Assembly: GCA_037446155.1 (NCBI GenBank)
Contig: JBBIJE010000008.1
Span: 94,049-158,048 of the forward strand
DNA: 64,000 nt
Source of the DNA: Myxococcales bacterium
GTDB taxonomy: Bacteria > Desulfobacterota > Binatia > UTPRO1 > JBBIJE01
Direction: 5' to 3'
Part shown: positions 1 to 64,000 of the stretch, in pieces
Layout: the number at the start of each line of letters is the position of its first letter
Position numbering within the stretch: the first letter of the stretch is position 1
Position numbers and translations under genes: made by a program
Notes under the pieces: generated by a model
The model's input: only the letters and a program-made list of their open reading frames with translations
Database searches by the model: none
Told to the model about the DNA's origin: nothing

Positions 1-330
1 CCACATGAGGGCGAGCGCAAGCGAGATCTGGAGCTCCCCCCGAAAAATCAGGAATTTCCCCGCCGGAAACCACCACCAGTGGAGCAGGTGGAAGTTGGCT
101 AGCTCGTAGAGAAAACCCACTACGGCGGCGGCCGCGAAGCAGAACCCTGTCCCGCGGCGGGGTACGAGCACGGCCAAGAGTCCCATGACGACGCCGAACA
201 TGAAGATGACGTTCAAGGTGGGATAAACCGGCGAGCGGTATACCCAAAGCCTCGTGGCCCGAGCGAGCGTTTCCGCCAAGACGCCGAAGGCGGCTGCGGT
301 AACGAGTACATCGGCCTTTCGACGAAGCAC
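1..330 (-). CDS. Partial hydrophobic membrane protein. The N-terminal part lies in the window, the protein continues past position 1, and the start codon is uncertain (in-frame ATGs at 201 and 186; the ORF opens after a stop at 385-387).
   Basis: Open frame on the minus strand with no stop down to position 1. Translation reads ...LVTAAAFGVLAETLARATRLWVYRSPVYPTLNVIFMFGVVMGLLAVLVPRRGTGFCFAAAAVVGFLYELANFHLLHWWWFPAGKF... and is strongly hydrophobic. The ORF track omits it because the stop codon lies outside the window. Confidence 0.3.
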   Translation of the reverse strand, partial: MLRRKADVLVTAAAFGVLAETLARATRLWVYRSPVYPTLNVIFMFGVVMGLLAVLVPRRGTGFCFAAAAVVGFLYELANFHLLHWWWFPAGKFLIFRGELQISLALALMW

Positions 331-367
331 TTCTTCGTTCCTGAAGGGCGCTGCGGCGCTCGATAGG

Positions 368-1462
368 TCAACCCTCGAAAGAGCTTACCGTCGTGCGATT
401 GACCTCGTCGATGAGCTGGCGCAGCCTCCCGAAGTTGAAGCGGTTGAAGGGAATGACCAGGCGAGGCAGGTGAGCGATTTCGGCCTCGTCCTCTTGCGCG
501 AGCGCTCCTCTCTGCTCGATTCTTCCCCCCGTTAAGAGGTCGGAAAACCGCCGGTTTAGGTTGTTCAGAGCGGCGGCCCCGAGTGGCCGATTGAGCCTCA
601 TGACGAGGTTGTCTTCGACGTAACGGCACGAGTGATAAACGCGATAGAAAGTGGTAATCTCTTCCACTGCCTCGCTCACGCTCGCGGTTAGGCGAAAAAG
701 GTGCATGTCCTCCTCGGAGATCAAGGCGCGGCGGAGCAAGTGATCCTCGACGTAGCGCTTCCAGGTCTTCCAGTAAGTCCCTGTGGGCGAGTCGATGAGG
801 ACGATGGGAATCGGTTTCGTCTTGCCGGTTTGGACGAGCGTCAGCACTTCGAACCCCTCGTCATTGGTGCCGAAGCCTCCCGGGAAGAGCGCCACGGCAT
901 CGGCTTCCTTGACGAAAAAAAGCTTTCGCGTGAAGAAGTATTTGAAGCTCAAAAGCTTCCGATCGTTATCTATGAATTCGTTCGCCCGTTGCTCGAAGGG
1001 GAGGCGAATGTTGATGCCGAAGCTGTTTGCGCGCCCGGCCCCCTCCTGACATGCCCGCATGATGCCGTCCCCCGCGCCGGTTATGATCATGAACCCGGCT
1101 CTGGCCATCTGGCGGGCGAACTCACGCGCCTGCTCGTAAACCGGGTCCCCCTCGGGGGTTCGAGCGGAGCCGAACGTGCTCACCTTGCGCACCCCCCGGT
1201 ATGGGGCGAAGATCTTCATCGCAAGCCGCATTTCCTTCAGCGCGGCATTGAGCAGCTTGAGGTCGGCGATGGCGGGCTCGTCCCTGGCTAGCTTGACCAC
1301 CGTCGCCAGCATGTCGGCCACAAGCCTCGCCGCCGGCTTGTCCCGGGCAAGTTCCACTTCGCTCAGGAGCCTCGCGATCGCTTCCGACGGAAGCCGCCGC
1401 TTGCGCCTGCCCTTGCCCTCGGGGGCGGGCGCTTCCTTAGAGGACTCTTTTCTGGTAGCCAC
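368..1462 (-). CDS. LOG-family protein (cytokinin riboside 5'-monophosphate phosphoribohydrolase / PpnN-like nucleotide nucleosidase) with a C-terminal extension.
   Basis: Contains the LOG signature PGGFGTNDE, plus MIITGAGDGIM glycine-rich and Rossmann-like motifs. 364 aa. Confidence 0.7.
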   Translation of the reverse strand: MATRKESSKEAPAPEGKGRRKRRLPSEAIARLLSEVELARDKPAARLVADMLATVVKLARDEPAIADLKLLNAALKEMRLAMKIFAPYRGVRKVSTFGSARTPEGDPVYEQAREFARQMARAGFMIITGAGDGIMRACQEGAGRANSFGINIRLPFEQRANEFIDNDRKLLSFKYFFTRKLFFVKEADAVALFPGGFGTNDEGFEVLTLVQTGKTKPIPIVLIDSPTGTYWKTWKRYVEDHLLRRALISEEDMHLFRLTASVSEAVEEITTFYRVYHSCRYVEDNLVMRLNRPLGAAALNNLNRRFSDLLTGGRIEQRGALAQEDEAEIAHLPRLVIPFNRFNFGRLRQLIDEVNRTTVSSFEG

Positions 1463-1519
1463 GCTGCAGATTCTAGCATCCGGCGGGGCTTCCGGGGACC
1501 GAGGAATTTACCTACTCTT

Positions 1520-2347
1520 ATGGGGTCGATGCGTGAGCGTTTCTCGCGGGCAAGGAATCGCCTAGTGGCTCGGATTCTGGGATATTCTCCGCGCTTGTCC
1601 GACCGCTGGGCGAAAGCCTTCGCGGCAAGAGTGGAAAGCGGTCCCATCCCGTGGGCGAAGCCGCGCGCGGCAGTCCGGCATTGCCGCTTGGCTCTGGTAA
1701 CGACCGCCGGCCTCCACCTCGAGCACGAGCCCCCGTTCGAGATGTCCGACCCGGCCGGGGATCCGACCTTTCGCGTGATTCCCGACCGCGTCGATCCGAG
1801 GTCGATCAGGATCACCCATGACTACTACGACCACCGGGATGCCGAGCGCGACGTAAACGTCGTATTCCCCATCGAGCGGCTGCACGAGCTCGTTAGCGCC
1901 GGCGAAGTCGGTTCGTCTGCTCCACGCCACTTTAGCTTCATGGGCCACGTGCTTTCGCGGCACATCCCCCGCCTGGTGCGGGAAACCGCGCCTGAAGTCG
2001 CGGAGCGCTTGAAAAGCGATCGCGTGGAGTGCGTTCTTCTCACACCGGCTTGAGGGGTCTGCAATCAGTCCGTCGGACTGATCGCTCGCGTGATCGAAGG
2101 GGCGGGGATACCGACCGTGGCGGTAAGCTTGAAGCGCGAGATCACCGCCAAGGTCAAACCTCCCCGCGCCATCTTCCTGCGCTGGCCGTTCGGCCATCCG
2201 CTGGGCCGCCCGGGCGCGAGGGAACAGCACCTGAGTGTCATGCGGGCCGCGCTCGAGCTCTTGGAGGAGGCTCAGGAACCCGGAGTTATCCGCGATCTTC
2301 GCATTCCCTGGCGGCCCAGCCGTTTTCCTCGAGACCAGGTGGGATAG
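1520..2347 (+). CDS. Putative selenoprotein of the glycine/sarcosine/betaine/D-proline reductase protein B (GrdB/PrdB-like) family, with selenocysteine encoded by the in-frame TGA at 2051-2053.
   Basis: ORFs 1520..2053 and 2090..2347 are in the same frame and are separated only by TGA. Coding-like GC3 continues across the TGA. The TGA sits in a ...LLTPA-U-GVCNQS... context (UxxC). A hairpin follows about 8-10 nt downstream. The second ORF would otherwise need a weak GTG start with no RBS. Confidence 0.5.
2061..2085 (+). promoter_or_regulatory. Candidate bacterial SECIS-like hairpin immediately downstream of the in-frame UGA.
   Basis: atcagtcc (2064-2071) pairs with ggactgat (2075-2082). It is extended by g2061-c2085 and c2062-g2084 around a mismatch at a2063/c2083, and begins 8 nt after the UGA at 2051-2053. 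Confidence 0.35.
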
Positions 2348-2351
2348 GGGG

Positions 2352-3353
2352 TCAGCCCCTCTGGGCCCACCACGCAGGGTAGGGAATATTATCGACGCAG
2401 ACGTCGTGGACCTCCGCGGCCGCGCACCCGTGGGCCCTCAATACTTTGCAGAGCTTGAATCTTCCCAGGCGGCTCGGGCGCTGGTAGAGGCGCACCAGAC
2501 AGTCTCCGGTCTGAGTGTTCCAGCACTCCGAGGTAGCGTAGGTGGGAGAGGTGTAAACGAATTTCAGGACGAGCCGCGGGTCGGTTCGGATATCGACGAG
2601 GAGCTTGAAGGGACCCTGGTACGCCTCGAAGGACCAATAGCCGAGGCCGGCTCGGGCGCGGTTGAAGAAAAGGTCCGAGACCCCGCTCGCCTCTATCTTG
2701 TAATCGCTCGCGTAAAGATTCGCGAAGGTGAGATCGACGCCGCCTGGCACCCCCGCAGAAAGAAGCTCGACGACGGCACCTTCGTCCTCCTCGAAATTGC
2801 AGCAATGCCCCCAAAGCCAACGGGCGGCCCGCTCCGTTCCCCAATGATGCGCTTGATGGCCCGGTGCGCCGCTCACGGTGCGGGTCGACCCGTTTATGCT
2901 CACCCTGCCGCTCAGAAAAACCTTGGGGTTGGGGATGGTGACGGAGCTTCGGCTTTGGGTTAGGGCGCGAAGTGGGCCGCCGAAGAAGTAGTGCGGGTTC
3001 AAGGCGGGCCGGTAGGTCAGGTCCCAATCGACGCGCTTGCCGTAAGCCTCGAACGCTCCGCTCAAAGCCCCCTCGCGCAGACTCGCCGGCCCGATCGCTA
3101 GATCCAAAACGCCCTGGGCGAGCCTGATCTCGCTGGCCGGGAAGGTCTTGCTGATGGCTAGGTTCAGATCCGGGTTTCGCCTGCACGTGTAACCGAACCA
3201 TAGGGTGCCCCCCGCAGCCGGGTGAGTGTCGAGGGGGTTCAAAAGCGTGTAGCGGATCCAGTACCCGTCGCCAGTTTGTGGATCGGTAAAAATGAAGTAC
3301 CAAACTTCGTAGAATTTGCTTCTGCTTCCGTCCCATCGCGGTGTGTTAGGCAT
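2352..3353 (-). CDS. CrtC/AttH-like protein (hydroxyneurosporene-synthase-like, lipocalin-type fold); function unknown.
   Basis: N-terminal region KFYEVWYFIFTDPQTGDGYWIRYTLL resembles the EWWY...dG..y motif of the CrtC/AttH family. Start chosen at ATG 3353, which is preceded by AAGGAGGG. Confidence 0.35.
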   Translation of the reverse strand: MPNTPRWDGSRSKFYEVWYFIFTDPQTGDGYWIRYTLLNPLDTHPAAGGTLWFGYTCRRNPDLNLAISKTFPASEIRLAQGVLDLAIGPASLREGALSGAFEAYGKRVDWDLTYRPALNPHYFFGGPLRALTQSRSSVTIPNPKVFLSGRVSINGSTRTVSGAPGHQAHHWGTERAARWLWGHCCNFEEDEGAVVELLSAGVPGGVDLTFANLYASDYKIEASGVSDLFFNRARAGLGYWSFEAYQGPFKLLVDIRTDPRLVLKFVYTSPTYATSECWNTQTGDCLVRLYQRPSRLGRFKLCKVLRAHGCAAAEVHDVCVDNIPYPAWWAQRG

Positions 3354-4866
3354 CGCTCCCTCCTTTTCTCGGGGCATCGCCGCCTGGCAAGTAGTAGAGA
3401 CTCGCCCAGGCGCCGCGTTTGGTACGCGCCCGCATCTCCAAACGCGCCCTCCCGCTCTGCTCGATCAGCCGCCAGGAGTCGGCCGTCAAATCTTCCTCCG
3501 CGACCGCAAGCCACGCACGCCCGCGGATCAGAAGGCGCTCGAGGGCCGCGGGGCCGAGGGGGAAGCTTTGCGGAGCTTGCGGGAGCTCGGCGAAGAAGGC
3601 GATACGCGGATCGCGCGCCACCACCACCTCGCCGGCAGCCCCTGCAATTCTGCTCGCGAACGCTTCCAGGTAAGGCTCGCAGGTGGAAACCCGAAGGCCC
3701 TTGGCCAGGATCAAGGTGCACGTCAATGCCACCATGGCACCTGCTACCTTAATGCCGTGCCGCCTCTCCAGCCACCGATAGGCGACCTCGAAGCCGACCC
3801 CGCACCATATCGTTGCCAGCGGAACGAGCGCGGCGTAGAAGCGCCGATTGACGAAAAGCAACGCGAAGAGCCCGACGTAGAACCAGACCACGAGGTGGAG
3901 AAAGCCATCCAGAGCCAAGCGCCGCCTCCTGCATTCGACGATCCCTATGAGCAGGAAGGGAACGAACGCGAAGTGAAGGCAGTCGGCGAAGGCCACGAAG
4001 GTCCGCGGCACGTCGATCGCAAGCTTTCTCGGCACGAGCGGCATTCTCTCGCGCAGCGCCTCGAGAAAACCGATCCTCGCGCTCTCCTCTTGGGGTATCA
4101 CCCTGCCTTGCCCGGTAGCCTCGCGTATTCCCAGGCTCAAAACGTTGGCCGTCTTGCGGGAAAGGACGAGGTGCCCGGTATCCAGTCGCAGGTAGTAGAT
4201 ATACGGTAGCGCGACGAGAGCGGCGAGGAGCAAAGGCTGGCCGGCTTCCCATATGTGCTTGATGGAGCTTGCCGGTTTGCTTCGGTGGGCCCGTGCCGCG
4301 GCCAGCCCGAGCGGCAGAGCAAGAGCGAGGCCTTCCGGCCTGACGAGATACGAAAAGCCGCACGCAATGCCGCTCAAGCGAAGCCAAGCCAACTTCCGTT
4401 CGCTCTGCAGGGAGCGTACCGCGAGCCAGACCGCCAAGAGGAAGAGGAAACCATAAAGCGCCTCGCTCCGTACCGTGGCCGCGTACCTGGCAGGATAGGG
4501 GCATAGGGCGGTGCCCAGCAGGGATGCCGCGAACGCCAGGGGACCAACGCGAGCCGCGCTGAGCAAGGCCGCAAGGGGCACAAGGGCCAGAGTGCTGCTC
4601 GCAATCGCAAGCAAGATCCCGGCTTTCCGGAAATTATCGAGCAACAGTCCAACGGCCGCAATCGCCGCTGGGTAGCCCGGAGGGTAGAAGGAGGAAAGCG
4701 CGTCCCGCCAATTTCCTTGCGCTATCTCGGTCGCCGCCTGCAGGTAGCGGATTCCATCAACGGATAGACAGATCCCGGCGCTTGCCAGGTAAAGGCGAAG
4801 CCAAATCGCCGCGGAGGCCGCCGCTACCAGTGCCACAACTTGCGCGCGGGTTGACATGCCCGACAA
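3346..4866 (-). CDS. Glycosyltransferase family 39 / ArnT-PMT-like integral membrane glycosyltransferase with a C-terminal soluble domain.
   Basis: Multi-TM N-terminal half, about 300 aa, reads ...GIRYLQAATEIAQGNW...FYPPGYPAAIAAVGLLL..., typical of PMT_2/ArnT-like transferases. 506 aa. Its stop lies 4 bp from the start of the downstream gene. Confidence 0.5.
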   Translation of the reverse strand: MSGMSTRAQVVALVAAASAAIWLRLYLASAGICLSVDGIRYLQAATEIAQGNWRDALSSFYPPGYPAAIAAVGLLLDNFRKAGILLAIASSTLALVPLAALLSAARVGPLAFAASLLGTALCPYPARYAATVRSEALYGFLFLLAVWLAVRSLQSERKLAWLRLSGIACGFSYLVRPEGLALALPLGLAAARAHRSKPASSIKHIWEAGQPLLLAALVALPYIYYLRLDTGHLVLSRKTANVLSLGIREATGQGRVIPQEESARIGFLEALRERMPLVPRKLAIDVPRTFVAFADCLHFAFVPFLLIGIVECRRRRLALDGFLHLVVWFYVGLFALLFVNRRFYAALVPLATIWCGVGFEVAYRWLERRHGIKVAGAMVALTCTLILAKGLRVSTCEPYLEAFASRIAGAAGEVVVARDPRIAFFAELPQAPQSFPLGPAALERLLIRGRAWLAVAEEDLTADSWRLIEQSGRARLEMRARTKRGAWASLYYLPGGDAPRKGGSDA

Positions 4867-4955
4867 CCGGCAGGAGGATAGAGGAGGTCGGGCGGGCTGT
4901 AAAGCGGGGCCGCTCGAGTGCCGCGATTGTTGGCAGGTTCGGCATCTGCTAGGAG

Positions 4956-6098
4956 ATGACTGTGACGGCGCGCGAAAAACTGGCGCGTATTCGAGGGGAA
5001 CTCGAGGACCTTCTCTTCGAGCGGTCCCAGGTGATAGAGGGTGCCCTCACCGCGCTTTTGAGCTGCCAGCACCTGCTCGTGATCGGTCCCCCCGGCACGG
5101 CGAAGTCGATGCTCGCTGAAGAGCTTTGCAGGCGCGTCGAGGGTGCTGAATACTTCCAATGGTTGCTCACGCGATTTAGCACGCCCGAGGAGCTCTTCGG
5201 CGCCGTGAGCCTGCGCGCGCTGGAGCGGGACGATTACCGACGCGTGACGGCACGGAAGCTCCCCGAGGCACACATCGCGTTTCTGGACGAGATCTTCAAG
5301 GCGAACTCTTCCATTCTGAACGCCATCCTCGCGCTCATGAACGAGCGCATATTCCACAACGGCTGCGAGCGCGTGCCCGTGCCACTGCTCACTCTGGTAG
5401 GCGCTAGCAACGAGCTGCCGGAGGAGGACGAACTGCAGGCGCTCTACGACCGGTTTCTCATTCGCTTCGTCGTGGACTACATCGGCGAGGACTTCAGATT
5501 CATCAAGATGCTCCAAAATAGGTCGCGCGCCCAGGTGACCACCGTATCATTGGCAGAGCTTACCGTGATGCAAGAGGAGGCGGCGCTGGTGGAGGTACCG
5601 GGCGCGGCGGTGCGGCTCATCTGCGATATCCGGCGCGAGCTCGGCCGCAAGAAGATCGTGGCCTCGGACAGACGCTATCGCCAGGCCGTCGAGGCGCTCA
5701 AAGCTCACGCATTTCTCCACGGCAGGGGCGAGGTCTCCGAAGATGACATCGGGTTTTTGGCCAACATCCTGTGGAAGGAGCCGAGCGAGCGAGGCGAAGT
5801 GGCAGCCACGATCCACCAGCTTCTGCACGGGCACGAGGACGAGGTGCGAGAACTCCTGTACCAGAGCCGCGAGTTGGCGGAGTATGCCCTCAGACCCTGG
5901 GGAAGCGAGGACCTGGCGCGAAGGGCGAGGGTCGAGGCACACGCGAAGATGCGTCGGATACTGGAGAAACTCGACGAAATAGCGGCCGGGGCACGCGGCT
6001 TGGGTCGCCCGTTGGGAGAAGTAATGGCCATAAGAAAAGAGATAGAAGCCCTGCAAGAAAAGGTCGCGGGGAGCGTGAGAGAGATCCGGGGAGGATAG
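4956..6098 (+). CDS. ravA: RavA-like MoxR-family AAA+ ATPase.
   Basis: Walker A LLVIGPPGTAKS and Walker B IAFLDEIFKA. The block FQWLLTRFSTPEELFG...LPEAHIAFLDEIFKANSSILNAILALMNERIFHNG...ASNELPEEDELQALYDRFLIRF aligns closely by eye to E. coli RavA. Confidence 0.8.
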   Translation: MTVTAREKLARIRGELEDLLFERSQVIEGALTALLSCQHLLVIGPPGTAKSMLAEELCRRVEGAEYFQWLLTRFSTPEELFGAVSLRALERDDYRRVTARKLPEAHIAFLDEIFKANSSILNAILALMNERIFHNGCERVPVPLLTLVGASNELPEEDELQALYDRFLIRFVVDYIGEDFRFIKMLQNRSRAQVTTVSLAELTVMQEEAALVEVPGAAVRLICDIRRELGRKKIVASDRRYRQAVEALKAHAFLHGRGEVSEDDIGFLANILWKEPSERGEVAATIHQLLHGHEDEVRELLYQSRELAEYALRPWGSEDLARRARVEAHAKMRRILEKLDEIAAGARGLGRPLGEVMAIRKEIEALQEKVAGSVREIRGG

Positions 6099-7652
6099 GT
6101 GCGCGCCCGGAGGCCAGAAGAGGGCTGTTGGATCGAAAGCGACTCCTACGATCGAGCCGCCCTGGCGCAGACCCTGTTGTCATGTGCGCAGGCCCATGCG
6201 GTGGTGGAGGCGGGGGAGCGCCTTCTGCCCCACTTTTCGGCGCTGGTGCAGGATATCTTTTGCCTGCTCTTCAAGTACACCATCGTCTATCGGCCTGCGC
6301 ACGCCATGCCGCCGAGCGCGCGATTGAACCTCACGCTGCTCAAGGCGCTCGAGGAAGGGCCGGCTTATCCCCTTCTTCGAGCGACGACGCTCCTGGAGGA
6401 GGACAAAGCCGGCCTTGCGGCTCTGATGATACTGGAAGAGATCGTGGAGCTTTTGCGAAGCGAGAAGATGTTGAACCGCCGGGAGATCCTGGCTTTGTGG
6501 GAGCTTAAAGAGGGAGAAGAGGAGGCGTGGGAGTCGGTCGAGATGGAAAGGAGCGCCGAGCAGCTCTATGGCGCTGGGACCGGCGGTAGGAGCAGGAAGG
6601 GGGCGCAGAGCCTGAAGCAGTTCAGGGCCGAGCAGATCCGAGCCAGGGGCCGGGTGCGCGCGCTCGCCGCCCGCAGCGCCTACGCAACCGAGGAGATCCC
6701 CGAGGGGGTGAGAGGGGAACTTGCGGCTGTTTGCGCGCGTGCGTGCGAGGGTGTGGAAGCCGCCAGCCGACATCTCGACGAGTGGGAAAGGGTCTTGGGA
6801 GGGCGGTGCGGCAATCTGCCAGCGGCGAAGCTCGAGCTCGCCCACAGACTGGCCAAGAGCCCGAAGCTAAGAAAGCTCTCGCTCTTGGTGGGGCGGATGC
6901 GGGAGCTTGCCTGCGCCATGCGCCGGCGCGTCTTGGAGCGCTCGAGCGAAGAGGTTTACGAGATAGGCCAGGGGGCTGAACTCGGTCGCCTTCTGCCCTG
7001 CGAGTTGGTGCGGCTTACACACGCCAAATTGCGCGGCGACTTCTGCCGGCGCCTGTTGGAACGGCAGCTTCTGGTTTACGAGCTTGCGGGGAGTGGCCGC
7101 CGGGGGCGGGGGCCGATGGTCGTGTGCTTGGATTGCAGCGGGTCGATGGCGGGAGAAAAGGAGCTTTGGAGCAAGGCGGTTGCCCTTACCCTCCTCGACA
7201 TCGCTCGGCGCCAGCGGCGTCGCTTTCGCGCCGTCTGTTTCGCCGGTGCGCCGAGCCAGCTAGGCATTATGGAATTCGGTACCAGAGGGGGGTACGGCGG
7301 GAGTTTGGCTGGGGCGCTCGATCTCGCCGAGTATTTCCCGGGCGGGGGCACCGATTTCCAAATCGCGCTGGATGCGGCGATCGACGGCATCCGCGGCGTG
7401 GCAGAGGGAGGCTCACGGATGCGATGGGGCCGCGCCGACATCGTGCTCATCACCGACGGCGAGTGCCGGGTGGAAGCCGAATGGTTGGAAAGATTCCGCC
7501 AGGCCAAGCGGCGAATCGGCTTTTCCCTTTACTCCGTCCTGGTGGACACGGGTCCGAGCTTCGAGGGAACGGTCCTGGAACTCAGCGACCGGGTAACGAG
7601 CGTAACCCGCCTGAGCGCCGAGGGCGCCAGAGAGGTTTTCCTCGGGCTCTAG
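6099..7652 (+). CDS. viaA: ViaA-like von Willebrand factor A domain protein, partner of RavA.
   Basis: C-terminal VWA domain with a MIDAS-like motif VVCLDCSGSMAG, then GGGTDF and VLITDGE. The region RRLLERQLLVYEL resembles E. coli ViaA. The gene is coupled to ravA (its start immediately follows the ravA stop). Confidence 0.7.
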   Translation: MRARRPEEGCWIESDSYDRAALAQTLLSCAQAHAVVEAGERLLPHFSALVQDIFCLLFKYTIVYRPAHAMPPSARLNLTLLKALEEGPAYPLLRATTLLEEDKAGLAALMILEEIVELLRSEKMLNRREILALWELKEGEEEAWESVEMERSAEQLYGAGTGGRSRKGAQSLKQFRAEQIRARGRVRALAARSAYATEEIPEGVRGELAAVCARACEGVEAASRHLDEWERVLGGRCGNLPAAKLELAHRLAKSPKLRKLSLLVGRMRELACAMRRRVLERSSEEVYEIGQGAELGRLLPCELVRLTHAKLRGDFCRRLLERQLLVYELAGSGRRGRGPMVVCLDCSGSMAGEKELWSKAVALTLLDIARRQRRRFRAVCFAGAPSQLGIMEFGTRGGYGGSLAGALDLAEYFPGGGTDFQIALDAAIDGIRGVAEGGSRMRWGRADIVLITDGECRVEAEWLERFRQAKRRIGFSLYSVLVDTGPSFEGTVLELSDRVTSVTRLSAEGAREVFLGL

Positions 7653-7719
7653 CCTTTAAGACGACCTTCAGGCCGGCTCGCCTCGCTCTTCTTGCGTCGG
7701 CCAAAGAGGCGTCGGCGCG

Positions 7720-8661
7720 TCAGAGCCCTTCCATCAAGACTGTGCTCAAGTAGCGGTCGGCGCCGCTCGGCAGGACCGCCACGATGAGCTTACCAGCACT
7801 CTCCGAGCGCCTGGCGACCTGAAGCGCCACCCAAGCCGCCGCACCGCTCGAGATGCCGCACGCTATCCCCTCTAGTCGTGCCAAATCGCGGGCGGTCTTG
7901 ACTGCGTCGGAGTCGGTAACGGTGACTACCTCGTCGATTATCTTGGTGTTCAATACCTCGGGAACGAAGCCCGCTCCGATCCCTTGAATCTTGTGGGGGC
8001 CCGGGCTGCCCCCCGAAAGGACGGGCGAGGCGGCCGGCTCGACGGCAATTGCCTTGAAACTCTGCTTTCTGGGTTTTATTACCTCTGCTACGCCGGTTAT
8101 CGTCCCCCCCGTGCCGACCCCGGAAACCAAAATGTCCACCTTGCCGTCGGTGTCGCGCCAGATCTCCTCCGCGGTCGTGCGCCGGTGGATTTCCGGGTTT
8201 GCCGGGTTGCGGAACTGCTGCGGCATGAAGGCGCGCGGCGTGCTTTTTACGATCTCGTCGGCTTTCGCGATCGCCCCCCGCATTCCCTCTGCCGCGGGCG
8301 TCAGCACCAGCTCGGCGCCGAGCAGGCGCAGCAGGCGCCGCCTCTCTTCGCTCATCGACTCCGGCATCGTGAGGATGAGCCGGTAGCCCTTGGCAGCCGC
8401 CACGAAGGCGAGCGCTATTCCCGTGTTTCCGCTCGTCGGTTCCACCAGAACGGATCCCGGCCCGATCTTTCCCGCCCGCTCGGCGGCCTCGATCATGCTT
8501 ACGCCTATGCGGTCCTTGACGCTGCTCAAAGGGTTGAAGAACTCGAGCTTGGCGTAGATGGTCGCCTTGACGCCTTCGGTGATACGGTTCAGCCGGACCA
8601 TGGGGGTGTTCCCAATCGTCTCGGTTATGCTGTCGAACAATCTCGCCATCGTCTCCTCCAA
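7720..8661 (-). CDS. cysK: Cysteine synthase A (O-acetylserine sulfhydrylase).
   Basis: PLP-lysine motif SSVKDR, plus GNTGIALA and GTGGTITG loops. 313 aa with a typical CysK start, ...[11 protein letters not shown]. Confidence 0.85.
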
Positions 8662-8806
8662 TCAGGTCTTGTTAGAAGCGCCGCCCTCGCGGCACAACCC
8701 CGGGTTGGTCTCGCTCACCGGCCCCTACCCTACTATAGCTGGGCGGCGTTGGAAAAGAGGGATGGCGGCTGGGGATTCGGCTCCCTGGCTGCCGGCCCTG
8801 AGGCGT

Positions 8807-9631
8807 TTAGCCGCGGGGCTGAGGGCGTGGCATGAGCCTAAGGAACGCGGGCACTGGACGCGCTGCCGCCGGCACCGGCTCGGCCAACGCGGCTACGATA
8901 GCCTCCACTTCGGGAGGGGAGAGGAGGGTATCGGCTGGCTCGGCGCGGATGGCGCGGGCGACGTTCGGAGCCGTGACCACCATTACCCCGCGGCGGTTTT
9001 CCCCTACAGCCACGAGTCCGTGGGGGAAGCATAGGACCGGCTTGACCTTAGGGCGAAACCCTAAGCGGCGGAAGATCCGTTCGGCTACGCAAGCGGCCTC
9101 CATCTTCGCCTCTTCCACCAAGTCGTCCCTCGTTTTTCTTCCGGCAAGAAACGCGCCAGGCTCCCTGGAGGCGCCCCTCCGTTCACCGGTCCGTCGCGTG
9201 GTTACGACAAAAACACCGTTGGGACCTACTACCACATGTTCCTGCTTACCAGGCGTTCCCACCAGACGGCGGAGAAGCTCGTAGCCTCGCAGGCGCTCGA
9301 GCACGCGGCCGGTGTCGCGCATGGCGGCCTGGAGATTTCGGGCCTCCTTGAGACGCCCCACGCTTCGACCCAAGGAGCGGCAGTAGCGCCAGGCGATGAC
9401 GCCAAGCCCAAAGGCCATACAGAGGTGGGCGATCCCCTGGCCAGAGGAAATCATCGCGAAAGCTGCGCAGCCGCTAACGACTGCCCCGAAGAGCGAAAGA
9501 GCTAGCAACCGAAACTCGGCCCCTGTTACCGGGCGGCGGATCCGCAACATGCGGATTGCGCAAAGCAACCGCCGTGCCATGGCCTGCTCTCTAGTCCAGG
9601 AGCCCGTTCCGTGCCGAAAACCCAAGCGCAA
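8807..9631 (-). CDS. NERD (nuclease-related domain) membrane-anchored protein.
   Basis: Hydrophobic segment near the N-terminus followed by HVVVGPNGVFVVTTRR, which matches the NERD core hhIgpnGvFViEvK. Confidence 0.5.
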   Translation of the reverse strand: MRLGFRHGTGSWTREQAMARRLLCAIRMLRIRRPVTGAEFRLLALSLFGAVVSGCAAFAMISSGQGIAHLCMAFGLGVIAWRYCRSLGRSVGRLKEARNLQAAMRDTGRVLERLRGYELLRRLVGTPGKQEHVVVGPNGVFVVTTRRTGERRGASREPGAFLAGRKTRDDLVEEAKMEAACVAERIFRRLGFRPKVKPVLCFPHGLVAVGENRRGVMVVTAPNVARAIRAEPADTLLSPPEVEAIVAALAEPVPAAARPVPAFLRLMPRPQPRG

Positions 9632-9720
9632 GCAGGCGGGGGCAGGTCGAGATCCGCCAATGCCAGGGATCTTTCTACGGCCTATGGTCAGTCAACTTAG
9701 GGGAAGCGAGCGGCGAAAAA

Positions 9721-11034
9721 TTAGCGACCGTCAACGTTGTTGGACGACCCGCAAGCCGAGCGGCACGCCTCGGCCAAGATATCGACCGTGTGTTTAACGG
9801 GGATCGCCAGTCCCGCGGCTTTAAGCCCGGCCGAGATTTGCAGGGCGCATCCGGGGTTGGGTGCGACCACGACATCGGCCTTCGCGCGGCCGACCGCCGC
9901 CGCCTTCCGCTCGACGAGCCGCCGAGCCATTTTAGGCTGGAGGAGGTTGTAATCGCCGGCGCTGCCGCAACAAAGCTCCGCATCGTCGAGGTCGATGACC
10001 TCGACCCCCGCAATGGATCCGAGCAGTTGTCTCGGCTGCGCGCGGATTCCTTGTGCGTGTGCGAGGTGGCAGGGGTCGTGATAGGCTACCCGCCTAGCCG
10101 GAAGGGCCGATAGGCGCAGCTCACACTCGGCGAGAACCTCGTGGATGTCGCGAACCTTGATGGAGAACGCCCTCGCTTGATCTTTGTACCTTTCATCTCT
10201 TGCCAACAGTTCACCGTACTGCTTCAGCATCGCGCCGCACCCTGCCGCGTTGGTGACAACGTAGTCCAGTCCAAGCTCCCCGAACGCCTCGAGATTTTGC
10301 CGCGCCAAAGCCAGCGCGCCGGCGCGGTTGCCGCCATGGAGAAAGAGCGCCCCGCAGCAGCTCTGTCTTTGCGGCACGTGAACCTCGAAGCCCGCGCGCG
10401 AGAGCAACTCGACGCTGCGCTCGTTAGTGTCCGCGAAAAGAACCGGCATCACGCAGCCCTCGAGAAAACCGACCGCTCCGCGCCTTTTTCCTTGCGCCCG
10501 CAACCAGGGGGAGAGCAGTCTGGGGCGCGGGAGCGGCTCGGGCAAGAGAGCGAGCAGGTACGCCAGCGAGGATCGCCGTGGCACCAGCCGCCGCGCCAGA
10601 GCCAGCAAACGAGCCCGCTCGGCCAAACGCAGCAAATCGGTCGCCCGCGCAAGGCGCCTCGGAGAGGCGAACAACCACTCGACGGAGCGCCGTCGCAGCG
10701 TATCGTGAAGCGGCCTTCGCCGGCTCTCTTCTACCCAGGCCCGCGCCTGCTCGAGCAACGATCCGTAGCGCACCCCCGAAGGGCAGGCGGAGTCGCATCC
10801 CCTGCACCCCAAGCACAGATCGAGGTGGCGCAGCGCCTCGCGGTCGAGCGAAATTTTCCCTTGGCTAAGCGCGCGCATGAGGTAGATCCTACCCCGCGGG
10901 GAGTCCGGCTCGCGCGCAAGCTCTAGATAAGTCGGGCAGGACTGGAGGCAGAGCCCGCAGTGGACGCACTCGAGAAAGGCCTCCTCGGGCGCGAAAAGCG
11001 GCTTTGCGGTGGCACTGCGAGAGTCCTCAGGCAC
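9721..11034 (-). CDS. glcF: Glycolate oxidase iron-sulfur subunit GlcF ((Fe-S)-binding CCG-domain protein).
   Basis: Two ferredoxin-like motifs, CVHCGLCLQSCP and CLGCRGCDSACP, followed by two cysteine-rich CCG regions. 437 aa. Confidence 0.75.
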   Translation of the reverse strand: MPEDSRSATAKPLFAPEEAFLECVHCGLCLQSCPTYLELAREPDSPRGRIYLMRALSQGKISLDREALRHLDLCLGCRGCDSACPSGVRYGSLLEQARAWVEESRRRPLHDTLRRRSVEWLFASPRRLARATDLLRLAERARLLALARRLVPRRSSLAYLLALLPEPLPRPRLLSPWLRAQGKRRGAVGFLEGCVMPVLFADTNERSVELLSRAGFEVHVPQRQSCCGALFLHGGNRAGALALARQNLEAFGELGLDYVVTNAAGCGAMLKQYGELLARDERYKDQARAFSIKVRDIHEVLAECELRLSALPARRVAYHDPCHLAHAQGIRAQPRQLLGSIAGVEVIDLDDAELCCGSAGDYNLLQPKMARRLVERKAAAVGRAKADVVVAPNPGCALQISAGLKAAGLAIPVKHTVDILAEACRSACGSSNNVDGR

Positions 11035-12393
11035 CTACCTCCCCCCGCCAAACCGCCCGGGCGCGAGAATCCCCTCGGGATCGAGCTCGGCCTTGAGGCG
11101 TCGCATCAAGGCCGCGACCGGACCCCAGTTGCTCCAGACCCCTGCGAGCCTTTTCAGCTCGAGCGGCGCACGACATAGCGCCAGATCGCCACCCGTCCGC
11201 CGCACCTTCTCCCTCCAACCCGAGGTAAGTGCCGCAAGAGCCTCGATCGACTCGACTCCCTCGACGGTAGCCCAGATGCTCCCGCAATCGGGGATGACTA
11301 CGAGCGACAGGCGCGCCGCTCGCCCGAGCGCGTCCACCTCCTCCGCCATAGCGGCGGCGAACCCGCCCGCAAGGCGCGGCAGCAGCGCGGCGCGCCAAGC
11401 AACCTCGCTGGCCTCCCGAAGCGGCTTATCGCGAAGGCACCGGTAGGCCTCGGCACCCACTTCGCGCGCGTGCAACCCGTCGTGGGCGAGGTGTTTTCCG
11501 AGCTCATCCACCTGCCAGCTTACCTGTCGGGGGGATCCCGCAAAGCCTACGAGCAGCCCGCACTCCACTTCGCCAATGGTGCGACCTCCCGAGAATGCGG
11601 CCGAGATGAAGGGCCCAAGCCGCTCCTCAGCCAACCGTAGCCCCAGGCTGGCGGCCGCCGCCACGCCGGCTTCGGTATCTACTACGAAGTATCGGATTAG
11701 CTCGGGCGTCGGCTGCACTTTCATCGTGGCTTCCACGATCACGCCGAGCGTTCCCAGCGACCCCACGTAGAGCTTGGGCAAGTCGTAGCCGGCGACGTTC
11801 TTGACGACTCGACCACCGGCCCTCACGAGAGTTCCGTCCGGTAGAGCTACGCGCAGCCCTAGCAGAAAGTCGCGAATCCGGCCGTGAGAAACTCGGCAAG
11901 GCCCCCAGAGATTTGCCGCTATCAAGCCGCCGACGGTTTGGTGCTCCGGCGAAGGCGGATCGATCGGGAGCCATTGGCCCCGGGCGCCGAGCAGATCCGC
12001 CAGCGCTCCCAGCCCAGCCCCGGCCTCGACCGTGACGGTCATATCTGCAGGCTGGTAATCTATTACGCCACCGAGGCCCGTCGTGACGAGGGCCAGGTCG
12101 TAACGATGAAGGGGGCCGCCGAGGTCGATGAAGTTCCCCCCTCCGATCGCGACGGTCGCAAGCTTGTCTTCGGCTGCGTGACGAAGACACTCGCTCAATT
12201 CGCCGAGCGTTTTCGGCCGGGCGACCCAACGGGGCTTTAGCGAGTCGATAGCGCGCGCCTCTATTGGGTCGGCCGCTCGCAGAAGCTCGCACCCCGCCGA
12301 GCCAAGCGGACTCTCGCTCTCTCCATCGGGGCCTGGAGGCTCGAAGGCCGGTCGATTCTTCGGCCCTCCTGCGCCCCCTTCGCTCTCCATCAT
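11035..12393 (-). CDS. glcE: Glycolate oxidase FAD-binding subunit GlcE.
   Basis: FAD-binding PCMH-type domain with motifs GGGNFIDLG and RVVKNVAGYDL. It sits between glcD and glcF with overlapping or adjacent stops and starts. Confidence 0.65.
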   Translation of the reverse strand: MMESEGGAGGPKNRPAFEPPGPDGESESPLGSAGCELLRAADPIEARAIDSLKPRWVARPKTLGELSECLRHAAEDKLATVAIGGGNFIDLGGPLHRYDLALVTTGLGGVIDYQPADMTVTVEAGAGLGALADLLGARGQWLPIDPPSPEHQTVGGLIAANLWGPCRVSHGRIRDFLLGLRVALPDGTLVRAGGRVVKNVAGYDLPKLYVGSLGTLGVIVEATMKVQPTPELIRYFVVDTEAGVAAAASLGLRLAEERLGPFISAAFSGGRTIGEVECGLLVGFAGSPRQVSWQVDELGKHLAHDGLHAREVGAEAYRCLRDKPLREASEVAWRAALLPRLAGGFAAAMAEEVDALGRAARLSLVVIPDCGSIWATVEGVESIEALAALTSGWREKVRRTGGDLALCRAPLELKRLAGVWSNWGPVAALMRRLKAELDPEGILAPGRFGGGR

Positions 12394-13835
12394 GCCGGTG
12401 CCTGCTTGCGCAAGTTCACGCTCTCTACGCAGCTACCCGGGGTGGGAAAGATCTTGCCCGGATTGGCTCGACGCAGAGGATCGAAAGCGTTTCTTACCGC
12501 CTGCATCCACTCGATGTCGGCCTCCTCGAAGAGAAGGCCGAGCTCGGCGATCTTCTCCACCCCGATTCCGTGTTCACCGGTCAGGCTGCCGCCCAGCGCT
12601 ACGCACTCCCTCAAGATCTCTCTGCCCGCCGCCACCACACGAGCTACTTGGTCGGGATCGCGCTCGTCGTAAAGCAGGATCGGATGGATGTTGCCGTCGC
12701 CGGCGTGGAACACATTGGCGATGCGGAGGCTATGGCGTTTGCCGATCTCTTCGATTCGGCGCAGTATTTCCGGCAGCTTGGTTCTAGGCACCACCCCATC
12801 CTGGGTACAGTAGTTCGGTGCCAAACGCCCCACGGCACCGAACGCTCGCTTGCGGCTGCGCCACAATGCCTCCCTCTCCTCGGCAGTGGCGGCCGTGCGA
12901 ATATCGCGAGCTTCCAGATCTTTCAGCAGCGCGATGATCTTTTCCACCTCGGACTCCACCGCCTCCTCCAGGCCGTCCACCTCCACTATCAGTACGGCGC
13001 CCGCACCGGTGGGAAAGCCGAAATGGTAAGCGGCCTCGACGGCTTCGATTATCAATCGGTCCATCATCTCGATTGCCGCGGGAACGATCCCGGCGGCGAT
13101 GATAGCCGACACTGCCGCCGTCGCGTGGTCGACCGATTCGAAGATCGCAAGCAAGGTGCGCGCGGCGGCCGCCGTGCGCTCGAGCCTCACCGTGACTTCG
13201 GTCACGATGCCGAAGGTCCCCTCGCAACCGACCACGACACCGAGCAAATCGTACCCGAAAGTGTCCTCTACCTCGCCACCGATCCCTACCACCTCTCCGT
13301 CCGGCAGGACGAGCTTTACACCGAGCACGTGGTTGGTGGTGACACCGTACTTCAGCGTGTGCGGACCTCCCGAGTTTTCGGCGACGTTCCCCCCGATCGT
13401 GCATGCCGCCTGGCTCGAGGGGTCCGGGGGGTAGTAGTACCCGGCATGCTTTACCGCGTTGGTGATGGCGAGGTTCACCACGCCGGCTTGAGCCGTGAGG
13501 CGGCGGTTGGGGAGATCTATCGACAGTATGCGGTTCATGCGACTGGTGCAGATCATGACCGGCGCATCCGCGGGCAGGCATCCTCCGGAGAGGCCGGTTC
13601 CGGCGCCCCGCGGCACGAAGGGCACGCCTGCGCGGTAGCAAGCATTCAGGCAGCGGCTGACCTCGTCGGTAGTGGCGGGGAGAAGGACGATTTCGGGGAT
13701 GGCGCGAGTCAGGGTATACCCGTCGCACTCGTACACATAGCGGCCGGCTTCGCTGGTCACGAGCCCTTGGGGCCCGAGGATCCGGCTTAACTCCTTTACC
13801 AGAGCGGCAGGCACGGATCGGGCTGTGATTGACAT
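12390..13835 (-). CDS. glcD: Glycolate oxidase subunit GlcD (FAD-linked oxidase).
   Basis: FAD-linked oxidase motifs VPRGAGTGLSGG and IGGNVAENSGG. 481 aa, first gene of the minus-strand glcDEF operon. Confidence 0.8.
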   Translation of the reverse strand: MSITARSVPAALVKELSRILGPQGLVTSEAGRYVYECDGYTLTRAIPEIVLLPATTDEVSRCLNACYRAGVPFVPRGAGTGLSGGCLPADAPVMICTSRMNRILSIDLPNRRLTAQAGVVNLAITNAVKHAGYYYPPDPSSQAACTIGGNVAENSGGPHTLKYGVTTNHVLGVKLVLPDGEVVGIGGEVEDTFGYDLLGVVVGCEGTFGIVTEVTVRLERTAAAARTLLAIFESVDHATAAVSAIIAAGIVPAAIEMMDRLIIEAVEAAYHFGFPTGAGAVLIVEVDGLEEAVESEVEKIIALLKDLEARDIRTAATAEEREALWRSRKRAFGAVGRLAPNYCTQDGVVPRTKLPEILRRIEEIGKRHSLRIANVFHAGDGNIHPILLYDERDPDQVARVVAAGREILRECVALGGSLTGEHGIGVEKIAELGLLFEEADIEWMQAVRNAFDPLRRANPGKIFPTPGSCVESVNLRKQAPA

Positions 13836-13897
13836 GGCGCGAATGATATCATTTTGGTATCCATATACTGCAATCTCGAGCGGAGAGGATTTTTGTC

Positions 13898-15073
13898 ATG
13901 AGGGAGCGCACCGCAGTTTTCCCGCCCCCGGAGCGGATTCTACTGGGCCCCGGTCCGAGCAATGTCCACCCGCGGGTTCTCGCGGCTATGAGTGCGCCGG
14001 TTGTGGGGCATCTCGATCCCGCGTTCATCGATATCATGGAAGAGATCAAGGCGTTGCTGAGGGAGCTCTTCGGCACCCGCAACGAGCTCACCCTGCCGAT
14101 TTCTGGGACCGGTAGTGCCGGACTCGAAGCGTGCCTGGTGAATCTCATCGAACCGGGCGATCGCGTGGTAGTCGGGGTGAACGGCGTGTTCGGGGCTAGG
14201 CTTGCCGATGTGGCTGCCCGCGCCGGAGCGGAGGTCACTGCGGTTCACGCGCCGTGGGGCTCGATCGTCACCGCGGACCAGATTCGCGAGGCGCTGCGCG
14301 AGGCAGGCAAGGCGAAGCTCGTCGCGATCGTGCACGCCGAAACCTCGACGGGCGTCTGGCAGCCTCTGGAGGAGATTTCGGCGGTGGTTCACGAGGCGGG
14401 AGCGCTATTCGTCGTCGACTGCGTGACGTCGCTCGGAGGCTGCCCGGTAGAAGTGGACAAATGGGGGATAGACGCGGCCTACAGCGCAACGCAAAAGTGC
14501 CTTAGCTGTCCACCCGGGCTAGCGCCTGTGACCTTCGGACCGAGGGCGGTGGAGGCGGTCAGGCGGCGCAAAGGCAAGGGGCAGAGCTGGTATCTCGATT
14601 TGAGCCTTCTCGAACAGTACTGGGGGGAGGCGAGAGTGTATCACCACACGGCGCCGATCAGCATGAATTACGCGCTGCTCGAGGGTCTAAGAGTTATCGA
14701 CGAGGAGGGGCTGGAGAAGCGATTTGCCCGACACCGGCGAAACCACGAGGCGTTGATAGCGGGCCTATCGGCCCTAGGCTTGAACATCGCGGCCAAACAT
14801 CCGCATCGCCTGTGGATGTTGAACAGTGTCGCCGTCCCCCCCGGGATAGACGAGGCGCAGGTACGCCGCGAGCTCCTCGACCGCTACGGGATCGAGATCG
14901 GAGCGGGGATCGGACCGCTCAAGGGGAGGATATGGCGGATCGGGCTCATGGGGGAGTCGAGCACGGAGGATAATGTGCTCTTGGTTTTGCGCGCCTTGGA
15001 GGATGCGCTTGCGCGCCAAGGCTTCAGGCAGGGCTGCGGGGAAGAACGCGCCCGGGCGTTTCTCGGACGCTAG
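13898..15073 (+). CDS. Class V aminotransferase (serine-glyoxylate / alanine-glyoxylate aminotransferase-like).
   Basis: Typical AGXT-family N-terminus LLGPGPSNVHPRVLAAM. The PLP lysine lies in SATQKCLS. 391 aa, divergent from glcD. Confidence 0.75.
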   Translation: MRERTAVFPPPERILLGPGPSNVHPRVLAAMSAPVVGHLDPAFIDIMEEIKALLRELFGTRNELTLPISGTGSAGLEACLVNLIEPGDRVVVGVNGVFGARLADVAARAGAEVTAVHAPWGSIVTADQIREALREAGKAKLVAIVHAETSTGVWQPLEEISAVVHEAGALFVVDCVTSLGGCPVEVDKWGIDAAYSATQKCLSCPPGLAPVTFGPRAVEAVRRRKGKGQSWYLDLSLLEQYWGEARVYHHTAPISMNYALLEGLRVIDEEGLEKRFARHRRNHEALIAGLSALGLNIAAKHPHRLWMLNSVAVPPGIDEAQVRRELLDRYGIEIGAGIGPLKGRIWRIGLMGESSTEDNVLLVLRALEDALARQGFRQGCGEERARAFLGR

Positions 15074-15112
15074 CGTGCGGGTCTGGCGCCAAGGGGAAGA
15101 AGGGCCGGGCGC

Positions 15113-15301
15113 CTAGGGGGCACGGCGGTTCATCTCTTTTGCCAGCTTCGGCTCTAGGACGGTATGGGTTGCCGACTTCATCTTGAGCCCCATTTTGATA
15201 AGAAAATCTCCTCCCAGATCTCCATAGTAGGTAACAAAAACCAGGCACGCCACCGCTCCAACCAACATCCCAACGAGGAAACTTCTGACTCCAGGGGTCA
15301 T
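15113..15301 (-). CDS. Small, 62-aa, single-pass membrane protein (hypothetical).
   Basis: GGAGG RBS 7 nt upstream of the ATG. Hydrophobic core FLVGMLVGAVACLVFVTYY. The overlapping 128-aa ORF in another frame looks non-coding. Confidence 0.3.
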   Translation of the reverse strand: MTPGVRSFLVGMLVGAVACLVFVTYYGDLGGDFLIKMGLKMKSATHTVLEPKLAKEMNRRAP

Positions 15302-15419
15302 CGTTCCACCTCCTCGACTCGACCGCTATAGCGCTCCTGCCACCCAGCCCCCAAATGGTGGCCGTGGCCCCGCGTCCCTGGCGTAAATCTGCTTTACGAA
15401 CAGGCCGCATTATCTTAGT

Positions 15420-16628
15420 TTGCCGCTACGTATGTCAATATCGCGCTGGCGCTCGTTAGGCGGGATCGTTGCGGCGTACCTCTCGCTCGCCGTCGGCTGC
15501 CGCCCCCACGTTCCCCCGAAGGCCGAGGTCCCCCTGGCGGGTTACTTGGAGCCTGCCGGCTCGCGCGTTCTCTCGACGCTTTTCGATGACGGGGATACGG
15601 TGTCTCTCGTGCAGGCGCTCGACCGCAGCATTTCTTATTACCGCCTGAGGGATCCCACGCAGACAATCGAGATGGGCGGTGTCGGATTCTCCGCCTCGGC
15701 CATGTTACGAAGCCTGGAGCGATTGCGCTCCCTTTTGGAGGACTCTCCCGGTGCCTACGGGCTTGGCGAGGCCCTAGGCGAAATTTTTTCCCCGTATCGG
15801 GTCACGGTTTCAGAGGGCGTGCTTTTCACCGGCTACTACCATCCCCTCATTGCGGGCAGCTTGCGGCCCGACGAAGTTTACAAGTATCCCATCTGGGGGC
15901 GGCCGGTAGATCTAGTTTCTTTTTCTCTGCGGGACTTCTGTGCCGAGTGCCCGCCGCTGCTTGCGGCCGGAAGGGTGGATGGGGCGCGGCTTTTGCCCTA
16001 TTTCTCGCGAGCGGAGATCGAAGCGGGCGCGCTGGCTTTGCGGGCGCGGCCCATAGCGTGGGCCAGGGATCCCCTCGATATCCTGTTTTTACAGATCCAA
16101 GGATCGGGAAGCCTGGTGCTCCCTGACGGCCGACGCATCGGGCTCGCTTTCGCCGGTTCTAATGGTTTTCCTTACCGTAGCATCGGGCGGCGGCTGGTGG
16201 AGAGCGGCAAGCTCTCGCTTGCGGATTCCAGCGCCCAGGCGATAAGGCGCTACCTCGCCGAGCATCCCGAGGAGGCGAAAGAACTGATCGACTCCAATCC
16301 CCGGTACGTTTTCTTCGGCTTTTCCGCCGACCCCGCGACTGGAAGCCTCGGGGTACCGCTTACGCCGGGCAGGTCGGTCGCCGCCGACCCAGCCTACTAT
16401 GCACCGGGAGCCCTGGCATTCGTACGCACCCGTCGCTACGAGCCGAGCGGTCGCCGCTACGCCCCGCTCGGCCGTTTGGTTCTATATCAGGACAGCGGGG
16501 CCGCCATCCGCGGTCCCGGTCGCGTGGATATCTATTGGGGGGAGGGGGAGGAGGCCGAGGAGGTTGCCGGGAGGCAGCGCAGTCGGGGGGAAATGGTGGT
16601 TTTCGTCCCAAGGGAGCAAGGAAATTAG
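15420..16628 (+). CDS. mltA: Membrane-bound lytic murein transglycosylase A (MltA), lipoprotein.
   Basis: Lipobox LAVGC after a signal peptide. Shows the MltA-like domain organisation, including FLQIQGSGSLVLPDG in the 3D-domain region. Confidence 0.65.
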   Translation: MPLRMSISRWRSLGGIVAAYLSLAVGCRPHVPPKAEVPLAGYLEPAGSRVLSTLFDDGDTVSLVQALDRSISYYRLRDPTQTIEMGGVGFSASAMLRSLERLRSLLEDSPGAYGLGEALGEIFSPYRVTVSEGVLFTGYYHPLIAGSLRPDEVYKYPIWGRPVDLVSFSLRDFCAECPPLLAAGRVDGARLLPYFSRAEIEAGALALRARPIAWARDPLDILFLQIQGSGSLVLPDGRRIGLAFAGSNGFPYRSIGRRLVESGKLSLADSSAQAIRRYLAEHPEEAKELIDSNPRYVFFGFSADPATGSLGVPLTPGRSVAADPAYYAPGALAFVRTRRYEPSGRRYAPLGRLVLYQDSGAAIRGPGRVDIYWGEGEEAEEVAGRQRSRGEMVVFVPREQGN

Positions 16629-16649
16629 GCGGCTTCGCGTTCGCGGGCG

Positions 16650-17384
16650 ATGGCAAAGGGGATGAATCCGTCGGCCGACTGCGGTGGGCTCGCCGTGCGT
16701 TTAGCCGCGTGGGGAGTTCACGCCTACACGGCCGCGGGGGCGTTAGTGGCTTTCCTCGCTCTTGACGCCGTAATGGAGGGGGAGCCGGTTCGGGCTTTTT
16801 GGTGGCTTGCCGTGGCCCTCTTGATCGATAGCTCGGACGGCGCTCTCGCCAGACGTTTCAGAGTGAAGGAGGTAATTGCGCAATTTGACGGCTCGCGCCT
16901 GGATGACCTCGTCGATTACCTAAATTACGTTCTGGTTCCGGTGGCGCTCATGTATCGCCAGCGCCACTTCCCCGACGAAATCGCCCTTCTCGTTGCCGCG
17001 GCCGCGCTGCTCGCCAGCGCCTACGGTTTTTGCCGCAAGGAAGCCAAAACCGCCGATAACTTCTTTTTGGGTTTTCCCTCCTACTGGAATGTGGTGGCCT
17101 TTTACGTGTACGCGCTACGCATCGGCCAAGCCGCCGCAGGCGGCTGGGTGCTCGCGCTTTCCGCGCTGGTCCTGGTGCCCGTCCGTTTCGTTTATCCTTC
17201 GCGCACCCCTTTCTTCAGGAAGACAACCGTCACGCTCGGCGTGGTCTGGGGAGCGATCGTCCTCGGTTGTCTCTGGAAGCTACCCGCCGCACCCGTTTGG
17301 CTCGTTTGGCTCTCGCTCCTCTTTCCCGCTTACTACGCCTTGCTCTCGTTTGCGCTCGAGATCCGCCGCCGCCTGTGCCTCTAA
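16650..17384 (+). CDS. CDP-alcohol phosphatidyltransferase family protein (phosphatidylcholine-synthase-like).
   Basis: DG..AR...G...D...D signature, DSSDGALARRF...FDGSRLDDLVD, in a multi-TM protein of 244 aa. Confidence 0.5.
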   Translation: MAKGMNPSADCGGLAVRLAAWGVHAYTAAGALVAFLALDAVMEGEPVRAFWWLAVALLIDSSDGALARRFRVKEVIAQFDGSRLDDLVDYLNYVLVPVALMYRQRHFPDEIALLVAAAALLASAYGFCRKEAKTADNFFLGFPSYWNVVAFYVYALRIGQAAAGGWVLALSALVLVPVRFVYPSRTPFFRKTTVTLGVVWGAIVLGCLWKLPAAPVWLVWLSLLFPAYYALLSFALEIRRRLCL

Positions 17385-17468
17385 AGGGGGCCGGGCCCGC
17401 GGCGCACAAGGACCGCACCGCGAGGCTTGCGGCTTCTTGCGGGGGCCGGTCGGCGTCAAAGAGGCTCG

Positions 17469-18281
17469 CTAATGGACTTCGGCGCCCCCCGCCACGTTTA
17501 GTGCAATCCCCGTGATGTTATCCGACCGGCACAGAAAGACAGTGGTGTCCCCGATGTCCTCGGGGGGCTGATCCCGCTTCAAATACGTGTTGGCGGCAAC
17601 GAAGGATTCGTAAGCCTTGGCTTCTTCGACGTTGAGCCTCATGGCGACCGCGGCATCGAGCACCTTGTCCCACATGTGGGTCCTGAGAAACCCCGGGCAG
17701 ATGGCGTTTACCGTGATGTTCAGGGGGCCGAGCTCCTCCGCCAGCGCCTGCGTGAAACCTATGACCGCGAACTTGGAGGCGCAGTAAGCTGCCACTCCCG
17801 CCCGACCTGTCTTCCCCGCGATCGAGGAGATATTTATAATTCGTCCCTCGCCTTGGCGCGTGAGGGCGGGGATGGCCGCCTTGCAGCAGAGAAAGACCCC
17901 TTTCACGTTTACCGCCATCAGTCGGTCCCACAGCTCCTCGGGCATCATGGCGACCGGGATCGCGGCCACCACGCCGGCATTGTTGACCAGGATGTCGAGG
18001 CGCCCGAGTTTCTCTTCGGTTTCCCGGATCGTCCGCTCGACGTCGGCGTTCCTCGTGACATCGGCCGCAATCGCCACGCCTTGCACGCCGTGCTTCTCTA
18101 CCAGCGCAATGGTCTCGTTGAGTTCGCGCTCGCCCGAAAGCTCATAGGGGATGGAGGGATCCCCGCTGGATAGATCGGCAGCCGCGATGTGCACGCCTTC
18201 GGCGGCGAGCTTAAGCGCTATCGCCCGGCCTATCCCTCGGGCCGCACCCGTTACGAGAGCAACCTTTCCTCGGAGTTCCAT
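17469..18281 (-). CDS. SDR-family short-chain dehydrogenase/reductase.
   Basis: TGAARGIG cofactor motif, NNAG, and the S...YxxxK catalytic triad context. Start chosen at MELRGK, which has a GGAGGG RBS. Confidence 0.8.
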   Translation of the reverse strand: MELRGKVALVTGAARGIGRAIALKLAAEGVHIAAADLSSGDPSIPYELSGERELNETIALVEKHGVQGVAIAADVTRNADVERTIRETEEKLGRLDILVNNAGVVAAIPVAMMPEELWDRLMAVNVKGVFLCCKAAIPALTRQGEGRIINISSIAGKTGRAGVAAYCASKFAVIGFTQALAEELGPLNITVNAICPGFLRTHMWDKVLDAAVAMRLNVEEAKAYESFVAANTYLKRDQPPEDIGDTTVFLCRSDNITGIALNVAGGAEVH

Positions 18282-18445
18282 GGTATCCCTCCCGCGGTCT
18301 CTTATCGACTCTTGTGCTACTTGTGGCGCAAAGCGCAACCGCTCCGCCGCTCAGGTGGGGCCGAAGCTAGCGCGGCAGCGAAGCCGAGTCCAGGGCCGCC
18401 GCGCGGCCCGTTGAGACAGGCTTTTGGCGCGGGTAAAATTCCCGC

Positions 18446-19957
18446 ATGGGGCAGACGATCGCCGCCTCGCCGCCGCGCTTTGGTGTGCGCGCGAAACTCA
18501 TCGTTGCCGCCGCCGCCGTCGTAGCCGCGATAAACGGAGTGGCCATGTGGCGGGCGCTCGCCAACGTCGAAGCGCAAGTTCTCGCCGATGCCAGGCAGCG
18601 CGTGCGCTTGGTGAATTACGCTGTCGAGCGAACCGCGGTAAATCTCATGCTCTCGGGAGAGCCGGATCGGTTGCAGATCTTTGTAAGCTCGCTCAAGGGC
18701 CACTCGGATATCGCAGACGTCAGGATTCTCGACCGAGAGGGAACGGTAGTCGCTTCCTCGGTGCCGAGTGAGCTCCGCACACGGCTTTCGCTGCGCGGTA
18801 TCGGCCTCGTGGTTCCGAGCGAGCGGCAGCGAATTATCGCCGAGCACGCCGGGGAGGGACACTTCTTGACTGTGGTAAGTCCCGTCCGCAACGAGCCGAT
18901 GTGCCACAGGTGTCACTCCGCCTCCGAGCGGTTCAACGGCACGTTTGTGGTAAGCATTTCCATCGACCCGCTGGTCTCGCGCGTTTCCGGGCTTCGTCGC
19001 TACCAGTTGGCTACGGGAACGGGTGCGGTGGCCGCCATGATCGGGGCGCTTTGGGTATTGATCTCGGTTATGGTTAGCCGGCCCATAAACCGCTTCATGA
19101 GCGCCATCTCGCAGGTTCGACGAGGCGATCTGTCGGCCGTCGTGGATGTAAGGCAGCGGGATGAGTTGGGGGCGCTCGCCCAGCATTTCAACGCTATGGT
19201 GGGGGAGATCCACCAGGCGCGCGAGCGGCTGGAAGAGTATCATCGCAGGGAAATCGCCCAAGCGGGCAGACTGGCGAGCTTAGGAGAGATGCTTTCGGGT
19301 CTGGCCCACGAGATCCGCAATCCGCTCGCGGGGATCATCGGGGCGATGGCCGTATTCGAACAGAGCATGGCCGAGGAGGACCCTCGCCGCGAGGTGGTTC
19401 GCGAGGTGGGCGAGCTGGTGCGGCGGTTGGGGAAGACGGCGGACGCGATCTTGACTTACGCCCGACCGTCGCCGCCGTCGTTCGAGCCGATCGACATCCA
19501 CCAACTTCTCGATTACTCGCTATTTCTGGTGGGCGCCGATAAGCCGCGCACTGGGGTTGAGATCGTGCGGGAATACGCGCCATCGCTTCCCGCGCTGGTC
19601 GGCGATCCCAAGCAACTGCAGCAGGTCTTCGTGAACCTGCTTCTCAACGCGCTTCAGGCTGTTGGCGAGCGCGGCCGGATCGTGGTTTCCACGGCGGACG
19701 GCATGGACGGAGGTGTGCGCGTTACCGTCGCCGACGATGGACCTGGGATCGACCCGGCCCACCGGGACTCGATTTTCGAGCCATTTTTCACGACCAAAGC
19801 CAATGGAACCGGGTTGGGCCTCGCGATAAGCCGCCGTCTCCTCGAGGCTCACGGCGCGACCATTTCGCTGGAGGACCGGCCGAAGGGGACCGCCTTTGTC
19901 GTTCATTTGCCGGGACCTCCTCCCAAGGCGGATCTTGGCCGCCAAGGACCGGCGTGA
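18446..19957 (+). CDS. Sensor histidine kinase with a periplasmic domain carrying one c-type haem-binding CxxCH motif.
   Basis: Topology: TM1 (about residues 16-36), a periplasmic domain of about 140 aa containing PMCHRCHS (nt 18902-18916), TM2, a HAMP-like region, the HisKA H-box [12 protein letters not shown], and HATPase_c motifs DDGPGI and GTGLGL. Confidence 0.8.
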
Positions 19958-19985
19958 AATCCCGGCTCACAAACCCGGGTTTTGT
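19958..19985 (+). terminator. Weak rho-independent terminator after the histidine-kinase gene.
   Basis: cccgg (19961-19965) pairs with ccggg (19975-19979), followed by TTTTG. The stem is short and the loop is 9 nt. Confidence 0.35.
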
Positions 19986-20049
19986 CCTTGCGAGCCCAAG
20001 GCCAGGCGGAGGTGCCTTGGGTGGCGAGGGGATGGGTTTTCCTGTGTTT

Positions 20050-20065
20050 TGGCATGAGCGTTGCA
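20050..20065 (+). promoter_or_regulatory. Sigma-54 (-24/-12) promoter upstream of the NtrC-type regulator gene.
   Basis: TGGCATGagcgTTGCA matches the TGGCACG-N4-TTGCA consensus, with GG and GC at the correct spacing. It lies about 220 bp upstream of the ATG at 20287. Confidence 0.55.
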
Positions 20066-20286
20066 GTGGCATACCCCAGACACCAGTTATGGACGGGCGC
20101 AGTGAATAACGCTGTTTTATATGGACTGATTCCGGGCCACCCAGCCGCCCGCATGGGTTTGGCCCTAGAGGTAATTCTCGGCCCCCATCCAGTAGCCTCG
20201 AGGGGGAAGCCTAGTTTGGAGGGCTATACCATTATCGGGCTCGGTGAGCCTGGCGCGGTGAGACGGAAACGCACGAGAGGGGTGCT

Positions 20287-21660
20287 ATGCAGGCGCGGGT
20301 GTTGGTAGTCGATGACGAGAAGCTCATTCGCTGGTCGCTCTCGCAACACCTGACCAAGCAGGGTTTCGAAGTATTTACCGCAGAAGGAGCCGAGGACGGG
20401 CTCAAGCTCTTTAGCGACGAGCTGCCCGAAGTCGTGATTCTCGATGTGCGGCTCAAGGGTGACGATGGTATCGAGGTCCTTCGGAAGATCCGCGAGGTGG
20501 ACGAGGATGTATCGGTTATAATGATTACCGCACATGCCGCCGTCGGCTCGGCCGTCGAGGCGATGAAGCTCGGCGCTTACGATTACATTACCAAGCCTTT
20601 CGAGCTCGACAAGGTCGAGCGTGTGGTGAACAAGGCGCTCGAAGCGGGCCGTCTAAAACGAGAGGTCGCCAGATTCAGGCGCGGACAGAAGCGCAAGTTC
20701 GGCTTCGAGAAGATCGTGGGAAGCTCCTACGCGATGCAGCGCGTTCTGGAGACGGTGGAGAAGCTGGTCGTGAGCGACTTCCATACGGTGTTGCTGCAGG
20801 GGCCCAGTGGATCGGGTAAGGATCTGGTAGCGCGCGCGCTTCATTTCAATAGCGCGCACGCCGACGCGCCCTTCGTGGACCTGAATTGCAGCGCCATTCC
20901 CGAGTCGCTGATAGAAAGCGAACTTTTCGGTTTCGAGAAGGGCGCGTTCACCGACGCCCGAGCCGCGAAGAAAGGGCTTTTCGAACTGGCGGAGGGCGGC
21001 TCGATCTTTCTCGACGAGATCAGCGACATGCCCCTAGGGGTGCAGAGCAAACTGCTCAAGGTGATCGAGAACCGTACGGTGCGCAGGCTGGGGGGACTTC
21101 GCGATATTCCGGTCGACACGCGCGTGATCGCCGCTACGAACCGCCGACTCGACGAGGAGGTAAAAAACAAACGGTTTCGCGAAGATCTCTTCTACCGGCT
21201 AAACGTCATAGCCATAACGCTTCCCTCGCTGGCCGAAAGGCGCGAGGACATTCCGGCCTTGGCACACCATTTCATCGAACAGTTCAATCGGGAGTTTCGC
21301 CGCTCGTTCACCGGCGTAGATCCCGAGGCGATGAACCTGCTTTGCGCTTACCCTTGGCCTGGTAACGTACGCGAGCTACGGAACGTGATCGAACGCGTGG
21401 TGATTTTGGAACAAGGACCGTTGATTCTCCCCGACCACTTGCCCCCCGAGGTCAGAAAGGGCGGCACCCCGGTGCATGACGGTGGCTTTAGATTGGCGCC
21501 GAGCGGGGTATCGCTCGAAGAAGTGGAGCGGAGTTTGGTTTTGCAGGCGATCGAGCTTTCGCACGGAAACCAAACCCATGCCGCCCAGCTTCTTCAGATA
21601 AGCCGCGACGCTTTGCGTTATCGGCTTCAGAAATACGGTCTCCTTCAAGGCAAGTCATAA
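20287..21660 (+). CDS. Sigma-54-dependent response regulator (NtrC/AtoC family enhancer-binding protein).
   Basis: Receiver domain (VVDDE...D54 context ILDVRL). AAA+ sigma-54 activator domain with Walker A GPSGSGKD, the GAFTDA motif (a GAFTGA variant) and ESELFGFEKGAF. C-terminal Fis-type HTH. Confidence 0.85.
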   Translation: MQARVLVVDDEKLIRWSLSQHLTKQGFEVFTAEGAEDGLKLFSDELPEVVILDVRLKGDDGIEVLRKIREVDEDVSVIMITAHAAVGSAVEAMKLGAYDYITKPFELDKVERVVNKALEAGRLKREVARFRRGQKRKFGFEKIVGSSYAMQRVLETVEKLVVSDFHTVLLQGPSGSGKDLVARALHFNSAHADAPFVDLNCSAIPESLIESELFGFEKGAFTDARAAKKGLFELAEGGSIFLDEISDMPLGVQSKLLKVIENRTVRRLGGLRDIPVDTRVIAATNRRLDEEVKNKRFREDLFYRLNVIAITLPSLAERREDIPALAHHFIEQFNREFRRSFTGVDPEAMNLLCAYPWPGNVRELRNVIERVVILEQGPLILPDHLPPEVRKGGTPVHDGGFRLAPSGVSLEEVERSLVLQAIELSHGNQTHAAQLLQISRDALRYRLQKYGLLQGKS

Positions 21661-21878
21661 GGCAGTGCAGGAACCTATGAGTCGCCACTCGCTGCGTATT
21701 ATTACGCATTGGGTGAGGGAGATTCCGCAGCGACCGGCGGTTCCGCAGTGCTGGCGCGGTGAGAAAAGGGGGGGCACTGTTCCGCACCCGGGCAAGCGGT
21801 GGCGAAGGGCCCGGCGCCGCTCGCCTCCCGCGGGGGCGGCGCCTGAGACCGGGGGGACCCAGCGCACCCCGATGCGGC

Positions 21879-24347
21879 CTATCTGTCCTCGAGCGGGGGC
21901 CCGGTTACTCCGTGCGCGGTTCGGTTGGAGCCCGCATCCGCCTCCCAGGGGATCGGGGATCCATTGAGTAGGGCGGCGGCATCGCGCCCCCTGCAGCCCG
22001 CGTCGATGATCGTTGCGCCTCGTATGTCGATGATCCCGGCTCCCCCGGCGGCCTCGATCCTCACTCTGCCGCATTTGCCGAAATCGTTTCGCAAGGTAGC
22101 CCCCCGCAGGCTTACGTCCCCGCTATCCGTGCCGATCGCGATGTTTCGCCCCGCCCGGACCACCCCCTCGGAGAGCTCGATATCCTCGGCGGCACGGGCC
22201 GAAACGCTCCCTTCGATGTAGGTATGGTATTCATTGCCACAGTCTCCCAAGATCAGACTCCCTCGGGCGGAAGTGATTTCCAAATTGTCCCTCGGTCCTG
22301 CCGTCGTAACGGACACGCGCGCATGTCTTTGGTCGCCCTGACTGGCGAAGGTCACGGATCGGGCGGCTACGGTTGTATCCTCGAGGTTTATGGGGCAGCC
22401 CGGGGCCTGGCACTCGACGGCGACGACCCCGCCTGGGCGGTGCTCCCCGCCGGCCCTTAGCAGAGCGGCGGCGATGAAGATGCCGCTCTGTGCTTCGAGT
22501 ATCAGCTTGCCGTTGGGATTGCGCGCGAGTAGCTCGGCATTTGAAACGCTTACGTAGGTTTCGGCTCGAACGTGGACCGCGTTCCCCTTATCGTCGGCGG
22601 CAAGGCCGGCGCCTGGTCCGAGGATGGTCACGGAGCGGGCTTCGATCTCGAGCGAGCCGGTTCCGGGAAGCGGGGAAAGCGGGCAGCCCACGATAAGGTC
22701 GCCTTCCGCCTCGATTCGGGTAATCCTGCCGCGTCGTTGAATGAGAGGGTGGGCCGGGCAGTCGGTGATTTCGATGGCCTGCACGGGCGGCTCCGGCATT
22801 GCGATGTCGCAGCCGGCGCAGGCGTCTCCGATTCCGTCCCCATCGCTATCGGTCTGCTCCGGGTTGACGACGGCGGGACAATTGTCGCAACCGTCTGGAA
22901 TCCCGTCCCCATCGCTGTCCGAAGAGCCTCCGCACGGGTCAGCGGTACAAGATACCGTAACGGGAATGACTCCTAGAGTGGTCCCGCTTCCCACCTCGCG
23001 GAACTCGATAGCGAAGGCGCCGGAGATGGCCGACCCGTCGCCGCTAAGCGTAAGCTCGAAGGTGGCGCTGCCGCCGGGGGAGACGTCGGGGACTAGCGCC
23101 GGGGCGAACGACGAGGCGAGCGCCGAGGGAAGAGGGCTGAGCCGCAGCGTCACGTCAATGGGTTTTTGACTCGCCTGGAGCACCGAAGTCACCACGGCAT
23201 CGCGAAGAGCCGAGGCGCCAGCAGCGACATCGAACACGAGCGGGGTACCATCTGCGGCAGTCGCTCCGGTTAAGATGGCCAGGGCCGAGAGCATCGGGCC
23301 CGGTGCCCACGAGGGACCGGCGGGGTCACGTTGGGCCTGCGCTCTGTCCCCGAGGCCGATCACCTGGATGCCGAGGGAGTTCAATGCGTCCACGGTTTCC
23401 TGGACCGTTCCCGCCCCGCTTGGAACTACAGCGCCCGGGATCGTGTTTGCGCCGCTCGACTTTGCGTTGCTCACGTATCCGAAGCGGGAGACCCCCGCGG
23501 TCTCCCTCTGGCAGGCGAACGCGCTCGTGGGAACCGTTCCCCCAGATCCGGTGATGGTTGCGGGGATCGGGCCAGCAGTCGGGTCGAACGCCGCGATCGC
23601 GCAAGTGTCGGTTGCCAGTACCGTAAGGTGCAGGGCGCCAGGACGCCAGCCGACTCCTCCCAGCGAGCCGGAGGTGGGAAGCAGGTTGGTCGAAAAGGGA
23701 GGCACATCACCGCTCCAGTCGGGTGAGATCTGCGTGGCTTCGGCGCCGGCCACCTGCGATCCGTCAGCACCCGTCATCCTGCCGTCCCCGTTGCCGTCGA
23801 AGCCGCGGCCAGTCGCCACCTGGAGCAATCCATCGGCAATCGATGCCTCCGGCGTGTCGCCACCGTTTCCCGGGGCGCTACGCCCCAAGGCCTGCTCGAT
23901 GAGCGCTGCAAACGAGGGATCGTCGGCTGCGATAATCGGCTGATTGAGGATAAAGGGGCGGTCCGAAGAGCGCCCTCGGCTAAACCCCGATCCCGGGCCG
24001 CCGTAATCCTCGAAGCGTCCCACGCCGAACGCGAAGTCCACTTCGGGAAGAACCGTTTCGAGCGAGCTCACGAGGTCGGCGAACACTTCCCTCACCTGCG
24101 GCGCAAGAGTCGTAAAGCTGCCCGTGTCATCGAAAAGCAAGAAGACGTCGACGCTACCGGTGACGGAGCCGTGGGGAAGAGTGACAGATACCGACAGCCG
24201 CTCCTCGAGACCGCGGCACACCGGTGAGTCGCCAAGGAGCCAGATAGCCTCGGGTGTGACCTCTTGTCCGGGTGCAGGAGCCCCTCCAGCCAAGAGGAGA
24301 AGCGTGGCCGCGCTAGCGGCGCCCGCCCAACGAGCCGCATGACGCAT
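21879..24347 (-). CDS. Large secreted multidomain protein: signal peptide, VWA-like domain, calcium-binding thrombospondin type-3 repeats, and a C-terminal right-handed beta-helix.
   Basis: Signal peptide AATLLLLAGGAPAPG. MIDAS-like LLFDDTGSF. TSP3 repeats SDSDGDGIPDGCDNCPAVVNPEQTDSDGDGIGDACAGCD. The C-terminal third has the regular repeats typical of a beta-helix. 822 aa. Confidence 0.55.
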   Translation of the reverse strand: MRHAARWAGAASAATLLLLAGGAPAPGQEVTPEAIWLLGDSPVCRGLEERLSVSVTLPHGSVTGSVDVFLLFDDTGSFTTLAPQVREVFADLVSSLETVLPEVDFAFGVGRFEDYGGPGSGFSRGRSSDRPFILNQPIIAADDPSFAALIEQALGRSAPGNGGDTPEASIADGLLQVATGRGFDGNGDGRMTGADGSQVAGAEATQISPDWSGDVPPFSTNLLPTSGSLGGVGWRPGALHLTVLATDTCAIAAFDPTAGPIPATITGSGGTVPTSAFACQRETAGVSRFGYVSNAKSSGANTIPGAVVPSGAGTVQETVDALNSLGIQVIGLGDRAQAQRDPAGPSWAPGPMLSALAILTGATAADGTPLVFDVAAGASALRDAVVTSVLQASQKPIDVTLRLSPLPSALASSFAPALVPDVSPGGSATFELTLSGDGSAISGAFAIEFREVGSGTTLGVIPVTVSCTADPCGGSSDSDGDGIPDGCDNCPAVVNPEQTDSDGDGIGDACAGCDIAMPEPPVQAIEITDCPAHPLIQRRGRITRIEAEGDLIVGCPLSPLPGTGSLEIEARSVTILGPGAGLAADDKGNAVHVRAETYVSVSNAELLARNPNGKLILEAQSGIFIAAALLRAGGEHRPGGVVAVECQAPGCPINLEDTTVAARSVTFASQGDQRHARVSVTTAGPRDNLEITSARGSLILGDCGNEYHTYIEGSVSARAAEDIELSEGVVRAGRNIAIGTDSGDVSLRGATLRNDFGKCGRVRIEAAGGAGIIDIRGATIIDAGCRGRDAAALLNGSPIPWEADAGSNRTAHGVTGPPLEDR

Positions 24348-24594
24348 GGCTATTCACCTCCCGCCCCTCCTTGGCCGACGGGGGCCTCTGCTTGGCCTGG
24401 CGCGCCGGCTCGCGATCGCTTTATCGTCCAGCCCGAAAAATCATCCGCTCCGCACCCCCGCCTGTCAACAGGGGAAATTCCCAGCCGGACGCAGACGAGA
24501 CCGGGCGGGAGAGCGCTTGGGGTTGGACCCAGCCGTTCTTACCGAGACGGTGTTCGGTACCTTTGGAGAAAGGCCCCCGCCATGAGAAGGCGAA

Positions 24595-26418
24595 TCAGCC
24601 GGCCGGCGCCTCCTTTTCCTCTGTGCCTAGAGGGCCGTAGCCCTTGGGGTCGTGGTCCTTGCCGTGGCAGGTGAGAAAGCAGCGCCCGCTGTCCGCCCCG
24701 AGTGGTTGAAAGGAGAGAGCCCCGGAGGAGCTGGGCTGGACTATCGGCTCTCCGGTCTCGTCGCGCAGCATGAAATTGATAAGCGCCGGGTTTTGACGCG
24801 AGCCGTGGGGGTCGTGACAGATGGCGCACGAGGATTTTTCCCCGACGATGTGCTTGCGGTGTTTGAAAGGCTGATCGGTAAGGACGGCGGCGCGGTTGTG
24901 GCATTTGTAACAGAGGGCGTACGAGGCGAAAGATTCCTGCACCTCTTGGCCCTCTTGGCGGTATTCGCGCTCGAGAAGGGGCTCGAAATTCGATCCGTGG
25001 GGCCCTGCCGGCCCGGTTCCGCCGGCGCCGGGTCCATCTTCGCTGCTGTGACAGTCTGTACAGTATAAGATACTGCCAGAGGTTAGCGGCGGCTCCAGGC
25101 CGACGATCGTGAAGTTGCGTCCCGGCCCCTCCACGGGGTGGTAGGAGGGGTTTGCAAGATCGAAAGCCAACCTGAGATCGGTCAAGGGGTCTTGGCGCTC
25201 GATCCTCGGGGCGAGCGCGTTCGATATGCCGTGACACTTGAAGCAGACCTCGTACTGAAATTGAGCCTCGGCGATCGAGCTTCCCGCGGCGGTGACTCCT
25301 GAGACGCCCGTCAATGCCCCCGACACCGCCGGAGCCATCCCGGAATCGGGATTCGTCGCATGGGGGTCGTGGCAGTCGACGCACTCCACGTGGCGCGTCA
25401 TGGTGAGCGGGTCCTCGACGGGATCGTGCACGCCGGCTGCGACATCGACCGGATGGCGGCTGAACTTCAGGAACTCCTCAGCGATGTCCTTGGCCGCCAC
25501 GGCTCCGTTGTGACACGCGAGACACACGTCCTCCTCGAGGTCGGATCTGAGCAGCCGGGGGCCGCTCGGGGCCGAGTGCGGCGTGTGGCAGTTCTCGCAT
25601 GCGTTCTCCGCCACGGTTTGAAAGTCGGAGTCGGGCCAAGGGTCGGGGGGCGTTCCGTTCCAGGTTGCGGAAGAGAGCGCGTGGGTGGAGCTCACCCAGC
25701 GATCCGGCCTGTGACAGGCAAGGCAGAGGTCGCCGAACCGCGGGTCGGTGACGAGGAACTTGGGAAACCGGTCGGTATGGGGGTCGTGGCAGCTCGTACA
25801 TTGGAGCTGGCCGGACTGGTCGAGCTTCACGTGACTCGGAAGGAGGTCCGGCGAGACGAGCTCCCCTCGGCGCGAGGCCAGCGTGAGGTCGTAGAGGAAG
25901 GAAATCGGGTGGTCGTCCGAGAGGTCGGTGCCTAGTACCGCACGGCCCGTGAGTGGTCCTGCCGAGGGTGCCGGTCCCCCGCCCGTCTCCCTGATGGCGC
26001 CCAGGGCGAGAGTGCCGTCGTGACAGCTCAGGCAGAGCCGAGAGACGCCGGTCGGCTGCTCGAGCGCCGCTTCCAGTGTCGAGCTTTCGTAAAGCTGATA
26101 CACTTCGAGCGACTGCTCCCGGTTCCAAAGCGCCCGGCTGGGGTTCGCGTTGTGCGGTATGTGGCAGAAGATACAGAGGTTTCCCTCCCCCCCCGCCAGT
26201 CCGATCGATGGATTCGGGACACTCAGATTATGGACCGTCGTCTCGATTCCGGCCTGCGCAAGGGGCACGGCGGGCAAGCGTGCCAAAAGAGCCAGTACCA
26301 GCGCGACGAAGGCCCTGGCGGCTTTGATCCGGGCTCTTTCGCTAACCGCTCGGGTGGCGGTCGCTTGCGCTACAACCGGCGGTCGCAACCCCGAGCAGCA
26401 TCTATTGGCCCCTATCAC
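24595..26418 (-). CDS. Multihaem c-type cytochrome with 11 CxxCH motifs plus one CX3CH (about 12 haems), secreted.
   Basis: Signal peptide ...LLARLPAVPLAQA. Haem motifs are CIFCH, CLSCH, CTSCH, CLACH, CENCH, CLACH, CVDCH, CFKCH, CTDCH, CYKCH, CAICH and CFLTCH. Several are of the doubled CxxCHxPH(N/G) type. Confidence 0.8.
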   Translation of the reverse strand: MIGANRCCSGLRPPVVAQATATRAVSERARIKAARAFVALVLALLARLPAVPLAQAGIETTVHNLSVPNPSIGLAGGEGNLCIFCHIPHNANPSRALWNREQSLEVYQLYESSTLEAALEQPTGVSRLCLSCHDGTLALGAIRETGGGPAPSAGPLTGRAVLGTDLSDDHPISFLYDLTLASRRGELVSPDLLPSHVKLDQSGQLQCTSCHDPHTDRFPKFLVTDPRFGDLCLACHRPDRWVSSTHALSSATWNGTPPDPWPDSDFQTVAENACENCHTPHSAPSGPRLLRSDLEEDVCLACHNGAVAAKDIAEEFLKFSRHPVDVAAGVHDPVEDPLTMTRHVECVDCHDPHATNPDSGMAPAVSGALTGVSGVTAAGSSIAEAQFQYEVCFKCHGISNALAPRIERQDPLTDLRLAFDLANPSYHPVEGPGRNFTIVGLEPPLTSGSILYCTDCHSSEDGPGAGGTGPAGPHGSNFEPLLEREYRQEGQEVQESFASYALCYKCHNRAAVLTDQPFKHRKHIVGEKSSCAICHDPHGSRQNPALINFMLRDETGEPIVQPSSSGALSFQPLGADSGRCFLTCHGKDHDPKGYGPLGTEEKEAPAG

Positions 26419-26431
26419 GTTCCCTCCCTGC

Positions 26432-28525
26432 TCAAAATCTTCTGATGACCTCCAGTGCCACCCTGTCTTCGCGACTATCGGTTGCCAGGACGGAGCGATT
26501 GAAATGATCGTAGCTGAGCGTCCATTCGAGCGCGCGAAGCTCCCCTCTGATCCGCCCCCCGAAATCGAAAAAGTCGGTATCGCCGGAGAGCGAATCGCGC
26601 CGAAGCCTAGCCCCGGCGAACGTCTCGAGCTGAAAAAGGGTGACCGGACGCCAGGTCATGTTGGCGCGAAACGTGTAGAATTCGGTTTCTCGGGTCGGGT
26701 TTTCGAAGCTAACCAACGACTGCGATCCACTCAGGCCCACCCTGAGCCGCGGTGTGAACCTGTACACCACGACTTGGTTGAAATCGAAAGATTCGAAGGT
26801 AAGGCGCTCCGAGCGGTAGTTACGATACTGGTTGAACGCCGAAGCGATCGCCGCCCCGCGCTCCCAGCGAAGCTCCACTCCGGCCGTGTCAGATTTTATG
26901 TCCTCGAGAAATCCCTGATCGTCGCCGCTCATCAGCCTTTCGTAGGTGCGCTCGTTGATGTAGAAAATATGGATCAGGCCGAAGTCGAGACCCACATTGG
27001 AGCTTACAGCGGTCGTCGAGAAACGCAACTCGGGCGGCACTTCGAAGGTATAGTCAACGAGAACCGTTTGCCCTTCCGCGATCAGCCCGAGCGGGTTGCG
27101 CTCCACCTCCAGCCTATCTCCCACCACCGTCAGGCTGTAATCGGGTCCCTCTTCGAAAATCGTCGTTCCGGTCACGTCCGTTATGACTACCGTCGCCGGA
27201 TCGACACGGCGGTTGTCGAGGAAGAACGTGCCGGCGGGACCGAAAGTGTGGCTTTCTGCGAAGACGTCGATCCTGCCTGTCGGGACCGTCTGGTCGTCGA
27301 TCCGATACGACCCTGCCACGCCGGCCAGAAAAAACCCCTGCCACGGGATGCGCTTGCGGTACGAAAGATTCGCGTTGGGGCCGTAAGAGGTGAAATCGCC
27401 TTGGGTGAAGTCCGAGCGTGTGCCGCTTAGCAAAAGGGAACTGTTTAGCGACTGATAATATTGATGGTTGACGCCGACCGAGCCTGAGTGGGTTCTGGTT
27501 TCCGAAAACTCCGATTCCAGGTTCGCGAAGCTGTACCTATAGACGGTGGCGAGGTCCCGGTGATGGGTAAGCCGCAAACCCTCGCTCGCCGTTATCGAGC
27601 GGGACGAGATACTGCCCGAGCGGTCGAAGAGACGGGCCGAGGAGTTGAGGCTGTTATTCGAGAACTCCCCAAAAAGGAGCCGATGGACCACGCTTGCGTC
27701 GTGAGCGGTAAAGCTGCTGAAGGGGTTGAGCAGGTTGTCGAAGTCGGTGAACTCGTAGCGCAGATCGGCGTCGCTTCGTTCTTTCGAATGTCGCGCCGTC
27801 AACCCGGCGATCCGCCGCCTCTCCTCGCGCTCGGAGCGTGAGCCCGCGGCCCTGAACTCCTCGTCCAATTCTTCCTCGCGGGCGTAGACCGTGGCCGGGA
27901 GCGTTCTCGATCTCATGTTGACAGTCGCCCCTTTGGATTCGATCCTGACGTCGGAGGTCCCGGCGAAGTCGCGAGATATCGTGCTGTCGTTGCGAAAAGC
28001 GAAAGCGTCGAGGCTTATTCTTCGCTCTCTCAAGAGCGTCGCCCGCGCATCGTAGCCTATGAGCGTTCCGTCGCCGCTCGGCCCTCCGGCGCTTCCGGAG
28101 TTCTCCTCTTGGAACAAGCCGAACTCCCCTGCAAGCCGAAAGGACAAGAGGTCGGGGCTGTACAGAAAACCTCGGTTGTGGATTCCCAACCTCTCGCGAG
28201 CGAGGAGCCTGCGTAAAGTTACGTCCTCGCCCGAAGCCGGTGAAACGGTTTCGTCGCTGTAATCGGCCCGGCCGATTATCCTACCCCCCCAATCTCCCAC
28301 GCTCAGCCACTGCGCTTCGGCCTTAGCGCCGCCGAGCGCCTGCAACATGGAGCACCCGAGCCCGAGGGCCACCAGCCGGAGAATGCGCCCGCCGGCTCTT
28401 GCGTGCTTCTCGATTGGGCGCCCGCGAGCGAAGGGGCTCTTGGTATCGCCCGCCGTTCCGTTGGTGCTTACCGCCGCGGCAGCCGCACGAGGTCGGAGTG
28501 CGACAAGTTCCCAGTCAGCAGCCAC
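26432..28525 (-). CDS. Outer-membrane beta-barrel protein (porin-like). The exact start is uncertain; a signal-peptide-like segment RILRLVALGLGCSMLQALGGAKA lies about 50 codons into the ORF.
   Basis: 697 aa. C-terminal ...VIRRF ends in Phe, as in Omp85/porin-type barrels. Alternating amphipathic beta-strand pattern rich in Y/F/R/D/S. Its stop is 14 bp upstream of the multihaem cytochrome start. Confidence 0.5.
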   Translation of the reverse strand: MAADWELVALRPRAAAAAVSTNGTAGDTKSPFARGRPIEKHARAGGRILRLVALGLGCSMLQALGGAKAEAQWLSVGDWGGRIIGRADYSDETVSPASGEDVTLRRLLARERLGIHNRGFLYSPDLLSFRLAGEFGLFQEENSGSAGGPSGDGTLIGYDARATLLRERRISLDAFAFRNDSTISRDFAGTSDVRIESKGATVNMRSRTLPATVYAREEELDEEFRAAGSRSEREERRRIAGLTARHSKERSDADLRYEFTDFDNLLNPFSSFTAHDASVVHRLLFGEFSNNSLNSSARLFDRSGSISSRSITASEGLRLTHHRDLATVYRYSFANLESEFSETRTHSGSVGVNHQYYQSLNSSLLLSGTRSDFTQGDFTSYGPNANLSYRKRIPWQGFFLAGVAGSYRIDDQTVPTGRIDVFAESHTFGPAGTFFLDNRRVDPATVVITDVTGTTIFEEGPDYSLTVVGDRLEVERNPLGLIAEGQTVLVDYTFEVPPELRFSTTAVSSNVGLDFGLIHIFYINERTYERLMSGDDQGFLEDIKSDTAGVELRWERGAAIASAFNQYRNYRSERLTFESFDFNQVVVYRFTPRLRVGLSGSQSLVSFENPTRETEFYTFRANMTWRPVTLFQLETFAGARLRRDSLSGDTDFFDFGGRIRGELRALEWTLSYDHFNRSVLATDSREDRVALEVIRRF

Positions 28526-28759
28526 AGGTCATGCATCCTCCACTTTCGGATCTCGGCCGACCGGCCCGACCGCGATAGCCCTGGGAACAATAACGGCAGC
28601 GCGACTCTACAGCCAGCAACCTCCCCCCACCCTCTGGTGTCCTGCAAGCCCAGACGCGAGCTTGCGCCGGCTAGACGGCATTCAGAGCCTAGCGCAAGGG
28701 GGGGAAATCTACAATAATGATTCGTGTCGCGACAATCGCGGTCGAAAGAGGGGAAAGGT

Positions 28760-29905
28760 ATGCGGATCTACGCAGACGCGGGGGGCTCGGCACTTGGTTG
28801 CGTGCAGCGAAGAGGGCTGCGGGCGGGGCTCGTTGCGGTCGCGGGCCTGGTGGCGACGGTGTTCCTTAGCGGCTGCCCTGCTCGGAAATCGGGCATGGAG
28901 CTTATACCGCTCATGTGGCCCGAGCCCCCCGAGACTCCGAGAATCCGGTTCGTCACGGCCTTCGCCAGCGAAAGGGATTTGAGGAGCGGCTTCGATGTGG
29001 GCAAGTTCCTGCAGGACGTCGTCATCGGAAAGCCGCCGCCTGTTTGGCACCTCTACGCTCCGATGGGCGTGGCGGTTTCCGATGACAAGCGGGTTTACGT
29101 TGCCGACTATGGGCAATCGATGGTTTACATATTCGACCTCAAGCGAAACCGCGTAAAAACCATCGGGGAGGACGGAGGCTTCGGTAAGCCCACGGATGTA
29201 GCGGTTGACGCCAAAGGGGAGGTGTACGTTCTCGATCAGCCGAGCAACGCGGTGGTTGTACTCGATGCCGACGGCAATTCGCTTCGGGGCATGGCGCTCG
29301 AGCACGTTATTCGCCCGACCGGGATAGCGATCGACGACCAAAGAGGGCGCATGTACGTGGCGGACTCCTCGAAAAGGGAGTCTACCGAGCACTATGTCAG
29401 GGTGTACGATAAAGAGAGCGGAGCGTTTATCCGAAACATCGGTAACGGCAGGGGATTCGAGGAGGGAAACCTCTACTTTCCCACCTTCGTTGCGGTGGAC
29501 AGCACGGGGAATATCTACGTCTCGGACACGATGAATAGCCGCGTGGTGAAATTCGACCCCGAGGGGAATTTTCTCATGACCTTCGGTAAGAGGGGGGACC
29601 AGTTCGGCGAGTTCGACAAGCCCAAGGGGGTAGCTCTCGATACCTTTGGCAACCTCTACGTGGTCGACTCGAGCTGGAGCAACGTCCAGATCTTCAATCA
29701 ACGTGGCCAGGTCCTTCTCTTCTTCGGTGGCAGAAGCCGCTACCCTGGCATGCTCGAGAACCCAACCGGGATAGACATAGACGGGAATAACACGATTTAC
29801 GTGGCCGATACCTTCAACCGCCGCGTGAACGTCTATCAACTGGTAAATACCACCGCAGGGGACAGCTTTCTCCAGTTGCCCGAGCCGAGCGGGGAGGAGA
29901 AGTGA
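28760..29905 (+). CDS. NHL-repeat six-bladed beta-propeller lipoprotein.
   Basis: Lipobox FLSGC. Repeated NHL blades P.GVAVD..G.VYVAD..N..V..FD. Start chosen at ATG 28760, which has a GAGGGGAAAGG RBS (the ORF-track start at 28724 is a GTG). Confidence 0.7.
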   Translation: MRIYADAGGSALGCVQRRGLRAGLVAVAGLVATVFLSGCPARKSGMELIPLMWPEPPETPRIRFVTAFASERDLRSGFDVGKFLQDVVIGKPPPVWHLYAPMGVAVSDDKRVYVADYGQSMVYIFDLKRNRVKTIGEDGGFGKPTDVAVDAKGEVYVLDQPSNAVVVLDADGNSLRGMALEHVIRPTGIAIDDQRGRMYVADSSKRESTEHYVRVYDKESGAFIRNIGNGRGFEEGNLYFPTFVAVDSTGNIYVSDTMNSRVVKFDPEGNFLMTFGKRGDQFGEFDKPKGVALDTFGNLYVVDSSWSNVQIFNQRGQVLLFFGGRSRYPGMLENPTGIDIDGNNTIYVADTFNRRVNVYQLVNTTAGDSFLQLPEPSGEEK

Positions 29906-30714
29906 AAGGCGCTGGGAGAGCCGCGCGCGCCGCCGTCGTTGTCGGGACGCTTATCGCCGTTGCAGCTTGTCCTCGATTCGCGGCTGGCGGGCCGGATCCT
30001 GGAACCGGCATTACCGATAGCCCCCACGACCTAACCGCGGGGCACGGAACCGCCTCGACGACCGACGAAGCCGCAAGCATTTGCGTCTTTTGTCATGCGC
30101 CTCACGGAGGGGGCGGCCAGGCGCCCGTCAGCACGAGGCTTCTCTGGAACCACAGGCTTTCCGCCCAAAGCTTTAGCTGGAGCGATCAAACCCATACGGT
30201 TGGGGGGACGGAGCTTCCGACCAACATAGGCACATGGGCGGGGCCCAGCAAGAATTGCTTGTCTTGCCATGATGGGACGGTCGCGGTTGGCGATGTTCTG
30301 CGCACCGGTTCTCCTGGGCTCCCCTCGTTTACCGTGACAGGCTCCCGCCTCGTTGACGGGAAGATCGCCGCGGGTAACCTCATCGTGGTCGAACCGGGCG
30401 GAGATTTGAGCGGAAACCACCCGGTCGGTGTGCCCTATCCTTTCGGAGGTGTGCCCAGCACTTACAACAACATCGCCACGGGGCCAGGTGTGGAGCTTTC
30501 CGAGTACGTTGCCGCGCCGGTAAACGTCAAGCTCTTCACCGACATCGGAAATGACGTGATAACCGGACCGACGACCGGGAGGACAGGGATCGAGTGCGGA
30601 AGTTGCCACGACGTTCACAACCGACGGGCCTTGGATCGCCCTCTGTTGCGAGACCTTTTCACGTCGGGGGCAGGGGCTTCGGCGCGTCTTTGCTTGGACT
30701 GCCATAATCTCTGA
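29902..30714 (+). CDS. Tetrahaem c-type cytochrome (doubled-CxxCH type), paralog A.
   Basis: Signal peptide VVVGTLIAVAA. Haem motifs CVFCHAPHG, CLSCHDGT, CGSCHDVHN and CLDCHNL. The GTG start overlaps the NHL gene stop. Confidence 0.75.
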   Translation: MKGAGRAARAAVVVGTLIAVAACPRFAAGGPDPGTGITDSPHDLTAGHGTASTTDEAASICVFCHAPHGGGGQAPVSTRLLWNHRLSAQSFSWSDQTHTVGGTELPTNIGTWAGPSKNCLSCHDGTVAVGDVLRTGSPGLPSFTVTGSRLVDGKIAAGNLIVVEPGGDLSGNHPVGVPYPFGGVPSTYNNIATGPGVELSEYVAAPVNVKLFTDIGNDVITGPTTGRTGIECGSCHDVHNRRALDRPLLRDLFTSGAGASARLCLDCHNL

Positions 30715-30822
30715 GGCTCTCCGGGCCGCGGCATTTCTCGCAGAGCTTAACTCTAGGCCCATCGTCGCGGCTCTATTGCCCACGGGAGGGGTTTTATCTC
30801 GGCATCCTGCGCAGCGACGGGC

Positions 30823-30859
30823 TGCGAGAATCTCCGCAGCCGCTGCGCGAGAATCCGCA
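30823..30859 (+). promoter_or_regulatory. Tandem 16-bp dyad elements TGCG-N8-CGCA (candidate enhancer or UAS for a sigma-54 activator).
   Basis: TGCGAGAATCTCCGCA (30823-30838) and TGCGCGAGAATCCGCA (30844-30859). Their centres are 21 bp apart, about 75-110 bp upstream of the sigma-54 promoter at 30933. Confidence 0.45.
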
Positions 30860-30932
30860 ATCCAAGGGCGCGAGTTTCGGGCGCCGAGGCGGTAACATAT
30901 GGAGAAAGCAGACGTTTTTTTATCCTGGCATG

Positions 30933-30948
30933 TGGCATGAGAGTTGCT
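30933..30948 (+). promoter_or_regulatory. Sigma-54 (-24/-12) promoter upstream of tetrahaem cytochrome paralog B.
   Basis: TGGCATgagagTTGCT has correct GG/GC spacing. It lies 60 bp upstream of the ATG at 31009. Confidence 0.55.
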
Positions 30949-31008
30949 CGAAGGGCGTGCCAGGGGCGCCGGTGGCGTGACCCAAATTTCAGGAAGAGGA
31001 GGAAAGCT

Positions 31009-31815
31009 ATGAACGTTAGAAAAGGGTGCCACGTAACAGTAGCCTTGTGCGCGGGGCTTGCGCTGGCGCTCGCTCCTAAGCTCGTGTGGGCCCAGGCCGC
31101 ACCGGGTGCGGGAATCGAAGATAGCCATCACGATTTCACAGCCGGGCACGCGACCGCCTCGACGACCGATGCCGGAGCGGGGATTTGCATCTTTTGCCAT
31201 GTACAGCACCGGCAGGGGGCTCCAGCGACTGCCAGCACGAGGCTTCTTTGGAACCACAAGCTCTCGTCGTTGAGCTACTCATGGAGCGACGTTACCAAGA
31301 CGGTCGGTGGGACGGATTTGCCGACCAACCTTGGGACTTGGGCCGGGCCTTCGAAGAACTGCCTCTCTTGCCACGACGGGACGGTCGCGGTGGGTGATGT
31401 GTACCGTACCGCCGCATTCCCCGCGACGTCGTTCACGGTCACCGGGACCCGGATCACCGATGGGAAGATCAGCGCAAGCTTTCTCCTGATCCCGAGCGCC
31501 ACTGGCGATCTCAAGGGTAACCACCCGGTCGGCGTGCCCTATCCCTTCGGCGGGGCGCAGAGCACGTACAATGGGATCACCACCGGCTCGGGCGTAGCCA
31601 CCGGTGATTACAAAGCCGATCCGCAAAACGTCCGCATCTACACCGACGTGGGCAACGATTACCAGATCGGTGGAACCACCGGGCAGGCCGGAATCGAGTG
31701 CGGAAGCTGCCACGACCCGCACAACAGGGACGTCAAGGAAGATCCGCTTCTTCGCGATTTCTTCACGCTCGGGAGCGGTTCTCCGAGCGCGATCTGCCTA
31801 GACTGCCACTTCTAG
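31009..31815 (+). CDS. Tetrahaem c-type cytochrome (doubled-CxxCH type), paralog B.
   Basis: RBS AGGAAGAGGAGGAAAGCT-ATG. Haem motifs CIFCHVQH, CLSCHDGT, CGSCHDPHN and CLDCHF. It is collinear with paralog A along its whole length, including the shared NCLSCHDGTVAVGDV block. Confidence 0.75.
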   Translation: MNVRKGCHVTVALCAGLALALAPKLVWAQAAPGAGIEDSHHDFTAGHATASTTDAGAGICIFCHVQHRQGAPATASTRLLWNHKLSSLSYSWSDVTKTVGGTDLPTNLGTWAGPSKNCLSCHDGTVAVGDVYRTAAFPATSFTVTGTRITDGKISASFLLIPSATGDLKGNHPVGVPYPFGGAQSTYNGITTGSGVATGDYKADPQNVRIYTDVGNDYQIGGTTGQAGIECGSCHDPHNRDVKEDPLLRDFFTLGSGSPSAICLDCHF

Positions 31816-31863
31816 TTGGCAGGCTGGCCGCGCGGCGCGTGCTAGCCGCTCGGCTGAGGAATG

Positions 31864-31897
31864 AACCCGGGGAGCGATAGGCTCCCCGGGTTTTTTT
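31864..31897 (+). terminator. Rho-independent terminator.
   Basis: cccggggagc-gata-ggctccccggg forms a perfect 10-bp GC stem and is followed by TTTTTTT. It lies 49 bp after the paralog B stop. Confidence 0.75.
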
Positions 31898-31973
31898 GAT
31901 TCCGCTCTCCCTGCGCGGCGGGCCCTGTGCTAACCTTTCCTAAATGAGGTGGACTTGCCGTCGGATGGGGGGG

Positions 31974-32648
31974 ATGAAGCTCATTCTCGCTCGCACTCGC
32001 AGAGTTCTTGGAGCTTGGCGGCTAACTCGCTTGCGCAGCGGATCGCTTAGACTAGTGGCGCTCGCTTCGGCCCTGCTCTTCGTTGCCTGCGAGAGCCGAA
32101 CCCGCTACCTCGTTCTTTCACGACTCGTTGACGGGATGCCGTCTTACGAGGAGTGGCTCGAATCTTCCCCTCCCAAGCCGCTTCGCCGCTATGCGCCGCG
32201 CAAGACTCGCGAGGCTTTGGCTCCCGCCCCCGTAATGCCGACCCCCGAGCCTGCGAGAAACGAGATCGAGCAGGCGAAGGCGAAAGATGAAGCCTTCGCC
32301 ATGCTCCCCAAGGACGATAGCGGTGCCGTGGATTGGGTTGCCGCGCTCCGCGAGGGCGTGATCTCGCCTAGAACCGCGATCGAAGGTGGAGGCGAGCCGC
32401 TGGAGCAGATGCCGATCGACGTGGAGATAGGAGCGGAAGACCCGGCAACGAGCGCGATCTTTCCCCATCCGGCTCATACGCAGATCATACTCTGCGACTC
32501 CTGCCATCCGGAGCCATTCCAAATGGCGGCCGGCTCGACGGAGATGTCGATGGATGCGATGTACGAAGGCCGCCTCTGCGGCCAGTGCCACGGGACGGTC
32601 GCCTTCGGCTTGGAGAGTTGCGGCCGGTGCCATCCGAACATGCGATGA
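31974..32648 (+). CDS. Trihaem c-type cytochrome lipoprotein. The start is uncertain (31944 or 31974).
   Basis: Lipobox LLFVAC. Haem motifs CDSCHPEPF, CGQCHGTVAF and CGRCHPNM are clustered in the C-terminal 60 aa. Confidence 0.6.
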   Translation: MKLILARTRRVLGAWRLTRLRSGSLRLVALASALLFVACESRTRYLVLSRLVDGMPSYEEWLESSPPKPLRRYAPRKTREALAPAPVMPTPEPARNEIEQAKAKDEAFAMLPKDDSGAVDWVAALREGVISPRTAIEGGGEPLEQMPIDVEIGAEDPATSAIFPHPAHTQIILCDSCHPEPFQMAAGSTEMSMDAMYEGRLCGQCHGTVAFGLESCGRCHPNMR

Positions 32649-32983
32649 GGACTCTGGTAGCCTACACTATGAGCCTGGCATTGGGGCTGGGCGTTTGGGC
32701 TGTCTCTGTACCCGTGGCCCAAGCTGGGCCGGGAGACATCGTATTCGAGCGCGAGAAGGCCGTGGGCGTGGACCCAGCCGTCTTCCCGCACTGGATCCAC
32801 CGAATACGCTACACTTGTAGTGTGTGCCATCCGGCGCTTTTTCAGATGAAGCGCGGCGAGGATCCGGTCACGATGAAAAGCATCGCCGCCGGCGAACACT
32901 GCGGTAAGTGCCACAATGGGCGCGTTGCTTTTCCGATCTCGCTCACGACCTGCGTGCGCTGCCACTATATCCCGGCAGACTGA
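32645..32983 (+). CDS. Trihaem periplasmic c-type cytochrome (c7/c3-like, small).
   Basis: ATGA start overlaps the upstream stop. Signal peptide MRTLVAYTMSLALGLGVWAVSVPVAQA. Haem motifs CSVCHPALF, CGKCHNGRVAF and CVRCHYIP. The CxxCHxxxxAF spacing is the same as in the upstream gene. Confidence 0.7.
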   Translation: MRTLVAYTMSLALGLGVWAVSVPVAQAGPGDIVFEREKAVGVDPAVFPHWIHRIRYTCSVCHPALFQMKRGEDPVTMKSIAAGEHCGKCHNGRVAFPISLTTCVRCHYIPAD

Positions 32984-33057
32984 CGCGGGGTGGCCGCGAG
33001 GTGGCGCCGGCGCCAGGCGGCCGTGCGCGCTGTAACTCGCCGAGTGAAATGAGTTAG

Positions 33058-33083
33058 GCTCGAGCCTCGGAAGAGGCTCGAGC
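33058..33083 (+). terminator. GC-rich stem-loop with an 11-bp stem and a GGAA loop but no U-tract; a possible terminator or stabilising hairpin after the trihaem operon.
   Basis: gctcgagcctc-ggaa-gaggctcgagc is a perfect inverted repeat. Confidence 0.35.
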
Positions 33084-33141
33084 GCCGACGGCAGCGCCTG
33101 CTTGGCCTGGCTTTCCCCTGGCTTGGGATACCCGATGGGCG

Positions 33142-33179
33142 CCAGCCCGGGCTGCGAGAAAATCCGCAACGCGCTGCGT
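33142..33179 (+). promoter_or_regulatory. Dyad element TGCG-N8-CGCA with a degenerate second copy 22 bp downstream (candidate UAS).
   Basis: TGCGAGAAAATCCGCA (33142-33157) and TGCGTGATTCCCCGCT (33164-33179). They lie about 130-165 bp upstream of the sigma-54 promoter at 33308. Confidence 0.4.
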
Positions 33180-33307
33180 GATTCCCCGCTCGACTGGGGT
33201 GGCTCTTTTCCCGCGGAATCCTCGGTTCGTCGATTGTGCGACTGGTGAGACGCACAAAATCAGGGACTTAGATCGGGAGACGGCGCTTTGTGGGCTGCGA
33301 TGCGCTT

Positions 33308-33323
33308 CGGCATGCGCCTTGCT
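33308..33323 (+). promoter_or_regulatory. Sigma-54 (-24/-12) promoter upstream of the giant multihaem cytochrome gene.
   Basis: cGGCATGcgccTTGCT has correct GG/GC spacing. It lies 93 bp upstream of the ATG at 33416 and is nearly identical to the promoter at 42973. Confidence 0.5.
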
Positions 33324-33415
33324 CGGCCTGGTAGCCAAGACGGTAGGCCCGGGGGCTTGGCGTGTGGGAGTGGAGGGGCCTCGCTAAGTCCAAGCAGAGA
33401 GGAGGAGGCAGCTTC

Positions 33416-36400
33416 ATGCGAGGACAAGGTAGGACGACATTGGTCATCGGCGCCGTGGGTTTGCTGGCGCTATTTTTTGCGTCGGGTAAAGCCCTTGCCG
33501 ATCCGAGTTATTTCACTTCGCGGTGCGCGCTTTGCCATGCGGACGATACGCCGACTTGTGATGGGTGTCACGGGCACGTGGTTGGGGGCCTCAAGGCTGT
33601 GACCGACAAACAGCAATATTTACCTGGTGAGACGGTTACCGTGACTTTTCAGTCCTGGAATTGGGGCGGTTGGGTTAGGGCGGTCTTGTATGACGAGACG
33701 ATGACGGAAGTGGATCGGGTAACGGGTCCCACGGGGACTGGGGACGATGGTAGTGGGGATCCGAGTCTGTGGTTTCCGGTGGTTTTGAGTGCGCCTGCAC
33801 CTATGGCATCGGGGTTTTACACGTGGAGCGTTGGGTGGTTCGGGAGTCCTGGGACGCCAGGAGGTGCGTACCCGCACATCCAGGATGTGGTTTCCACGAA
33901 CCAGTTCGAGGTGACGACCTCCGGTAGCACCACTACCACGACCAGCACTACTACGACGAGCACCGCGAGCACGACGACGAGCACTGCAAGCACGACGACC
34001 AGCACGGCGACAACGACCTCGACCACGACGACTACGACATTGCCGCCTCCCGCTGCGGAGCTGGATCATTTCTTGTGTTACGCGACGAAGCTCAAGAAGC
34101 TGATTTCGGTAGATCTGAGCGACCAGTTCGATTCAGGAACCTACACCGGCAACGTAGCCAAACTCTTTTGCGCGCCCGCGGACAAGAATGGCGAGGGGAT
34201 CTCCGATCCGGATACGCATCTTCTGTCCTACAAAATCAAGGGCTTGCATGTGGGCCGGACGAATGTGGAGGTTTTGGATCAGTTCGGGACGTACGTCTAC
34301 GACACGAAGAAAACCGATAGCCTGATGATTCCGACGGCAAAGAGCATAGCTCCGGCTCCTCCGCCCGGCCCGCCGAATCCAGCGAGTTTGGTGGATCATT
34401 ACCGGTGTTTGAAGGTGAAGACGAGCGCTGGGACGCCCAAGTTTCCGAAGGACAAGAGCGTTCAGGTTGTGGATCAGTTCGGGGCCGCGCGGACCTTCTT
34501 CGTGAAGAAGCCCTCTCGGTTGTGTTTGCCTGTGGACAAGAACGGGGAGGGGATCAAGAACCCGGACATGCACCTCATGTGTTACAAGGGCAAGACGTCG
34601 GTTAGAACGTCTGCCGTTGGAGTGCAGATCAACAACCAGTTCGGTGCGGATACGATCGCGCTAAAGAAGGAGGCAGAGCTTTGCCTGCCAGCTCGAAAGA
34701 ACCCGCGGAAGGTAAATCCGGGAGACCCGGTGTTGGCGCCGGCTGCCGGGTACATCGGGTCTCCGACCTGCATGGAGTGCCACGAGGAAAAGTACTGGGG
34801 CTGGATCGACACGCTCCATCGGTTGCCGATTCGTGACACCAACGAGCCTGGGCTTACGGGCAAGGCTATCGTGGCGGACAGCGACGGTGACGGGACGGAC
34901 GACTTCAAGGAGGGAACGAATCTCGCAACCGCGCCAAACGCCACCCCATTTGCCGTGTACGGCTCCAACGCGCCGGTATTAGGGTTCGATCCCGGCCGGG
35001 TGGATCCGAACAGCGGAGCGATGGGGGTTTACACTATCACGATCGGGCCCATCACTTACGACATAACCCGCACGCACGGCGGAAACGGGTACTGGAAGCA
35101 ACGCTATCAGACCAGGATAGGTGACAGTTACTACTACCTGCCGGTTCAGTACAACGAGACCGCTAACGCATACGTCGTTTACAATGGCGGCGACTGGTAC
35201 GACGGCTCGAACAATCCGCGCTACACCAATCCTGCTACACTCGAGGCCGACATCGACAAGAGTCGTTCCTACGAGCGCAACTGTGCGGGATGTCACAACA
35301 CCGGCGTCGACGTCGAGGTGGATGGCGCCGGGCAGTGGGTGACAGGGTACGTGGAGCTCGGGATCGGCTGCGAGGACTGCCACGGGCCGGGTGAAACTCA
35401 TGCGGCGAGCATGGATCCCGCCGACATCATAAACCCGGGCAAGTTCGGGCCGTGCGACGGCGACCTGGTTGCGGGCGACGGCAACAAGGACGGTACCTGC
35501 AGGGAATCCGGCGTGCCTTGCGATGCGGTGGATTTACCATTCCCGGTGAACTCTCCTGATTGCCTGGCTTCTGCGAACGAAGTCTGCGGCCAGTGCCACG
35601 GCCGTGGGGCGAGCACCCTGGTGATGAACGGCAAGACGTTGGGCTACCCGGCCAAAGACGACGGTGCCGGCGGCTTCCAGGGGTTCGTACCGGGCAATAT
35701 CCTGGCAGACTTCTACGCCTTCACGACCTCGACCGGGGACTACTGGGGTTTGAACCAGGTGTTTGGCGGGGAAGGGCACACGGTTCCATCGAGCCCGAAC
35801 TCGTTCGTAGCCTCCAAGAGCCATCACCAACAGTACCTCGACTGGCTCATCAGCCCGCACGCGCCCGATAACTTCTACGACCCGACGTGCTTTAGCTGCC
35901 ACGACTCGCACGGAAGTGGTAACGAGCACAACATCGTGGAAAGCCTCGAGGAAGACGGGGTCGAGATTCCGACCAAGGTGGATGACAATAGTCTCTGCTT
36001 GGCTTGTCACGCGACTCACGGCCCCTTTGCGGGCGTGACCAAGGAGCAGGTGGCCGAGATCGGCTCGGGGACCACGCCGCCCGAGATCGTTGACGCCGTC
36101 CTCGACCACATGGCCGAGGAGGCCGGGATGGGTGGAGCCTACGATCCACTGGGATCCGGTGTGGGCCGCTGCACGAGCTGCCATCTGCCGCAGCTTGCGA
36201 AGTCGGCGGTAGGGGGCACGGATGCCGAGGGACACACCACGGGCGACGTTACCACTCACACCTTCACGATCATCTGGCCTAGCGTGAACGAGCGCCTGAC
36301 CGGAAGCGACAAGAGCATGAGCAACTCCTGTACCGGCTGCCACAGCACGGGCTCGCCACTCGGCATGGACGAGGAGCTCTTCGAGTGGGCCAAATCGGGC

Positions 36401-37330
36401 CACGCCGACTTGACCGCACGGCACTGGCGGTATGCGGCGGGCGAGGAGCGGGCGGCTTGCGTGCGGTGTCACTCGGGCAACGGGTTCGTCGATTTCCTCG
36501 CGGGGATCCCCGAGGGGGATCGGCGCACCGAGCCCAAGATGGTCACCTGCTACGCTTGTCACGACGGGACACCGGGCGACTTGCACCCGGTGCGCGCGGT
36601 GGCTTCGGTGACCTTCCCGTCGGGGTCGGTTATCACGGCGGGTGACGATGCCAAGATCTGCATGAACTGCCACCAGGGCAGGCAGAGCAAGAGCAGTGTG
36701 GACACGTACCTGCTGACCCACCCCGATCCGAGCCCGATCAACTTCGGCTCCGTCAACCCGCATTACTTCGCGGCTGCGGCGGTCTTCTTCGGCTCCTCGG
36801 TTAGCGGTATGTACCAGTACGACGGCAAGACCTATCTCGGTGAGTCACCCCACCGGCCGTTCAAGGGTTACTGTCTCGACTGCCACTTGAGCGAGACGCC
36901 CGGTAGCGACGACGTGGGCGGGCACACGATGGCGATGGTCGCCGACGGCCAGGAGAACACGGCAGGTTGCGGTTGCCACGCTTCTCAACCTGGCTTGGAT
37001 GCCTACAGGAACCCGTTTGGCGGAGCCGTGGACTACGACGGCGATGGGAACACCTCCGAGGGCATCAAGGGTGAGATCCAGACCATGATGGACGATCTCA
37101 TAGCGGCTCTGAACGCTGCCGGCATCACCTGCACCGACTCGTATCCGTACTGCTCGGGCTGGAACGGCACGACCGAGCAGCAGAAGAGCCAGCTCAAGGC
37201 CGCGTACAACTACCGGTTCTTGAAGACCGAGCATGGCGCTTATGCCCACAACGGGCTGTACGCGCTCCAGATCTTGCACGACTCGTATGCAGATTTGACG
37301 GGAGGCCCGCACGCAGGTGTAAGGCCCTAG
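33416..37330 (+). CDS. Giant secreted multidomain c-type cytochrome of 1304 aa. Order: N-terminal dihaem module, Thr/Ser-rich linker, four copies of a cysteine-containing repeat, then a C-terminal multihaem domain of about 12 haems, for about 14 CxxCH in total.
   Basis: RBS GAGGAGGAGG. Signal peptide LVIGAVGLLALFFASGKALA. CxxCH motifs are CALCH, CDGCH, CMECH, CAGCH, CEDCH, CGQCH, CFSCH, CLACH, CTSCH, CTGCH, CVRCH, CYACH, CMNCH and CLDCH. The linker is about 40 residues of S/T. Confidence 0.8.
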   Translation: MRGQGRTTLVIGAVGLLALFFASGKALADPSYFTSRCALCHADDTPTCDGCHGHVVGGLKAVTDKQQYLPGETVTVTFQSWNWGGWVRAVLYDETMTEVDRVTGPTGTGDDGSGDPSLWFPVVLSAPAPMASGFYTWSVGWFGSPGTPGGAYPHIQDVVSTNQFEVTTSGSTTTTTSTTTTSTASTTTSTASTTTSTATTTSTTTTTTLPPPAAELDHFLCYATKLKKLISVDLSDQFDSGTYTGNVAKLFCAPADKNGEGISDPDTHLLSYKIKGLHVGRTNVEVLDQFGTYVYDTKKTDSLMIPTAKSIAPAPPPGPPNPASLVDHYRCLKVKTSAGTPKFPKDKSVQVVDQFGAARTFFVKKPSRLCLPVDKNGEGIKNPDMHLMCYKGKTSVRTSAVGVQINNQFGADTIALKKEAELCLPARKNPRKVNPGDPVLAPAAGYIGSPTCMECHEEKYWGWIDTLHRLPIRDTNEPGLTGKAIVADSDGDGTDDFKEGTNLATAPNATPFAVYGSNAPVLGFDPGRVDPNSGAMGVYTITIGPITYDITRTHGGNGYWKQRYQTRIGDSYYYLPVQYNETANAYVVYNGGDWYDGSNNPRYTNPATLEADIDKSRSYERNCAGCHNTGVDVEVDGAGQWVTGYVELGIGCEDCHGPGETHAASMDPADIINPGKFGPCDGDLVAGDGNKDGTCRESGVPCDAVDLPFPVNSPDCLASANEVCGQCHGRGASTLVMNGKTLGYPAKDDGAGGFQGFVPGNILADFYAFTTSTGDYWGLNQVFGGEGHTVPSSPNSFVASKSHHQQYLDWLISPHAPDNFYDPTCFSCHDSHGSGNEHNIVESLEEDGVEIPTKVDDNSLCLACHATHGPFAGVTKEQVAEIGSGTTPPEIVDAVLDHMAEEAGMGGAYDPLGSGVGRCTSCHLPQLAKSAVGGTDAEGHTTGDVTTHTFTIIWPSVNERLTGSDKSMSNSCTGCHSTGSPLGMDEELFEWAKSGHADLTARHWRYAAGEERAACVRCHSGNGFVDFLAGIPEGDRRTEPKMVTCYACHDGTPGDLHPVRAVASVTFPSGSVITAGDDAKICMNCHQGRQSKSSVDTYLLTHPDPSPINFGSVNPHYFAAAAVFFGSSVSGMYQYDGKTYLGESPHRPFKGYCLDCHLSETPGSDDVGGHTMAMVADGQENTAGCGCHASQPGLDAYRNPFGGAVDYDGDGNTSEGIKGEIQTMMDDLIAALNAAGITCTDSYPYCSGWNGTTEQQKSQLKAAYNYRFLKTEHGAYAHNGLYALQILHDSYADLTGGPHAGVRP
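33915..34045 (+). repeat. Low-complexity ACC/ACG/AGC codon repeat encoding the Thr/Ser-rich linker inside the giant cytochrome gene.
   Basis: About 130 nt of imperfect triplet repeats (accaccacgaccagcactactacgacgagcacc...) encoding TSGSTTTTTSTTTTSTASTTTSTASTTTSTATTTSTTTTTT. Confidence 0.5.
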
Positions 37331-37388
37331 CTAAGCTACCTCTGCCCCCTTACGCCCCACGCAAAAGGGGGTTTGCACCGCTCGGTAG

Positions 37389-37420
37389 GACGGGCCCCGG
37401 AATCCCCTCCGGGGTCCGTC
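37389..37420 (+). terminator. Long GC-rich hairpin after the giant cytochrome gene with no clear U-tract (possible terminator).
   Basis: gacgggccccgga-atcccc-tccggggtccgtc forms a stem of about 13 bp with one wobble pair. It lies 59 bp after the stop. Confidence 0.35.
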
Positions 37421-37491
37421 CCCCTTCCTAAAGAGTAGCGCCGGAGACCGTTGCGCAGGAAAACGCAAGCTTTTCGAAGCCGGCGGCGCGC

Positions 37492-38706
37492 CTAGCCGAT
37501 GGCGTCGAGACCGGTTATGTCCCTGCCGACTATGAGCGTGTGCATGTCGTGGGTTCCCTCGTAGGTCTTTACCGTCTCGAGATTCATCATGTGGCGTATC
37601 ACCGGGTATTCGTTGACGATGCCGTTCGCCCCGAGGATGTCTCTGGCCAGGCGCGCTATCTCCAGCGCGTGCGCGACGTTATTGCGCTTGGCGAGCGAGA
37701 TCTGCTGCGGCCGCGCCAAACCCGCGTCCTTGAGCTTTCCCAGCCTCCAGGCCAGAAGCTGGCCCTTCGTGATCTCGGTTAGCATGTACACGAGTTTCTC
37801 CTGTACCAACTGGTACCCCGCTATCGGCCGCCCGAACTGTACCCTTTCCTTGGCGTAGGAAAGGGCCGTCTGGTAGCAGGTGATCGCCGCCCCGAGTGCC
37901 CCCCAGGCGATTCCGTAGCGTGCCTGGGAGAGGCAAGAGAGAGGAGCCTTGAGGCCCCTTGCCAGGGGAAGCCTGGCTGCTTGCGGTACTCTTACCTCCT
38001 CGAGGACGAGTTCGGAGGTGATCGAAGCGCGCAGCGAGAATTTCCCTCTTATGTCGGAGCTAGAAAAACCCGAAAGACCGCGCTCCACCAAGAATCCGAG
38101 GATTTCCCCGCTACTCTTGTCCTTCGCCCAAACGACCGAGACGTCGGCGATCGAACCATTGGTGATCCAGCGCTTGGTGCCATGGAGAACCCAGCCGTCC
38201 TCGGTCTCCACGGCGCTGGTTCGCATCCCGGCCGGGTTCGATCCGAAGTCGGGCTCGGTCAAGCCGAAACACCCGACGGCCCCTCCGCGCGCCAGCAAGG
38301 GGAGCCAGCGCTCCTTTTGTTCCTCGCTTCCGAACCGGTGGATTGCGTACATTACCAGTGAGCCCTGGACCGAGGCCATCGAGCGGAGCGCGCTGTCGCA
38401 CCCTTCGAGCTCCTGCATTATCAGCCCGTAGCTTATGTTATCGAGGCCGGGGCATCCGTATCCTGACAAGTTGGCGCCGAAAAGCCCGAGCTCTCCCATG
38501 CGCCCGATGAGATGGCGCGGGAAATCGCCCCGCGCGTGGTACTCCTCGATTATCGGCGCGCACTCGCGCTCCACGAAAGCCGCCACAGAGGAGCGCACGA
38601 GCTTTTCCTCCTCGCCCAGGAGCTCCTCCAGCCCGTAATAATCCACCCTGGACTGCATCGTCATAGTGGATCCCTCCCCATAATCTTTGCCTTCCGCTTG
38701 GTTCAA
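37492..38706 (-). CDS. Acyl-CoA dehydrogenase family protein (glutaryl-CoA dehydrogenase-like).
   Basis: Typical ACAD three-domain layout across 404 aa. Includes the FAD/CoA-binding motifs (G)CFGLTEPDFGSNPAGMRT and WITNG. Confidence 0.8.
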   Translation of the reverse strand: MNQAEGKDYGEGSTMTMQSRVDYYGLEELLGEEEKLVRSSVAAFVERECAPIIEEYHARGDFPRHLIGRMGELGLFGANLSGYGCPGLDNISYGLIMQELEGCDSALRSMASVQGSLVMYAIHRFGSEEQKERWLPLLARGGAVGCFGLTEPDFGSNPAGMRTSAVETEDGWVLHGTKRWITNGSIADVSVVWAKDKSSGEILGFLVERGLSGFSSSDIRGKFSLRASITSELVLEEVRVPQAARLPLARGLKAPLSCLSQARYGIAWGALGAAITCYQTALSYAKERVQFGRPIAGYQLVQEKLVYMLTEITKGQLLAWRLGKLKDAGLARPQQISLAKRNNVAHALEIARLARDILGANGIVNEYPVIRHMMNLETVKTYEGTHDMHTLIVGRDITGLDAIG

Positions 38707-38845
38707 GGTCGCTTAAGGTAGCCGCCCTTTGCCCAGGGGCGGCCTCTTGCAATTAGCATAAAAGGGGGTTATGTGTTTCTAAAAAAAGTCCCCGGGGTAT
38801 ATCAGGGGGGCTTATGAATGTGGATCCCTTGGTGCGTGGGAAGTC

Positions 38846-39724
38846 ATGCATTTAGAAACACTGGGGGTATTCTGCGACCTTATCGAGAGCGGCAGCTTCT
38901 CTATCGCCGCAACTCATAATTTCATCACCCAGTCGGCGGTGAGCCAACAGATCAGGGCGCTCGAGAATCGCTTCGATCGGAAGCTCGTGGAGCGCACGCG
39001 GGGAAGGATAAGGCCGACACCGGCTGGTGATATCTTATACCAGATCGCGAAGGAGATCATAACCCGCTACCGGGAGCTCGAGGACAAGCTCAACGCCTTC
39101 TCGAACGTGGTGACCGGCTCGGTAAGGCTAGCCACGGTGCACAGCGTCGGCCTCTATGAGCTTTCCGGGCCGCTCAAGAAATTCCTCAAGGCTTTCCCGC
39201 AAGTCAACGTGCACCTCCAGTATCGCCGGTCGAACATGATCATCGAGGAGATCCTGCGGGGAAACATCGACATCGGGATCGTCGCCTACCCGACGGCGCG
39301 CCCGCAGATCGGGGTAGTGCCGTTTCGCGAGGACAAGCTCGTGCTCGCCTGCCCGCCGGGGCACCACTTGGCGCGCTTTCGTCGCGTACCGCTCAAGAAG
39401 CTTGCCGGGGAAGCGTTCGTGGGCTACGAGCGTGACATCCCCACCCGCAAGGCCACGGATAGGATCCTCAGAAAGGCGGGGGTGCAGGTGCGCTACGTGA
39501 TGGAGCTCGACAACATCGAGACGATAAAGCGCGTGGTGGAGATCGGCACCGGGATCGCGATCGTGCCCGAGCCGGCTATCCGCCAGGAGGTGAAGAACCG
39601 AAGCCTGGTAGCGGTCCAGCTCGGCGACGAAGATTTCATTCGTCCCGTGGGTATCGTTCACAAGCAGGGCCGGGTATTCTCGCCGGCGGTGGAAAAATTC
39701 ATCGAGTTCCTGCGCAAGGGTTAG
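38846..39724 (+). CDS. LysR-family transcriptional regulator.
   Basis: N-terminal HTH SFSIAATHNFITQSAVSQQIRALE followed by a LysR substrate-binding domain. 292 aa. Confidence 0.8.
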   Translation: MHLETLGVFCDLIESGSFSIAATHNFITQSAVSQQIRALENRFDRKLVERTRGRIRPTPAGDILYQIAKEIITRYRELEDKLNAFSNVVTGSVRLATVHSVGLYELSGPLKKFLKAFPQVNVHLQYRRSNMIIEEILRGNIDIGIVAYPTARPQIGVVPFREDKLVLACPPGHHLARFRRVPLKKLAGEAFVGYERDIPTRKATDRILRKAGVQVRYVMELDNIETIKRVVEIGTGIAIVPEPAIRQEVKNRSLVAVQLGDEDFIRPVGIVHKQGRVFSPAVEKFIEFLRKG

Positions 39725-40665
39725 GTGCTAGCTACGGCCGGGATCACTTGCTCGGCGAAAAGCCGAAGAGTGTCCGGGTGGGCGCCGTCGCTGAACATCA
39801 GCGCAAAAAGGGTAACGCCCGCCGCCACCTTGCCCCGCAGCGTCTCGGCGACCCGGTCGGGCGTGCCCGCAACGGCCAGGTTGTTCAGGTCTGCGAAGCC
39901 GGCCCACGCCTGCTTGGCATCCGCCCATTTGGCTTCGAAATCTCTTCGGTCCCGCCCGAGCACGACCAGGCACTGCTCCGAGATCGTGATCTGGCTTATC
40001 TCCCTTCCCACCCGGCGGCAGTGACGCTCGAGGGCCTCTATCTTGCGCTCGATTTCAGGCGCGGCGTTCATGGGGCAGTTCCACCGGTCGGCATGGGTAG
40101 CCACGACTCTGAGCAAGAGCTTTTCTCCGGCGCCGCCCACCGTGATAGGAGGATGGGGCTTTTGCACGGGCTTGGGATCGTTGACGGCCTGCTCCAGGGA
40201 ATAATACTTCCCCTGAAAATCGGCGCGCTCTTGCGTAAACAGGCGTCGAATCACCTCTAGCCCTTCGTCGAGCTGCTCTATTCGCATCCTCGCGGAAGGG
40301 AAAACGTAGCCGTAGCCCCGGTACTCCTCCTCCATCCAGCCTGCTCCGAGTCCGAGCTCCAGCCGCCCTCCACTCACGCAATCGAGCGTCGATGCCATCT
40401 TGGCGACAAGCGCTGGGTTGCGAAAGGAATTGCAGAGGACGAGTGTGCCGAGTCGAAGGCGCTTGGTGGCAGGTGCCAGCGCACACAGCGTGCTCCAAAC
40501 CTCGAGATAGCTGCGATCGGGGAAACCGCGCATCCACATGTGGTCCGGAAGCCACAAGGAGTGAAAGCCCAACTCGTCCATGGCCTGGGCGCGCTCGCGG
40601 ACTTCCGAAAACGTCACGCCGACCGGCAAGAGGAACACACCAAAACTTGCCTGCTTCCCGTCCAT
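39721..40665 (-). CDS. Luciferase-like monooxygenase (LLM) family oxidoreductase, flavin- or F420-dependent.
   Basis: TIM-barrel LLM motifs FHSLWLPDHM and LGLGAGW. 314 aa. Confidence 0.7.
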   Translation of the reverse strand: MDGKQASFGVFLLPVGVTFSEVRERAQAMDELGFHSLWLPDHMWMRGFPDRSYLEVWSTLCALAPATKRLRLGTLVLCNSFRNPALVAKMASTLDCVSGGRLELGLGAGWMEEEYRGYGYVFPSARMRIEQLDEGLEVIRRLFTQERADFQGKYYSLEQAVNDPKPVQKPHPPITVGGAGEKLLLRVVATHADRWNCPMNAAPEIERKIEALERHCRRVGREISQITISEQCLVVLGRDRRDFEAKWADAKQAWAGFADLNNLAVAGTPDRVAETLRGKVAAGVTLFALMFSDGAHPDTLRLFAEQVIPAVAST

Positions 40666-40813
40666 CTCCCCCCGGCCCGCGCAATTAGATCACAGGACCG
40701 ACTTGGATGTGAAGAGGGCTGGCGTGATCTTTCCCGTCGCGATACTCTCGCTCGCGCCCGGGCTCTTCTCCCATTATAATCTAATGAGTTAGGTCCTTCG
40801 GGAAGGAGACGAA

Positions 40814-41899
40814 ATGGTTTCAGGAAATCGCAAGAGAGTGGCTGTCGTCGGTGCTACCGGTATAGCCGGCCAGCAGTTCTTGGTGGCCTTGGCGGGCCAC
40901 TCCTCCCTGGAAACGGCGGTGCTTGCCGCCTCGTCCCGCTCGGCCGGCCGAAGCTACGAGGACGCCCTGAGAGACCAGAAGACAGGCGCCATGCGCTGGT
41001 GGTGCGGGCAGGCGCCACCGGCGGATGTCTTGAAATTGCCGGTGGTTGATGCTACCGAGCTCGACCCAACCTCGGTCGATCTGGTCTTCTCTGCCGTGGA
41101 GAGCGACGCCGCAAGGGATCTCGAGCCTCGCTACGCGCGCCATGTCCCGGTCATAAGCACCGCTTCCGCTTTTCGGTATGAGGACGACGTGCCGCTGCTC
41201 ATACCCGGCGTCAATCTCGAGCATGCGCCGCTCATAGACCTGCAGCGGAAGAAGCGCGGCTGGCGGGGATTCATCGCTCCTATCCCCAACTGTACCACGA
41301 CCGGCCTGGCGATAGCGCTGAAGCCGCTCCAGCAGCGGTTCGGCGTAGAAAGGGTGGTGATGACCTCGATGCAGGGGATCTCCGGTGCGGGGCGCTCGCC
41401 TGGAGTGGTCGCGCTCGATATCGTGGACAACATCATCCCCTTCATTCCCGGCGAGGAAGAGAAGGTGGCGCGGGAGACCAAAAAGATCCTCGGTGTCTTG
41501 GCGGAGGGGGCGGTACGGCCGGCGGACATAGTGGTGAGCGCTACCTGCACGAGGGCTTGCGTCACCGAAGGGCACACAGAGTCGGTTTCGGTGGCTACCA
41601 GCAAACCCTGTCCCCCCGAAGAGGTGCGGGAGGCCATGCGGGGCTATGACGGCGGGTTACGGGGACTTTTCTCGGCACCGGAGCACCTTATTTTGGTGAA
41701 CGACGACCCCTTTCGGCCCCAGCCGCGCGTGGATCGGGACGCTGAAGGGGGGATGGCCACGACCGTCGGCAGGATCCGGCCGGACCCGGTGTGGGAGAAC
41801 GGCGTGCGCTTCTTGCTCGTTTCCCACAACACCAAGATGGGCGCGGCCAAGGGGGCCGTTTTGGTGGCGGAAGCGCTTTTGCGTGACGGCTATTTATAG
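40814..41899 (+). CDS. asd: Aspartate-semialdehyde dehydrogenase.
   Basis: VAVVGATGIAGQ NAD(P)-binding motif. Active-site cysteine in IPNCTTTGL. 361 aa. Confidence 0.85.
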   Translation: MVSGNRKRVAVVGATGIAGQQFLVALAGHSSLETAVLAASSRSAGRSYEDALRDQKTGAMRWWCGQAPPADVLKLPVVDATELDPTSVDLVFSAVESDAARDLEPRYARHVPVISTASAFRYEDDVPLLIPGVNLEHAPLIDLQRKKRGWRGFIAPIPNCTTTGLAIALKPLQQRFGVERVVMTSMQGISGAGRSPGVVALDIVDNIIPFIPGEEEKVARETKKILGVLAEGAVRPADIVVSATCTRACVTEGHTESVSVATSKPCPPEEVREAMRGYDGGLRGLFSAPEHLILVNDDPFRPQPRVDRDAEGGMATTVGRIRPDPVWENGVRFLLVSHNTKMGAAKGAVLVAEALLRDGYL

Positions 41900-41937
41900 G
41901 GGGCCGGCGGGGCAGGCGGCTGGCACAGGGCGGAGCG

Positions 41938-42774
41938 ATGGGTCGTTTGCGCAAGCGTATCGTGGATTTTCTGACTCGCGAGCTCACCAAGCCGCACGGG
42001 ACCTACCAGCGCACGGCACCCAACGACCTCGAGAATCTAAAGCAGGCCATAAAAAAGGGTGACGTCCTTCTGGTCGAAGGTGACCAGCGGGTAAGCGAAG
42101 TCATAAAATACCTCACCCAGAGTTCCTGGTCCCACTCGGCGATTTATATCGGCGACGAGCTGCTTCGGCGCTATCCGGAATTGAAGGAGCCCATCCTTCG
42201 GCAATTCGGTGAAGAGGCCCGCTATCTGATCGTCGAGGCGCTGGTGCACGAGGGAGTCACCGCATCGCCGCTTTCGAAGTACATCGACTTCAATATCCGT
42301 ATCTGCCGCCCCCACAATTTGCGGCGGGACGACCTCCAGCAGATCCTCGATGACGTGATCGCGCAGATCGGTGACCGGTACGACATAAAAAACTTGGTAG
42401 ATCTGGCCAGGTATTTCCTGCCCGTAACCCTGGTGCCCCGGCGCCTGCGCCGCAGCGCGCTGCAGTTCGCAAGCGGCCTGCCCACCCAGGTGATTTGCTC
42501 GAGTCTGATCGCCAAGGCCTTTCACAAGGTCGGCTACCCCATAATTCCGACGGTTACGGAGCAGGTGGAAGCGCGGGGCGCGGGGAGAAGAAGCTGGCGG
42601 GAACGCTTAGGACTTGGCGGCCGCAGCAAGCAACGGGCATGGCTCTTCCGAAAACGACCCGTGCGGCTCATTACGCCGCGGGACTTCGATTTGTCCCCTT
42701 ATTTCGAGGTGGTAAAGTTTAACTACCTCGCTGGAGCGGGTTTCGATTACAAGAAAATCCGCTGGGCTGACTGA
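41938..42774 (+). CDS. YiiX-family permuted papain-like hydrolase (putative).
   Basis: The region GDVLLVEGDQRVSEVIKYLTQSSWSHSAIYIGD resembles the conserved YiiX/DUF830 core, with candidate catalytic S/H/C residues in permuted order. Confidence 0.35.
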   Translation: MGRLRKRIVDFLTRELTKPHGTYQRTAPNDLENLKQAIKKGDVLLVEGDQRVSEVIKYLTQSSWSHSAIYIGDELLRRYPELKEPILRQFGEEARYLIVEALVHEGVTASPLSKYIDFNIRICRPHNLRRDDLQQILDDVIAQIGDRYDIKNLVDLARYFLPVTLVPRRLRRSALQFASGLPTQVICSSLIAKAFHKVGYPIIPTVTEQVEARGAGRRSWRERLGLGGRSKQRAWLFRKRPVRLITPRDFDLSPYFEVVKFNYLAGAGFDYKKIRWAD

Positions 42775-42847
42775 TCGGCGGACAAAAGACAAGTCACGAC
42801 CTGGGCGGCGGCGGTCCCCACAAATCTGTGTGGTTTCACTCACCCGC

Positions 42848-42884
42848 TGCGGAAAAGCGCGCACCGCGTGAGAATTGCCGCGGT
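42848..42884 (+). promoter_or_regulatory. Dyad element TGCG-N8-CGCA with a degenerate GAGAAT-containing copy about 21 bp downstream (candidate UAS).
   Basis: TGCGGAAAAGCGCGCA (42848-42863), then CGCGTGAGAATTGCCGCG. They lie about 90-125 bp upstream of the sigma-54 promoter at 42973. Confidence 0.4.
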
Positions 42885-42972
42885 CATTGTTGTGGCGGCC
42901 TTCGTGTGTAACTGCGCCTCGTTTAAAGGCCTTCGCTAGGCCCCGCGGGTGTGGTGGCGCTGCAATTGCTGA

Positions 42973-42988
42973 CGGCATGCGGCTTGCA
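42973..42988 (+). promoter_or_regulatory. Sigma-54 (-24/-12) promoter upstream of the haem/PKD/NHL paralog operon.
   Basis: cGGCATGcggcTTGCA has correct spacing. It lies about 55 bp upstream of the TTG start at 43043. Confidence 0.55.
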
Positions 42989-43042
42989 TCGGCCTGTCCG
43001 CGGTCCCAGTGTCTCAAGCCTGGGGCAGGAGGGGCATGCGTC

Positions 43043-45517
43043 TTGTGCCGGAAGCTTGCTAGCGCTGCGATCGTCGGTCTGTTTTTCCTTGGCCTTGCCG
43101 GGGGAAGCGCACTTGCCGACCCGAGCTACTTCGCCATCCGCTGCGCCCTTTGCCACTATGACGACAACCCGACCTGCTCCGGCTGCCATCAGCACGTTCA
43201 GGGCGGCCTCGTGGCGAGGACCGACAAGACTCAGTACTGGCCCGGCGAAACCGTAAGAGTGACGCTTTCGTCGTGGGACTGGCCGGGTTGGGTGCGGGCG
43301 ATCCTTTACGACCAGAGTGGGCGCGAGCTCACGCGCGTAGGCGGGGCCACCGGAACCGGCGACGACGGAAGCGGCAATCCCGCGCTCGAGCTCCCCGTGG
43401 TCTTGGTTGCCCGCGCTCCCCTGACGGCGGGGTCTTACAGGTGGACCGTGGCGTGGTTTGGCAGCGGAGGCTCTCCCGGCAACGAGTTTCCCCATCTGGA
43501 AGAGCCGGTACCGACGAACTCCTTCGACGTCAGCGGCAGTCCCCCCAGTACGACGACCACCACCACGTCCTCCACTACTACGACCGTTCCAAGCACCACG
43601 ACGACCACCACCACCACGACCACCACCACGGCGACCGCGACCACGACCAGCACTACCGCGAGCACTACGACCACGAGCACCTCCTCCACCACCTCCACGA
43701 CGCTTCCGGGCCCCCTCGACGATTTCCTCTGTTACAAGGTGCGGGCTAGGCAGGACGTCAGCGTAAATTTGAGCGATCAGTTCGATTCGGGCCAATATCT
43801 GGGGAGGGTGGCAAAGCTTCTCTGCGCGCCGGCTGACAGCGGCTCGGGTATATCGCACCCGCAAACGCACCTTATGTCTTATCGGATCCAGGGGCCCCAC
43901 CTGCGGCGAACGGGCATCGAGGTGGTGAACCGTTTTGGCACCTATTACTTCGACACCAAGAAGACCTACAGCCTCATGGTGCCTACGGCAAAGAGCCTGA
44001 TTCCCGACCCGCCGCCGGGGCCGCCTGACGCCGGCGCCGTGGACCACTATCGGTGTTTGACTATAAGGACAACGACGGGCACGCCCGAATTTCCAAATGG
44101 GCTTACGATTGCCGTAACCGACCAGTTCGGAACCCACAACTTCGCGATCAAGAAGCCGCGCACCCTCTGCGTGCCCACCGACAAGAATGGAGAGGGAATC
44201 GAGCGGCCACAGGCATACCTTACCTGTTACAAGGGAAAGGCTGACCCGAGGGTGTCCGTTGCAGGGGTCCAAGTCAACAATCAGCTTGGGCAAGCCGTGT
44301 TGAACCTGAGCAAAGAGATAGAGCTTTGCGTGGCCTCTCAGCCGCCACCTGGACCAACCACGACTACGACGACCACGACGAGCAGCACGACCAGCACCAC
44401 GGTCACGCCCACTAGCACCACTACCACCACGACCACCGTGCCGGGCAACGAGCCGCCGACGATCGCCGTTAGCGCCGATCGCACTGAAGGGCCCATAGCC
44501 TTGAGCGTTCGGTTTAGCGCTTCGGCTACCGACCCCGATGGAGAGGTCGTTGCGATCCACTGGGATTTCGATGACGGCACGGTGGGGAGCGGGGCTTCGC
44601 TTTCTCACGTATTTCACGTGGCCGGCGGCTACAGAGTTACCGCCACGGCAACCGACAACCGGGGAGGGCAGGCACGGGCTACGATCCCAATAGCGGCAAG
44701 GCCGCTCGCGGGCGGGTCCGTGGATCAGCCGTATCCGACCCGCCTGGCGCTCGGACCCCAGGGGAAGCTCTACGTAACCGATGCCTCCGCCGGGTCGGTC
44801 TTCGTTTACGATTCTAGTTTGAATCCTGCGGGCGAAATCGCTGGGATCGATCTTCCCTTGGGTGTGGCGGTCGACAGCCAGGGGCGAATTTACGTGGGTA
44901 GCGACGGGGCCGACTCGGTCGAGGTCTACGACGGCGCCGGGGTCAAGCTTTACAGCATCGATGCGGGCGGGATCTCGATGCCGAACGACATTGTCATAGA
45001 TACCGCGGACATTCTCTACGTCGTCGATAGCCGGGCGGATACGGTGCGAGTGTATAACGCCGCAGGCACGTGGCTTAGAGACATCGGGGGCCCGGGCGAC
45101 GGTGCGGGAGAGTTGCGCTTTCCCGCCGCGGTGGCCATCGGCGGCGAGCCGCCGGAGCTTTACGTAGCCGATCAGGGCCACTCGCTCGTTCAGGTTTTCG
45201 ATCCCGGCGGAACGTTCCTGCGCAGTTTCGGCGGGGCGGTGGGGGCGTTTTCACCGCAATGGAAGGGCCTCTTCGTGAGGATGCAGAGCCTTTCGCTGGA
45301 TGGACGCGCAGCCTTGCAAGTGGCTGATACCTACATGGATCGGGTGCAGTTTCTCGATCGCACGACGGGTGAGTTTCGCGGCTACTACGGCGAGTTCGGC
45401 GGTGGCGCCGGGCAGCTCAATCTACCCCTCGACCTGGTGGTTACTGGGGACAACCGAGCCATCGTGGCGGACGCGGAAAACCACCGGATCCAGTGGTTCG
45501 ATCTCGAGGTGCCCTAA
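43043..45517 (+). CDS. Secreted paralog of the giant cytochrome. Same N-terminal dihaem module, Thr-rich linker and four cysteine-containing repeats, followed by a second Thr-rich linker, a PKD domain and a C-terminal NHL beta-propeller.
   Basis: TTG start 10 nt after AGGAGG. Signal peptide ...LASAAIVGLFFLGLAGGSALA. Haem motifs CALCH and CSGCH. The PKD domain shows IHWDFDDGT. Repeated NHL blades LYVTDASAGSVFVYD and LYVVDSRADTVRVYN. It is collinear with 33416..37330 over the first 430 aa or so. Confidence 0.75.
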   Translation: MCRKLASAAIVGLFFLGLAGGSALADPSYFAIRCALCHYDDNPTCSGCHQHVQGGLVARTDKTQYWPGETVRVTLSSWDWPGWVRAILYDQSGRELTRVGGATGTGDDGSGNPALELPVVLVARAPLTAGSYRWTVAWFGSGGSPGNEFPHLEEPVPTNSFDVSGSPPSTTTTTTSSTTTTVPSTTTTTTTTTTTTATATTTSTTASTTTTSTSSTTSTTLPGPLDDFLCYKVRARQDVSVNLSDQFDSGQYLGRVAKLLCAPADSGSGISHPQTHLMSYRIQGPHLRRTGIEVVNRFGTYYFDTKKTYSLMVPTAKSLIPDPPPGPPDAGAVDHYRCLTIRTTTGTPEFPNGLTIAVTDQFGTHNFAIKKPRTLCVPTDKNGEGIERPQAYLTCYKGKADPRVSVAGVQVNNQLGQAVLNLSKEIELCVASQPPPGPTTTTTTTTSSTTSTTVTPTSTTTTTTTVPGNEPPTIAVSADRTEGPIALSVRFSASATDPDGEVVAIHWDFDDGTVGSGASLSHVFHVAGGYRVTATATDNRGGQARATIPIAARPLAGGSVDQPYPTRLALGPQGKLYVTDASAGSVFVYDSSLNPAGEIAGIDLPLGVAVDSQGRIYVGSDGADSVEVYDGAGVKLYSIDAGGISMPNDIVIDTADILYVVDSRADTVRVYNAAGTWLRDIGGPGDGAGELRFPAAVAIGGEPPELYVADQGHSLVQVFDPGGTFLRSFGGAVGAFSPQWKGLFVRMQSLSLDGRAALQVADTYMDRVQFLDRTTGEFRGYYGEFGGGAGQLNLPLDLVVTGDNRAIVADAENHRIQWFDLEVP
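43549..43705 (+). repeat. Low-complexity ACC/ACG codon repeat encoding a Thr/Ser-rich linker; a second copy lies at 44355-44441.
   Basis: Encodes TTTTTSSTTTTVPSTTTTTTTTTTTTATATTTSTTASTTTTSTSSTTSTT. The complementary strand gives artefactual poly-Val ORFs (43435..43698 and 44338..44580). Confidence 0.5.
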
Positions 45518-45529
45518 AGGCTTTGAAAG

Positions 45530-47380
45530 ATGAAAAGCAGCGTGATCAAGGGAACGGGCCTGCTCTTTGCCGTGGCGGTCCTGTGCCTGCCTTCGAGATC
45601 GCAGGCGCTCGATCCCCCTCACAATGCGAGCAACCACATCGACTGTAACTCTTGTCACGCCGTGGTCCCCGCCTTCATCCCGCTTCGCCAAAGGCAGGAG
45701 AGCGCCTGCAAGACCTGTCACAACCCGACCGGTCAGGCATCCACCCGTTCGACTGCGCTTCGGAACCACGTGGTAAACGGGGGGAGCAAGATCGTGGATT
45801 GCGGATCCTGTCATGATCCGCACGGTCCCTCGATCACGACGGATCCCCATACCGGGCGGAGAGCGACCAACCTTTGGTTGATCCGCTGGGATACGGCTAA
45901 GTACGTTGCGGGGGCCCTGGAGCCCGCGATCTTTCACGAGCGGCCGGCGCATTTCGCGTTCGGCGACGCCAATCCGCCTTGGAACGGCGCATGCCAGACC
46001 TGCCACGCGCAGACGAGCCATCATCGTAACGACGCCACATCCGACCACAGCCACCAGTTGGGAGATGACTGCACGCAATGCCATCTTCACGGAAGCGGCT
46101 TTTTGCCCGCCGGGGGTGGCGGGGACTGCACGGGCTGCCACAGCGGGCCGCAGGACAACGGGGACGGAGTTCCGCCGGGCGGTCGGCGCGCTGTGGTTTC
46201 CGAGTTTCCGACCGGAGACGAGGGCCTACACGCCCATTACGGGGCGGAGCTTGGAAGCGACGACTGCGTCATCTGCCACAGCCAGGATACGCACATGGAC
46301 GGATACGTGGACCTGATCGATCCCGACGACGGCAGCATGTACCGCTTCAAGCTCAGGGGAGATCTCTTATCCGATCCTGATCTCTCCGATTTCTGCGCTC
46401 ACTGCCACGACGCCGATGGCGCCGCGCGGCTGGCCACTCCGCTGGATCCCTTCGGGAACGGAAACGCACCGCCCGATGTCGCCACGCGCTTCCAGGGAAC
46501 CCTCAGGTGGGACGAGTGGTACGGTGACTTCTGCTTCGGCGAGGAAGGTACGCTGCGCCAGGTCAACAGTCACCATGACATCAGCGACTCCGATCAGGCC
46601 TGGAGCGGAGCGAAGATCGAATGCCTAAGCTGCCACGGGGCGCACAACCCTTCGGCCGCTCGCCCCGTCGTCGATCCCTTCGACACCGCGACTCCGTGGA
46701 CCGGAAAGGACAACGGATTTTGCTTGAGCTGCCACGCCGGCGGAAACGGACCCGCCGATCCGGACTTCCCCGCCGGTGTCGTCGGCCCGGCAGTTCCTCT
46801 GCGCGGCCTCGATACTTGCTACTACACGGGCGGGCCCTGGTGGGTCGATTATACCTGGACACACGCGGCGCACGGTCTCGACTCCAAGCGCGCTTGGTCG
46901 GGTTACTCGGGCGCGCCGGGATACGAACTGCCCTGTCTCGGGTGTCACGACCCGCACGGGTCCTATACGCCCGCCAACCCGGCCGGGAATCCTTATATGA
47001 TCCGGGACTTCGTCGATGGGACGCAATTCGTGGACGACGGGACGCGCACCGGAGGCTTCACCGGTCCCCCCTGGAACACGTTCGGTACCTCGGGCCCGGT
47101 GGTCGTGACGATAAGCGGCACCGACGTGGATTGGGGAAGCTCGCAGAGTCTGTGTGGCCGCTGCCATGCAAGTTGGCTTGCGGCCTACGACTGGCACGCG
47201 TACTGTACGGGTTGTCAAACTTGCCACGGTCACGGCCAGGCGTGGGGCAACGCCGACTGGGTCGGTTTTGACGACGACACCCCGTGCCCGGTAGGGGGGA
47301 GCGGCATTGCTGGGGGCACCGGATCGGGCCGGCTGCTCTTCGACCGCAAGAACCCGCCAATTCATTTCGGGGCGCAGTAA
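45530..47380 (+). CDS. Secreted multihaem c-type cytochrome with 13 CxxCH motifs.
   Basis: Signal peptide LLFAVAVLCLPSRSQA. Haem motifs CNSCH, CKTCH, CGSCH, CQTCH, CTQCH, CTGCH, CVICH, CAHCH, CLSCH, CLSCH, CLGCH, CGRCH and CQTCH. It starts 12 bp after the upstream stop, so it is in the same operon. Confidence 0.8.
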   Translation: MKSSVIKGTGLLFAVAVLCLPSRSQALDPPHNASNHIDCNSCHAVVPAFIPLRQRQESACKTCHNPTGQASTRSTALRNHVVNGGSKIVDCGSCHDPHGPSITTDPHTGRRATNLWLIRWDTAKYVAGALEPAIFHERPAHFAFGDANPPWNGACQTCHAQTSHHRNDATSDHSHQLGDDCTQCHLHGSGFLPAGGGGDCTGCHSGPQDNGDGVPPGGRRAVVSEFPTGDEGLHAHYGAELGSDDCVICHSQDTHMDGYVDLIDPDDGSMYRFKLRGDLLSDPDLSDFCAHCHDADGAARLATPLDPFGNGNAPPDVATRFQGTLRWDEWYGDFCFGEEGTLRQVNSHHDISDSDQAWSGAKIECLSCHGAHNPSAARPVVDPFDTATPWTGKDNGFCLSCHAGGNGPADPDFPAGVVGPAVPLRGLDTCYYTGGPWWVDYTWTHAAHGLDSKRAWSGYSGAPGYELPCLGCHDPHGSYTPANPAGNPYMIRDFVDGTQFVDDGTRTGGFTGPPWNTFGTSGPVVVTISGTDVDWGSSQSLCGRCHASWLAAYDWHAYCTGCQTCHGHGQAWGNADWVGFDDDTPCPVGGSGIAGGTGSGRLLFDRKNPPIHFGAQ

Positions 47381-47398
47381 ACGAGCTGCGCCCCGTTT
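47369..47398 (+). terminator. Rho-independent-like terminator overlapping the stop codon of the 13-haem cytochrome gene.
   Basis: ggggcgcag-taaacgag-ctgcgcccc forms a 9-bp stem, followed by GTTT. Confidence 0.5.
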
Positions 47399-47567
47399 GT
47401 GACCCTAAACCTCCCCATGGGACGATAGCGGCTGGCTGCGGGCTCGAGTTGCCGCCGCCCCGCCCCGCGCAACCAGTTCTATTTCAGCGTGTTTTATGGG
47501 GCGAGGAGCGAGTCGATCGCTGGGATTTGCGGCGGCGCCTGAGACCTGGCCGCCGGAGGTAGGAGCC

Positions 47568-47921
47568 ATGGCAGGAAGAATCGTAAGGATAGTCGCTCTT
47601 GTAGGATTAGCGGCCGTTTTGGCAGCGCCCGGCCAGGCCTGGGCCGGCCGCTGGCACGGACACCGCTTCGGCCACCACCACGGGCACCACGACGGCTCTT
47701 TGGCGCTCGGTGTCGCCGGTGCAATAGTCGGCACTGCGCTTTTGGCCGACGTGCTCGTCGGCCGTCCCCAAGTGATCGTGACCACGCCCCCCCCGTATTA
47801 TGGAGGCTATTACCCTTACGCCCCTTGCCCCCCTCCCTACGGATCTTATTGGCACGGTTATCGCGACGGCTTCTACGAGGGGCGCCACTATCGCAGGCGG
47901 TACCGCTACTGGGGTTACTGA
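47568..47921 (+). CDS. Small secreted protein of 117 aa, rich in His, Gly, Pro and Tyr (hypothetical).
   Basis: RBS GGAGGTAGGAGCC-ATG. Signal peptide IVALVGLAAVLAAPGQAWA. His cluster GRWHGHRFGHHHGHHDG. The C-terminal PPPYYGGYYPYAPCPPPYGSYWHGYRDGFYEGRHYRRRYRYWGY is Tyr-rich. Confidence 0.45.
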   Translation: MAGRIVRIVALVGLAAVLAAPGQAWAGRWHGHRFGHHHGHHDGSLALGVAGAIVGTALLADVLVGRPQVIVTTPPPYYGGYYPYAPCPPPYGSYWHGYRDGFYEGRHYRRRYRYWGY

Positions 47922-48134
47922 GGACAAGTGCGTAGAGGCGCCAGGCGCCGCGAAAGCTGCGGTCCCGAGGTTTAGCTGGTTCTCGCTACCGGCGTGAGAT
48001 CCGAAGCGGCCGGCAGGCAAGCGCAGGGGCACCTCCGCGAGCAGGGTTGACAAGTCGGCGGCGGCCCGGCCGCCGCTCGCCCTCTTGCCGTGTGCCGATC
48101 CGCGCGATACAAGAGACCTGCGACACCGAGGATC

Positions 48135-49316
48135 GGGATGCTGGCTGGGCGGATCAGAGGGGCGGTGGCTTGGGCAGGGCGCGGCGGCCTTTGCGTGCTC
48201 CTCTCTCTTGTCCCCATGGTCTCCTCTTCGGCCGCGCCAGAAGAGGCCAAGCCGTATCGCGCCGCCCTTCTCGTGGAGCCAGAGACGGGCCGCGTGCTCT
48301 TCGAGGATCAGGCGCACACCCCTTACCCTCCGGCCTCCATGGTGAAAATGATGACGGTCCTCGTGGTCTTGGACATGGTAAAGCGGGGTGCCCTGAGCTT
48401 GGAGGAGACCGTGGTGGCGTCGGCCCACGCCGCCCGCATGGGGGGCTCCCAAGTCTATCTCAAGCAGGGCGAGAAATTCACTGTGCGAGAACTCCTCGAA
48501 GCTGTCATGATCCACTCTGCCAACGACGCCTCCGTCGCCCTTGCCGAACACGTGGCTGGAACCGCCGAAGAATTCGTCGATATGATGAACGAAAAGGCGC
48601 AGGAGCTTGGCCTCAAGGAGACAGTTTACCATTCCGTTCACGGGCTGCCTCCAGAGCCGGGTCAGGAAGACGATCTCATGAGTGCGTACGACCTTGCGCT
48701 CCTCGCGCGCGCGCTGCTCAAGTACCCCGAAGCTGCCGAGTGGGGTGCCATGAAGACCAAGCCCTTTCGCGGCGGCGCTTTTACGCTTTACAACCCGAAT
48801 CGCTTGCTCGGGCGCTTCCCGGGCGTAGATGGAGTCAAGACCGGCTACCATCGCGGCGCCGGCTTTTGCGTTACGGCTACGGCCAAGCGAGGCGACTTGC
48901 GGCTTATTACCGTGATCATGGGCTCGCAGCGCCGGGAGGATTGCTTCGGGAGCGCCGCTAAGCTCCTGCGCACCGGGTTCTCGAAATATCGCATCTTTAC
49001 GGTGGCCAAGAGAGGCGAGCTCTTGGGAGCGAAGCTCGCGGTCAAAGACGGAGTCGCCCGGCAGGTCGATGCCATAGCGATGGAGGATCTCAAGGCGCTG
49101 GTCGAGAGAGGAAGCGAGAAGCGAGTGCAGGTTGCGCTCAAGACTCCTCCGGGCGGAGTGCCTGCGCCGCTAGAGCCAGGTGTGGCCGTGGCATCCGCCG
49201 CCCTGGTGTTGGATGGAGCCGAGCTTGCCGAGGTTCCGATCGCCCCGGCAAGCAGCGTCGCACGCGCCAGCATCTTCTTGCGCCTCCTTCGCAAGCTCGA
49301 GCCGCAGGCGAAGTAG
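48135..49316 (+). CDS. D-alanyl-D-alanine carboxypeptidase (serine-type, PBP5/DacC-like, peptidase S11).
   Basis: Active-site motifs ASMVK (SxxK), SAND (SxN) and KTG, plus a signal peptide. Start placed at Met16 of the ORF-track ORF. Confidence 0.75.
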   Translation, partial: GMLAGRIRGAVAWAGRGGLCVLLSLVPMVSSSAAPEEAKPYRAALLVEPETGRVLFEDQAHTPYPPASMVKMMTVLVVLDMVKRGALSLEETVVASAHAARMGGSQVYLKQGEKFTVRELLEAVMIHSANDASVALAEHVAGTAEEFVDMMNEKAQELGLKETVYHSVHGLPPEPGQEDDLMSAYDLALLARALLKYPEAAEWGAMKTKPFRGGAFTLYNPNRLLGRFPGVDGVKTGYHRGAGFCVTATAKRGDLRLITVIMGSQRREDCFGSAAKLLRTGFSKYRIFTVAKRGELLGAKLAVKDGVARQVDAIAMEDLKALVERGSEKRVQVALKTPPGGVPAPLEPGVAVASAALVLDGAELAEVPIAPASSVARASIFLRLLRKLEPQAK

Positions 49317-49334
49317 AAGAGCGGGGCCGGCGCG

Positions 49335-49946
49335 TCAAGCCGTGGATCCGGGCCGGCGCCCCCGCGGCTGCGCCGAGATTTCCTCTTCCCATGGAGGCCT
49401 CTTCCATGCGAGAAGGTGGAGGCGCAACAGGGCTGCGGAGGAGTTGATCAGCGTATCCACCACCCCAAGGACGTAGGTCAGGGAAACGAGGAGAGGTGGC
49501 GCCGACGGTGCCGCGGCAGCCACTCCGGCACAGGCTACCAGCCAGTTCCCTATACCTCCAAGGTGTCCGAGGCGATTGGCGATCTGCCGCTTGTCCGTCG
49601 CTTTCTGCGGCAGGACGAAAAGGGTCGCCGCGTAGAGCGAAAAGGCGAAAGTGACGGCGAGCGGCAAAAGGAGGGGGAGGATCCCCGCGTACGCGAGGAT
49701 GGCTATCGTGGGCAGAAGAAGCGCTATGTCGGCGAGCGCGTCGAGGCGCTGGCCGCGGATTCCAACCCTTCCGATCCGGCGGGCGAGGATACCGTCGGCC
49801 AAGTCGCTTGCCGCTCCAAGTAAGAGCGCTCCCAGCGGCACCTGCCAGGGACATGAGCCCCGAAGCGAGAAGAGGAGGGAGGCGGCCGCGACGGGGGAGA
49901 GAAGCAGGCGAGCGCCGCTAAGGAGGTCGGGAAAGCCCAGCAACAT
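49335..49946 (-). CDS. CDP-alcohol phosphatidyltransferase (PgsA-like).
   Basis: Signature AASDLADGILARR...G...LDALADIAL in a multi-TM protein of 203 aa. Confidence 0.6.
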   Translation of the reverse strand: MLLGFPDLLSGARLLLSPVAAASLLFSLRGSCPWQVPLGALLLGAASDLADGILARRIGRVGIRGQRLDALADIALLLPTIAILAYAGILPLLLPLAVTFAFSLYAATLFVLPQKATDKRQIANRLGHLGGIGNWLVACAGVAAAAPSAPPLLVSLTYVLGVVDTLINSSAALLRLHLLAWKRPPWEEEISAQPRGRRPGSTA

Positions 49947-49955
49947 CTGGCCGAG

Positions 49956-50720
49956 CTATCTCTTGGCCCCCTCGAGGACTTCCACGCGCTGCTTCCTCTG
50001 CTTTTGCCTCCGCAGCAGAATGTACAGGGCACCAGCTCCACCATCGACCGGCCGGGCGGTCGTGAACGCTAGAACCGATCGCGCGTGCGCCCCCGAGGAG
50101 AGCCAGCATTTGAGCTTCTCTTTCAGGATCGGCTTCTGGCCGAGCGAGTTGCGCCCCCGCCCGTGAACGATGAGGACGCACCGAAGTCCAGCCCTGAGGG
50201 ATTTTCCGAGGAATCCATCCACACTCGCCTTTGCTTCCTCTACTGTCATGCCATGTAGGTCCAAATAGTCCTGCCAAGAGAACTCCCCTCGCCTCAGCCG
50301 GCGCACCAATCGGGGGTCGAGTCCGACCACGGCGCCTTCCACGTACTCCTCCGAGTCGCTTATATCGAAGCTGAAGCTCGTGGCCATGAGGTCGGCGAAG
50401 GCCGCTGCCCTCTCGGCTGAAACCACCGGCCGCCGCGGCCCCCCGGGGGCGACTTCTACCCGCCGTGGCCCGTCGGGTAGCCTGGTCACGTCGGCAACGG
50501 CCGCGAAGAAAGCCGCCGCCGGATCGTCGGGGGCGGTCTCTTCCCGCACCGTCCGAGCCTCTGCGGCAGGCCTCGGTCTGGGGGCTCGGGTCGGCGCCAC
50601 GAGTTTAGCAAGCTCTTTGAAAGGCGAGTTCAGAGCCTTGGGCGGCTTGTTCGGGGGCCAATCTCGTCGGCTCGGAATTTTTCCCCGGCGGCGTTTCATA
50701 TCGGGGGGCTCCTCATGCAA
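49956..50720 (-). CDS. Smr-domain protein.
   Basis: C-terminal Smr domain with LDLHGMTVEEA...VLIVHGRG. Confidence 0.55.
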   Translation of the reverse strand: MHEEPPDMKRRRGKIPSRRDWPPNKPPKALNSPFKELAKLVAPTRAPRPRPAAEARTVREETAPDDPAAAFFAAVADVTRLPDGPRRVEVAPGGPRRPVVSAERAAAFADLMATSFSFDISDSEEYVEGAVVGLDPRLVRRLRRGEFSWQDYLDLHGMTVEEAKASVDGFLGKSLRAGLRCVLIVHGRGRNSLGQKPILKEKLKCWLSSGAHARSVLAFTTARPVDGGAGALYILLRRQKQRKQRVEVLEGAKR

Positions 50721-50812
50721 GAATAGATGAGCGAGCTCGGGCGAGCAAGGAGCCGGATTCGGTCGGTGTGCCCGGGCGCTGCCAGCCGAACTTCATCGGT
50801 GAGGTAGGGGTT

Positions 50813-52465
50813 ATGCAGAATTTACGAGATCTCACTATCGGCGCGCTTCTCGACCAAACGGCGAGCCGCTGCGCGAGCTCGGATGCTTTGGTTTTCCCGG
50901 AGTTTCGATTGCGGCAAAGTTACCGGCAGCTTCGCGACAGCGTGGATCGCCTCGCCAAAGGACTCATCGGGCTTGGCATCGAGCCCGGGGAACACCTGGC
51001 GGTTTGGGCCACGAACTGGCCCCAGTGGGTGTGGCTCCAATTTGCGGCTGCGAAGGTCGGTGCGGTTCTGGTTACCGTAAACCCCGCTTATCGGGCGGGC
51101 GAGCTAGCCTATGTTCTGGAGCAGTCGGAGGCCTCGGGCCTTTTCATGATCAGCCGGTTTCGGGACTCCGATTATATGGCGATGCTGCGGGAGGTCTGCC
51201 CGGAGATCGCCGGCAGCAGGCCGGGGCGCCTAGCGGCGAAGAGATTTCCCCGCTTGCGTCGCGTGGCGCTCTTCGAGGAAAGCGGGCTGCCCGGAGTGCT
51301 CGGATGGCGGGACGTGATGGCGGCGGGGATCGGTATAAGCGACCACATGTTGAGAAAGGTGGAGGAGCAGGTCGATCCGCAAGACGTGGTCAACATACAA
51401 TACACCTCCGGGACCACGGGTTTTCCCAAGGGAGCCCAGCTTACGCACCGCAACCTCTTTCAAAATGCTTACTACTCGGGCGAGTGCATGCGGCTTACGG
51501 AGCGCGACCGACTCTGCGTTCCCGTCCCTTTCTACCATTGCTTCGGGTGCGTGCTGGGCACGCTGGTTGCCGTGTGCCGCGGCTGCGCGGTGGTGGTTCC
51601 GAGCGAGCATTTCGACGCCGAGAAGACGCTCGCGGCGGCTGCGGCCGAGCGCTGCACCGTAATACACGGAGTGCCGACGATGTTCGTGGCCGAGCTTTCC
51701 CACCCGAGATTCGAGGAGTTCGACCTGAGGAGCTTGAGGACCGGGATCATGGCCGGCGCGCCCTGTCCGGAGGAGCTCATGAAACAAGTGGTGGAGCGCA
51801 TGCACGCCAAGGAGATGACCATAGCTTATGGGCAGACCGAGGCCTCTCCAGTCATCACACAGACGCGCGCGGAGGATCCCATCGCGCTTCGCGTCTCGAC
51901 CGTGGGGCGGCCGCTTCCAGGGGTGGAGGTGAAGATCGTCGATCCCGCAAGCGGCCGCAGGGTTCCAGCCGGGAGCCAGGGAGAGCTCTGCTGCCGCAGT
52001 GCCATGGTGATGAAGGGCTACTACAACATGCCCGAAGCCACCGCCGAGGCGATAGATGCCGAGGGGTGGCTCCACACCGGGGACCTGGCGGTCATGGACG
52101 AGCACGGCTACTGCCGCATAACCGGCCGCATAAAGGACATGATAATCAGGGGGGGCGAGAACGTTTACCCGCGCGAGATCGAGGAGTTTCTCTATGCCCA
52201 TCCACAGATCGCTGAAGCGCATGTCTTCGGTGTCCCGGACGCCAAGTTCGGCGAAGAGGTGGCGGTTTGGATTCGCCTCAAGCCGGGGGCCACGATGTCA
52301 CCCGAAGAGGTTCGCAATTTTTGTCGTAACCGGATCGCGCACTACAAGATACCGCGTTACGTGAAGTTCGTGACTGATTTTCCCATGACGGTGACGGGAA
52401 AGGTGCAGAAGTTCAGGATGCGGGAACTCGCTGCGCGCGAGCTCGGATTGGCCGACAATCTCTAG
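50813..52465 (+). CDS. AMP-dependent acyl-CoA synthetase/ligase (fatty-acid--CoA ligase-like).
   Basis: AMP-binding motif IQYTSGTTGFPKGAQLTHRN, plus the motif II/III regions YGQTEAS, TGDLAVMDEHGY and the lysine-containing IPRYVKF. RBS GAGGTAGGGG. Confidence 0.8.
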   Translation: MQNLRDLTIGALLDQTASRCASSDALVFPEFRLRQSYRQLRDSVDRLAKGLIGLGIEPGEHLAVWATNWPQWVWLQFAAAKVGAVLVTVNPAYRAGELAYVLEQSEASGLFMISRFRDSDYMAMLREVCPEIAGSRPGRLAAKRFPRLRRVALFEESGLPGVLGWRDVMAAGIGISDHMLRKVEEQVDPQDVVNIQYTSGTTGFPKGAQLTHRNLFQNAYYSGECMRLTERDRLCVPVPFYHCFGCVLGTLVAVCRGCAVVVPSEHFDAEKTLAAAAAERCTVIHGVPTMFVAELSHPRFEEFDLRSLRTGIMAGAPCPEELMKQVVERMHAKEMTIAYGQTEASPVITQTRAEDPIALRVSTVGRPLPGVEVKIVDPASGRRVPAGSQGELCCRSAMVMKGYYNMPEATAEAIDAEGWLHTGDLAVMDEHGYCRITGRIKDMIIRGGENVYPREIEEFLYAHPQIAEAHVFGVPDAKFGEEVAVWIRLKPGATMSPEEVRNFCRNRIAHYKIPRYVKFVTDFPMTVTGKVQKFRMRELAARELGLADNL

Positions 52466-52504
52466 GAAAAATCGGGGATCGTCGCTCGCCCGCCGCCCTC
52501 TGGT

Positions 52505-53509
52505 TTAGAATACCGACCGGCGCTGTGCCAACAGATCGGAGAGCATCTGCTGGATGATCTGGCGCACTTCGTTGGCCTTCGCCTGGACGGCGGGCTTCTG
52601 GAGTCGGCGTCGGCCCACGAGGTCGTCGAAGGTAAGCGGCCGCCCGAACTGAATGTACCACTTGGTGGGAAGCGGCACCGCTCCGAGAACGCCCAAAAAG
52701 GGGAAGAAGGGGGTCACCGGAAGGTAAGGGGCTCCGATCATCCTTCCGAGGCTCGGGATTCTGGCGATAAGCGGATACGTTTCCTCGGCTCCTACCACCG
52801 CTACCGGCACGACAGGTGCCGAGAACTTGAGGCTCATGCGCACGAAGCCGCTGTTGAAGGGCTTTAGCACGTAACGCTCGGAAAAGAGCTTCGCCGTCCC
52901 TGCCACCCCCTCCGGGAATATGCCCACTACTTCTCCCCGTTCGAGGAGAATCTCGGCGTTCTGTCGTCCAGCCACCACCGCTCCGACGCGACGGTAAAAG
53001 TGCGGCACCCACGGCATCCGCTCCACGAACCGGTCGTACAGAAACCGGGCGATACGCCCGCCGCGTTTTTCCTCGAGTGCATACGAGATCATGGCCGCGT
53101 CGAAGGGCAGGGCGCCGGAGTGGTTGGCGACGAGCAGCACGGGCCCTCGCCTCGGCACGTTGCGGATGCCGATTGCCTCGACACGCCAGTAGTGATGGTA
53201 CAAAAAGCTAAAGAGGGGCGTCACTCGCGCCCGGAACGCGGGCTCGAAGCCGAAATCGTCCGCTCCTTTGGTAGCCGCACGTCCCCGCCCCGCCTCGGCC
53301 CCCTCCAACTGGCCTGCCAGTTCCGCAAGCGCCGCCGAAGCCGCCTTGAGGCGCTCTTCGAACCGACTGGCACGCCCACCGGCAGAATGCCGGGCGTCTG
53401 CCTCTGGAGCTTCGCTTAAATTTTGCGCAACCTGCGACACCACACCGACTCTCTTACTCTGCCATCGATAATAGCACAGCTTCCTCGCTCGCGCAGGACG
53501 CCGTGTCAA
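52505..53509 (-). CDS. Lysophospholipid / glycerol-phosphate acyltransferase family protein.
   Basis: HX4D acyltransferase motif VANHSGALPFD, plus the downstream FPEG motif GIFPEGVAG. Confidence 0.6.
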   Translation of the reverse strand: MTRRPARARKLCYYRWQSKRVGVVSQVAQNLSEAPEADARHSAGGRASRFEERLKAASAALAELAGQLEGAEAGRGRAATKGADDFGFEPAFRARVTPLFSFLYHHYWRVEAIGIRNVPRRGPVLLVANHSGALPFDAAMISYALEEKRGGRIARFLYDRFVERMPWVPHFYRRVGAVVAGRQNAEILLERGEVVGIFPEGVAGTAKLFSERYVLKPFNSGFVRMSLKFSAPVVPVAVVGAEETYPLIARIPSLGRMIGAPYLPVTPFFPFLGVLGAVPLPTKWYIQFGRPLTFDDLVGRRRLQKPAVQAKANEVRQIIQQMLSDLLAQRRSVF

Positions 53510-54139
53510 CTCGCTGGCAGTAGCGCCAAGATTGGCCCAACCTGAGTCAAGAAAGGGTCGCCAATCGCTTGGAAAATCGACGGCACGGCAATTGCTCTGG
53601 AGTTTTCGAAGGGCGCAGGGTCACATTTTCCCGGGGACCCCCCGGGGACTTAACCGACGTGGGTAGGCGCGCCAGAAGGATAAAAGATGTCGCGGCGGGC
53701 AATGATGATTGCGGGTCGCTGGTGTTGTGTGGCACTGGCGAGCTCGATCCTAGCCTTCCTTTTCGCAAGCCTTGCGCTGCACACATGGCGCAGCCGAGGG
53801 TTGAGCCGGCCTTCCGGGAGCGCGGCGGCTTTGGGGGCGCAGGACTCGCTCGGCCCTGGCCTCTTGCACAACGCGGGCGCCTGTACCGCTTCGGAAGGCT
53901 GCGGGCGTTAGCCGCTCAGATGCGCGCAGGGAACCAGCCGACCCGCGCCCTGTCGCGTTCCTGCCTCCCGTTCGGACATCCTTTGCAGCCCATACCAGTG
54001 GCGCAATCGGTAGCGAGCGTCTTTCGTGCATCTCGCGCGAGCGGAGCCAGGTTGCAGTCGTTCGGTTTGGATTTCGCACCGATAGGTCCTAAGCGACCGC
54101 AGCCCGTAGCTCCCCTCGAGTCGTTCGACTATAATTTTA

Positions 54140-56476
54140 GTGGTACGCCCGATGCGCCCGTGCGACTTGAAGAGCCTCGAGTTCCACAAGGTCCTGGAAG
54201 CGCTTGCCCGGTGGGCGGCATCGGAGCCGGGTCGTGCTGCCTGCCTCGCTCTGCAACCCGCCACAGATCCCGAGGAGGTGCGTGAGCGGCTCACCCGCCA
54301 AGCCGACCTCGTTCGGCTGGTGAACGAGCGCGGGGCTCTTCCCCTTCGACCCTTCAGCGACATTTCTAGGCTGCTCACCCTTGCGAGGCACGAAGGGGCG
54401 ATGTTGAGCGGCCCTCAGTTGCTGGAGATCTTGAACGTGATAAGACTCGCCCGGCTGTTGCGTGCTTATCTTCGGCCTCACGCGGATCGGTTTGCCAGTT
54501 TGGCTGGCCTGGCGCGCTCGCTCAGGCCCCTCCCGGAGCTGGAGTCCGCCCTTGCCCAAGCGCTCGATCAGGACGGAAGACTCAAAGATCAGGCGAGCCC
54601 GGCCCTCGCCGAGATCCGCCGTACCATAAAAGAGCTTCGTCAGGAGGTGGAGGAGCGCTTGAAGCGCCTTCTCCACTCGCCGGCACACGCGGACGTGATT
54701 GCCGATGACTACGTAACGATACGCAACAATAGATTCGTTATCCCCGTGAAGCCCCATTTCGCGCAGTCACTTCCGGGAATCGTGCAGGATCGATCCGCTT
54801 CCGGAGAGACCTATTTCATAGAGCCGCTCTTTGCGGTCGAGATAAACAATCGGCAGATGATAGCCATCAAGGAGGAGGAAGCGGAAGAGAGGAGGCTTCT
54901 CGTAGCCTTTACCACGTGGGTGGGGCGATCCGCGGCCGAGATCGAGGAAGCTTATGCGGCCTTGGTGCGGGCCGATGTGCTGGCGGCGGCCGCGGCTTTC
55001 GCCGTCAAGCTGCGCTGCACCAAGCCTGACCTTTCCGATGGCGACATCGAACTCAAGCAAGCGCGGCATCCTCTGCTGGAGCTCACCGGCCGCACGGTGG
55101 TGGCGGTCGACATCCGTGTCGGAGGCAGGGGCCAGGGCTTGGTCCTGAGCGGGCCGAACACCGGGGGCAAGACCGTGGCGCTCAAGACCGTCGGTCTTCT
55201 CACGCTCATGGCGCAAAGCGGGCTCTTGGTTCCGGCTGCGGAGGGGAGCAGAGTGGCGTGCTGCAAGGCGGTCCTGGCGGACCTGGTCGATGAGCAAAGC
55301 ATCGAGCGCAACCTTTCGACCTTTTCTTCTCATATCGCGAACCTCGTGGATATTTTCGCGAGGTTGAAGCTCCCTTGCCTCGTGCTGCTCGATGAGCCGG
55401 GGGTGGGAACCGATCCGGAAGAAGGAGCGCTGATTGCGGTGGGATTGCTTTCGGCGCTCACCCGAGCGGGAGCGTCGGTAGTGGTGGCTACCCATTACCG
55501 GGCGGTCAAGCTCCTCGCCCTGGACTCGCCGAATTACGAGATAGCAGCGGTGGACTTCGATCCGGTGAGCTTACAGCCGCGCTACAGATTGGTTTACGGC
55601 TCGATAGGGGAGAGCCTGGGACTTGCGGTCGCGGCCAGGCTGGGTTTGCCGGCTGAGGTGCTTGCTACCGCGCACCAGCGCAGATCCGAAGAGGGCGAAG
55701 AGCTGCGCTCGGCCGTCGAGAAAATGGAGGAAGCCAGGCGAGAATACGAGGAGAAGGCGGCCGAGCTAGAGCGAGAAAGGGTGCGTGCGCGCGAGGCATT
55801 CGCAGAGCATCAGGCGCTTGCAGCGGAGCTGCGCGAGCGAAAGCGGAGGTACTGGCGAACGGAGCTTGCCGCCGCGCGCGCGTTCTTGCAGGATCTCAAA
55901 GCGCAGGGACGCGAGCTTCTCTCCGTCGTGAGAAGACGCCCGGATGGGGCAGCGGCGCTCAGTGCTTTTGTGGCCGAGAAGCGAGCCCAGATAGCCGCGC
56001 GCGAGGAGGAGATCGCGCCGGTGGTAGAAGCTGCAAGCGAGCCGCCCGTCGTGGGCGATCTTGTGGAGGTGGCCGGCAAGGGGATTCGGGGAGAGCTTTC
56101 CGAAGTGTTTGGGGAGCGAGCGCGGATCGTGCGGGGCGGGTTGCGCTTCGAGGTGAAGCTTGGAGACCTTCGGCGGGTCGGGGTCCCCGAGAGGGGGAAG
56201 ACCACGGTCAAGGTTCCTGAGCATTCCGGTACTCCTCTGGAGATCAACCTCACGGGGCTTAGGGTGGGGGATGCGCTTCGCCGGCTCGAAGACTTCCTCG
56301 ACCGGGCTCAGCTTGCCGGGCACGCGGAGGTCCGGGTCATTCACGGGATCGGGACCGGTGCATTGAAGCGGGCGGTTCTCGAATACCTGGCCACCTCACC
56401 TTACTGCGCCGCACACCGCGAGGCCGATCAGGGAGCCGGGGGGGTTACGGTGGTGGAGCTGCTTCCGCAAGCGTAA
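54140..56476 (+). CDS. mutS2: Endonuclease MutS2.
   Basis: MutS domain V Walker A LSGPNTGGKTVALK, a coiled-coil middle region and a C-terminal Smr domain (VRVIHGIGTGALKRAV). 778 aa. Confidence 0.85.
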   Translation: MVRPMRPCDLKSLEFHKVLEALARWAASEPGRAACLALQPATDPEEVRERLTRQADLVRLVNERGALPLRPFSDISRLLTLARHEGAMLSGPQLLEILNVIRLARLLRAYLRPHADRFASLAGLARSLRPLPELESALAQALDQDGRLKDQASPALAEIRRTIKELRQEVEERLKRLLHSPAHADVIADDYVTIRNNRFVIPVKPHFAQSLPGIVQDRSASGETYFIEPLFAVEINNRQMIAIKEEEAEERRLLVAFTTWVGRSAAEIEEAYAALVRADVLAAAAAFAVKLRCTKPDLSDGDIELKQARHPLLELTGRTVVAVDIRVGGRGQGLVLSGPNTGGKTVALKTVGLLTLMAQSGLLVPAAEGSRVACCKAVLADLVDEQSIERNLSTFSSHIANLVDIFARLKLPCLVLLDEPGVGTDPEEGALIAVGLLSALTRAGASVVVATHYRAVKLLALDSPNYEIAAVDFDPVSLQPRYRLVYGSIGESLGLAVAARLGLPAEVLATAHQRRSEEGEELRSAVEKMEEARREYEEKAAELERERVRAREAFAEHQALAAELRERKRRYWRTELAAARAFLQDLKAQGRELLSVVRRRPDGAAALSAFVAEKRAQIAAREEEIAPVVEAASEPPVVGDLVEVAGKGIRGELSEVFGERARIVRGGLRFEVKLGDLRRVGVPERGKTTVKVPEHSGTPLEINLTGLRVGDALRRLEDFLDRAQLAGHAEVRVIHGIGTGALKRAVLEYLATSPYCAAHREADQGAGGVTVVELLPQA

Positions 56477-56529
56477 AGCCTGGGCTCGTCTCAACGGAAG
56501 CCTCGTGGCGGGCGCCAACAACCCCTTTT

Positions 56530-57459
56530 TTACAGGCGCAAAAGCTTCTTGGCGGTTCCCCCCAGCAGAGCGTCCACCTCTTGGGCCGTAAACTTCACCC
56601 CTTCCGGCGCATTTTCCGGAAGCCCCTTTACGAGATCGACCCACTGCTTGTCGTTGACGAGCGGGCGGTACGCGGGCCCGTCGGTGCCGAAGAGCACGCG
56701 GTCGATTCCCACCTCGTCTACGGTCTCCCTCAACTCTCGACAGAACTCGGCGTAGCGGCGCGTGGCGCGCGGCTGCCAGCCTGAGAAGTCCATGGCCAGG
56801 TTCGACACCGTGGCTGCGATATTCATGAGCTCGTGGCGCCAGCAGAAACCGAGGTGCGCCGCGATTACCTGAAGCTCGGGGAAATCGACGCAGACATCGT
56901 CGAGGTAAATCGGCTGAGCGTACTTGCTGCGAAGCCTTCCGATGATCGGGCCGGTGTGGATCAGAACCGGTACCCCGTACTCTTGGGCCTTCTCGTACAG
57001 TGGGTAAACCACCTTGTCGTTAGGGTAGTAACCGGAAGTGGGATGGAGCTTCAGTCCCTTGAAGCCCCACTCCGATATCGCCCGCTCGAAGAGATCGACC
57101 GCGTTGGGGCGCCGGGGATCGACTCCGGCAAAGGCTACCAGCTTATCGGGAAAGCGCCTCACTATCTCGGCGTGCAAGCGATTTTGCTCCTCTACGGGAA
57201 CCGTCTGGCCTCCGAGCCCGAGCCCGTAGTCGAGCGGCAGCAGGATGGCCCGATCTATGCCCGCTTCCTCCATGCTGGCGATTTGCTTCTCGCCGCTCGG
57301 GTCGAATAGGAGCGGAGCCAATTGCGTCCAGAGCTGGTCCAAAGCGACCTCGAGGCCTTGTGCGGCCAGGGCTCTCCGACCGGCCTCCGCCAGCCCTTGC
57401 CAGAAGGCCTCCGGCAGCCACTCCTCGACGAAGATATGGCAATGGGCATCGATTATCAT
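56530..57459 (-). CDS. Amidohydrolase-family metal-dependent hydrolase (TIM barrel).
   Basis: N-terminal IIDAHCHIF metal-binding His pair. Conserved His/Asp are spread over 309 aa, as in the amidohydrolase-2 family. Confidence 0.6.
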   Translation of the reverse strand: MIIDAHCHIFVEEWLPEAFWQGLAEAGRRALAAQGLEVALDQLWTQLAPLLFDPSGEKQIASMEEAGIDRAILLPLDYGLGLGGQTVPVEEQNRLHAEIVRRFPDKLVAFAGVDPRRPNAVDLFERAISEWGFKGLKLHPTSGYYPNDKVVYPLYEKAQEYGVPVLIHTGPIIGRLRSKYAQPIYLDDVCVDFPELQVIAAHLGFCWRHELMNIAATVSNLAMDFSGWQPRATRRYAEFCRELRETVDEVGIDRVLFGTDGPAYRPLVNDKQWVDLVKGLPENAPEGVKFTAQEVDALLGGTAKKLLRL

Positions 57460-57824
57460 ATGAGACTCCTTCCCTGTACTCTGGTAGCTATACAGCCGAC
57501 TGCTCTACCATCGAGGCGCCAAAAAGGGTGCAGACGCCGGTCCGCCGACGGTAGACGCCGGCCTGGTTCCCGACGGCTCCCCTCGCAAAGGCGCGCGCAG
57601 AGTGCAAGCCAGCGATCGGACTTTTCCTTTCGCGACCGGCCGGGGCGCTCGCCCCCCCACCATTTCCCTTGCTGTCCCGTGGGGGCAGCTATACTCGACC
57701 GACGGGGTTCGATCAACTCCGGTTCGAATCCATGCGGAACAGGTGGGCTGCGGCCGACCGCGCGGTTGACAGAGCAGCGCAAGCCGCTATATTCCCCCGG
57801 GAATAACGCACTTCCTCGGGACCC

Positions 57825-58277
57825 ATGGATGAGCCCATCAAAGGGGGGCGCCCGCCGGCTTTGGGCACGGGGCCGGTTGCGAGCGGCTATCGCGTAGGCG
57901 GGCGCATGTGGATCGAAAAGAAGGGGCAGACCTTCCTTTCCTGGGGACGTGTGGTCCTGCTGGAACAGATTCGTACCCACGGCTCGATCGCCGCCGCCGC
58001 CCGGGCCATGGGGATGGGATATCGCCATGCCTGGGAACTTGTCGCGCAAATGAACGAGCTTGCGCCTCGACCTCTGGTGATCAAGGTGGCAGGCGGGCGA
58101 AGGGGTGGGGGGGCGCGGCTCACGAGCGCTGGGGAGCTGGCCATAGCACGATTCTGGCGCCTGGTGGGTGAGTTCCGGGGGTGGCTGGACGGCCAGGAGG
58201 CGGAGATCATGACAGGGCCGGGTGCGACTCGCCGGACGATGGGCAAAAAGCCGGTTGCGCGAAAGGGTGGGCGGTGA
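57825..58277 (+). CDS. ModE-like molybdate-responsive transcriptional regulator, N-terminal HTH domain only. The true start may be the internal Met at 57906.
   Basis: WGRVVLLEQIRTHGSIAAAARAMGMGYRHAWELVAQMNE...GGRRGGGARLT matches the ModE N-terminal winged-helix core. Confidence 0.55.
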   Translation: MDEPIKGGRPPALGTGPVASGYRVGGRMWIEKKGQTFLSWGRVVLLEQIRTHGSIAAAARAMGMGYRHAWELVAQMNELAPRPLVIKVAGGRRGGGARLTSAGELAIARFWRLVGEFRGWLDGQEAEIMTGPGATRRTMGKKPVARKGGR

Positions 58278-58389
58278 GCCGAGGGGAAGCTTCGCGCAAA
58301 GGCCTCTTGGCTCCGGCGGCTTGGGTGGATCATGGAAGAGGACGCTCCTCCTCCCGTGTTTCCCTTCCGTTCTTTTTGAGGCCGGGACC

Positions 58390-59313
58390 GTGAGCCCCCG
58401 AAGATCCACGCGGCGTCTCTACATTTGGTTTCTATTACTAGTAGGGGTGGGTTCAGGCTGGCTTTGGTTGGAAAGCGTACGGGAGGGACGGGCCACCAAA
58501 CCGCGGTCGCAGGAGCATCGGCAGGGGGAGACGCGGGCTGTGGAGCGTTCGATCGAACTTTTTGTCGGCTCGGCGTCGCGCTTGCCGGTTGAGGAGGCGG
58601 CCAGGATTTTCGAGCGTGAAGCGGGCGTTAGCGTAGTTTTGCATTTCGGCGGCTCCGGCAGGATGCTATCCGAGATGAAGCTTTCGGGGTGTGGTGATAT
58701 TTACCTCCCAGGATCGTCCGATTACATGGAGCTAGCCAAGGAAAAGGGTCTGGTAGTGGCCCAAAGCGAGAGGATAGTGGCGTACCTGGTGCCGGCTATC
58801 GTGGTCGCGGAGGGAAACCCGCTCGGCGTCTTGGGTCTCGAGGATCTCGCGCGGCCCGGCTTACGAGTTGCGATCGCGCGCCCCGATGCCGTCTGTGCGG
58901 GCCTGTACGCCGTGGAAGTCCTCGAGCGCGCGGGGATATCGGGCCGGGTGCGTCCGAACATCGTCACTCATGCGGAATCGTGCGAGAAGCTGGCTCAGGT
59001 AGTGGCGCTCGGCTTAGCCGATGCAGCGATCGGTTGGCGTGTCATGCAATATTGGGATGACGAGCGTCTCGAAGCGGTGGCGCTTGCGCCCGAGCAGGTG
59101 GCTCGCATCGGCTACATTCCGGTCGCCGTATCCGTCTTCAGTCGCAACCCCGCCCTGGCACGTCGCTTCATTGCCTTCCTCACCTCGCCTGCGGGACGCA
59201 GCATATTCAGCAAGTGGCACTATACGGTTACGGAGGAGGAGGCGCGCCGGTTCGCGCAAGCCCAAGCGCCGGTGGGCGGGCGCTGGGAGCTTCCGCGAAT
59301 GTGGCAGCGCTGA
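58390..59313 (+). CDS. modA: Molybdate/tungstate ABC transporter substrate-binding protein (ModA/WtpA-like).
   Basis: Signal-anchor RRSTRRLYIWFLLLVGVG. Periplasmic binding-protein fold with the oxyanion-binding context VVLHFGGSG...YLPGSSD. Start placed at an in-frame GTG inside the ORF-track ORF. Confidence 0.6.
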   Translation: MSPRRSTRRLYIWFLLLVGVGSGWLWLESVREGRATKPRSQEHRQGETRAVERSIELFVGSASRLPVEEAARIFEREAGVSVVLHFGGSGRMLSEMKLSGCGDIYLPGSSDYMELAKEKGLVVAQSERIVAYLVPAIVVAEGNPLGVLGLEDLARPGLRVAIARPDAVCAGLYAVEVLERAGISGRVRPNIVTHAESCEKLAQVVALGLADAAIGWRVMQYWDDERLEAVALAPEQVARIGYIPVAVSVFSRNPALARRFIAFLTSPAGRSIFSKWHYTVTEEEARRFAQAQAPVGGRWELPRMWQR

Positions 59314-59319
59314 GGCGAC

Positions 59320-60099
59320 ATGGGTGGCAGGGCGTTTTCGGTCTTTCTCGCCTGCGGTCTGGGGCTCGCCTTGACCATAGTACTGGCCCTGCTCGCGTCT
59401 GAGGTGGCCTTTACTGGCGTAACGGCGCCGGCTGCGACGCTCCTTTCAAAAGACGCGAGGGCCGCGATCCTGCTGAGCCTACTCTGCGCCAGCGCAGCGG
59501 CGGCACTGGGGCTCCTCGTCGCCGTTCCGGCGGCTTATTTCCTGGCGCGCTACCGTTTCAGGGGGGCCACGATCATAGACGCGCTGCTCGACGTCCCCGT
59601 GGTGCTCTCGCCCGTGGCTTTGGGGCTTGCGCTTCTCCTCTTCTTTCGCACCGGTGCGGGGTTGTGGCTCGAGGCTCACGTCATGCGCTTCGTTTTCGAG
59701 GTGCCAGGCATAATATTGGCGCAGTTCCTCCTGGCGGTCGCTCTCGAGATTCGCGTGCTCAAGGCTACATTCGAAGATGTCGATCCTCGCATGGAAGTCG
59801 TCGCGCGTTTCTTGGGTTGCAGCCCGTGGAGGGCCTTCACCCGGGTGACGCTTCCGCTTTCGCGGGCTGGCTGCCTCGCCGCCTTCATCCTCGGATGGGC
59901 TAGAGCGGTCGGGGACTTCGGAGCGACAGTTACCATAGCGGGCGCGGTCAGAGGGAAGACCGAAACCATTCCGGTAAGCATTTATCTTCGCATCTCCTCG
60001 CTCGAGATCGAAGGGGCAGTCGCGCTTACGCTGGTTCTTACGGCGATCGCCTTCGTTGTCCTTGTCGCGGTTCGCGCTCTAGGGAGAAAGGGGTATTGA
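59320..60099 (+). CDS. modB: Molybdate ABC transporter permease.
   Basis: Six TM segments and an EAA-loop region in LGCSPWRAFTRVTLPLSRAG. Confidence 0.7.
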   Translation: MGGRAFSVFLACGLGLALTIVLALLASEVAFTGVTAPAATLLSKDARAAILLSLLCASAAAALGLLVAVPAAYFLARYRFRGATIIDALLDVPVVLSPVALGLALLLFFRTGAGLWLEAHVMRFVFEVPGIILAQFLLAVALEIRVLKATFEDVDPRMEVVARFLGCSPWRAFTRVTLPLSRAGCLAAFILGWARAVGDFGATVTIAGAVRGKTETIPVSIYLRISSLEIEGAVALTLVLTAIAFVVLVAVRALGRKGY

Positions 60100-61172
60100 T
60101 CAGGGTAGAGTCACTGTGCGTTTCCTTCGGCCGCTTTAGGCTTCGGGACATATCGCTCGAGGTTCCGGCCAGCACCTCTCTTGCGATCCTCGGCCCTTCG
60201 GGGGCCGGGAAAACGCTTCTTTTGGAAAGCGTCCTGGGCGTGAAGAGGCCCGAGCGAGGCCGGGTCGTGCTCGACGGGCGGGATGTCACTTTCCTTCCAC
60301 CCGAAGAGCGCGGCGTTTCCTACGTGCCGCAGGATCTTGCGCTCTTTCCGCACCTTTCCGTTCGGGACAACATTCTCTTTGGCCTCAGGGCACGGGGCCG
60401 CAAGGTGGTAGAAGATGCAGAGCTTTCGCGCGTGGCAGAGCTTTTGGCCATCGGCCCTCTCCTCGATCGGCGCGACATCGGCAATCTCTCGGGAGGGGAA
60501 AAGCAGCGCGTGGCCTTGGCCAGGGCTCTCATCGTCAGGCCCAAGGTGCTCTTTTTGGACGAATCCTTCTCGGCCCTCGACGGCTACATCAGGCGGCAAC
60601 TGCAGGAGCAGTTGTGGGAGCTAAAGCGCTCGCTTGGGCTCACCCTTTTCCAGGTGACGCACGATCAGGAGGAGGCGTTCCTCTTGGGTGACCAGATAGC
60701 GGTGGTGATGGACGGACGGCTCGAACAGGTGGGCCCGGCAGAGGAACTGCACGCGCGCCCGTTGAACCTCCGGGTCGCCCGCTTCTTGCTGACCCGAAAT
60801 CTTCTTTGCGCGCGCTACCGCGGCCGGGAGGGGGAGTATGGCGTGGTCGCGATCGACGGCGTCGATATCCGTCTCCTTCCGCCCCCGCATGCGTTTGGTG
60901 TAGAATGCCATATCGGCATTCGCCCGGAGGAAGTGGTGCTTATCCGGCCGGGCCGGCCGGTAAAGGAGAGCCAGCGGGTAAACCTCTTTCGGTCGCGGGT
61001 GGAGAGTGTGGTCAACCTGGGACACCGCCGCCTTCTCAGGCTTCGCGTCGCCGGGGGCCTGAGCTTCGACTGCGCGCTTTCGCCGCGAGCGGCAAGAGAG
61101 ATAGCGGTGAGCGAAGGGGAGGAGGTAGCGGTGCACCTTAGGCCCGAGTCGATCCTTTTCTTTCCGGCGTAA
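60096..61172 (+). CDS. modC: Molybdate ABC transporter ATP-binding protein with a C-terminal TOBE domain.
   Basis: Walker A GPSGAGKT, ABC signature LSGGEKQRVALARAL, and Walker B VLFLDESFSALD. The C-terminal 120 aa or so are TOBE-like. Confidence 0.75.
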   Translation: MIRVESLCVSFGRFRLRDISLEVPASTSLAILGPSGAGKTLLLESVLGVKRPERGRVVLDGRDVTFLPPEERGVSYVPQDLALFPHLSVRDNILFGLRARGRKVVEDAELSRVAELLAIGPLLDRRDIGNLSGGEKQRVALARALIVRPKVLFLDESFSALDGYIRRQLQEQLWELKRSLGLTLFQVTHDQEEAFLLGDQIAVVMDGRLEQVGPAEELHARPLNLRVARFLLTRNLLCARYRGREGEYGVVAIDGVDIRLLPPPHAFGVECHIGIRPEEVVLIRPGRPVKESQRVNLFRSRVESVVNLGHRRLLRLRVAGGLSFDCALSPRAAREIAVSEGEEVAVHLRPESILFFPA

Positions 61173-61263
61173 AGCACCGCTCGAGAGGCCAGCCAGCCGC
61201 GCCAAGCCGGCGCCGAAGGCAACGCTACCGAGCGCCGTCGCGCAGAGGGTGCGGCGCTTGCCG

Positions 61264-61280
61264 GGCAGTCCGCTTGCGAA
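61264..61280 (+). promoter_or_regulatory. Weaker sigma-54-like -24/-12 element upstream of the outer-membrane protein gene.
   Basis: GGGCAGtccgcTTGCG has correct GG/GC spacing but a non-consensus -24 region. It lies about 65 bp upstream of the ATG at 61345. Confidence 0.3.
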
Positions 61281-61344
61281 TCCTTGCCAAAAGGGATCGA
61301 GTTGCGCTAAATCGCCTGGGGACGCGTCCCCCGGGGAGGTGGCT

Positions 61345-63072
61345 ATGCGGCGCTCGACATGGCTTAGGAGAGAAGTCCAGGCGATCTTGGCATCCGTGAT
61401 CCTTTTGGGGGGCGCGGGCGAGAGCAGCGGAACGCTCTTTCGCTCGGGCCCGCTCGAGCTTTCCGGAAACCTCCAGTCCCAGCAGCTCATCCGTCACCCG
61501 AAGATCACGAAGTACCAGTTCATCCAGCAGCGCAACGTCGTTCACCTGCGGGCCGACTGGGAATGGCTCGATGAGGGGCGTTTTCTCGATCGCTTCGATA
61601 TTCCCTTTGTCGAGAAGTCGCATCTTTTCATTCTGTACCGGGGTGTTTACGACAGCGTGTACGATTATCTGCCCGGGATGCGCGTGAGGAACGACCTTCG
61701 GGGCAGGCTGGTCGACCCGCGGCACAACGACCTCGACGATCTCTCGCGCCACGAGCGCGATGCGCTCAAGTTCGAGAACTCGCTTCGCGAGGCGTACGTC
61801 GATATCTTCTTGAAGGATCTCCCTTTGAGCTTTCGGCTCGGCAAGCAGCAAATCATTTGGGGCGAGTCGGACGGGTTTCGGATGCTCGATCGGGCGAACA
61901 ACCTGGATCTCACATGGCATTTCCAGCAGGAGCTTCCCCCGCCCGCCTTCGGCTTCGACGAGCTTCGCATCCCCTACTGGATGGTGAAGGGCCTGTGGGA
62001 GTTCGGCAACGTGGGGCGGCTGACCAATGCGTTCGTGGAGGCCTATTGGAATCCGGGGGACTGGCAGCCGGCGAAGATCGCGTTCTTGCCGCGGCCCTGG
62101 GGGGTCAAGATCATGGATCCGCTCACCAACCATTTCGACGGCGCTTTTTTTCTCCCCTTCGAGGCCGACCGCTTGATGAACAACACCGTCCTTTTCAGGC
62201 GCGGCGATTATGCGCGCAATCCCCTGGAGAACAGCCAGTTCGGTATCAGGTTCAGCGCCGTTTCGGCCGAGCGGATGTGGAGGGTGGTGCCGGAGGGATT
62301 GCAATTCACCGTCGGCTATCTCTACCAAAGGTTCGGGGCGGACGGCACGGCTGCGGCCATGGCGAGGGGGCTGCCCGAAACGCCTGAGAACGAGATCAAG
62401 CACACCGAGTTGGTCGTCGATCGCATCCTGCCGGTGGAGTTTTTCGCCCCCTACATCCACACGATCGGCTTGGCCGCCAACTATGCCGAGGATAACTATA
62501 CCAGGGCAGTCTATCGCTTCGAGACCGCCTACGACTTCGGGATCCCGTTTTACACCAGGGCGCGCCGGACCACGTACTCCCCTTTTCTCCCCTTCATTTA
62601 TGACAGCGACATGTGGAAGGCCTTGATTGCCTTCGATCGGCCGACCTGGATACGCGCGCTCAATCGGCGAAGCACGTTTTTCATTACCGGCCAGTGGTTC
62701 GTTCACTACTTGATCCATCGCAAAGACAATATCGTGGGTGGCCTCGACCTCCCTTCGGCCTTGCGGGGATTAGATATCTCCCTTCGCGACGACGTCCACC
62801 GCTGGGAGATGCTGCTCACCTTCGGGATAATCGGATTCTACAGGGGCGGAAGTGTGGTTCCCTCGTCCATTTACATTCTCGACCCGGTAAATAGTTACAG
62901 CCAGGAGTTCGTTTGGGGGGTCGACTACTTCGTTACCCCGGATTTCGCAGTGAACCTGAGCCAGCGCTTCCTCATAAACCCGACCAAGAAGGTGAATTTC
63001 GAGCCCTGGGGACTGGGAGGCTTGAACGAAGGCCGCTCCGAGTTGGGGCTTCGTTTAACGTACCAATTCTGA
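61345..63072 (+). CDS. Outer-membrane beta-barrel protein, possibly DUF1302 family.
   Basis: RBS GGGGAGGTGG. Signal peptide ILASVILLGGAG. RLGKQQIIWGESDGFRMLD motif. C-terminal ...LRLTYQF ends in Phe. 575 aa. Confidence 0.45.
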   Translation: MRRSTWLRREVQAILASVILLGGAGESSGTLFRSGPLELSGNLQSQQLIRHPKITKYQFIQQRNVVHLRADWEWLDEGRFLDRFDIPFVEKSHLFILYRGVYDSVYDYLPGMRVRNDLRGRLVDPRHNDLDDLSRHERDALKFENSLREAYVDIFLKDLPLSFRLGKQQIIWGESDGFRMLDRANNLDLTWHFQQELPPPAFGFDELRIPYWMVKGLWEFGNVGRLTNAFVEAYWNPGDWQPAKIAFLPRPWGVKIMDPLTNHFDGAFFLPFEADRLMNNTVLFRRGDYARNPLENSQFGIRFSAVSAERMWRVVPEGLQFTVGYLYQRFGADGTAAAMARGLPETPENEIKHTELVVDRILPVEFFAPYIHTIGLAANYAEDNYTRAVYRFETAYDFGIPFYTRARRTTYSPFLPFIYDSDMWKALIAFDRPTWIRALNRRSTFFITGQWFVHYLIHRKDNIVGGLDLPSALRGLDISLRDDVHRWEMLLTFGIIGFYRGGSVVPSSIYILDPVNSYSQEFVWGVDYFVTPDFAVNLSQRFLINPTKKVNFEPWGLGGLNEGRSELGLRLTYQF

Positions 63073-63285
63073 CGCACCGCCCGTGCGGGCGATTGCTCCT
63101 GGCGGCCCTTTGTGCGAGGATCGGCGCGACCGATCATCGTTGGAAAATCCGGTTGCAGATGCCAAAGCTATGTTGTGCTTGAGGCTCGAGATCTGCGAAC
63201 GGGGCGGACTGGACGAAGCTGCGAGGGAAAGTCCGTGCGGCGGCTAGCCGGCAGGCGTGAGCGCGCGGGGGGTTTGCGAACTGGC

Positions 63286-64000
63286 ATGCTCCCGGCCCTT
63301 CTGTGCCTTTTCCTGTTCGTAGCCTTGCTTCTCTTCCTCCCCTGGTTTTCCGCTTTGGATGGTGCGGTGGCCGGGGCGTTTCTGGCAACCCGCACCTGCA
63401 TGCTGCAGGAGTTTCTCGAGGAAACGAGCCACTTGGGCTACGGGCTTTCGGCTCTCTTTCTTCTCGCGATCGCTCTGTGGTGCGTGCCTCGCCCGAAAAA
63501 CCGCCTTCTCGGCCGGGATCTTCGCACAGTGCTCGCCACGATGGGAATCGGCGCCCTGCTCGTTCAGTTCCTGAAAACCCTCATCGTGCGGGAGCGACCC
63601 AGCATGATTCCGGGCATGGCAATCGGACACAGCATGCCGAGCGGAGACATCACCAACGGCACCATCGCACTCGCGCTCGCTCTCTGGCTCGCCCGGCGCC
63701 ACCTTGGGGGCTTGGGCCGAAAGCTTGCGGCTGCCGCCAGCGTGCCGCTTCTTCTCGTCTTGGTCTTCCTCAGACTTGCGCCCCTGCGCCACTGGTTTAC
63801 CGATGCGGCGGCCAGCGTACTCTTGGCCCTTGCCTGCGTGAGCTTCGCAAGAGGTGCGCTAGCGGGGAGAGGGTGGTGGCGGCCGCTTTCTTTGGGAGCG
63901 GCTCTTGGGCTTGCTCTCTTGCTGGTGACCTATACTCCGAGCTTGAGGATTCGCCTGACTTCGCCACTTACCCTGCCTGGTAAGCCTGCGGCGGTCTGGC
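63286..64000 (+). CDS. PAP2-family phosphatase (phosphatidic-acid-phosphatase type 2-like), partial; it runs off the window end.
   Basis: Open frame from ATG 63286 with no stop before 64000. Multi-TM protein with PAP2 motifs KTLIVRERP (KxxxxxxRP), MPSGD (PSGH-like) and LRLAPLRHWFTD (SRxxxxxHxxxD-like). Confidence 0.45.
   Translation, partial: MLPALLCLFLFVALLLFLPWFSALDGAVAGAFLATRTCMLQEFLEETSHLGYGLSALFLLAIALWCVPRPKNRLLGRDLRTVLATMGIGALLVQFLKTLIVRERPSMIPGMAIGHSMPSGDITNGTIALALALWLARRHLGGLGRKLAAAASVPLLLVLVFLRLAPLRHWFTDAAASVLLALACVSFARGALAGRGWWRPLSLGAALGLALLLVTYTPSLRIRLTSPLTLPGKPAAVW

Follow-up and report, generated by a model that had tools for sequence, protein, structure and literature searches.

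An OcwA-like multihaem cytochrome joined to a tethered, hitherto undescribed dihaem domain

The gene and its neighbourhood

The gene studied here lies in the analysed window, a stretch of 64,000 nucleotides of a Myxococcales bacterium, in a cytochrome-rich neighbourhood (eight ORFs with at least two CxxCH motifs). For a housekeeping protein, the nearest named relatives, at only 67-68% identity, come from MAGs of Myxococcales, Candidatus Binatia and Deltaproteobacteria. Its open reading frame (33362..37330, plus strand) encodes, from the ATG at 33416, a protein of 1304 residues (33416-37330), the features of which are collected in Table 1. The signal peptide reads MRGQGR-TTLVIGAVGLLALFFA-SGKALA, followed by DP, and contains no lipobox Cys. 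There are 14 CxxCH motifs, two at residues 37-52 and twelve at residues 452-1157, against a chance expectation from the composition of the protein of about 0.05. Length, signal peptide and the division into two plus twelve motifs are as given in the initial annotation.

The sigma-54-type motif in front of the gene stands out as fully conserved: the rest of the intergenic region shares 82% identity with that of the sibling contig. Motifs almost the same as this one are found ahead of the paralog (42973-42988) and of a tetrahaem gene (30933-30948). Judged by its pattern, it may act as a sigma-54 promoter.

An ortholog is found on a contig of JGI metagenome 3300010938, with the same 1304-codon ORF, no indels and a protein identity of about 95-96%. 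The dN/dS ratio between the two is 0.07-0.08 per domain, which shows that all domains, the linker included, are under purifying selection. A 167-kb NCBI contig likewise has exactly this protein on record. The initial annotation had considered that the gene could be a pseudogene in sibling strains; the metagenomic copy is intact.

Table 1. Features of the target gene and of its surroundings (positions in the window)
Feature	Position	Strand	Basis or remark
Candidate porin-cytochrome pair	24595..28525	-	Porin-like gene (26432-28525), then 11-CxxCH cytochrome (24595-26418)
Two c7-type trihaem cytochrome genes (31944-32648, ~32645-32980)	31944..32980	+	Immediately upstream of target
Sigma-54-type (-24 GG / -12 GC) promoter-like motif CGGCATGCGCCTTGCT	33308..33323	+	Pattern search; 93 nt 5' of ATG
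Ribosome-binding site GAGGAGGAGG	33399..33408	+	Direct sequence reading; precedes ATG 33416
Sec signal peptide, residues 1-28, cleaved after ALA	33416..33499	+	Sequence
Dihaem head, residues 29-166	33500..33913	+	Profile search, AlphaFold2 model
Thr/Ser linker, residues 167-210 (44 aa, 86% T/S)	33914..34045	+	Sequence
Tandem DUF7450 module, residues 211-432	34046..34711	+	Two ~110-aa units, two DQFG...KK...LCxP sub-repeats each
OcwA/NrfA-superfamily multihaem domain, residues 433-1304	34712..37327	+	phmmer, family profile vs PDB
Paralog: head, T/S linker, DUF7450, T/S linker, PKD domain, NHL propeller	43043..45517	+	Pfam PKD, NHL, DUF7450; head and DUF7450 profile matches
13-CxxCH cytochrome, 616 aa	45530..47380	+	Starts 13 bp past paralog stop codon

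The c7-type genes were assigned by NCBIfam TIGR04257 (66.2 and 74.5 bits, cut-off 40) and by Pfam Cytochrome_C7; in Geobacter such cytochromes are periplasmic. Some 5 kb from the target, on the opposite strand, lies the candidate porin-cytochrome pair. Its 697-aa member has a signal peptide, a beta-barrel-like composition, the C-terminus ...EVIRRF and no haem motif; it found no family or PDB match, and may be a porin. The paralog starts at a TTG behind GGAGG and is 56% identical to the target over target residues 14-427, in agreement with the initial annotation, in which about 430 residues were shared. The sibling contig, and also a more distant relative, show the same arrangement of paralog and 13-CxxCH cytochrome.

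The dihaem head and the modules that follow it

The head starts with a peptide of about 30 residues that carries two CxxCH motifs (C37-H41 and C48-H52) and then H54; the remainder was modelled by AlphaFold2, computed without haem (pLDDT 86, pTM 0.82), as a 7-strand Ig/MG2-like beta-sandwich with a conserved His, H154. The proposed haem ligation is probably bis-His. A profile search recovered 218 cluster representatives at E<=1e-3 (159 at E<=1e-10), so that the family comprises at least 218 clusters; one member is from Geobacter metallireducens. The head begins at or before residue 60 in 136 of 139 family members, both CxxCH motifs are kept in 137 and CxxCHxH in 135 of these, and the C-terminal His reaches 93% conservation. 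Searches with the head in Pfam, NCBIfam and the PDB gave no matching model. The head represents a widespread and hitherto undescribed domain family.

Haem motifs beyond the head are present in 10 of 149 representatives and absent in the other 139, where the partners are Ig-repeat stalks, PKD/NHL, CarboxypepD_reg and PASTA domains. The C-termini of partner proteins often bear MYXO-CTERM-like or T9SS-type signals. Since the head almost always occupies the mature N-terminus, and C-terminal surface-sorting signals of this kind are present in many family members, it would form the free end, the functional tip, of these proteins. One head-family gene is found directly upstream of a molybdoenzyme operon; the sampled neighbourhoods of the others are heterogeneous and mostly uninformative.

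The Thr/Ser linker that follows, which the initial annotation had recognised as a flexible tether, has the same length in the ortholog and a dN/dS of 0.08. The next four repeats had been described as novel Cys-containing repeats; the repeats are there but they are not new, as they match Pfam PF24247 (DUF7450) with 72.8 bits (cut-off 27). We propose the disulfide pairs C221-C252, C331-C370 and C389-C423; of the fourth pair both cysteines are gone (S271/I305), and the cysteines of DUF7450 are lost pairwise. DUF7450 is mostly terminal, occurs on about 90 unrelated secreted proteins, often beside T/S/P linkers, and has very diverse partners of extracellular type (propellers, RHS, subtilase, disintegrin, beta-helix). 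A confident model of the domain had no structural counterpart in the PDB. DUF7450 is not known to bind any ligand and lacks structural relatives, so that a role in retention, to which we give an even chance, is argued from domain architecture.

The C-terminal multihaem domain

The C-terminal 872 residues contain 12 CxxCH motifs and a thirteenth site (residues 1185-1188), and they end in a helical bundle. The family has 13 haem sites, the last of which reads C-G-C-H in the target and its ortholog. The twelve motifs had been counted before, in a region put at about 700 residues, which is too short. With this domain phmmer found 6i5b in the PDB (E 8e-18), and the family profile found 6i5b (1.7e-36), 6qvm (4.4e-23), NrfA (3.4e-9), c554 (1.1e-8) and MccA (1.4e-7); it is the C-terminal half of the profile that matches the NrfA structures. 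There are 270 homologs, 35-45% identical across the entire domain. By sequence, then, the domain is one of a widely distributed family of proteins with 12-13 haems, related to OcwA, OmhA and NrfA. The MtrC/MtrF Pfam domain scored 21.2 bits on the target, below the cut-off of 30. The 1304-residue protein has no CxxCK catalytic motif. About 10 non-motif His are invariant in the family against 13 haems, so that some haems may be open-coordinated.

Most homologs carry a lipoprotein signal (lipobox e.g. LLAGC) and others bear T9SS sorting domains. Both of the homologs whose loci were read (P0095 and P0146) lie in porin-cytochrome clusters, made up of the lipoprotein cytochrome, a haem-free protein with a terminal aromatic beta-barrel signature and a small cytochrome of 8-12 haems. 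No pair of this kind adjoins the target gene. Among these relatives are uncharacterised lipoprotein cytochromes of about 900 residues and 12-13 haems ('cytochrome c3 family protein' of Candidatus Deferrimicrobium, and proteins of Desulfobacteria MAGs), which share the same 13 sites. A lipoprotein signal with a short spacer forms their N-terminus, and none of them has the head or the DUF7450 of the target.

The nearest relatives with a solved structure are OcwA (PDB 6I5B), from Thermincola potens, and OmhA (PDB 6QVM), from Carboxydothermus ferrireducens; both act as terminal reductases on the cell surface and belong to the NrfA/c554/MccA lineage (PMC6703420, PMC7829351). The matches span the first haem motifs of the target domain, a c554-like block and the C-terminal helical bundle. 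Identity is low, and OcwA has 9 haems in 526 residues and OmhA has 11, versus 12-13 sites in 872 residues here. Both come from Gram-positive bacteria, and neither has the dihaem head, the Thr/Ser tether or DUF7450.

Proposed function and alternatives

Among the sequences searched, head, linker and DUF7450 are combined with this haem domain only in the target and its ortholog, and the initial annotation was right in not recognising the combination. The working part would be the C-terminal domain, with 12, possibly 13, haems. The three-part cassette, also used by the PKD-NHL paralog, would replace the N-terminal lipid anchor that is usual in the haem family. We tentatively read the protein, at somewhat less than even confidence, as a secreted multihaem cytochrome retained at the cell surface or in the matrix, where it would be a terminal reductase or carrier in extracellular electron transfer. 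An extracellular location as such is probable, although the protein has no recognised outer-membrane secretion or sorting signal, which counts against it. OmcB-type lipoproteins of Geobacter and MtrC/OmcA of Shewanella stand outside the outer membrane and receive electrons from a porin-embedded cytochrome; these systems, and the gene context of the homologs, suggest the same role and place for the target. The target is not a member of this group, as it lacks a lipobox, stays below the Pfam cut-off and has another fold lineage (NrfA/OcwA).

The initial annotation had pictured a proximal dihaem anchor, joined by a flexible, mucin-like tether to a distal haem array in a surface-extended, nanowire-like or mineral-contacting carrier; in such a model the anchor would dock at the outer membrane or at a porin-cytochrome conduit and take up electrons there. 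The surface-exposed, mineral-contacting array finds support in the matches to OcwA and OmhA, the lipoprotein homologs and the two porin-cytochrome loci. The cassette also sits exactly where homologs have their lipid anchor, the head haems could accept electrons, and shortly upstream there are four small cytochromes and the candidate porin-cytochrome pair. The anchor is not supported by the family, in which the head is opposite the C-terminal sorting signals, nor by the paralog, which has the same head and no haem array of its own. Nor is a nanowire supported: about 266 residues without cofactor (linker and DUF7450) separate the two haem groups and preclude a continuous haem chain, and OmcS, OmcE and OmcZ are all missing from the PDB sequence matches. 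We consider this model as a whole unlikely.

The head may instead be a haem-dependent docking, sensing or export-related module of many surface proteins, incidental to the electron transfer of the cytochrome. As it is also found on proteins that have no other redox domain, the paralog included, its primary role may lie elsewhere than in passing electrons to a fused cytochrome. Modules that depend on a free N-terminus, or that work at an early stage of export, typically show such a strictly N-terminal placement, and the gene neighbourhoods are heterogeneous. Two covalent haem sites and two conserved His would nevertheless be costly in a purely structural role, some heads are fused to additional multihaem domains and one adjoins an oxidoreductase operon, and both cassette copies at this locus are tied to a large cytochrome, one fused and one adjacent. 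This explanation, too, has a low probability.

We give still less weight to a periplasmic enzyme of the NrfA/OTR/MccA type, acting on nitrite, hydroxylamine, sulfite or tetrathionate with the cassette working inside the periplasm. The matches to NrfA, MccA and c554, the possibly open-coordinated haems, the c7-type genes immediately upstream, and the lack of a lipobox and of a known sorting signal would all agree with it, and OcwA itself reduces nitrite and hydroxylamine (PMC6703420). The initial annotation had named strong full-length homology to a characterised periplasmic reductase (for example NrfA/OTR) as a finding that would speak against its reading; the haem domain is indeed of the NrfA superfamily, but the match is not full length, CxxCK is lacking and the closest solved relatives are surface proteins. 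Moreover, the members of the family are lipoproteins, which in the sampled cases lie in porin-cytochrome clusters, or they bear T9SS domains, and DUF7450 and long Thr/Ser linkers go with typically extracellular domains. Finally, an assembly chimera or decaying pseudogene has a negligible probability and is in practice refuted, for although Thr/Ser-coding DNA is repetitive and of a misassembly-prone type, and a gene caller truncated the ortholog at this stretch (P0001, 1085 aa), the ortholog, on an independent contig of a different sample, shows the identical in-frame architecture under the same low dN/dS throughout, and the NCBI contig holds the exact protein.

For the surface cytochrome that we favour, DUF7450, as two disulfide-bonded beta domains, would keep the protein attached to a component of the surface or the matrix, in the manner of carbohydrate-binding modules and SLH domains. 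The head, a dihaem and probably bis-His domain on an Ig/MG2-like sandwich, would be a mobile redox relay on the leash of the 44-residue linker, a role that we regard as possible though far from assured. It may swap electrons with the large haem domain, neighbouring cytochromes or acceptors by tethered diffusion, with no fixed haem chain. A mechanistic analogy is offered by fungal cellobiose dehydrogenase, where an N-terminal haem domain of beta-sandwich fold, attached by a flexible linker rich in Thr and Ser, swings between the catalytic domain and an external acceptor. That cytochrome domain is eukaryotic, its single haem b is bound non-covalently with Met and His as ligands, and it is not known to be related in sequence to the target. 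The extracellular PgcA of Geobacter sulfurreducens also has redox domains on flexible, low-complexity Thr-rich linkers and works by tethered diffusion, without a packed chain (PMC11520253, PMC10570954), which is by analogy the mechanism proposed for the head. PgcA, for which no relationship in sequence was found, is built of three small monohaem domains that are alpha-helical and linked by (PT)x repeats; in the target a dihaem beta-sandwich is tethered, by the T/S linker and two non-redox domains, to an enzyme-like module of 12-13 haems. We regard the protein as an unusual form of an already known type of cell-surface electron carrier: an OcwA-like cytochrome with an undescribed dihaem domain on a tether.

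Organisation and integrity of the cytochrome gene

Translation of the target from the ATG located 7 nt 3' of GAGGAGGAGG yields a protein of 1304 aa (coordinates in the table). The protein contains 14 CxxCH motifs, against about 0.05 expected from its composition, two of them in residues 37-52 and twelve in residues 452-1157. It starts with a classical Sec signal peptide (…SGKALA, cleaved before DP) without a lipobox, the first Cys occurring not before residue 37. With several CxxCH motifs and a Sec export signal it qualifies as a multihaem c-type cytochrome. The linker comprises 44 residues, 86% of which are Thr or Ser, and is followed by four copies of the pattern V-x-V-x-(D/N)QFG…KK…L-C-x-P, two in each of two units of about 110 aa. 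The paralog, a PKD/NHL protein with a TTG start, shares 56% identity in its N-terminal part with residues 14-427 of the target. The layout described in the initial annotation was borne out when the reading frame, the CxxCH counts, the linker, the repeats and the identity to the paralog were checked.

An ortholog was identified in another sample, JGI metagenome 3300010938, on a contig of 296 kb; over 17 kb this contig and the window are collinear and share 91% of their nucleotides. There the full frame of 1304 codons is open and free of indels, the gene caller having shortened the ortholog to 1085 aa, and dN/dS between the two genes is 0.08 in both the head and the linker and 0.07 in both the DUF7450 block and the haem domain. 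Because the frame of an independent ortholog is intact and the low dN/dS points to purifying selection, both an assembly chimera and a pseudogene, the latter considered initially for sibling strains, are ruled out. The exact target protein is also on record from an NCBI contig of 167 kb.

Features of the target, its surroundings and related loci (window positions unless a residue range or another sequence is named)
Feature	Position	Strand	Remarks
MoxR-type AAA ATPase, then vWA-domain protein	4956-7652	+	ATPase matches Pfam bpMoxR
Cache/HAMP histidine kinase	18446-19957		
-24/-12 promoter-like motif	20050-20065	+	before NtrC-type activator gene
Sigma-54 activator	20287-21660		
11-CxxCH cytochrome	24595-26418	-	comes after the 697-aa gene
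697-aa haem-free protein	26432-28525	-	signal peptide, beta-barrel-like composition, C-terminus …EVIRRF
Tetrahaem gene	29902-30714	+	
-24/-12 promoter-like motif	30933-30948	+	before a tetrahaem gene
Tetrahaem gene	30937-31815	+	
-24/-12 promoter-like motif	33308-33323	+	before target
Target, open reading frame	33362-37330	+	ATG at 33416
Head of target	residues 29-166		
Linker of target	residues 167-210		
DUF7450 block of target	residues 211-432		
Haem domain of target	residues 433-1304		
13th haem site of target	36968-36979	+	residues 1185-1188
-24/-12 promoter-like motif	42973-42988	+	before paralog
Paralog	43043-45517	+	TTG start
Head family signature	directly behind signal peptide		CxxCH, 4-14 residue spacer, CxxCHxH, beta-sandwich with GW.RA.LYD, late conserved His
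Five-haem head-family protein	L058, 7001-8275		Candidatus Poribacteria MAG
ABB30537.1 / Q39YY7	L055, 8001-10751 (CP000148.1, about 326.0-328.8 kb)		Geobacter metallireducens GS-15

The haem domain

A single-sequence PDB search with the target retrieved OcwA of Thermincola potens (6i5b, E 8e-18) and also OmhA (6qvm) and cytochrome c554. A profile of the haem domain, built from 18 members of the family, matched OcwA (1.7e-36), OmhA (6qvm, 4.4e-23), NrfA structures (3.4e-9, in the C-terminal half), c554 (1.1e-8) and MccA (1.4e-7). Five blocks could be aligned with OcwA and OmhA, the C-terminal helices among them, a sequence similarity that places the domain in their clade. OcwA, with nine haems, acts as a terminal reductase exposed on the surface of a Gram-positive iron reducer, and its structure is related to those of NrfA, c554 and MccA (PMC6703420). 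OmhA is a surface cytochrome found where cells of Carboxydothermus ferrireducens contact the mineral (PMC7829351).

Several other families were set aside. The target is not NrfA proper, as it lacks CxxCK throughout and falls far short of the cut-offs of the NCBIfam NrfB/NrfA-type models. The MtrC/OmcA/MtrF decahaem family was rejected on PF22113 (21.2 bits, cut-off 30), and in the TIGR03507 test the decahaem NCBIfam models gave 36-44 bits on the target against cut-offs of 192-325. The PDB searches, read to E<=1 for the single sequence and to E<=0.01 for the profile, yielded none of the nanowire cytochromes OmcS, OmcE and OmcZ. A PgcA chain was likewise missing from the PDB sequence matches of the target and of the head profile.

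A search with residues 431-1304 recovered 270 proteins; among the matches listed, about 80 are 31-45% identical over all 872 residues. The family has 13 haem sites in common, at the 13th of which both the target and its ortholog have C-G-C-H (CX1CH), and the relatives CX2CH (most) or CX4CH. When a genome collection was scanned with the whole target, relatives were found via the haem domain only, at 21-27% identity, in Desulfobaccales, Thermodesulfobacteriota, Gammaproteobacteria, Nitrospirota and archaeal MAGs.

Most of the haem-domain homologs start with a lipoprotein signal (…LLAGCG…) and have only 30-45 extra residues, others carrying CarboxypepD_reg extensions or T9SS C-terminal domains. 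The lipobox Cys of the lipoprotein component of porin-cytochrome systems, present in the homologs as LLAGC-type, is absent in the target at the ALA/DP cleavage site. Gene clusters were read for two homologs with long contigs, P0095 and P0146. In one cluster a 908-aa 13-haem lipoprotein is followed by a haem-free protein of 461 aa ending in …YVSWKF and a 288-aa protein with 12 haems; the other consists of a haem-free protein of 414 aa ending in …SVEMGF, a 228-aa protein with 8 haems, a 916-aa lipoprotein and an 878-aa 9-haem lipoprotein. Judged from these signals and porin-cytochrome clusters, that is from sequence, the normal place of the family is the outer face of the outer membrane.

The dihaem head

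No Pfam or NCBIfam model exists for the head. A profile made from four close sequences and searched against 1.84 billion cluster representatives matched 218 proteins at E<=1e-3, 159 of them at E<=1e-10; the target and the paralog match the family profile with E 2.5e-55 and 5.8e-53. The haem peptide is included in 139 representatives, and in 136 of these the head starts at or before residue 60 (median 30), right behind the signal peptide. Both CxxCH motifs are present in 137, with a spacer of 4-14 residues (mode 6), and CxxCH-x-H in 135, while the late His near the end of the domain is conserved in 93%. The two haem motifs and the two extra conserved His suggest that the haems are bis-His ligated.

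The AlphaFold2 model of the head (pLDDT 86, pTM 0.82) is a seven-strand beta-sandwich, of which the N-terminal haem peptide of about 30 residues is the less confident part. Foldseek returned generic Ig or nanobody matches only (E>1e-3, TM about 0.4), member-wise Pfam scans only sub-threshold MG2 (7 of 32 members, best E 2.4e-5), a PDB sequence search with the family nothing significant, and a scan of the genome collection with a narrow head alignment no match.

The partners of the head are mostly long Ig-type stalks, namely ASH/HYDIN/DUF1573 ("choice-of-anchor D") and Glucodextran_B, besides CarboxypepD_reg, PASTA and MopE motifs. At the C-terminus of many members there is a tail of MYXO-CTERM-like (GGCS…hydrophobic…RRR) or FlgD-Ig/T9SS type; in members with such tails the head is, by this sequence criterion, the free, distal end. 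Haem motifs beyond those of the head occur in 10 of 149 representatives, with up to 31 CxxCH in total. At locus L058 a five-haem member with MopE metal-binding motifs lies directly upstream of an operon for a molybdopterin oxidoreductase, an Fe-S subunit and a NarJ-like chaperone, and may be the cytochrome subunit of the adjoining molybdopterin enzyme. The 916-aa member of G. metallireducens GS-15 (locus L055) combines the head with Glucodextran_B/Big_13 Ig domains and adjoins NrfA/NrfH-type genes and a T6SS cluster; a literature search on this protein found no report.

None of the 149 head representatives contains a DUF7450 or an OcwA-like domain. The combination of domains in the target, which the initial annotation did not recognise, was indeed seen only in the target and its ortholog among the sequences searched. 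It appears that this fusion architecture is new, as is the head family, which is without a curated Pfam/NCBIfam model, a matching solved structure or a paper in the literature searched. Already known are surface multihaem cytochromes of the OcwA/NrfA lineage and the tethered-haem principle.

The DUF7450 module

The four repeats, initially taken to be novel, correspond to Pfam DUF7450 (PF24247), which matches the target in two stretches at residues about 215-430 (E 3.4e-20, 72.8 bits, cut-off 27) and the paralog with 54.1 bits (gathering score 27). About 90 of the 94 matches in the first homology search with the target had only this block in common. The module is found with beta-propellers, NHL, PKD, RHS/YD toxins, subtilases and penicillin amidase, and also with disintegrin, right-handed beta-helices, BNR and cysteine-rich repeats. 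In a set of 92 proteins its position is C-terminal in 45, right behind the signal peptide in 10 and internal in 37, and a T/S/P run lies within 50 residues of it in 35. From this architecture (mobile, mostly terminal, with T/S linkers) DUF7450 would seem to resemble a binding or retention module, and its mobility, terminal position and diverse payloads liken it to CBM and SLH modules. The Cys pairs C221-C252, C331-C370 and C389-C423 of the target are putative disulfide partners; the fourth expected pair has been lost at both positions (S271 and I305), which is the pattern that disulfide partners would show. No paper on DUF7450 was found in the literature search, and its fold is apparently without precedent, as no solved structure corresponds to it.

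Gene surroundings and probable origin

The window has eight ORFs with two or more CxxCH motifs. Immediately upstream of the target lie two c7-type trihaem genes (TIGR04257 above cut-off) and two paralogous tetrahaem genes. The latter are arranged in tandem and are about 65% identical to each other; with 26-28% identity, both proteins also resemble the 11-haem cytochrome in its N-terminal third. These similarities indicate, at the sequence level, a recent local duplication of cytochrome genes.

Located 5 kb upstream of the target, on the opposite strand, the 697-aa and 11-haem genes form a candidate porin-cytochrome conduit, proposed from the composition and the C-terminal Phe of the 697-aa protein. 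This protein has no Pfam or PDB match, hits in NCBIfam only a phage tail tube model below cut-off, and has no detectable similarity to known porins or to the porin-like genes in the clusters of P0095 and P0146.

The paralog has the order head, linker, DUF7450, linker, PKD, NHL, and a 13-haem cytochrome gene follows 13 bp downstream. Since the paralog abuts this gene and the target is itself a fusion, both copies of the head-linker-DUF7450 cassette are tied to a large cytochrome. A more distant relative (L054), whose cassette is about 60% identical to that of the target, has the paralog and, downstream of it, the first part of a cytochrome gene that runs off the contig. The stretch at about 24.4-37.4 kb, which comprises the 11-haem gene, the target and all that lies between them, is missing there, the vWA/TSP3 gene directly abutting the acyl-CoA dehydrogenase gene, and this absence places the target within a lineage-specific cytochrome island. 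The target probably arose through duplication of the cassette and fusion to a haem domain of the lipoprotein family. The best named relatives of the aspartate-semialdehyde dehydrogenase in the window, at 67-68% identity, are from Myxococcales, Candidatus Binatia and Deltaproteobacteria MAGs, which suggests that the lineage is diderm and deltaproteobacteria-like.

Sigma-54-type -24/-12 promoter-like motifs (e.g. CGGCATGCGCCTTGCT) were identified at four positions. Those before the target, the paralog and a tetrahaem gene are perfectly conserved islands in the comparison with the sibling contig, the surrounding intergenic DNA being 78-86% identical. A Cache/HAMP histidine kinase gene and a sigma-54 activator gene are located near the motifs. 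Motifs and regulator genes together suggest a single sigma-54 regulon for the cytochrome island. The MoxR-type ATPase gene, of the kind known from MoxR-vWA-beta-propeller ternary systems, and the vWA gene are unrelated to the target.

Proposed functioning

The two haem-bearing parts of the target are separated by the linker and 222 residues without a haem motif. Since these about 266 residues are free of cofactors, there is no electron path along the polypeptide, and any exchange must come from movement of the tethered head. We propose that the target would be exported to the cell surface or matrix, where DUF7450 would serve as a retention device instead of a lipid anchor. The head would be a mobile dihaem relay, swinging on its leash and exchanging electrons by tethered diffusion as in PgcA, for which this mechanism has been shown (PMC11520253, PMC10570954). 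As in PgcA, a flexible low-complexity linker parts the redox domains without a packed cofactor chain between them, but the PgcA linkers are (PT)x repeats, whereas that of the target is T/S-rich and not a PT repeat. A one-polypeptide transmembrane conduit, with the Thr/Ser linker threaded through a porin, was rejected for want of a cofactor in the linker that could take electrons across the membrane.

In the initial annotation the head was a proximal dihaem anchor and the haem array distal, which suggested a nanowire-like or mineral-contacting carrier. This picture of an anchor and a wire is unlikely in view of the cofactor-free gap between the haem groups and of the distal position that the head has in many of its other carriers; in addition, no filament cytochrome is among the PDB matches. 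A role of the head in docking or sensing, not in electron relay, is rather unlikely. A periplasmic NrfA-like enzyme, in a family that matches NrfA structures in its C-terminal half and would normally sit on the outer face of the outer membrane, is improbable.

Beyond its proposed relay function in the target, the head could be a general "electrical connector", a broader reading that we consider quite improbable. It would then be a small redox-active tip by which large cytochromes, and surface proteins otherwise without redox function (adhesin-like Ig stalks, PKD/NHL propellers), are plugged into a network of extracellular cytochromes, or which reports the redox state of that network. Together with DUF7450 it would constitute a display system for extracellular electron transfer that is modular and specific to the lineage, with a logic comparable to that of cohesin-dockerin.

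Implications

Extracellular electron transfer is usually accounted for by porin-cytochrome conduits, MtrC/OmcA and cytochrome nanowires, in all of which the haems form packed chains. Recently, PgcA has added a second principle, that of redox domains on a flexible string, and the target would extend this principle to a large, enzyme-like cytochrome with a tethered dihaem satellite. DUF7450 is a functionally undescribed module, predicted to be a disulfide-bonded beta structure, that is common to about 90 very different secreted proteins. The head is a functionally undescribed N-terminal dihaem beta-sandwich, occurring in at least 218 sequence clusters, including the genetically tractable G. metallireducens. 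If the connector reading were true, the head family would add a new component, and a widespread one, to extracellular electron transfer, also in G. metallireducens. Finally, if the head is a relay or a connector, many 'hypothetical' surface proteins would join the extracellular redox machinery.

Follow-up and report, generated by a model that had tools for sequence, protein, structure and literature searches.

DUF7450 as a four-unit repeat module of a 14-haem cytochrome and of a paralog with a beta-propeller

Two paralogous proteins, A and B, encoded in the window (the whole 64,000-nucleotide stretch that was analysed) each carry one DUF7450 module, and we are nearly certain that it consists of four homologous ~50-aa units produced by two rounds of duplication. 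In a whole-protein hmmscan, Pfam PF24247 (DUF7450) matches A with 72.8 bits (E 3.4e-20) and B with 54.4 bits (E 1.6e-14), both above the curated gathering threshold of 27 bits; the isolated repeat regions score 79.0 and 59.1 bits, respectively. The initial annotation had recognised no domain in the repeat and proposed that it might be an undescribed one, a claim that these scores do not support. Since the region matches PF24247 well above threshold, the family counts as already described. The refuting condition set in the initial annotation had a second part, a known role, and this the match does not bring: the entry is a DUF with the Pfam label "Repeat of unknown function", and no paper mentioning DUF7450 or PF24247 was found in the literature searched. 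DUF7450 is catalogued in Pfam but uncharacterised, the repeats of A and B are new members of it, and the region should be labelled DUF7450 and not "novel domain".

Membership extends across the homologues of the module. PF24247 is matched by 77 of 78 scanned sequences (best E 1.5e-113), and a precomputed PF24247 annotation is present on most of the 62 homologues retrieved with the region. The Pfam model, with 151 positions, spans about three units and was aligned to residues 284-424 of A; its phase differs from that of the natural four-unit module of ~215 aa in the two proteins.

Unit boundaries and duplication history

Searched with an HMM of one unit, A and B each prove to contain four complete units and no more (independent E 1e-12 to 1e-28; Table 1). 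This confirms the earlier observation of four cysteine-containing units per paralog, the quoted peptides being present in the ORF translations, and unit order and Cys positions are identical in A and B as had been stated. The division into two full and two short units, on the other hand, was an artefact of the chosen boundaries: with these moved to the (D)H[FYL]xCY starts, all four units are complete. The [LV]DH[FY]xCY segment that had been read as a bracket is actually the opening strand of units 1 and 3, and the PPPGPP spacer described for each pair follows the second pair in B but not in A. The span reported for B, 43740-44340, is correct in its placement, with a start ~25 nt late (43715 here).

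Table 1. Coordinates of proteins A and B, their DUF7450 units and neighbouring genes in the window
Feature	Position (nt)	Strand	Description
Upstream of A	28724..32983	+	NHL propeller protein, two tetrahaem cytochromes, two c7-like trihaem cytochromes
Protein A	33416..37330	+	1304 aa; signal peptide, dihaem/Ig-like domain, Thr-rich linker, DUF7450, 12-haem body
A signal peptide	33416..33499	+	aa 1-28, ...FFASGKALA-DP; putative, from Sec-type n-h-c pattern with AxA
A N-terminal dihaem (CALCH, CDGCH) and Ig-like domain	33500..33910	+	common to A and B
A Thr/Ser-rich low-complexity linker	33911..34051	+	read from sequence
A units 1-4	34061..34699	+	aa 216-428
A unit 1	34061..34213	+	aa 216-266; Cys pair C220/C251; unit HMM i-E 2.3e-19; Cys covariation
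A unit 2 and PPPGPP inter-half linker	34214..34390	+	core aa 267-312; Cys pair replaced by S/M; unit HMM 1.7e-16
A unit 3	34391..34567	+	aa 326-384; Cys pair, KNGEG loop; unit HMM 7.8e-28; conservation table
A unit 4	34568..34699	+	aa 385-428; Cys pair present; unit HMM 1.9e-16
A 12-haem cytochrome body	34688..37327	+	aa 425-1304; Pfam Cytochrome_C7, Paired_CXXCH_1, weak MtrC-like match
Protein B	43043..45517	+	824 aa; A-type N-terminal cassette, then Thr-rich linker, PKD domain, NHL beta-propeller
B units 1-4	43715..44341	+	aa 225-433
B unit 1	43715..43864	+	aa 225-274; unit HMM 1e-13
B unit 2 and PPPGPP linker	43865..44038	+	core aa 275-319; unit HMM 6.9e-16
B unit 3	44039..44212	+	aa 333-391; unit HMM 3.2e-26
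B unit 4	44213..44341	+	aa 391-433; unit HMM 6.2e-12
Directly downstream of B	45530..47380	+	13-haem cytochrome

The similarity of the units greatly exceeds what chance would give: unit-versus-unit Smith-Waterman comparisons yield z-scores of 4.4 to 16.2 against shuffles. Profile-profile alignment (hhalign) pairs unit 1 with unit 3 (3.6e-32), unit 2 with unit 4 (2.2e-20) and unit 1 with unit 2 (1.7e-10), while the first half of the module matches the second at E=3.5e-44. These unit and half scores confirm the duplication hierarchy. The module almost certainly grew from a single unit to an odd/even pair, and from this pair to the four-unit module.

The ~50-aa unit consensus reads H-x-x-C-Y-K ... 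D-Q-F-G ... K-P-x-x-L-C-x-P-x-D-K-N-G-E-G, and its layout is a strand (H-x-x-C-Y-K-x-K), a second strand (V-x-V-x-D-Q-F-G) and a hairpin (...V-K-K-P-x-x-L-C-x-P). A near-invariant D-K-N-G-E-G-I-x-[DN]-P loop closes units 1 and 3. According to the conservation table, the K-N-G-E-G motif of this loop is conserved at 90-98% and each unit has one conserved His (H119 at 98%, H59 at 95%). Two loops per module with near-invariant acidic and amide residues, together with these histidines, could bind Ca2+, another metal or a small ligand through the D-K-N-G-E-G-I-x-D/N-P-D loops and the D-H motifs, in a structural or regulatory capacity and not as an anchor; a few homologues also carry MopE-type metal-binding motifs, RTX or Calx-beta domains. 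We regard such a function as quite improbable, given that the module matches no known Ca2+- or metal-binding family and that the loop, by our own reading of the motif, departs from EF-hand or dockerin spacing. Ligand binding would in any event be compatible with a targeting or anchoring module, not exclusive of it.

Cysteine pairs and predicted fold

Among 64 sequences, the two cysteines of a unit are either both present or both absent (33/10 in unit 1, 3/57 in unit 2, 60/2 in unit 3 and 59/2 in unit 4), and a mixed state with one cysteine of the pair occurs in no unit. This perfect covariation implies one disulfide per unit, which would connect the first-strand Cys to the last-strand Cys; with such disulfides, the module would fold in an oxidising compartment. 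In agreement with this, Sec-type signal peptides ending in ALA-DP can be read from the sequences of both A and B, and the location is probably extracellular or periplasmic. The initial annotation had suggested disulfide-stabilised, extracellular beta-sandwich modules; the cysteine pattern and the signal peptides support disulfides and export, whereas the sandwich topology is conjectural.

An all-beta character agrees with the AlphaFold2 predictions for both the full and the half module. The full module is modelled with a pLDDT of 95 and a pTM of 0.90, the inter-half linker included (pLDDT 97), and the half-module alone reaches a pLDDT of 91 and a pTM of 0.79. The four units are predicted to pack as a single rigid all-beta body. 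Foldseek found no match in the PDB for the full module (best E 0.19, TM<0.2) or the half-module (best E 0.22), and a profile hmmsearch of the PDB sequences returned 0 matches at E<=10. The 4 x 4 strands and the weak barrel matches had raised a four-bladed propeller and an outer-membrane barrel as candidates; both were rejected in view of the absent Foldseek match, the polar composition and the predicted folding of the half-module alone. The median pI is 8.7 (range 4.1 to 9.8), and basic charge gives no decisive clue to binding. A very confident model with no Foldseek-detectable relative in the PDB makes DUF7450 a good structural-genomics target, for which the four-unit architecture and the rule of one disulfide per unit provide exact construct boundaries.

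Distribution and domain architectures of the family

DUF7450 is widespread among secreted proteins of bacteria and comprises 7,214 representative clusters at 50% identity; it is this size, combined with the lack of a function, a solved structure or literature, that makes the family matter. Many paralogs per genome are found in MAGs of Candidatus Binatia, Myxococcota and Acidobacteriota, and the module also occurs in MAGs labelled Actinomycetota. The 231-aa query is covered by more than 90% in most homologues. Four units were counted in 152 of 206 homologues, eight in 24, 12 in six and 16 in one, so that 183 of the 206 contain 4, 8, 12 or 16 units and the natural module is one of four units, ~215 aa. 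The module ends no more than 25 aa from the C-terminus in 170 of these 206 proteins and in 214 of 291 in a larger set, the remaining modules lying directly behind the signal peptide or internally. A crude count gives signal peptides in 190 of 246 homologues. Passenger domains are very diverse (cysteine-rich repeats, beta-propellers, subtilase, penicillin amidase, beta-helix, Rhs). Rhs proteins carry their toxin domain at the C-terminal end, and in the Rhs/YD proteins the DUF7450 module is N-terminal. Proteins made of a signal peptide and the module alone also exist (P0022, P0036), as do arrays in which 8 to 16 units follow one another (P0064, P0077).

Taken together, position and architecture suggest that DUF7450 may be a non-catalytic, passenger-independent module for targeting or anchoring, that is, for binding, a reading that we consider plausible while placing it slightly below an even chance. 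It is favoured by the C-terminal majority, the diversity of passengers, the absence of a catalytic-family match inside the module (Pfam scan) and the placement at the N-terminus in Rhs/YD proteins, away from the toxin-bearing end. A genome-locus search seeded with a 12-sequence DUF7450 alignment adds that no neighbour gene is conserved across 80 loci; a conserved operon partner was rejected, the best neighbour family being present at 5 of the 80. Other features fit a binding module less well. The stand-alone proteins would be easier to reconcile with a function of the module on its own than with mere anchoring, the arrays of 8-16 units resemble the repeats of stalks or adhesins more closely, and a flexible T/P/S-rich tether lies upstream of the module in just 18 of 194 homologues (~9%), a count on which a Thr/Pro-rich tether was rejected as a family-wide trait.

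The arrays, as two to four modules in tandem, raise a different possibility, a purely passive role in which the module, as a rigid spacer or stalk, sets the distance and geometry of its flanking domains and has no specific ligand, comparable to the Ig-like, Big or SdrD_B repeats of surface proteins. The rigid body predicted with a pTM of 0.90 would serve this purpose, and in A and B the module does lie between low-complexity linkers and other domains. We nevertheless judge this explanation somewhat unlikely. Single terminal copies dominate (exactly four units in 152/206, mostly at the extreme C-terminus), and a module at the extreme C-terminus has nothing to space; in addition, the polar K-N-G-E-G motif (90-98%) and the conserved His and Asp exceed the needs of a mere spacer, and stand-alone modules are known.

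A C-terminal position in 74-83% of homologues, on very diverse passengers, could also mark a secretion or sorting domain read by an export or attachment machinery, in the manner of a T9SS C-terminal domain or an autotransporter beta-domain. The top Foldseek rows, although insignificant, are indeed beta-barrel outer-membrane proteins and autotransporter beta-domains; these barrel matches are not real, because their TM-scores are at most 0.16. The module is polar, Lys-rich and apparently disulfide-bonded, has no Pfam match to Por_Secre_tail or an autotransporter family (E<=10), occurs in N-terminal, internal and tandem copies, is accompanied by no conserved machinery gene at the 80 loci and reaches MAGs labelled Actinomycetota. 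We hold a sorting signal to be very improbable.

A targeting or anchoring role instead finds functional analogues, from general knowledge, in CBM2-type carbohydrate-binding modules and SLH domains, which are likewise terminal (C or N) and passenger-independent. Like them, DUF7450 is predicted to be all-beta and disulfide-stabilised, has many paralogs per genome and sometimes follows a Thr/Pro-rich tether. It differs in that neither sequence comparison nor Foldseek links it to a family of this kind, in the absence of a conserved aromatic platform, and in having linkers in only ~9% of homologues.

The module in a cytochrome and a propeller protein

Protein A has 14 CxxCH motifs in total, at residues 37, 48 and from 452 onward, and B has only two, at residues 34 and 45. 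The two proteins are colinear over residues 14-427 of A with 56% identity. Homologues of the N-terminal dihaem/Ig-like domain of A occur as separate proteins, ~180 aa long and assigned to no Pfam family, and no cytochrome or NHL linkage was found in their gene context. The norm for DUF7450 is a C-terminal position on non-haem proteins. Its placement in the 14-haem cytochrome A and the propeller protein B is unusual; the module lies in the interior of both, joined to a multihaem cytochrome in one and to a PKD-NHL propeller in the other.

Co-occurrence with multihaem cytochromes, which the initial annotation had raised for checking, is not a trait of the family. Two or more CxxCH motifs occur in none of the 206 proteins of the first homologue set, so that a general link was rejected, and in 3 of 63 module-bearing ORFs from the genome loci (L031, L034 and L037 only). 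The larger set has 5 of 291 with at least two CxxCH, three of the five being orthologs of A or B. L031 and L034 share a layout of tetrahaem domain, TP linker and C-terminal DUF7450.

In A the module lies between the dihaem and the 12-haem parts of the protein and its Cys and His are conserved, which could suggest that the module itself takes part in electron transfer, by thiol-disulfide exchange or by donating an additional haem or metal ligand. This redox-active role is already disfavoured, and we consider it extremely improbable. No CxxCH was found in A aa 216-429 or in the module of B, and CxxC is likewise missing; the paired cysteines are 30-40 residues apart, and whole pairs can be dispensed with in unit 2 and, in many homologues, in unit 1; the 5/291 count, three of them orthologs of A or B, argues against a family-wide redox function; and the module of B precedes a non-redox PKD-NHL region.

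Evidence for targeting or anchoring comes from a homologous cytochrome, P0242. It is homologous to A from residue 425 to the end, with residue 425 of A aligned to residue 32 of P0242, directly behind the LASC lipobox, and it opens with a lipoprotein signal exactly where A has its cassette; the tetrahaem-TP linker-DUF7450 layout of L031 and L034 points in the same direction. MtrC/OmcA-type outer-surface multihaem cytochromes are lipoproteins. The cassette of A shares with such a lipid anchor the position directly N-terminal to the 12-haem body; it differs in being a protein cassette of 400 aa and not an acylated cysteine. The functional equivalence of the two is putative. Weighing against the reading, the lipoprotein comparison concerns a single homologue at 33% identity, and the internal placement in A and B is a minority arrangement.

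Under an anchoring role, the N-terminal cassette common to A and B (signal peptide, dihaem/Ig-like domain, Thr-rich tether, DUF7450) would put the 12-haem cytochrome and the PKD-NHL propeller at one envelope or extracellular site, within the context of a multihaem-cytochrome/NHL gene cluster, with DUF7450 standing in for the lipid anchor of P0242. The more specific proposal, that DUF7450 is an unrecognised fold acting as a proteinaceous surface or matrix anchor that replaces lipidation and tethers the 14-haem cytochrome and the NHL propeller to one extracellular site, we regard as unlikely; if true, Binatia-like bacteria would have an extracellular electron-transfer apparatus that is as yet undescribed, with DUF7450 as a structural part. 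The lipoprotein-anchor position and the sharing of the module with an NHL-propeller paralog make the window one of few functional handles on DUF7450 and lead to the testable hypothesis that DUF7450 anchors or co-localises extracellular redox proteins.

NHL-repeat/multihaem-cytochrome clusters for extracellular electron transfer have been described, among them the Uet cluster of Tenderiales and Gallionella (PMC10734462). The likeness of the window to the Uet cluster is one of gene content: both have NHL propeller proteins and, next to large multihaem cytochromes, small c7-like ones with three haems. DUF7450 has not been reported as a component of Uet-type systems, and neither a porin nor a peptidyl-prolyl isomerase was identified within the window.

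Both proteins have orthologs. That of A, in L083, has equal length and 95% amino-acid identity; those of B are P0241 (824 aa, same start) and P0240. Because synonymous sites between the paralogs A and B are saturated (pS 0.75), selective constraint was gauged by dN/dS against the L083 ortholog; the module gives 0.065 and the cytochrome body 0.067. The public gene calls of the L083 locus split at the Thr/Ser-rich linker of A.

The repeat units and their family

The initial annotation described in the paralogs A and B a four-copy, cysteine-containing repeat matching no domain that it recognised. All the peptides that it quoted are present in the translated proteins, unit-against-unit local alignments reach z-scores of 4.4 to 16.2 against shuffled sequences, and an HMM of the single unit, derived from DUF7450 family members over 62 positions, detects precisely four complete units per protein (independent E-values 1e-12 to 1e-28), in agreement with the count claimed. 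The distinction between full units (two) and short ones (two), with [LV]DH[FY]xCY as the bracket, has to be redrawn: this motif is better placed as the start of each unit, whereupon all four are complete and share the consensus LDHLLCYKVKRAKGTPKFTKRTGVTVNDQFGTLTVDVKKPRELCVPSDKNGEGIKDPD. The H-L-x-C-Y-K tail assigned to the full units in fact opens units 2 and 4, as their first strand. The KNGEG loop ends the odd units (1 and 3) and is missing from the even ones (2 and 4), a pattern explained by two rounds of duplication, as profile-profile comparison indicates (units 1+2 against units 3+4, E=3.5e-44; unit 1 against 3, 3.6e-32; 2 against 4, 2.2e-20; 1 against 2, 1.7e-10).

While the observation of the repeat was correct, the suggestion of an undescribed domain was wrong, because Pfam already holds the family as PF24247 (DUF7450, "Repeat of unknown function"), albeit just as a DUF. 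Proteins A and B score 72.8 and 54.4 bits, where the gathering threshold is 27; the Pfam model, with 151 positions, covers about three units, and its phase differs from that of the natural four-unit module. NCBIfam holds nothing matching the repeat segment, and a literature search for "DUF7450" or "PF24247" found no paper with either name. The two modules are additions to a known, uncharacterised family, to which this analysis adds the right unit boundaries, the grouping of units into a module of four, the disulfide rule, the census of size and architecture, a confident model without known structural relative, and the unusual fusions to cytochrome and NHL domains, for which there is a lipoprotein counterpart.

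A and B are colinear over A aa 14-427 (56% identity), so that they have in common the entire N-terminal cassette and not the repeat alone. Fourteen CxxCH motifs occur in A, two before the module and 12 after it; B has two, followed by PKD and NHL domains. The dihaem/Ig-like domain of the cassette has no match in Pfam or NCBIfam, and its relatives elsewhere are stand-alone secreted proteins of ~180 aa, which makes A and B three-part mosaics. The start of B is supported by a public ortholog (P0241, 824 aa, beginning MCRKL). In the syntenic locus L083, the genes orthologous to A and B (9344-13258 and 18898-21456) are publicly called short, with starts placed after the Thr-rich linkers; the full-length ORFs (1304 and 852 aa) are intact.

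Features of the window around proteins A and B
Feature	Position	Strand	Remarks
Protein A	33416-37330	+	1304 aa
Protein B	43043-45517	+	824 aa
N-terminal dihaem (CALCH, CxGCH) and Ig-like domain	A 33500-33910; B 43118-43531		~140 aa, common to A and B
Thr-rich low-complexity linkers	33911-34051, 43532-43705, 44342-44446		ACC-type codon runs flanking the module
A units (unit HMM)	aa 216-266, 267-312, 326-384, 386-429
B units (unit HMM)	aa 225-274, 275-319, 333-391, 393-433
Sensor histidine kinase (sCache/HAMP) and sigma-54-dependent response regulator	18446-21660		just upstream of the cytochrome cluster
Multihaem cytochrome/NHL propeller cluster	24595-32983 and 45530-47380		4, 4, 3, 3 and 13 CxxCH, plus one cytochrome on the minus strand
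696-aa ORF	26432-28525	-	no Pfam match; adjoins minus-strand multihaem cytochrome; kept in L083
Five-gene block between A and B	37492-42774		syntenic in L083 and L084

Predicted fold, disulfides and constraint

The AlphaFold2 model of the module, from a 64-sequence alignment, is all-beta (pLDDT 95, pTM 0.90). As the PPPGPP linker between the halves is likewise confident, the model shows the four units building one predicted rigid body; units 3+4 modelled alone reach pLDDT 91 and pTM 0.79. Foldseek returned no relative for the full module in PDB (best E 0.19, TM<0.2) or BFVD (0.21), nor for the half-module in PDB (0.22), and a profile hmmsearch of all PDB sequences gave zero matches at E<=10.

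The suggestion of disulfide stabilisation is supported by covariation. In the 64 aligned sequences, the first-strand (xCYK) and last-strand (LCxP) cysteines of each unit are jointly present or jointly absent with no mixed case (both present/both absent: unit 1, 33/10; unit 2, 3/57; unit 3, 60/2; unit 4, 59/2), a comparative pattern that argues strongly for a single disulfide within the unit; unit 2 of A and B alike has S/M in place of the pair. These pairs and the Sec-type signal peptides (ALA|DP) together indicate a periplasmic or extracellular location of the module.

Against the 95%-identical ortholog in L083, the module has a dN/dS of 0.065 (47 synonymous, 13 non-synonymous differences) and the cytochrome body of A 0.067. 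These ratios show purifying selection on the module, with a constraint equal to that on the catalytic part of A.

Deployment and possible role of the module

A word-indexed search returned 62 relatives, and in most of them the match extends over >90% of the 231-aa query. When 1.84 billion representatives were searched exhaustively with a profile, 7,214 proteins passed E<=1e-3, of which 2,781 also passed E<=1e-30. Genome matches come chiefly from MAGs that bear the label Candidatus Binatia or "Deltaproteobacteria"; Myxococcota and Acidobacteriota follow, a few are Actinomycetota, and many loci per genome are common (at least nine in OFTM125). Of 206 homologues, 183 have a unit count divisible by four (4 in 152, 8 in 24, 12 in 6, 16 in 1). 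At most 25 aa separate the module from the C-terminus in 170 of the 206, and in 214 of 291 in the extended set; elsewhere it lies directly behind the signal peptide or internally. Passenger domains are very varied and mostly without annotation; they include DUF4215 and disintegrin-like Cys-rich repeats, YWTD, FG-GAP, PD40, SGL, PQQ and NHL propellers, subtilase, penicillin amidase, beta-helix, Calx-beta and RTX. In three Rhs/YD-repeat homologues (P0266, P0300, P0313) the module is N-terminal (aa ~7-335), at the opposite end from the usual, C-terminal place of the Rhs toxin domain. Among 80 loci, the most frequent neighbouring gene family is present in 5. The survey shows a deployment that, judged by architecture, is terminal and independent of the passenger.

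Tentatively, we take DUF7450 for a non-catalytic targeting or anchoring module that works by binding. A passive rigid stalk, for which the tandem arrays of some homologues speak, seems rather unlikely given the single terminal copies and conserved polar loops. Binding of a metal, Ca2+ or a small ligand is improbable, and a secretion or sorting function still more so. A redox role is very improbable; co-occurrence with multihaem cytochromes proved to be no general feature of the family, haem motifs being rare (two or more CxxCH in 0 of the first 206 homologues). The exceptions are L031, L034, L037 and the orthologs of A and B; L031 and L034 encode a tetrahaem domain, a TP linker and a C-terminal module.

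The most specific clue to targeting or anchoring is P0242 (863 aa; L085 1989-4580), whose homology to A (33% identity) spans aa 425 of A to its C-terminal end. In place of A's 424-aa cassette, P0242 has a lipoprotein signal (LASC) at its start, and within ~10 residues of LASC its sequence matches A's stretch after unit 4. Protein A carries the dihaem/Ig-like domain, Thr-rich tether and DUF7450 where another lineage has a lipid anchor, and B has the same cassette before a PKD-NHL propeller; the shared cassette suggests that the two working domains co-localise. A rotamase (PPIase) gene lies near that of P0242.

Genomic setting

The region 5' of A encodes an NHL propeller protein and four cytochromes, of which two are tetrahaem and two are trihaem and c7-like; the opposite strand encodes another multihaem cytochrome, the unannotated 696-aa protein and a TSP3-repeat protein, and a 13-haem cytochrome comes after B. 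This content of NHL and multihaem cytochrome genes resembles that of extracellular electron-transfer systems, in which such clusters are known, e.g. Uet (PMC10734462). The two-component pair may regulate the cytochrome cluster, and the 696-aa protein is possibly a porin or other cytochrome partner. The reading frames of the two trihaem cytochromes (31944-32648 and 32585-32983) have 64 nt in common. Between A and B lie genes for an acyl-CoA dehydrogenase, LysR, a luciferase-like monooxygenase, aspartate-semialdehyde dehydrogenase and a C92 peptidase; L084 contains an ortholog of B but none of A at the corresponding position. Two Smr-domain proteins, a small stand-alone one (49956-50720, minus strand) and one of MutS2 type (54140-56476, plus strand), are encoded <6 kb apart.

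Follow-up and report, generated by a model that had tools for sequence, protein, structure and literature searches.

A secreted protein with a dihaem head and an NHL propeller, probably an adaptor in external electron wiring, encoded beside a 13-haem cytochrome

The gene at 43043..45517 of the 64,000-nucleotide stretch of DNA analysed here (the window) encodes a secreted multidomain protein whose probable role is that of an adaptor in the external electron wiring of the cell, and not that of a mineral or sugar binder. Judging from the sequence, we lean toward the view that its product and that of the next gene, 45530..47380, make up a two-subunit secreted electron-transfer unit in which the first protein would be the scaffold adaptor for the second, a 13-haem cytochrome. 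The N-terminal scaffold of the adaptor recurs in a giant cytochrome encoded in the same window, and its NHL propeller is most likely the conserved partner of the cytochrome family encoded downstream. The role of the NHL propellers that recur in extracellular electron transfer (EET) gene clusters has so far only been guessed at, and this locus, together with gene fusions and gene pairs elsewhere, offers a concrete pairing of one propeller subtype with a family of ~13-haem cytochromes. The analysis also brought to light a dihaem domain family, so far unannotated, that forms the N-terminus of hundreds of surface-type proteins, and it gave a DUF7450 fold that is predicted with confidence and lacks a solved counterpart.

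Gene structure and surroundings

The open reading frame spans 42875..45517, and translation from an in-frame TTG at 43043 gives a product of 824 aa, the same length as the orthologue representative P0121. A GGAGG sequence lies at 43029-43033, 9 nt ahead of the TTG, and with this spacing and the matching length the extent 43043..45517 given by the initial annotation proves exact. Residue numbers below come from a translation begun at 43040 and are therefore one higher than in the true protein. The features of the locus are:

33308-33323: the same sigma-54-type motif as at 42973..42988, upstream of the giant paralog
33416..34705 (+): paralogous scaffold at the N-terminus of a 14-haem giant cytochrome (gene 33416..37330)
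42973..42988 (+): sigma-54-type -24/-12 motif CGGCATGCGGCTTGCA, placed 55 nt ahead of the start codon, fitting GGCA(C/T)-N5-TTGC
43043..45517 (+): secreted dihaem / DUF7450 / PKD / NHL protein, 824 aa, TTG start, TAA stop
43043..43117 (+): Sec-type signal peptide (MCRKLASAAIVGLFFLGLAGGSALA / DPSYF), read from the sequence
43118..43537 (+): dihaem head on an Ig-like beta-sandwich (profile search, AF2 model)
43142-43156, 43175-43195 and 43493-43495 (+): head motifs CALCH, CSGCH-Q-H and a conserved His
43538..43714 (+): Thr-rich linker 1, ~59 aa
43715..44338 (+): two DUF7450 units, equal to four half-repeats with eight conserved Cys, a rigid all-beta module (Pfam PF24247)
44339..44443 (+): Thr-rich linker 2, ~35 residues, missing in the giant paralog
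44444..44695 (+): PKD domain (PF18911 / PF00801; collagenase PKD structures)
44732..45508 (+): six-bladed NHL beta-propeller (PF01436; PDB NHL domains)
45530..47380 (+): 13-haem c-type cytochrome, 616 aa, co-oriented, 12 nt downstream, with 13 CxxCH motifs

Two CxxCH motifs (43142-43156 and 43175-43189) follow the ALA/D signal-peptide junction, as expected of a c-type cytochrome, and the ALA/DPSYF junction is also present in the giant paralog. The PKD domain scored 54.9 bits in Pfam against a cut-off of 27, a second PKD model gave 43.4 against 23.5, and a sequence search of the PDB matched residues 459-552 to collagenase PKD structures (E 5e-12). The propeller scored 77.3 bits against the PF01436 cut-off of 20, and residues 565-822 matched the six-bladed NHL domains of Thin (E=7.8e-31), TRIM71 and Brat in the PDB. 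Six blade motifs can be read by eye, where the initial annotation had counted at least five.

Both paralogs appear, from their upstream sequences, to be transcribed from sigma-54-type promoters. Within the window the core of the motif, GGCATGCGNCTTGC, occurs exactly only twice, in front of this gene and, ahead of the paralog, at 33309; with at most one mismatch allowed there are three matches where 0.24 would be expected. The motif is identical upstream of the orthologue at locus L001 (9091-9104), and the more distant orthologue at L040 has CGGCACATGCCTTGCA at 4055-4070. A relaxed sigma-54 pattern was not enriched across the window (25 matches vs 21.5 expected), and significance attaches only to the specific shared motif.

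The window also encodes six other haem proteins and a protein that may be an outer-membrane barrel. The barrel candidate is a 697-aa open reading frame (26432..28525, - strand) with a signal-peptide-like N-terminus and the ending ...VIRRF, followed by an 11-haem cytochrome, a context that may be of the porin-cytochrome (Pcc/Mtr) type. It had no Pfam match and no similarity to the barrel at locus L002. Rfam and tRNA scans gave no matches.

The shared scaffold and its two modules

The initial annotation held that the first ~430 residues are collinear with the product of 33416..37330, and a single BLASTP alignment bears this out with 245 identities in 432 positions (57%, E=1e-136), ending at residue ~430-437 in both proteins. 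The homology extends well beyond the low-complexity Thr linkers, as the head without its linker is 63% identical over 141 aa, and in a 30-codon sliding window the head and repeats of the two paralogs stay at 45-76% identity throughout. A single N-terminal scaffold of signal peptide, dihaem head, Thr linker and two DUF7450 units is thus joined to two distinct C-terminal ends, as had been proposed. In the protein studied here the shared part gives way to the second Thr linker, the PKD domain and the propeller; in the giant paralog this linker is absent and the scaffold runs directly into the haem array.

Identity between the paralogs at third codon positions is 0.27-0.65, mostly 0.3-0.5, and is lowest outside the Thr linker, which indicates that the scaffold duplication is old. 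Recent gene conversion between the two was considered and rejected, as there is no conversion tract and the longest common DNA word, within the linker, is 17 nt. Homology between the 12-haem C-terminal array of the giant and the 616-aa cytochrome was rejected as well. Their similarity is at motif level only (E 1e-3), and the two loci are therefore parallel in design and not duplicates. The earlier wording, in which a multihaem domain had been replaced, is better recast as a scaffold grafted onto two pre-existing electron-transfer components.

The proposal of one modular family held up in part. A search with residues 1-437 matched only the DUF7450 half, and the dihaem head was absent from the 119 other DUF7450 matches, so head and DUF7450 are independent modules and the supposed family splits in two. 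Each module recurs with many partners, as the proposal would have it; the combination of the two is not broad, being found in one lineage only, that of the window and three related assemblies.

The head belongs to an N-terminal family that is so far undescribed and has no Pfam or NCBIfam model. Profile searches gathered 217 clusters (at 50% identity), nearly always N-terminal and joined to many different partners, in Eisenbacteria, Krumholzibacteria, Gemmatimonadota, Fibrobacterota, Acidobacteriota, Desulfuromonadales and Anaeromyxobacter. The genome scan used an 8-sequence alignment, with a best match of 54% among species representatives. Exactly two CxxCH motifs were found in 128 of 150 head representatives, and 137 of the 150 match CxxCH-x(4-14)-CxxCHxH; in the head studied here the two motifs fit into a span of 16 residues at the very N-terminus. 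Neither motif varies among the 132 aligned heads, the +2 His is present in 131 of them, and the fourth His is kept by 105 of the 110 sequences for which that position is aligned. With four His conserved across the family (two proximal, the His of CHxH, and a distal His in PH/HGE), we infer that the head binds two bis-His c-type haems.

Known cytochrome families did not account for the head. It stayed below the gathering scores of Paired_CXXCH_1 (PF09699), cytochrome c7 and c3, its Pfam matches at E<=5 were noise (Cytochrome_CBB3, E 2.1), NCBIfam gave no match, and the best E in a PDB profile search was 0.021. In the AF2 model the core is an Ig-like sandwich with pLDDT >90, while the haem-binding peptide is modelled at pLDDT 55-67, where haem ligation is not visible. 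Foldseek matched the model to no cytochrome, returning only generic sandwiches at TM 0.35-0.44, among them the Wzt carbohydrate-binding domain, an alpha-2-macroglobulin MG domain, a GH66 N-terminal domain and CopC. Most family members are joined to non-redox Ig-like arrays, and few multihaem neighbours were seen in 32 genome loci, so the head may do something other than feed a haem array.

DUF7450 is a module in its own right, widespread and combined with many other partners, and no mention of it was found in the literature. The Pfam profile scored 54.3 bits here and 72.8 in the giant paralog against a cut-off of 27, and an HMM of the family built for this work gave E 2e-69 and 3e-74, respectively. 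Each half-repeat carries the motif CY..(D/N)QFG..LC.P..K. The AF2 model of the module is confident (pLDDT 92.7, pTM 0.88) and had no PDB match in Foldseek (best E 0.11, TM <=0.15). The module contains no cofactor motif and is flanked by the two Thr-rich linkers (~59 and ~35 residues), which are assumed to be flexible; the polypeptide has a single haem-bearing domain. The length of linker 1 is kept in the L001 orthologue and is greater in that of L040.

The propeller, its cytochrome and competing readings

The 616-aa cytochrome has 188 homologues. Of the 120 listed, at least 21 carry an NHL propeller fused ahead of the cytochrome, with the NHL domain at residues ~30-290 and the part that matches the 616-aa protein at ~440-1040. 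Elsewhere the two are separate genes, as in the window, where 12 nt separate the NHL gene from the co-oriented cytochrome gene behind it. Loci L034, L035 and L039 each have a stand-alone NHL gene immediately ahead of the cytochrome homologue, and L038 has an NHL-then-cytochrome pair; L036, one of the five informative contexts, has no NHL gene. In many phyla a propeller of this subtype either precedes a member of the cytochrome family or forms its N-terminal part. The NHL domain of the protein studied here is 44-48% identical to the NHL proteins of L034, L035 and L038 (E 1e-67 to 1e-73) and only 32% identical to the window's own NHL lipoprotein at 28724, a closeness measured by pairwise identity. 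Those three proteins are themselves only 26-33% identical to the window's other NHL protein. The NHL protein of L039, despite its position directly upstream of a cytochrome, is only 26% identical to the domain studied here, and the NHL domains within the fusion proteins are only ~25-33% identical to it.

The fusions, the gene pairs in other phyla and the 44-48% identity make the NHL end most likely the partner of this cytochrome family, in which case both paralogs end up with a multihaem array. Fusion and adjacency are evidence of a functional link, not proof of a physical interface. The initial annotation had also proposed that the propeller and the NHL lipoprotein at 28724 may recognise the same ligand, which finds no support in their 32% identity.

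Orthologues of the protein occur in three other assemblies under purifying selection, one of them from an iron-rich hot spring, the contig having come from the Chocolate Pots metagenome (PMC6137239); the system may accordingly matter for microbial iron redox chemistry. The L001 orthologue is intact and 90% identical, with no indels and an overall dN/dS of 0.20. Broken down by domain, dN/dS is lowest in the head (0.12), followed by NHL (0.15) and DUF7450 (0.17), and reaches 0.61 in PKD, where constraint is relaxed. The L040 orthologue is 51-57% identical with the same domain order.

From this layout we infer how the parts would work together. The propeller would bind the 13-haem cytochrome, and the adaptor would thereby lend it the scaffold that the 14-haem giant carries covalently. 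Linker 1 and the DUF7450 module, neither of which has a cofactor motif, would keep the head outside any packed haem chain with the distal array. In the most speculative step, the head would be a tethered redox module that diffuses on its tether and so exchanges electrons between the multihaem array held by the propeller and some further partner, which might be a conduit at the cell surface, a cytochrome nearby or a mineral. Alternatively, it may simply be a docking end. A wider generalisation is unlikely as a whole: that the head is a new, widespread plug-in linking non-redox surface proteins such as Ig arrays, propellers and adhesins to extracellular cytochrome networks, electrically or through haem-to-haem docking, and that in combination with DUF7450 it has become an electron-shuttling tip on a tether for two multihaem arrays, one covalent and one recruited by NHL, under common sigma-54 control.

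The reading put forward initially, in which the PKD-NHL end binds Fe/Mn oxide or surface polysaccharide and the head docks to a partner shared with the giant, would make the protein an adhesin or positioning factor. PKD and NHL are indeed generic binding modules, many members of the head family are adhesin-like (ASH/HYDIN/CARDB/Big Ig arrays, FG-GAP repeats), and an NHL protein of G. metallireducens has been tied to adhesion in a preprint on Tenderiales (bioRxiv 10.1101/2022.05.06.490989). The propeller is nevertheless related specifically to NHL proteins that accompany cytochromes and not to the lipoprotein, NHL-cytochrome fusions recur, and PKD is the least constrained part of the protein, so that a role as mineral or polysaccharide binder gains no support from these comparisons and is considered doubtful.

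An unlikely alternative confines the adaptor to the periplasm, as a scaffold or electron carrier between inner- and outer-membrane cytochromes with no extracellular role. It would suit a protein whose only visible sorting signal is a Sec signal peptide, with no lipobox or recognisable sorting domain, and the nearby putative barrel and 11-haem cytochrome. Against it, long Thr-rich linkers, PKD domains and a disulfide-rich module such as DUF7450 are generally typical of extracellular proteins, and some members of the head family bear type-IX-secretion-like C-terminal domains or choice-of-anchor domains.

It is quite unlikely that the propeller is catalytic, resembling SGL/lactonase or strictosidine synthase, or that it is a factor in cytochrome maturation or assembly, with the head supplying or removing electrons. 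Weak SSL_N matches, a ScyF match in NCBIfam far under the cut-off, and a subtilisin beside cytochromes in one homologue context point that way, and the functional link to a cytochrome would fit a maturation role equally. No catalytic family reached threshold, though; judged by sequence, the closest structural relatives are NHL domains that bind protein or RNA, and a stable fusion in at least 21 proteins is more in keeping with a lasting subunit than with a factor needed only during assembly.

That the shared N-terminus is an assembly chimera or the functionless remnant of a decaying gene, as truncation of the orthologue to 548 aa in public gene calls and a frameshift splitting the L040 gene might suggest, is extremely improbable given an intact reading frame here and in L001 with equal linker lengths and a dN/dS of 0.2, truncated calls that fall where spurious antisense ORFs run through the DNA of the Thr linkers, and an architecture that recurs in four independent assemblies.

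Comparison with known systems

The adaptor reading has its closest parallels in EET clusters, where NHL propellers have been proposed as interaction sites that stabilise outer-membrane cytochrome complexes (PMC5815863; PMC9769857; bioRxiv 10.1101/2022.05.06.490989). In Desulfovibrio ferrophilus, DFE_0451 and DFE_0463 are, like here, NHL propellers encoded directly beside multihaem cytochromes, and the UetH/UetI-UetJ (undecahaem) genes of 'Ca. Tenderia electrophaga' have the same NHL-then-cytochrome order. The likeness of the DFE (0448-0451 / 0461-0465) and Uet clusters to this locus is one of gene-cluster logic. Compared with their NHL proteins, the protein studied here adds an N-terminal extension of ~550 residues comprising the head, two Thr linkers, DUF7450 and PKD.

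The NHL-cytochrome fusions (~1000-1078 aa, from Planctomycetota and other MAGs; P0423, P0430, P0457) consist of the same two components in the same order, and their cytochrome part is 47-58% identical to the 616-aa protein. They have two to four extra haems, placed after the propeller and before the part homologous to the 616-aa protein, and lack the head, DUF7450 and PKD. In the window, NHL and cytochrome are instead encoded by two genes with 12 nt between them, and the scaffold is added to the NHL gene.

Secreted DUF7450 (PF24247) proteins typically carry, as here, a cassette of tandem units with Thr linkers on either side. In most of them the cassette lies near the C-terminus, after Cys-rich N-terminal regions, and the protein ends in a conserved tail YGSPSRAFL...LLD. 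Haem carried on a beta-sandwich is familiar from cytochrome f and from DOMON, the cytochrome domain of cellobiose dehydrogenase, and the head would resemble these in using an Ig-like sandwich instead of an all-alpha cytochrome fold.

The proposed mode of action has its counterpart in PgcA of Geobacter sulfurreducens, an extracellular cytochrome in which three monohaem domains are carried on (PT)x linkers and tethered diffusion has been demonstrated as the mode of electron transfer (PMC11520253). The two proteins have no sequence relationship, and the linkers studied here are poly-Thr/Ser, unlike the PT repeats of PgcA. Here the tether carries a dihaem Ig-like domain, and at the opposite end of the protein stands a propeller, not a set of haem domains. 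The likeness to PgcA lies in the proposed mechanism only, haem units held on linkers presumed to be flexible, without a packed chain of cofactors. If the idea of a tethered head is true, PgcA-style tethered diffusion would be a modular design principle and no longer the property of a single Geobacter protein.

Gene architecture and paralogy with the giant cytochrome

The gene at 43043..45517 (+) lies in a frame that is open over 42875..45517 on the + strand, and its TTG at 43043, 9 nt past GGAGG, is the first usable start, GTC being the codon in frame at 43040. The product of 824 aa equals in length P0121, the representative of its 50% cluster, and the coordinates of the initial annotation were exact. 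The following domains were read from the sequence or found by profile searches.

Domains of the 43043 protein, from the N-terminus
Sec-type signal peptide ending in ALA, followed by DPSYF (read from the sequence)
Head of ~140 residues starting CALCH-x6-CSGCH-x-H (read from the sequence)
Thr/Ser linker of ~59 residues after the head
DUF7450 (PF24247) x2, four half-repeats with conserved Cys pairs (profile search)
Thr-rich linker between DUF7450 and PKD
PKD domain, 44444-44695 in the window (profile search)
Six-bladed NHL propeller, C-terminal (profile search)

BLASTP against the giant 14-haem cytochrome encoded at 33416..37330 (+) (1304 aa) gave one collinear alignment of 432 columns (57% identity, E=1e-136), bearing out the proposed collinearity of the N-terminal ~430 aa, with a breakpoint at residue ~430-437 in both (residue numbers for the 43043 protein, including the 1-437 used below, run one above true protein numbering). 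Similarity extends well beyond low-complexity linkers, with the heads alone 63% identical over 141 residues and a sliding window giving 45-76% identity throughout head and repeats. Within the window, heads, DUF7450 or Thr-rich runs occur in these two ORFs only; the 43043 protein has two CxxCH motifs, both in the head, and the giant has 14, two in the head and 12 further downstream. Third-codon-position identity is 0.27-0.65 (mostly 0.3-0.5, with the minimum outside the Thr linker) and the longest common DNA word is 17 nt, within the linker, so the duplication is old, with both copies kept since.

The gene is real and under purifying selection. Its intact orthologue in L001, a syntenic contig of IMG metagenome 3300010938, is 90% identical with zero indels, and dN/dS between the two is 0.12 for the head, 0.17 for DUF7450 and 0.15 for NHL. 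The PKD domain, 82% identical, is far more weakly constrained (0.61 vs 0.12-0.17). This metagenome is a core co-assembly from the Chocolate Pots hot spring, which is rich in Fe and Si and has active iron redox cycling (PMC6137239). A remoter orthologue in L040 (51-57% identity) keeps the domain order with longer Thr linkers and is split by a frameshift in that assembly; four assemblies, P0121 included, carry the architecture. Public calls truncate or split the orthologues (L001 10001-11647 is among the affected coordinates), the L001 call of only 548 aa apparently owing to a spurious antisense ORF across Thr-linker DNA. Such small poly-Val ORFs occur at L001 9550-9819 (-) and at L040 4493-4879 (-) and 5332-5652 (-). 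Automated annotation therefore under-reports this architecture.

The dihaem head and DUF7450 modules

Residues 1-437 retrieved 195 proteins, in which, the orthologue aside, matches were confined to the DUF7450 half; the head was absent from all other proteins among the matches listed. The scaffold (signal peptide, head, Thr linker and two DUF7450) thus consists of two independent modules, whose combination was found only in this lineage.

The head represents an undescribed dihaem family, without a model in Pfam or NCBIfam. Exhaustive profile searching recovered 217 clusters at 50% identity, 155 of them with E<1e-10, with matches almost always starting at residue ~26-60, right behind the signal peptide. 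Among the best 150 of the 217 clusters, lengths range from ~110 to 2134 aa, 128 members have exactly two CxxCH motifs and 137 have CxxCH-x(4-14)-CxxCHxH, the spacer being six residues in 76. Both motifs are invariant in 132 aligned heads, and 131 of these have His at +2 from the second motif. Another His, close to where the last strand begins, is conserved in 105 of the 110 heads aligned there. Four conserved His for two haems would fit a head binding two bis-His c-type haems. The AF2 model has a beta-sandwich core (pLDDT >90) and, less confidently modelled, the haem peptide at the N-terminus, where a short helix precedes the first motif; Foldseek matched it to generic Ig-like sandwiches only and to zero cytochromes, and a profile search of PDB sequences gave no significant match.

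Named sources of head-family members include Eisenbacteria, Krumholzibacteriia, Gemmatimonadetes, Fibrobacteraceae, Acidobacteriota, Desulfuromonadales/Geobacteraceae and Anaeromyxobacteraceae. The commonest are head-only proteins of ~185 aa (P0281, P0305; loci L011, L014, L018, L024, L031) with a conserved terminal TWGxIKxLYR-like motif, in place of which ~264-aa members have a FlgD_ig / type-IX-secretion-like C-terminal domain. In 80 long members, Ig-like arrays predominate among the partner domains (ASH 23, HYDIN-type 22, Cep192_D4 20, DUF1573 18), along with MopE-type metal-binding motifs (10), CARDB, FG-GAP and fn3; a few members have 5-31 haems. In an uncultured-bacterium MAG (L002 2528-10305), a 676-aa ORF ending ...ALAYRF and 3-haem and 10-haem cytochromes are followed by two tandem head-family genes, one with a poly-Asp tail; this adjacency ties the head to another cytochrome cluster.

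As a secreted module DUF7450 is widespread; it typically occurs as two copies between a pair of Thr linkers, and is often found C-terminal to Cys-rich N-terminal regions and N-terminal to a conserved tail (YGSPSRAFL...LLD). Its confident AF2 model is all-beta with long hairpins (pLDDT 92.7, pTM 0.88), and a Foldseek search of the PDB gave no comparable structure (best E 0.11, TM <=0.15). The tail, YGSPSRAFLxxxxSLLD after the second Thr linker in many proteins of the DUF7450 alignment (e.g. P0079, P0090, P0099), has no transmembrane segment, is absent from the 43043 protein and the giant, and could be a signal for sorting or anchoring that has so far escaped recognition.

The NHL propeller and the adjacent 13-haem cytochrome

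The gene starting twelve nt past the stop codon (45530..47380, +) encodes a cytochrome of 616 aa in which CxxCH occurs 13 times. This cytochrome has 188 homologues, and NHL domains also occur in 21 of the 120 matches listed, each ~1000-1078 aa, all 21 with NHL N-terminal (~30-290) and the cytochrome-homologous region C-terminal (~440-1040), the domain order that mirrors gene order in the window. Stand-alone co-oriented NHL genes lie directly 5' of stand-alone cytochrome homologues in L034 (a Sumerlaeia MAG), L035 and L039, and L038 also has an NHL-then-cytochrome pair; in L036 no NHL gene is paired with the homologue, and the context in L037 is interrupted by a contig end. With the propeller of the 43043 protein, the NHL proteins encoded in L034, L035 and L038 share 44-48% identity (E 1e-67 to 1e-73), and with the NHL lipoprotein of the window only 26-33%; the NHL protein of L039 is an exception, at 26% to the propeller. 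Given this similarity and pairing, the propeller is most likely orthologous to a conserved NHL protein that accompanies these cytochromes. Fusions and gene pairs alike show this NHL subtype conservedly associated and fused with the 616-aa family, and the ~550 N-terminal residues would then be a lineage-specific addition.

Of the initial reading, the shared scaffold carrying different ends distally stands and its modularity is real; binding of a substrate or surface by the PKD/NHL end gives way to the better-supported pairing with the adjacent cytochrome. A common ligand linking propeller and NHL lipoprotein likewise loses ground, the two being 32% identical, against 44-48% to cytochrome-associated NHLs. 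The giant's haem array showed no specific relationship to the 616-aa cytochrome on comparison, so the loci resemble each other as parallel designs and did not arise by duplication of a whole unit. In L036, a subtilisin-family (S8) protease gene (2840-4186) lies between multihaem/TIG-domain cytochromes, 5' of the homologue of the 616-aa cytochrome, an arrangement reminiscent of the protease-dependent maturation of Geobacter OmcZ.

Genomic context and proposed working

Genes around the cytochromes of the window
18446..19957, sensor kinase
20287..21660, sigma-54-dependent response regulator
21879-24347 (-), 822-aa ORF adjoining the cytochrome island, with weak thrombospondin type-3 repeat and vWA-like matches
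24595-26418 (-), 11-haem cytochrome, after the 697-aa ORF
26432-28525 (-), 697-aa ORF with signal-peptide-like N-terminus and C-terminal ...VIRRF as in outer-membrane beta-barrels
28724..29905, NHL lipoprotein, upstream of the 43043 gene
29902-30714 and 30937-31815 (+), two tandem 4-haem cytochromes, followed by a c7-like trihaem protein and the giant

The 4-haem cytochromes, 66% identical, are a local duplication; the first overlaps the NHL lipoprotein stop by 4 nt, a second NHL-then-cytochrome pair in the window. The 697-aa ORF had no family match, and with the 11-haem cytochrome it may form a conduit of porin and cytochrome, encoded divergently to the operon of the NHL lipoprotein.

The sigma-54-type -24/-12 element GGCATGCG(G/C)CTTGC has exactly two exact matches in the window (33308-33323 and 42973-42988, +), 107 nt 5' of the giant's start and 69 nt 5' of the 43043 start, and three at <=1 mismatch vs 0.24 expected. 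The identical motif precedes the L001 orthologue (L001 9091-9104), and CGGCACATGCCTTGCA is at the equivalent position in L040 (4055-4070), where a kinase and sigma-54 regulator gene pair lies directly 5' of motif and orthologue. Common sigma-54 control of both paralogues is plausible from these motifs. Related motifs, TGGCATGAG[AC]GTTGC, occur at 20050 (5' of the regulator gene) and 30933 (5' of the 292-aa cytochrome).

The system is of a known kind, the NHL-associated multihaem cytochrome modules, here incorporating the dihaem Ig-like head and DUF7450, neither of which has been characterised. The propeller of the 43043 protein would bind the 13-haem cytochrome, lending it the head-linker-DUF7450 appendage that the giant carries covalently. 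As cofactor motifs are lacking from both the linkers and DUF7450, the head presumably cannot join the distal array in one packed haem chain; more speculatively, it might exchange electrons by tethered diffusion, or else serve as a docking end. The mostly non-redox partners and few multihaem neighbours of the head family speak against the wiring idea, and the role of the head may be a more general one.

NHL propellers in EET clusters have been proposed to stabilise outer-surface cytochrome complexes (PMC5815863; PMC9769857; Tenderiales preprint), and this proposal, itself unproven, would fit an adaptor role for the 43043 protein. Tethered diffusion has been demonstrated for PgcA (PMC11520253), to which the head may be likened, the same mode being proposed here.
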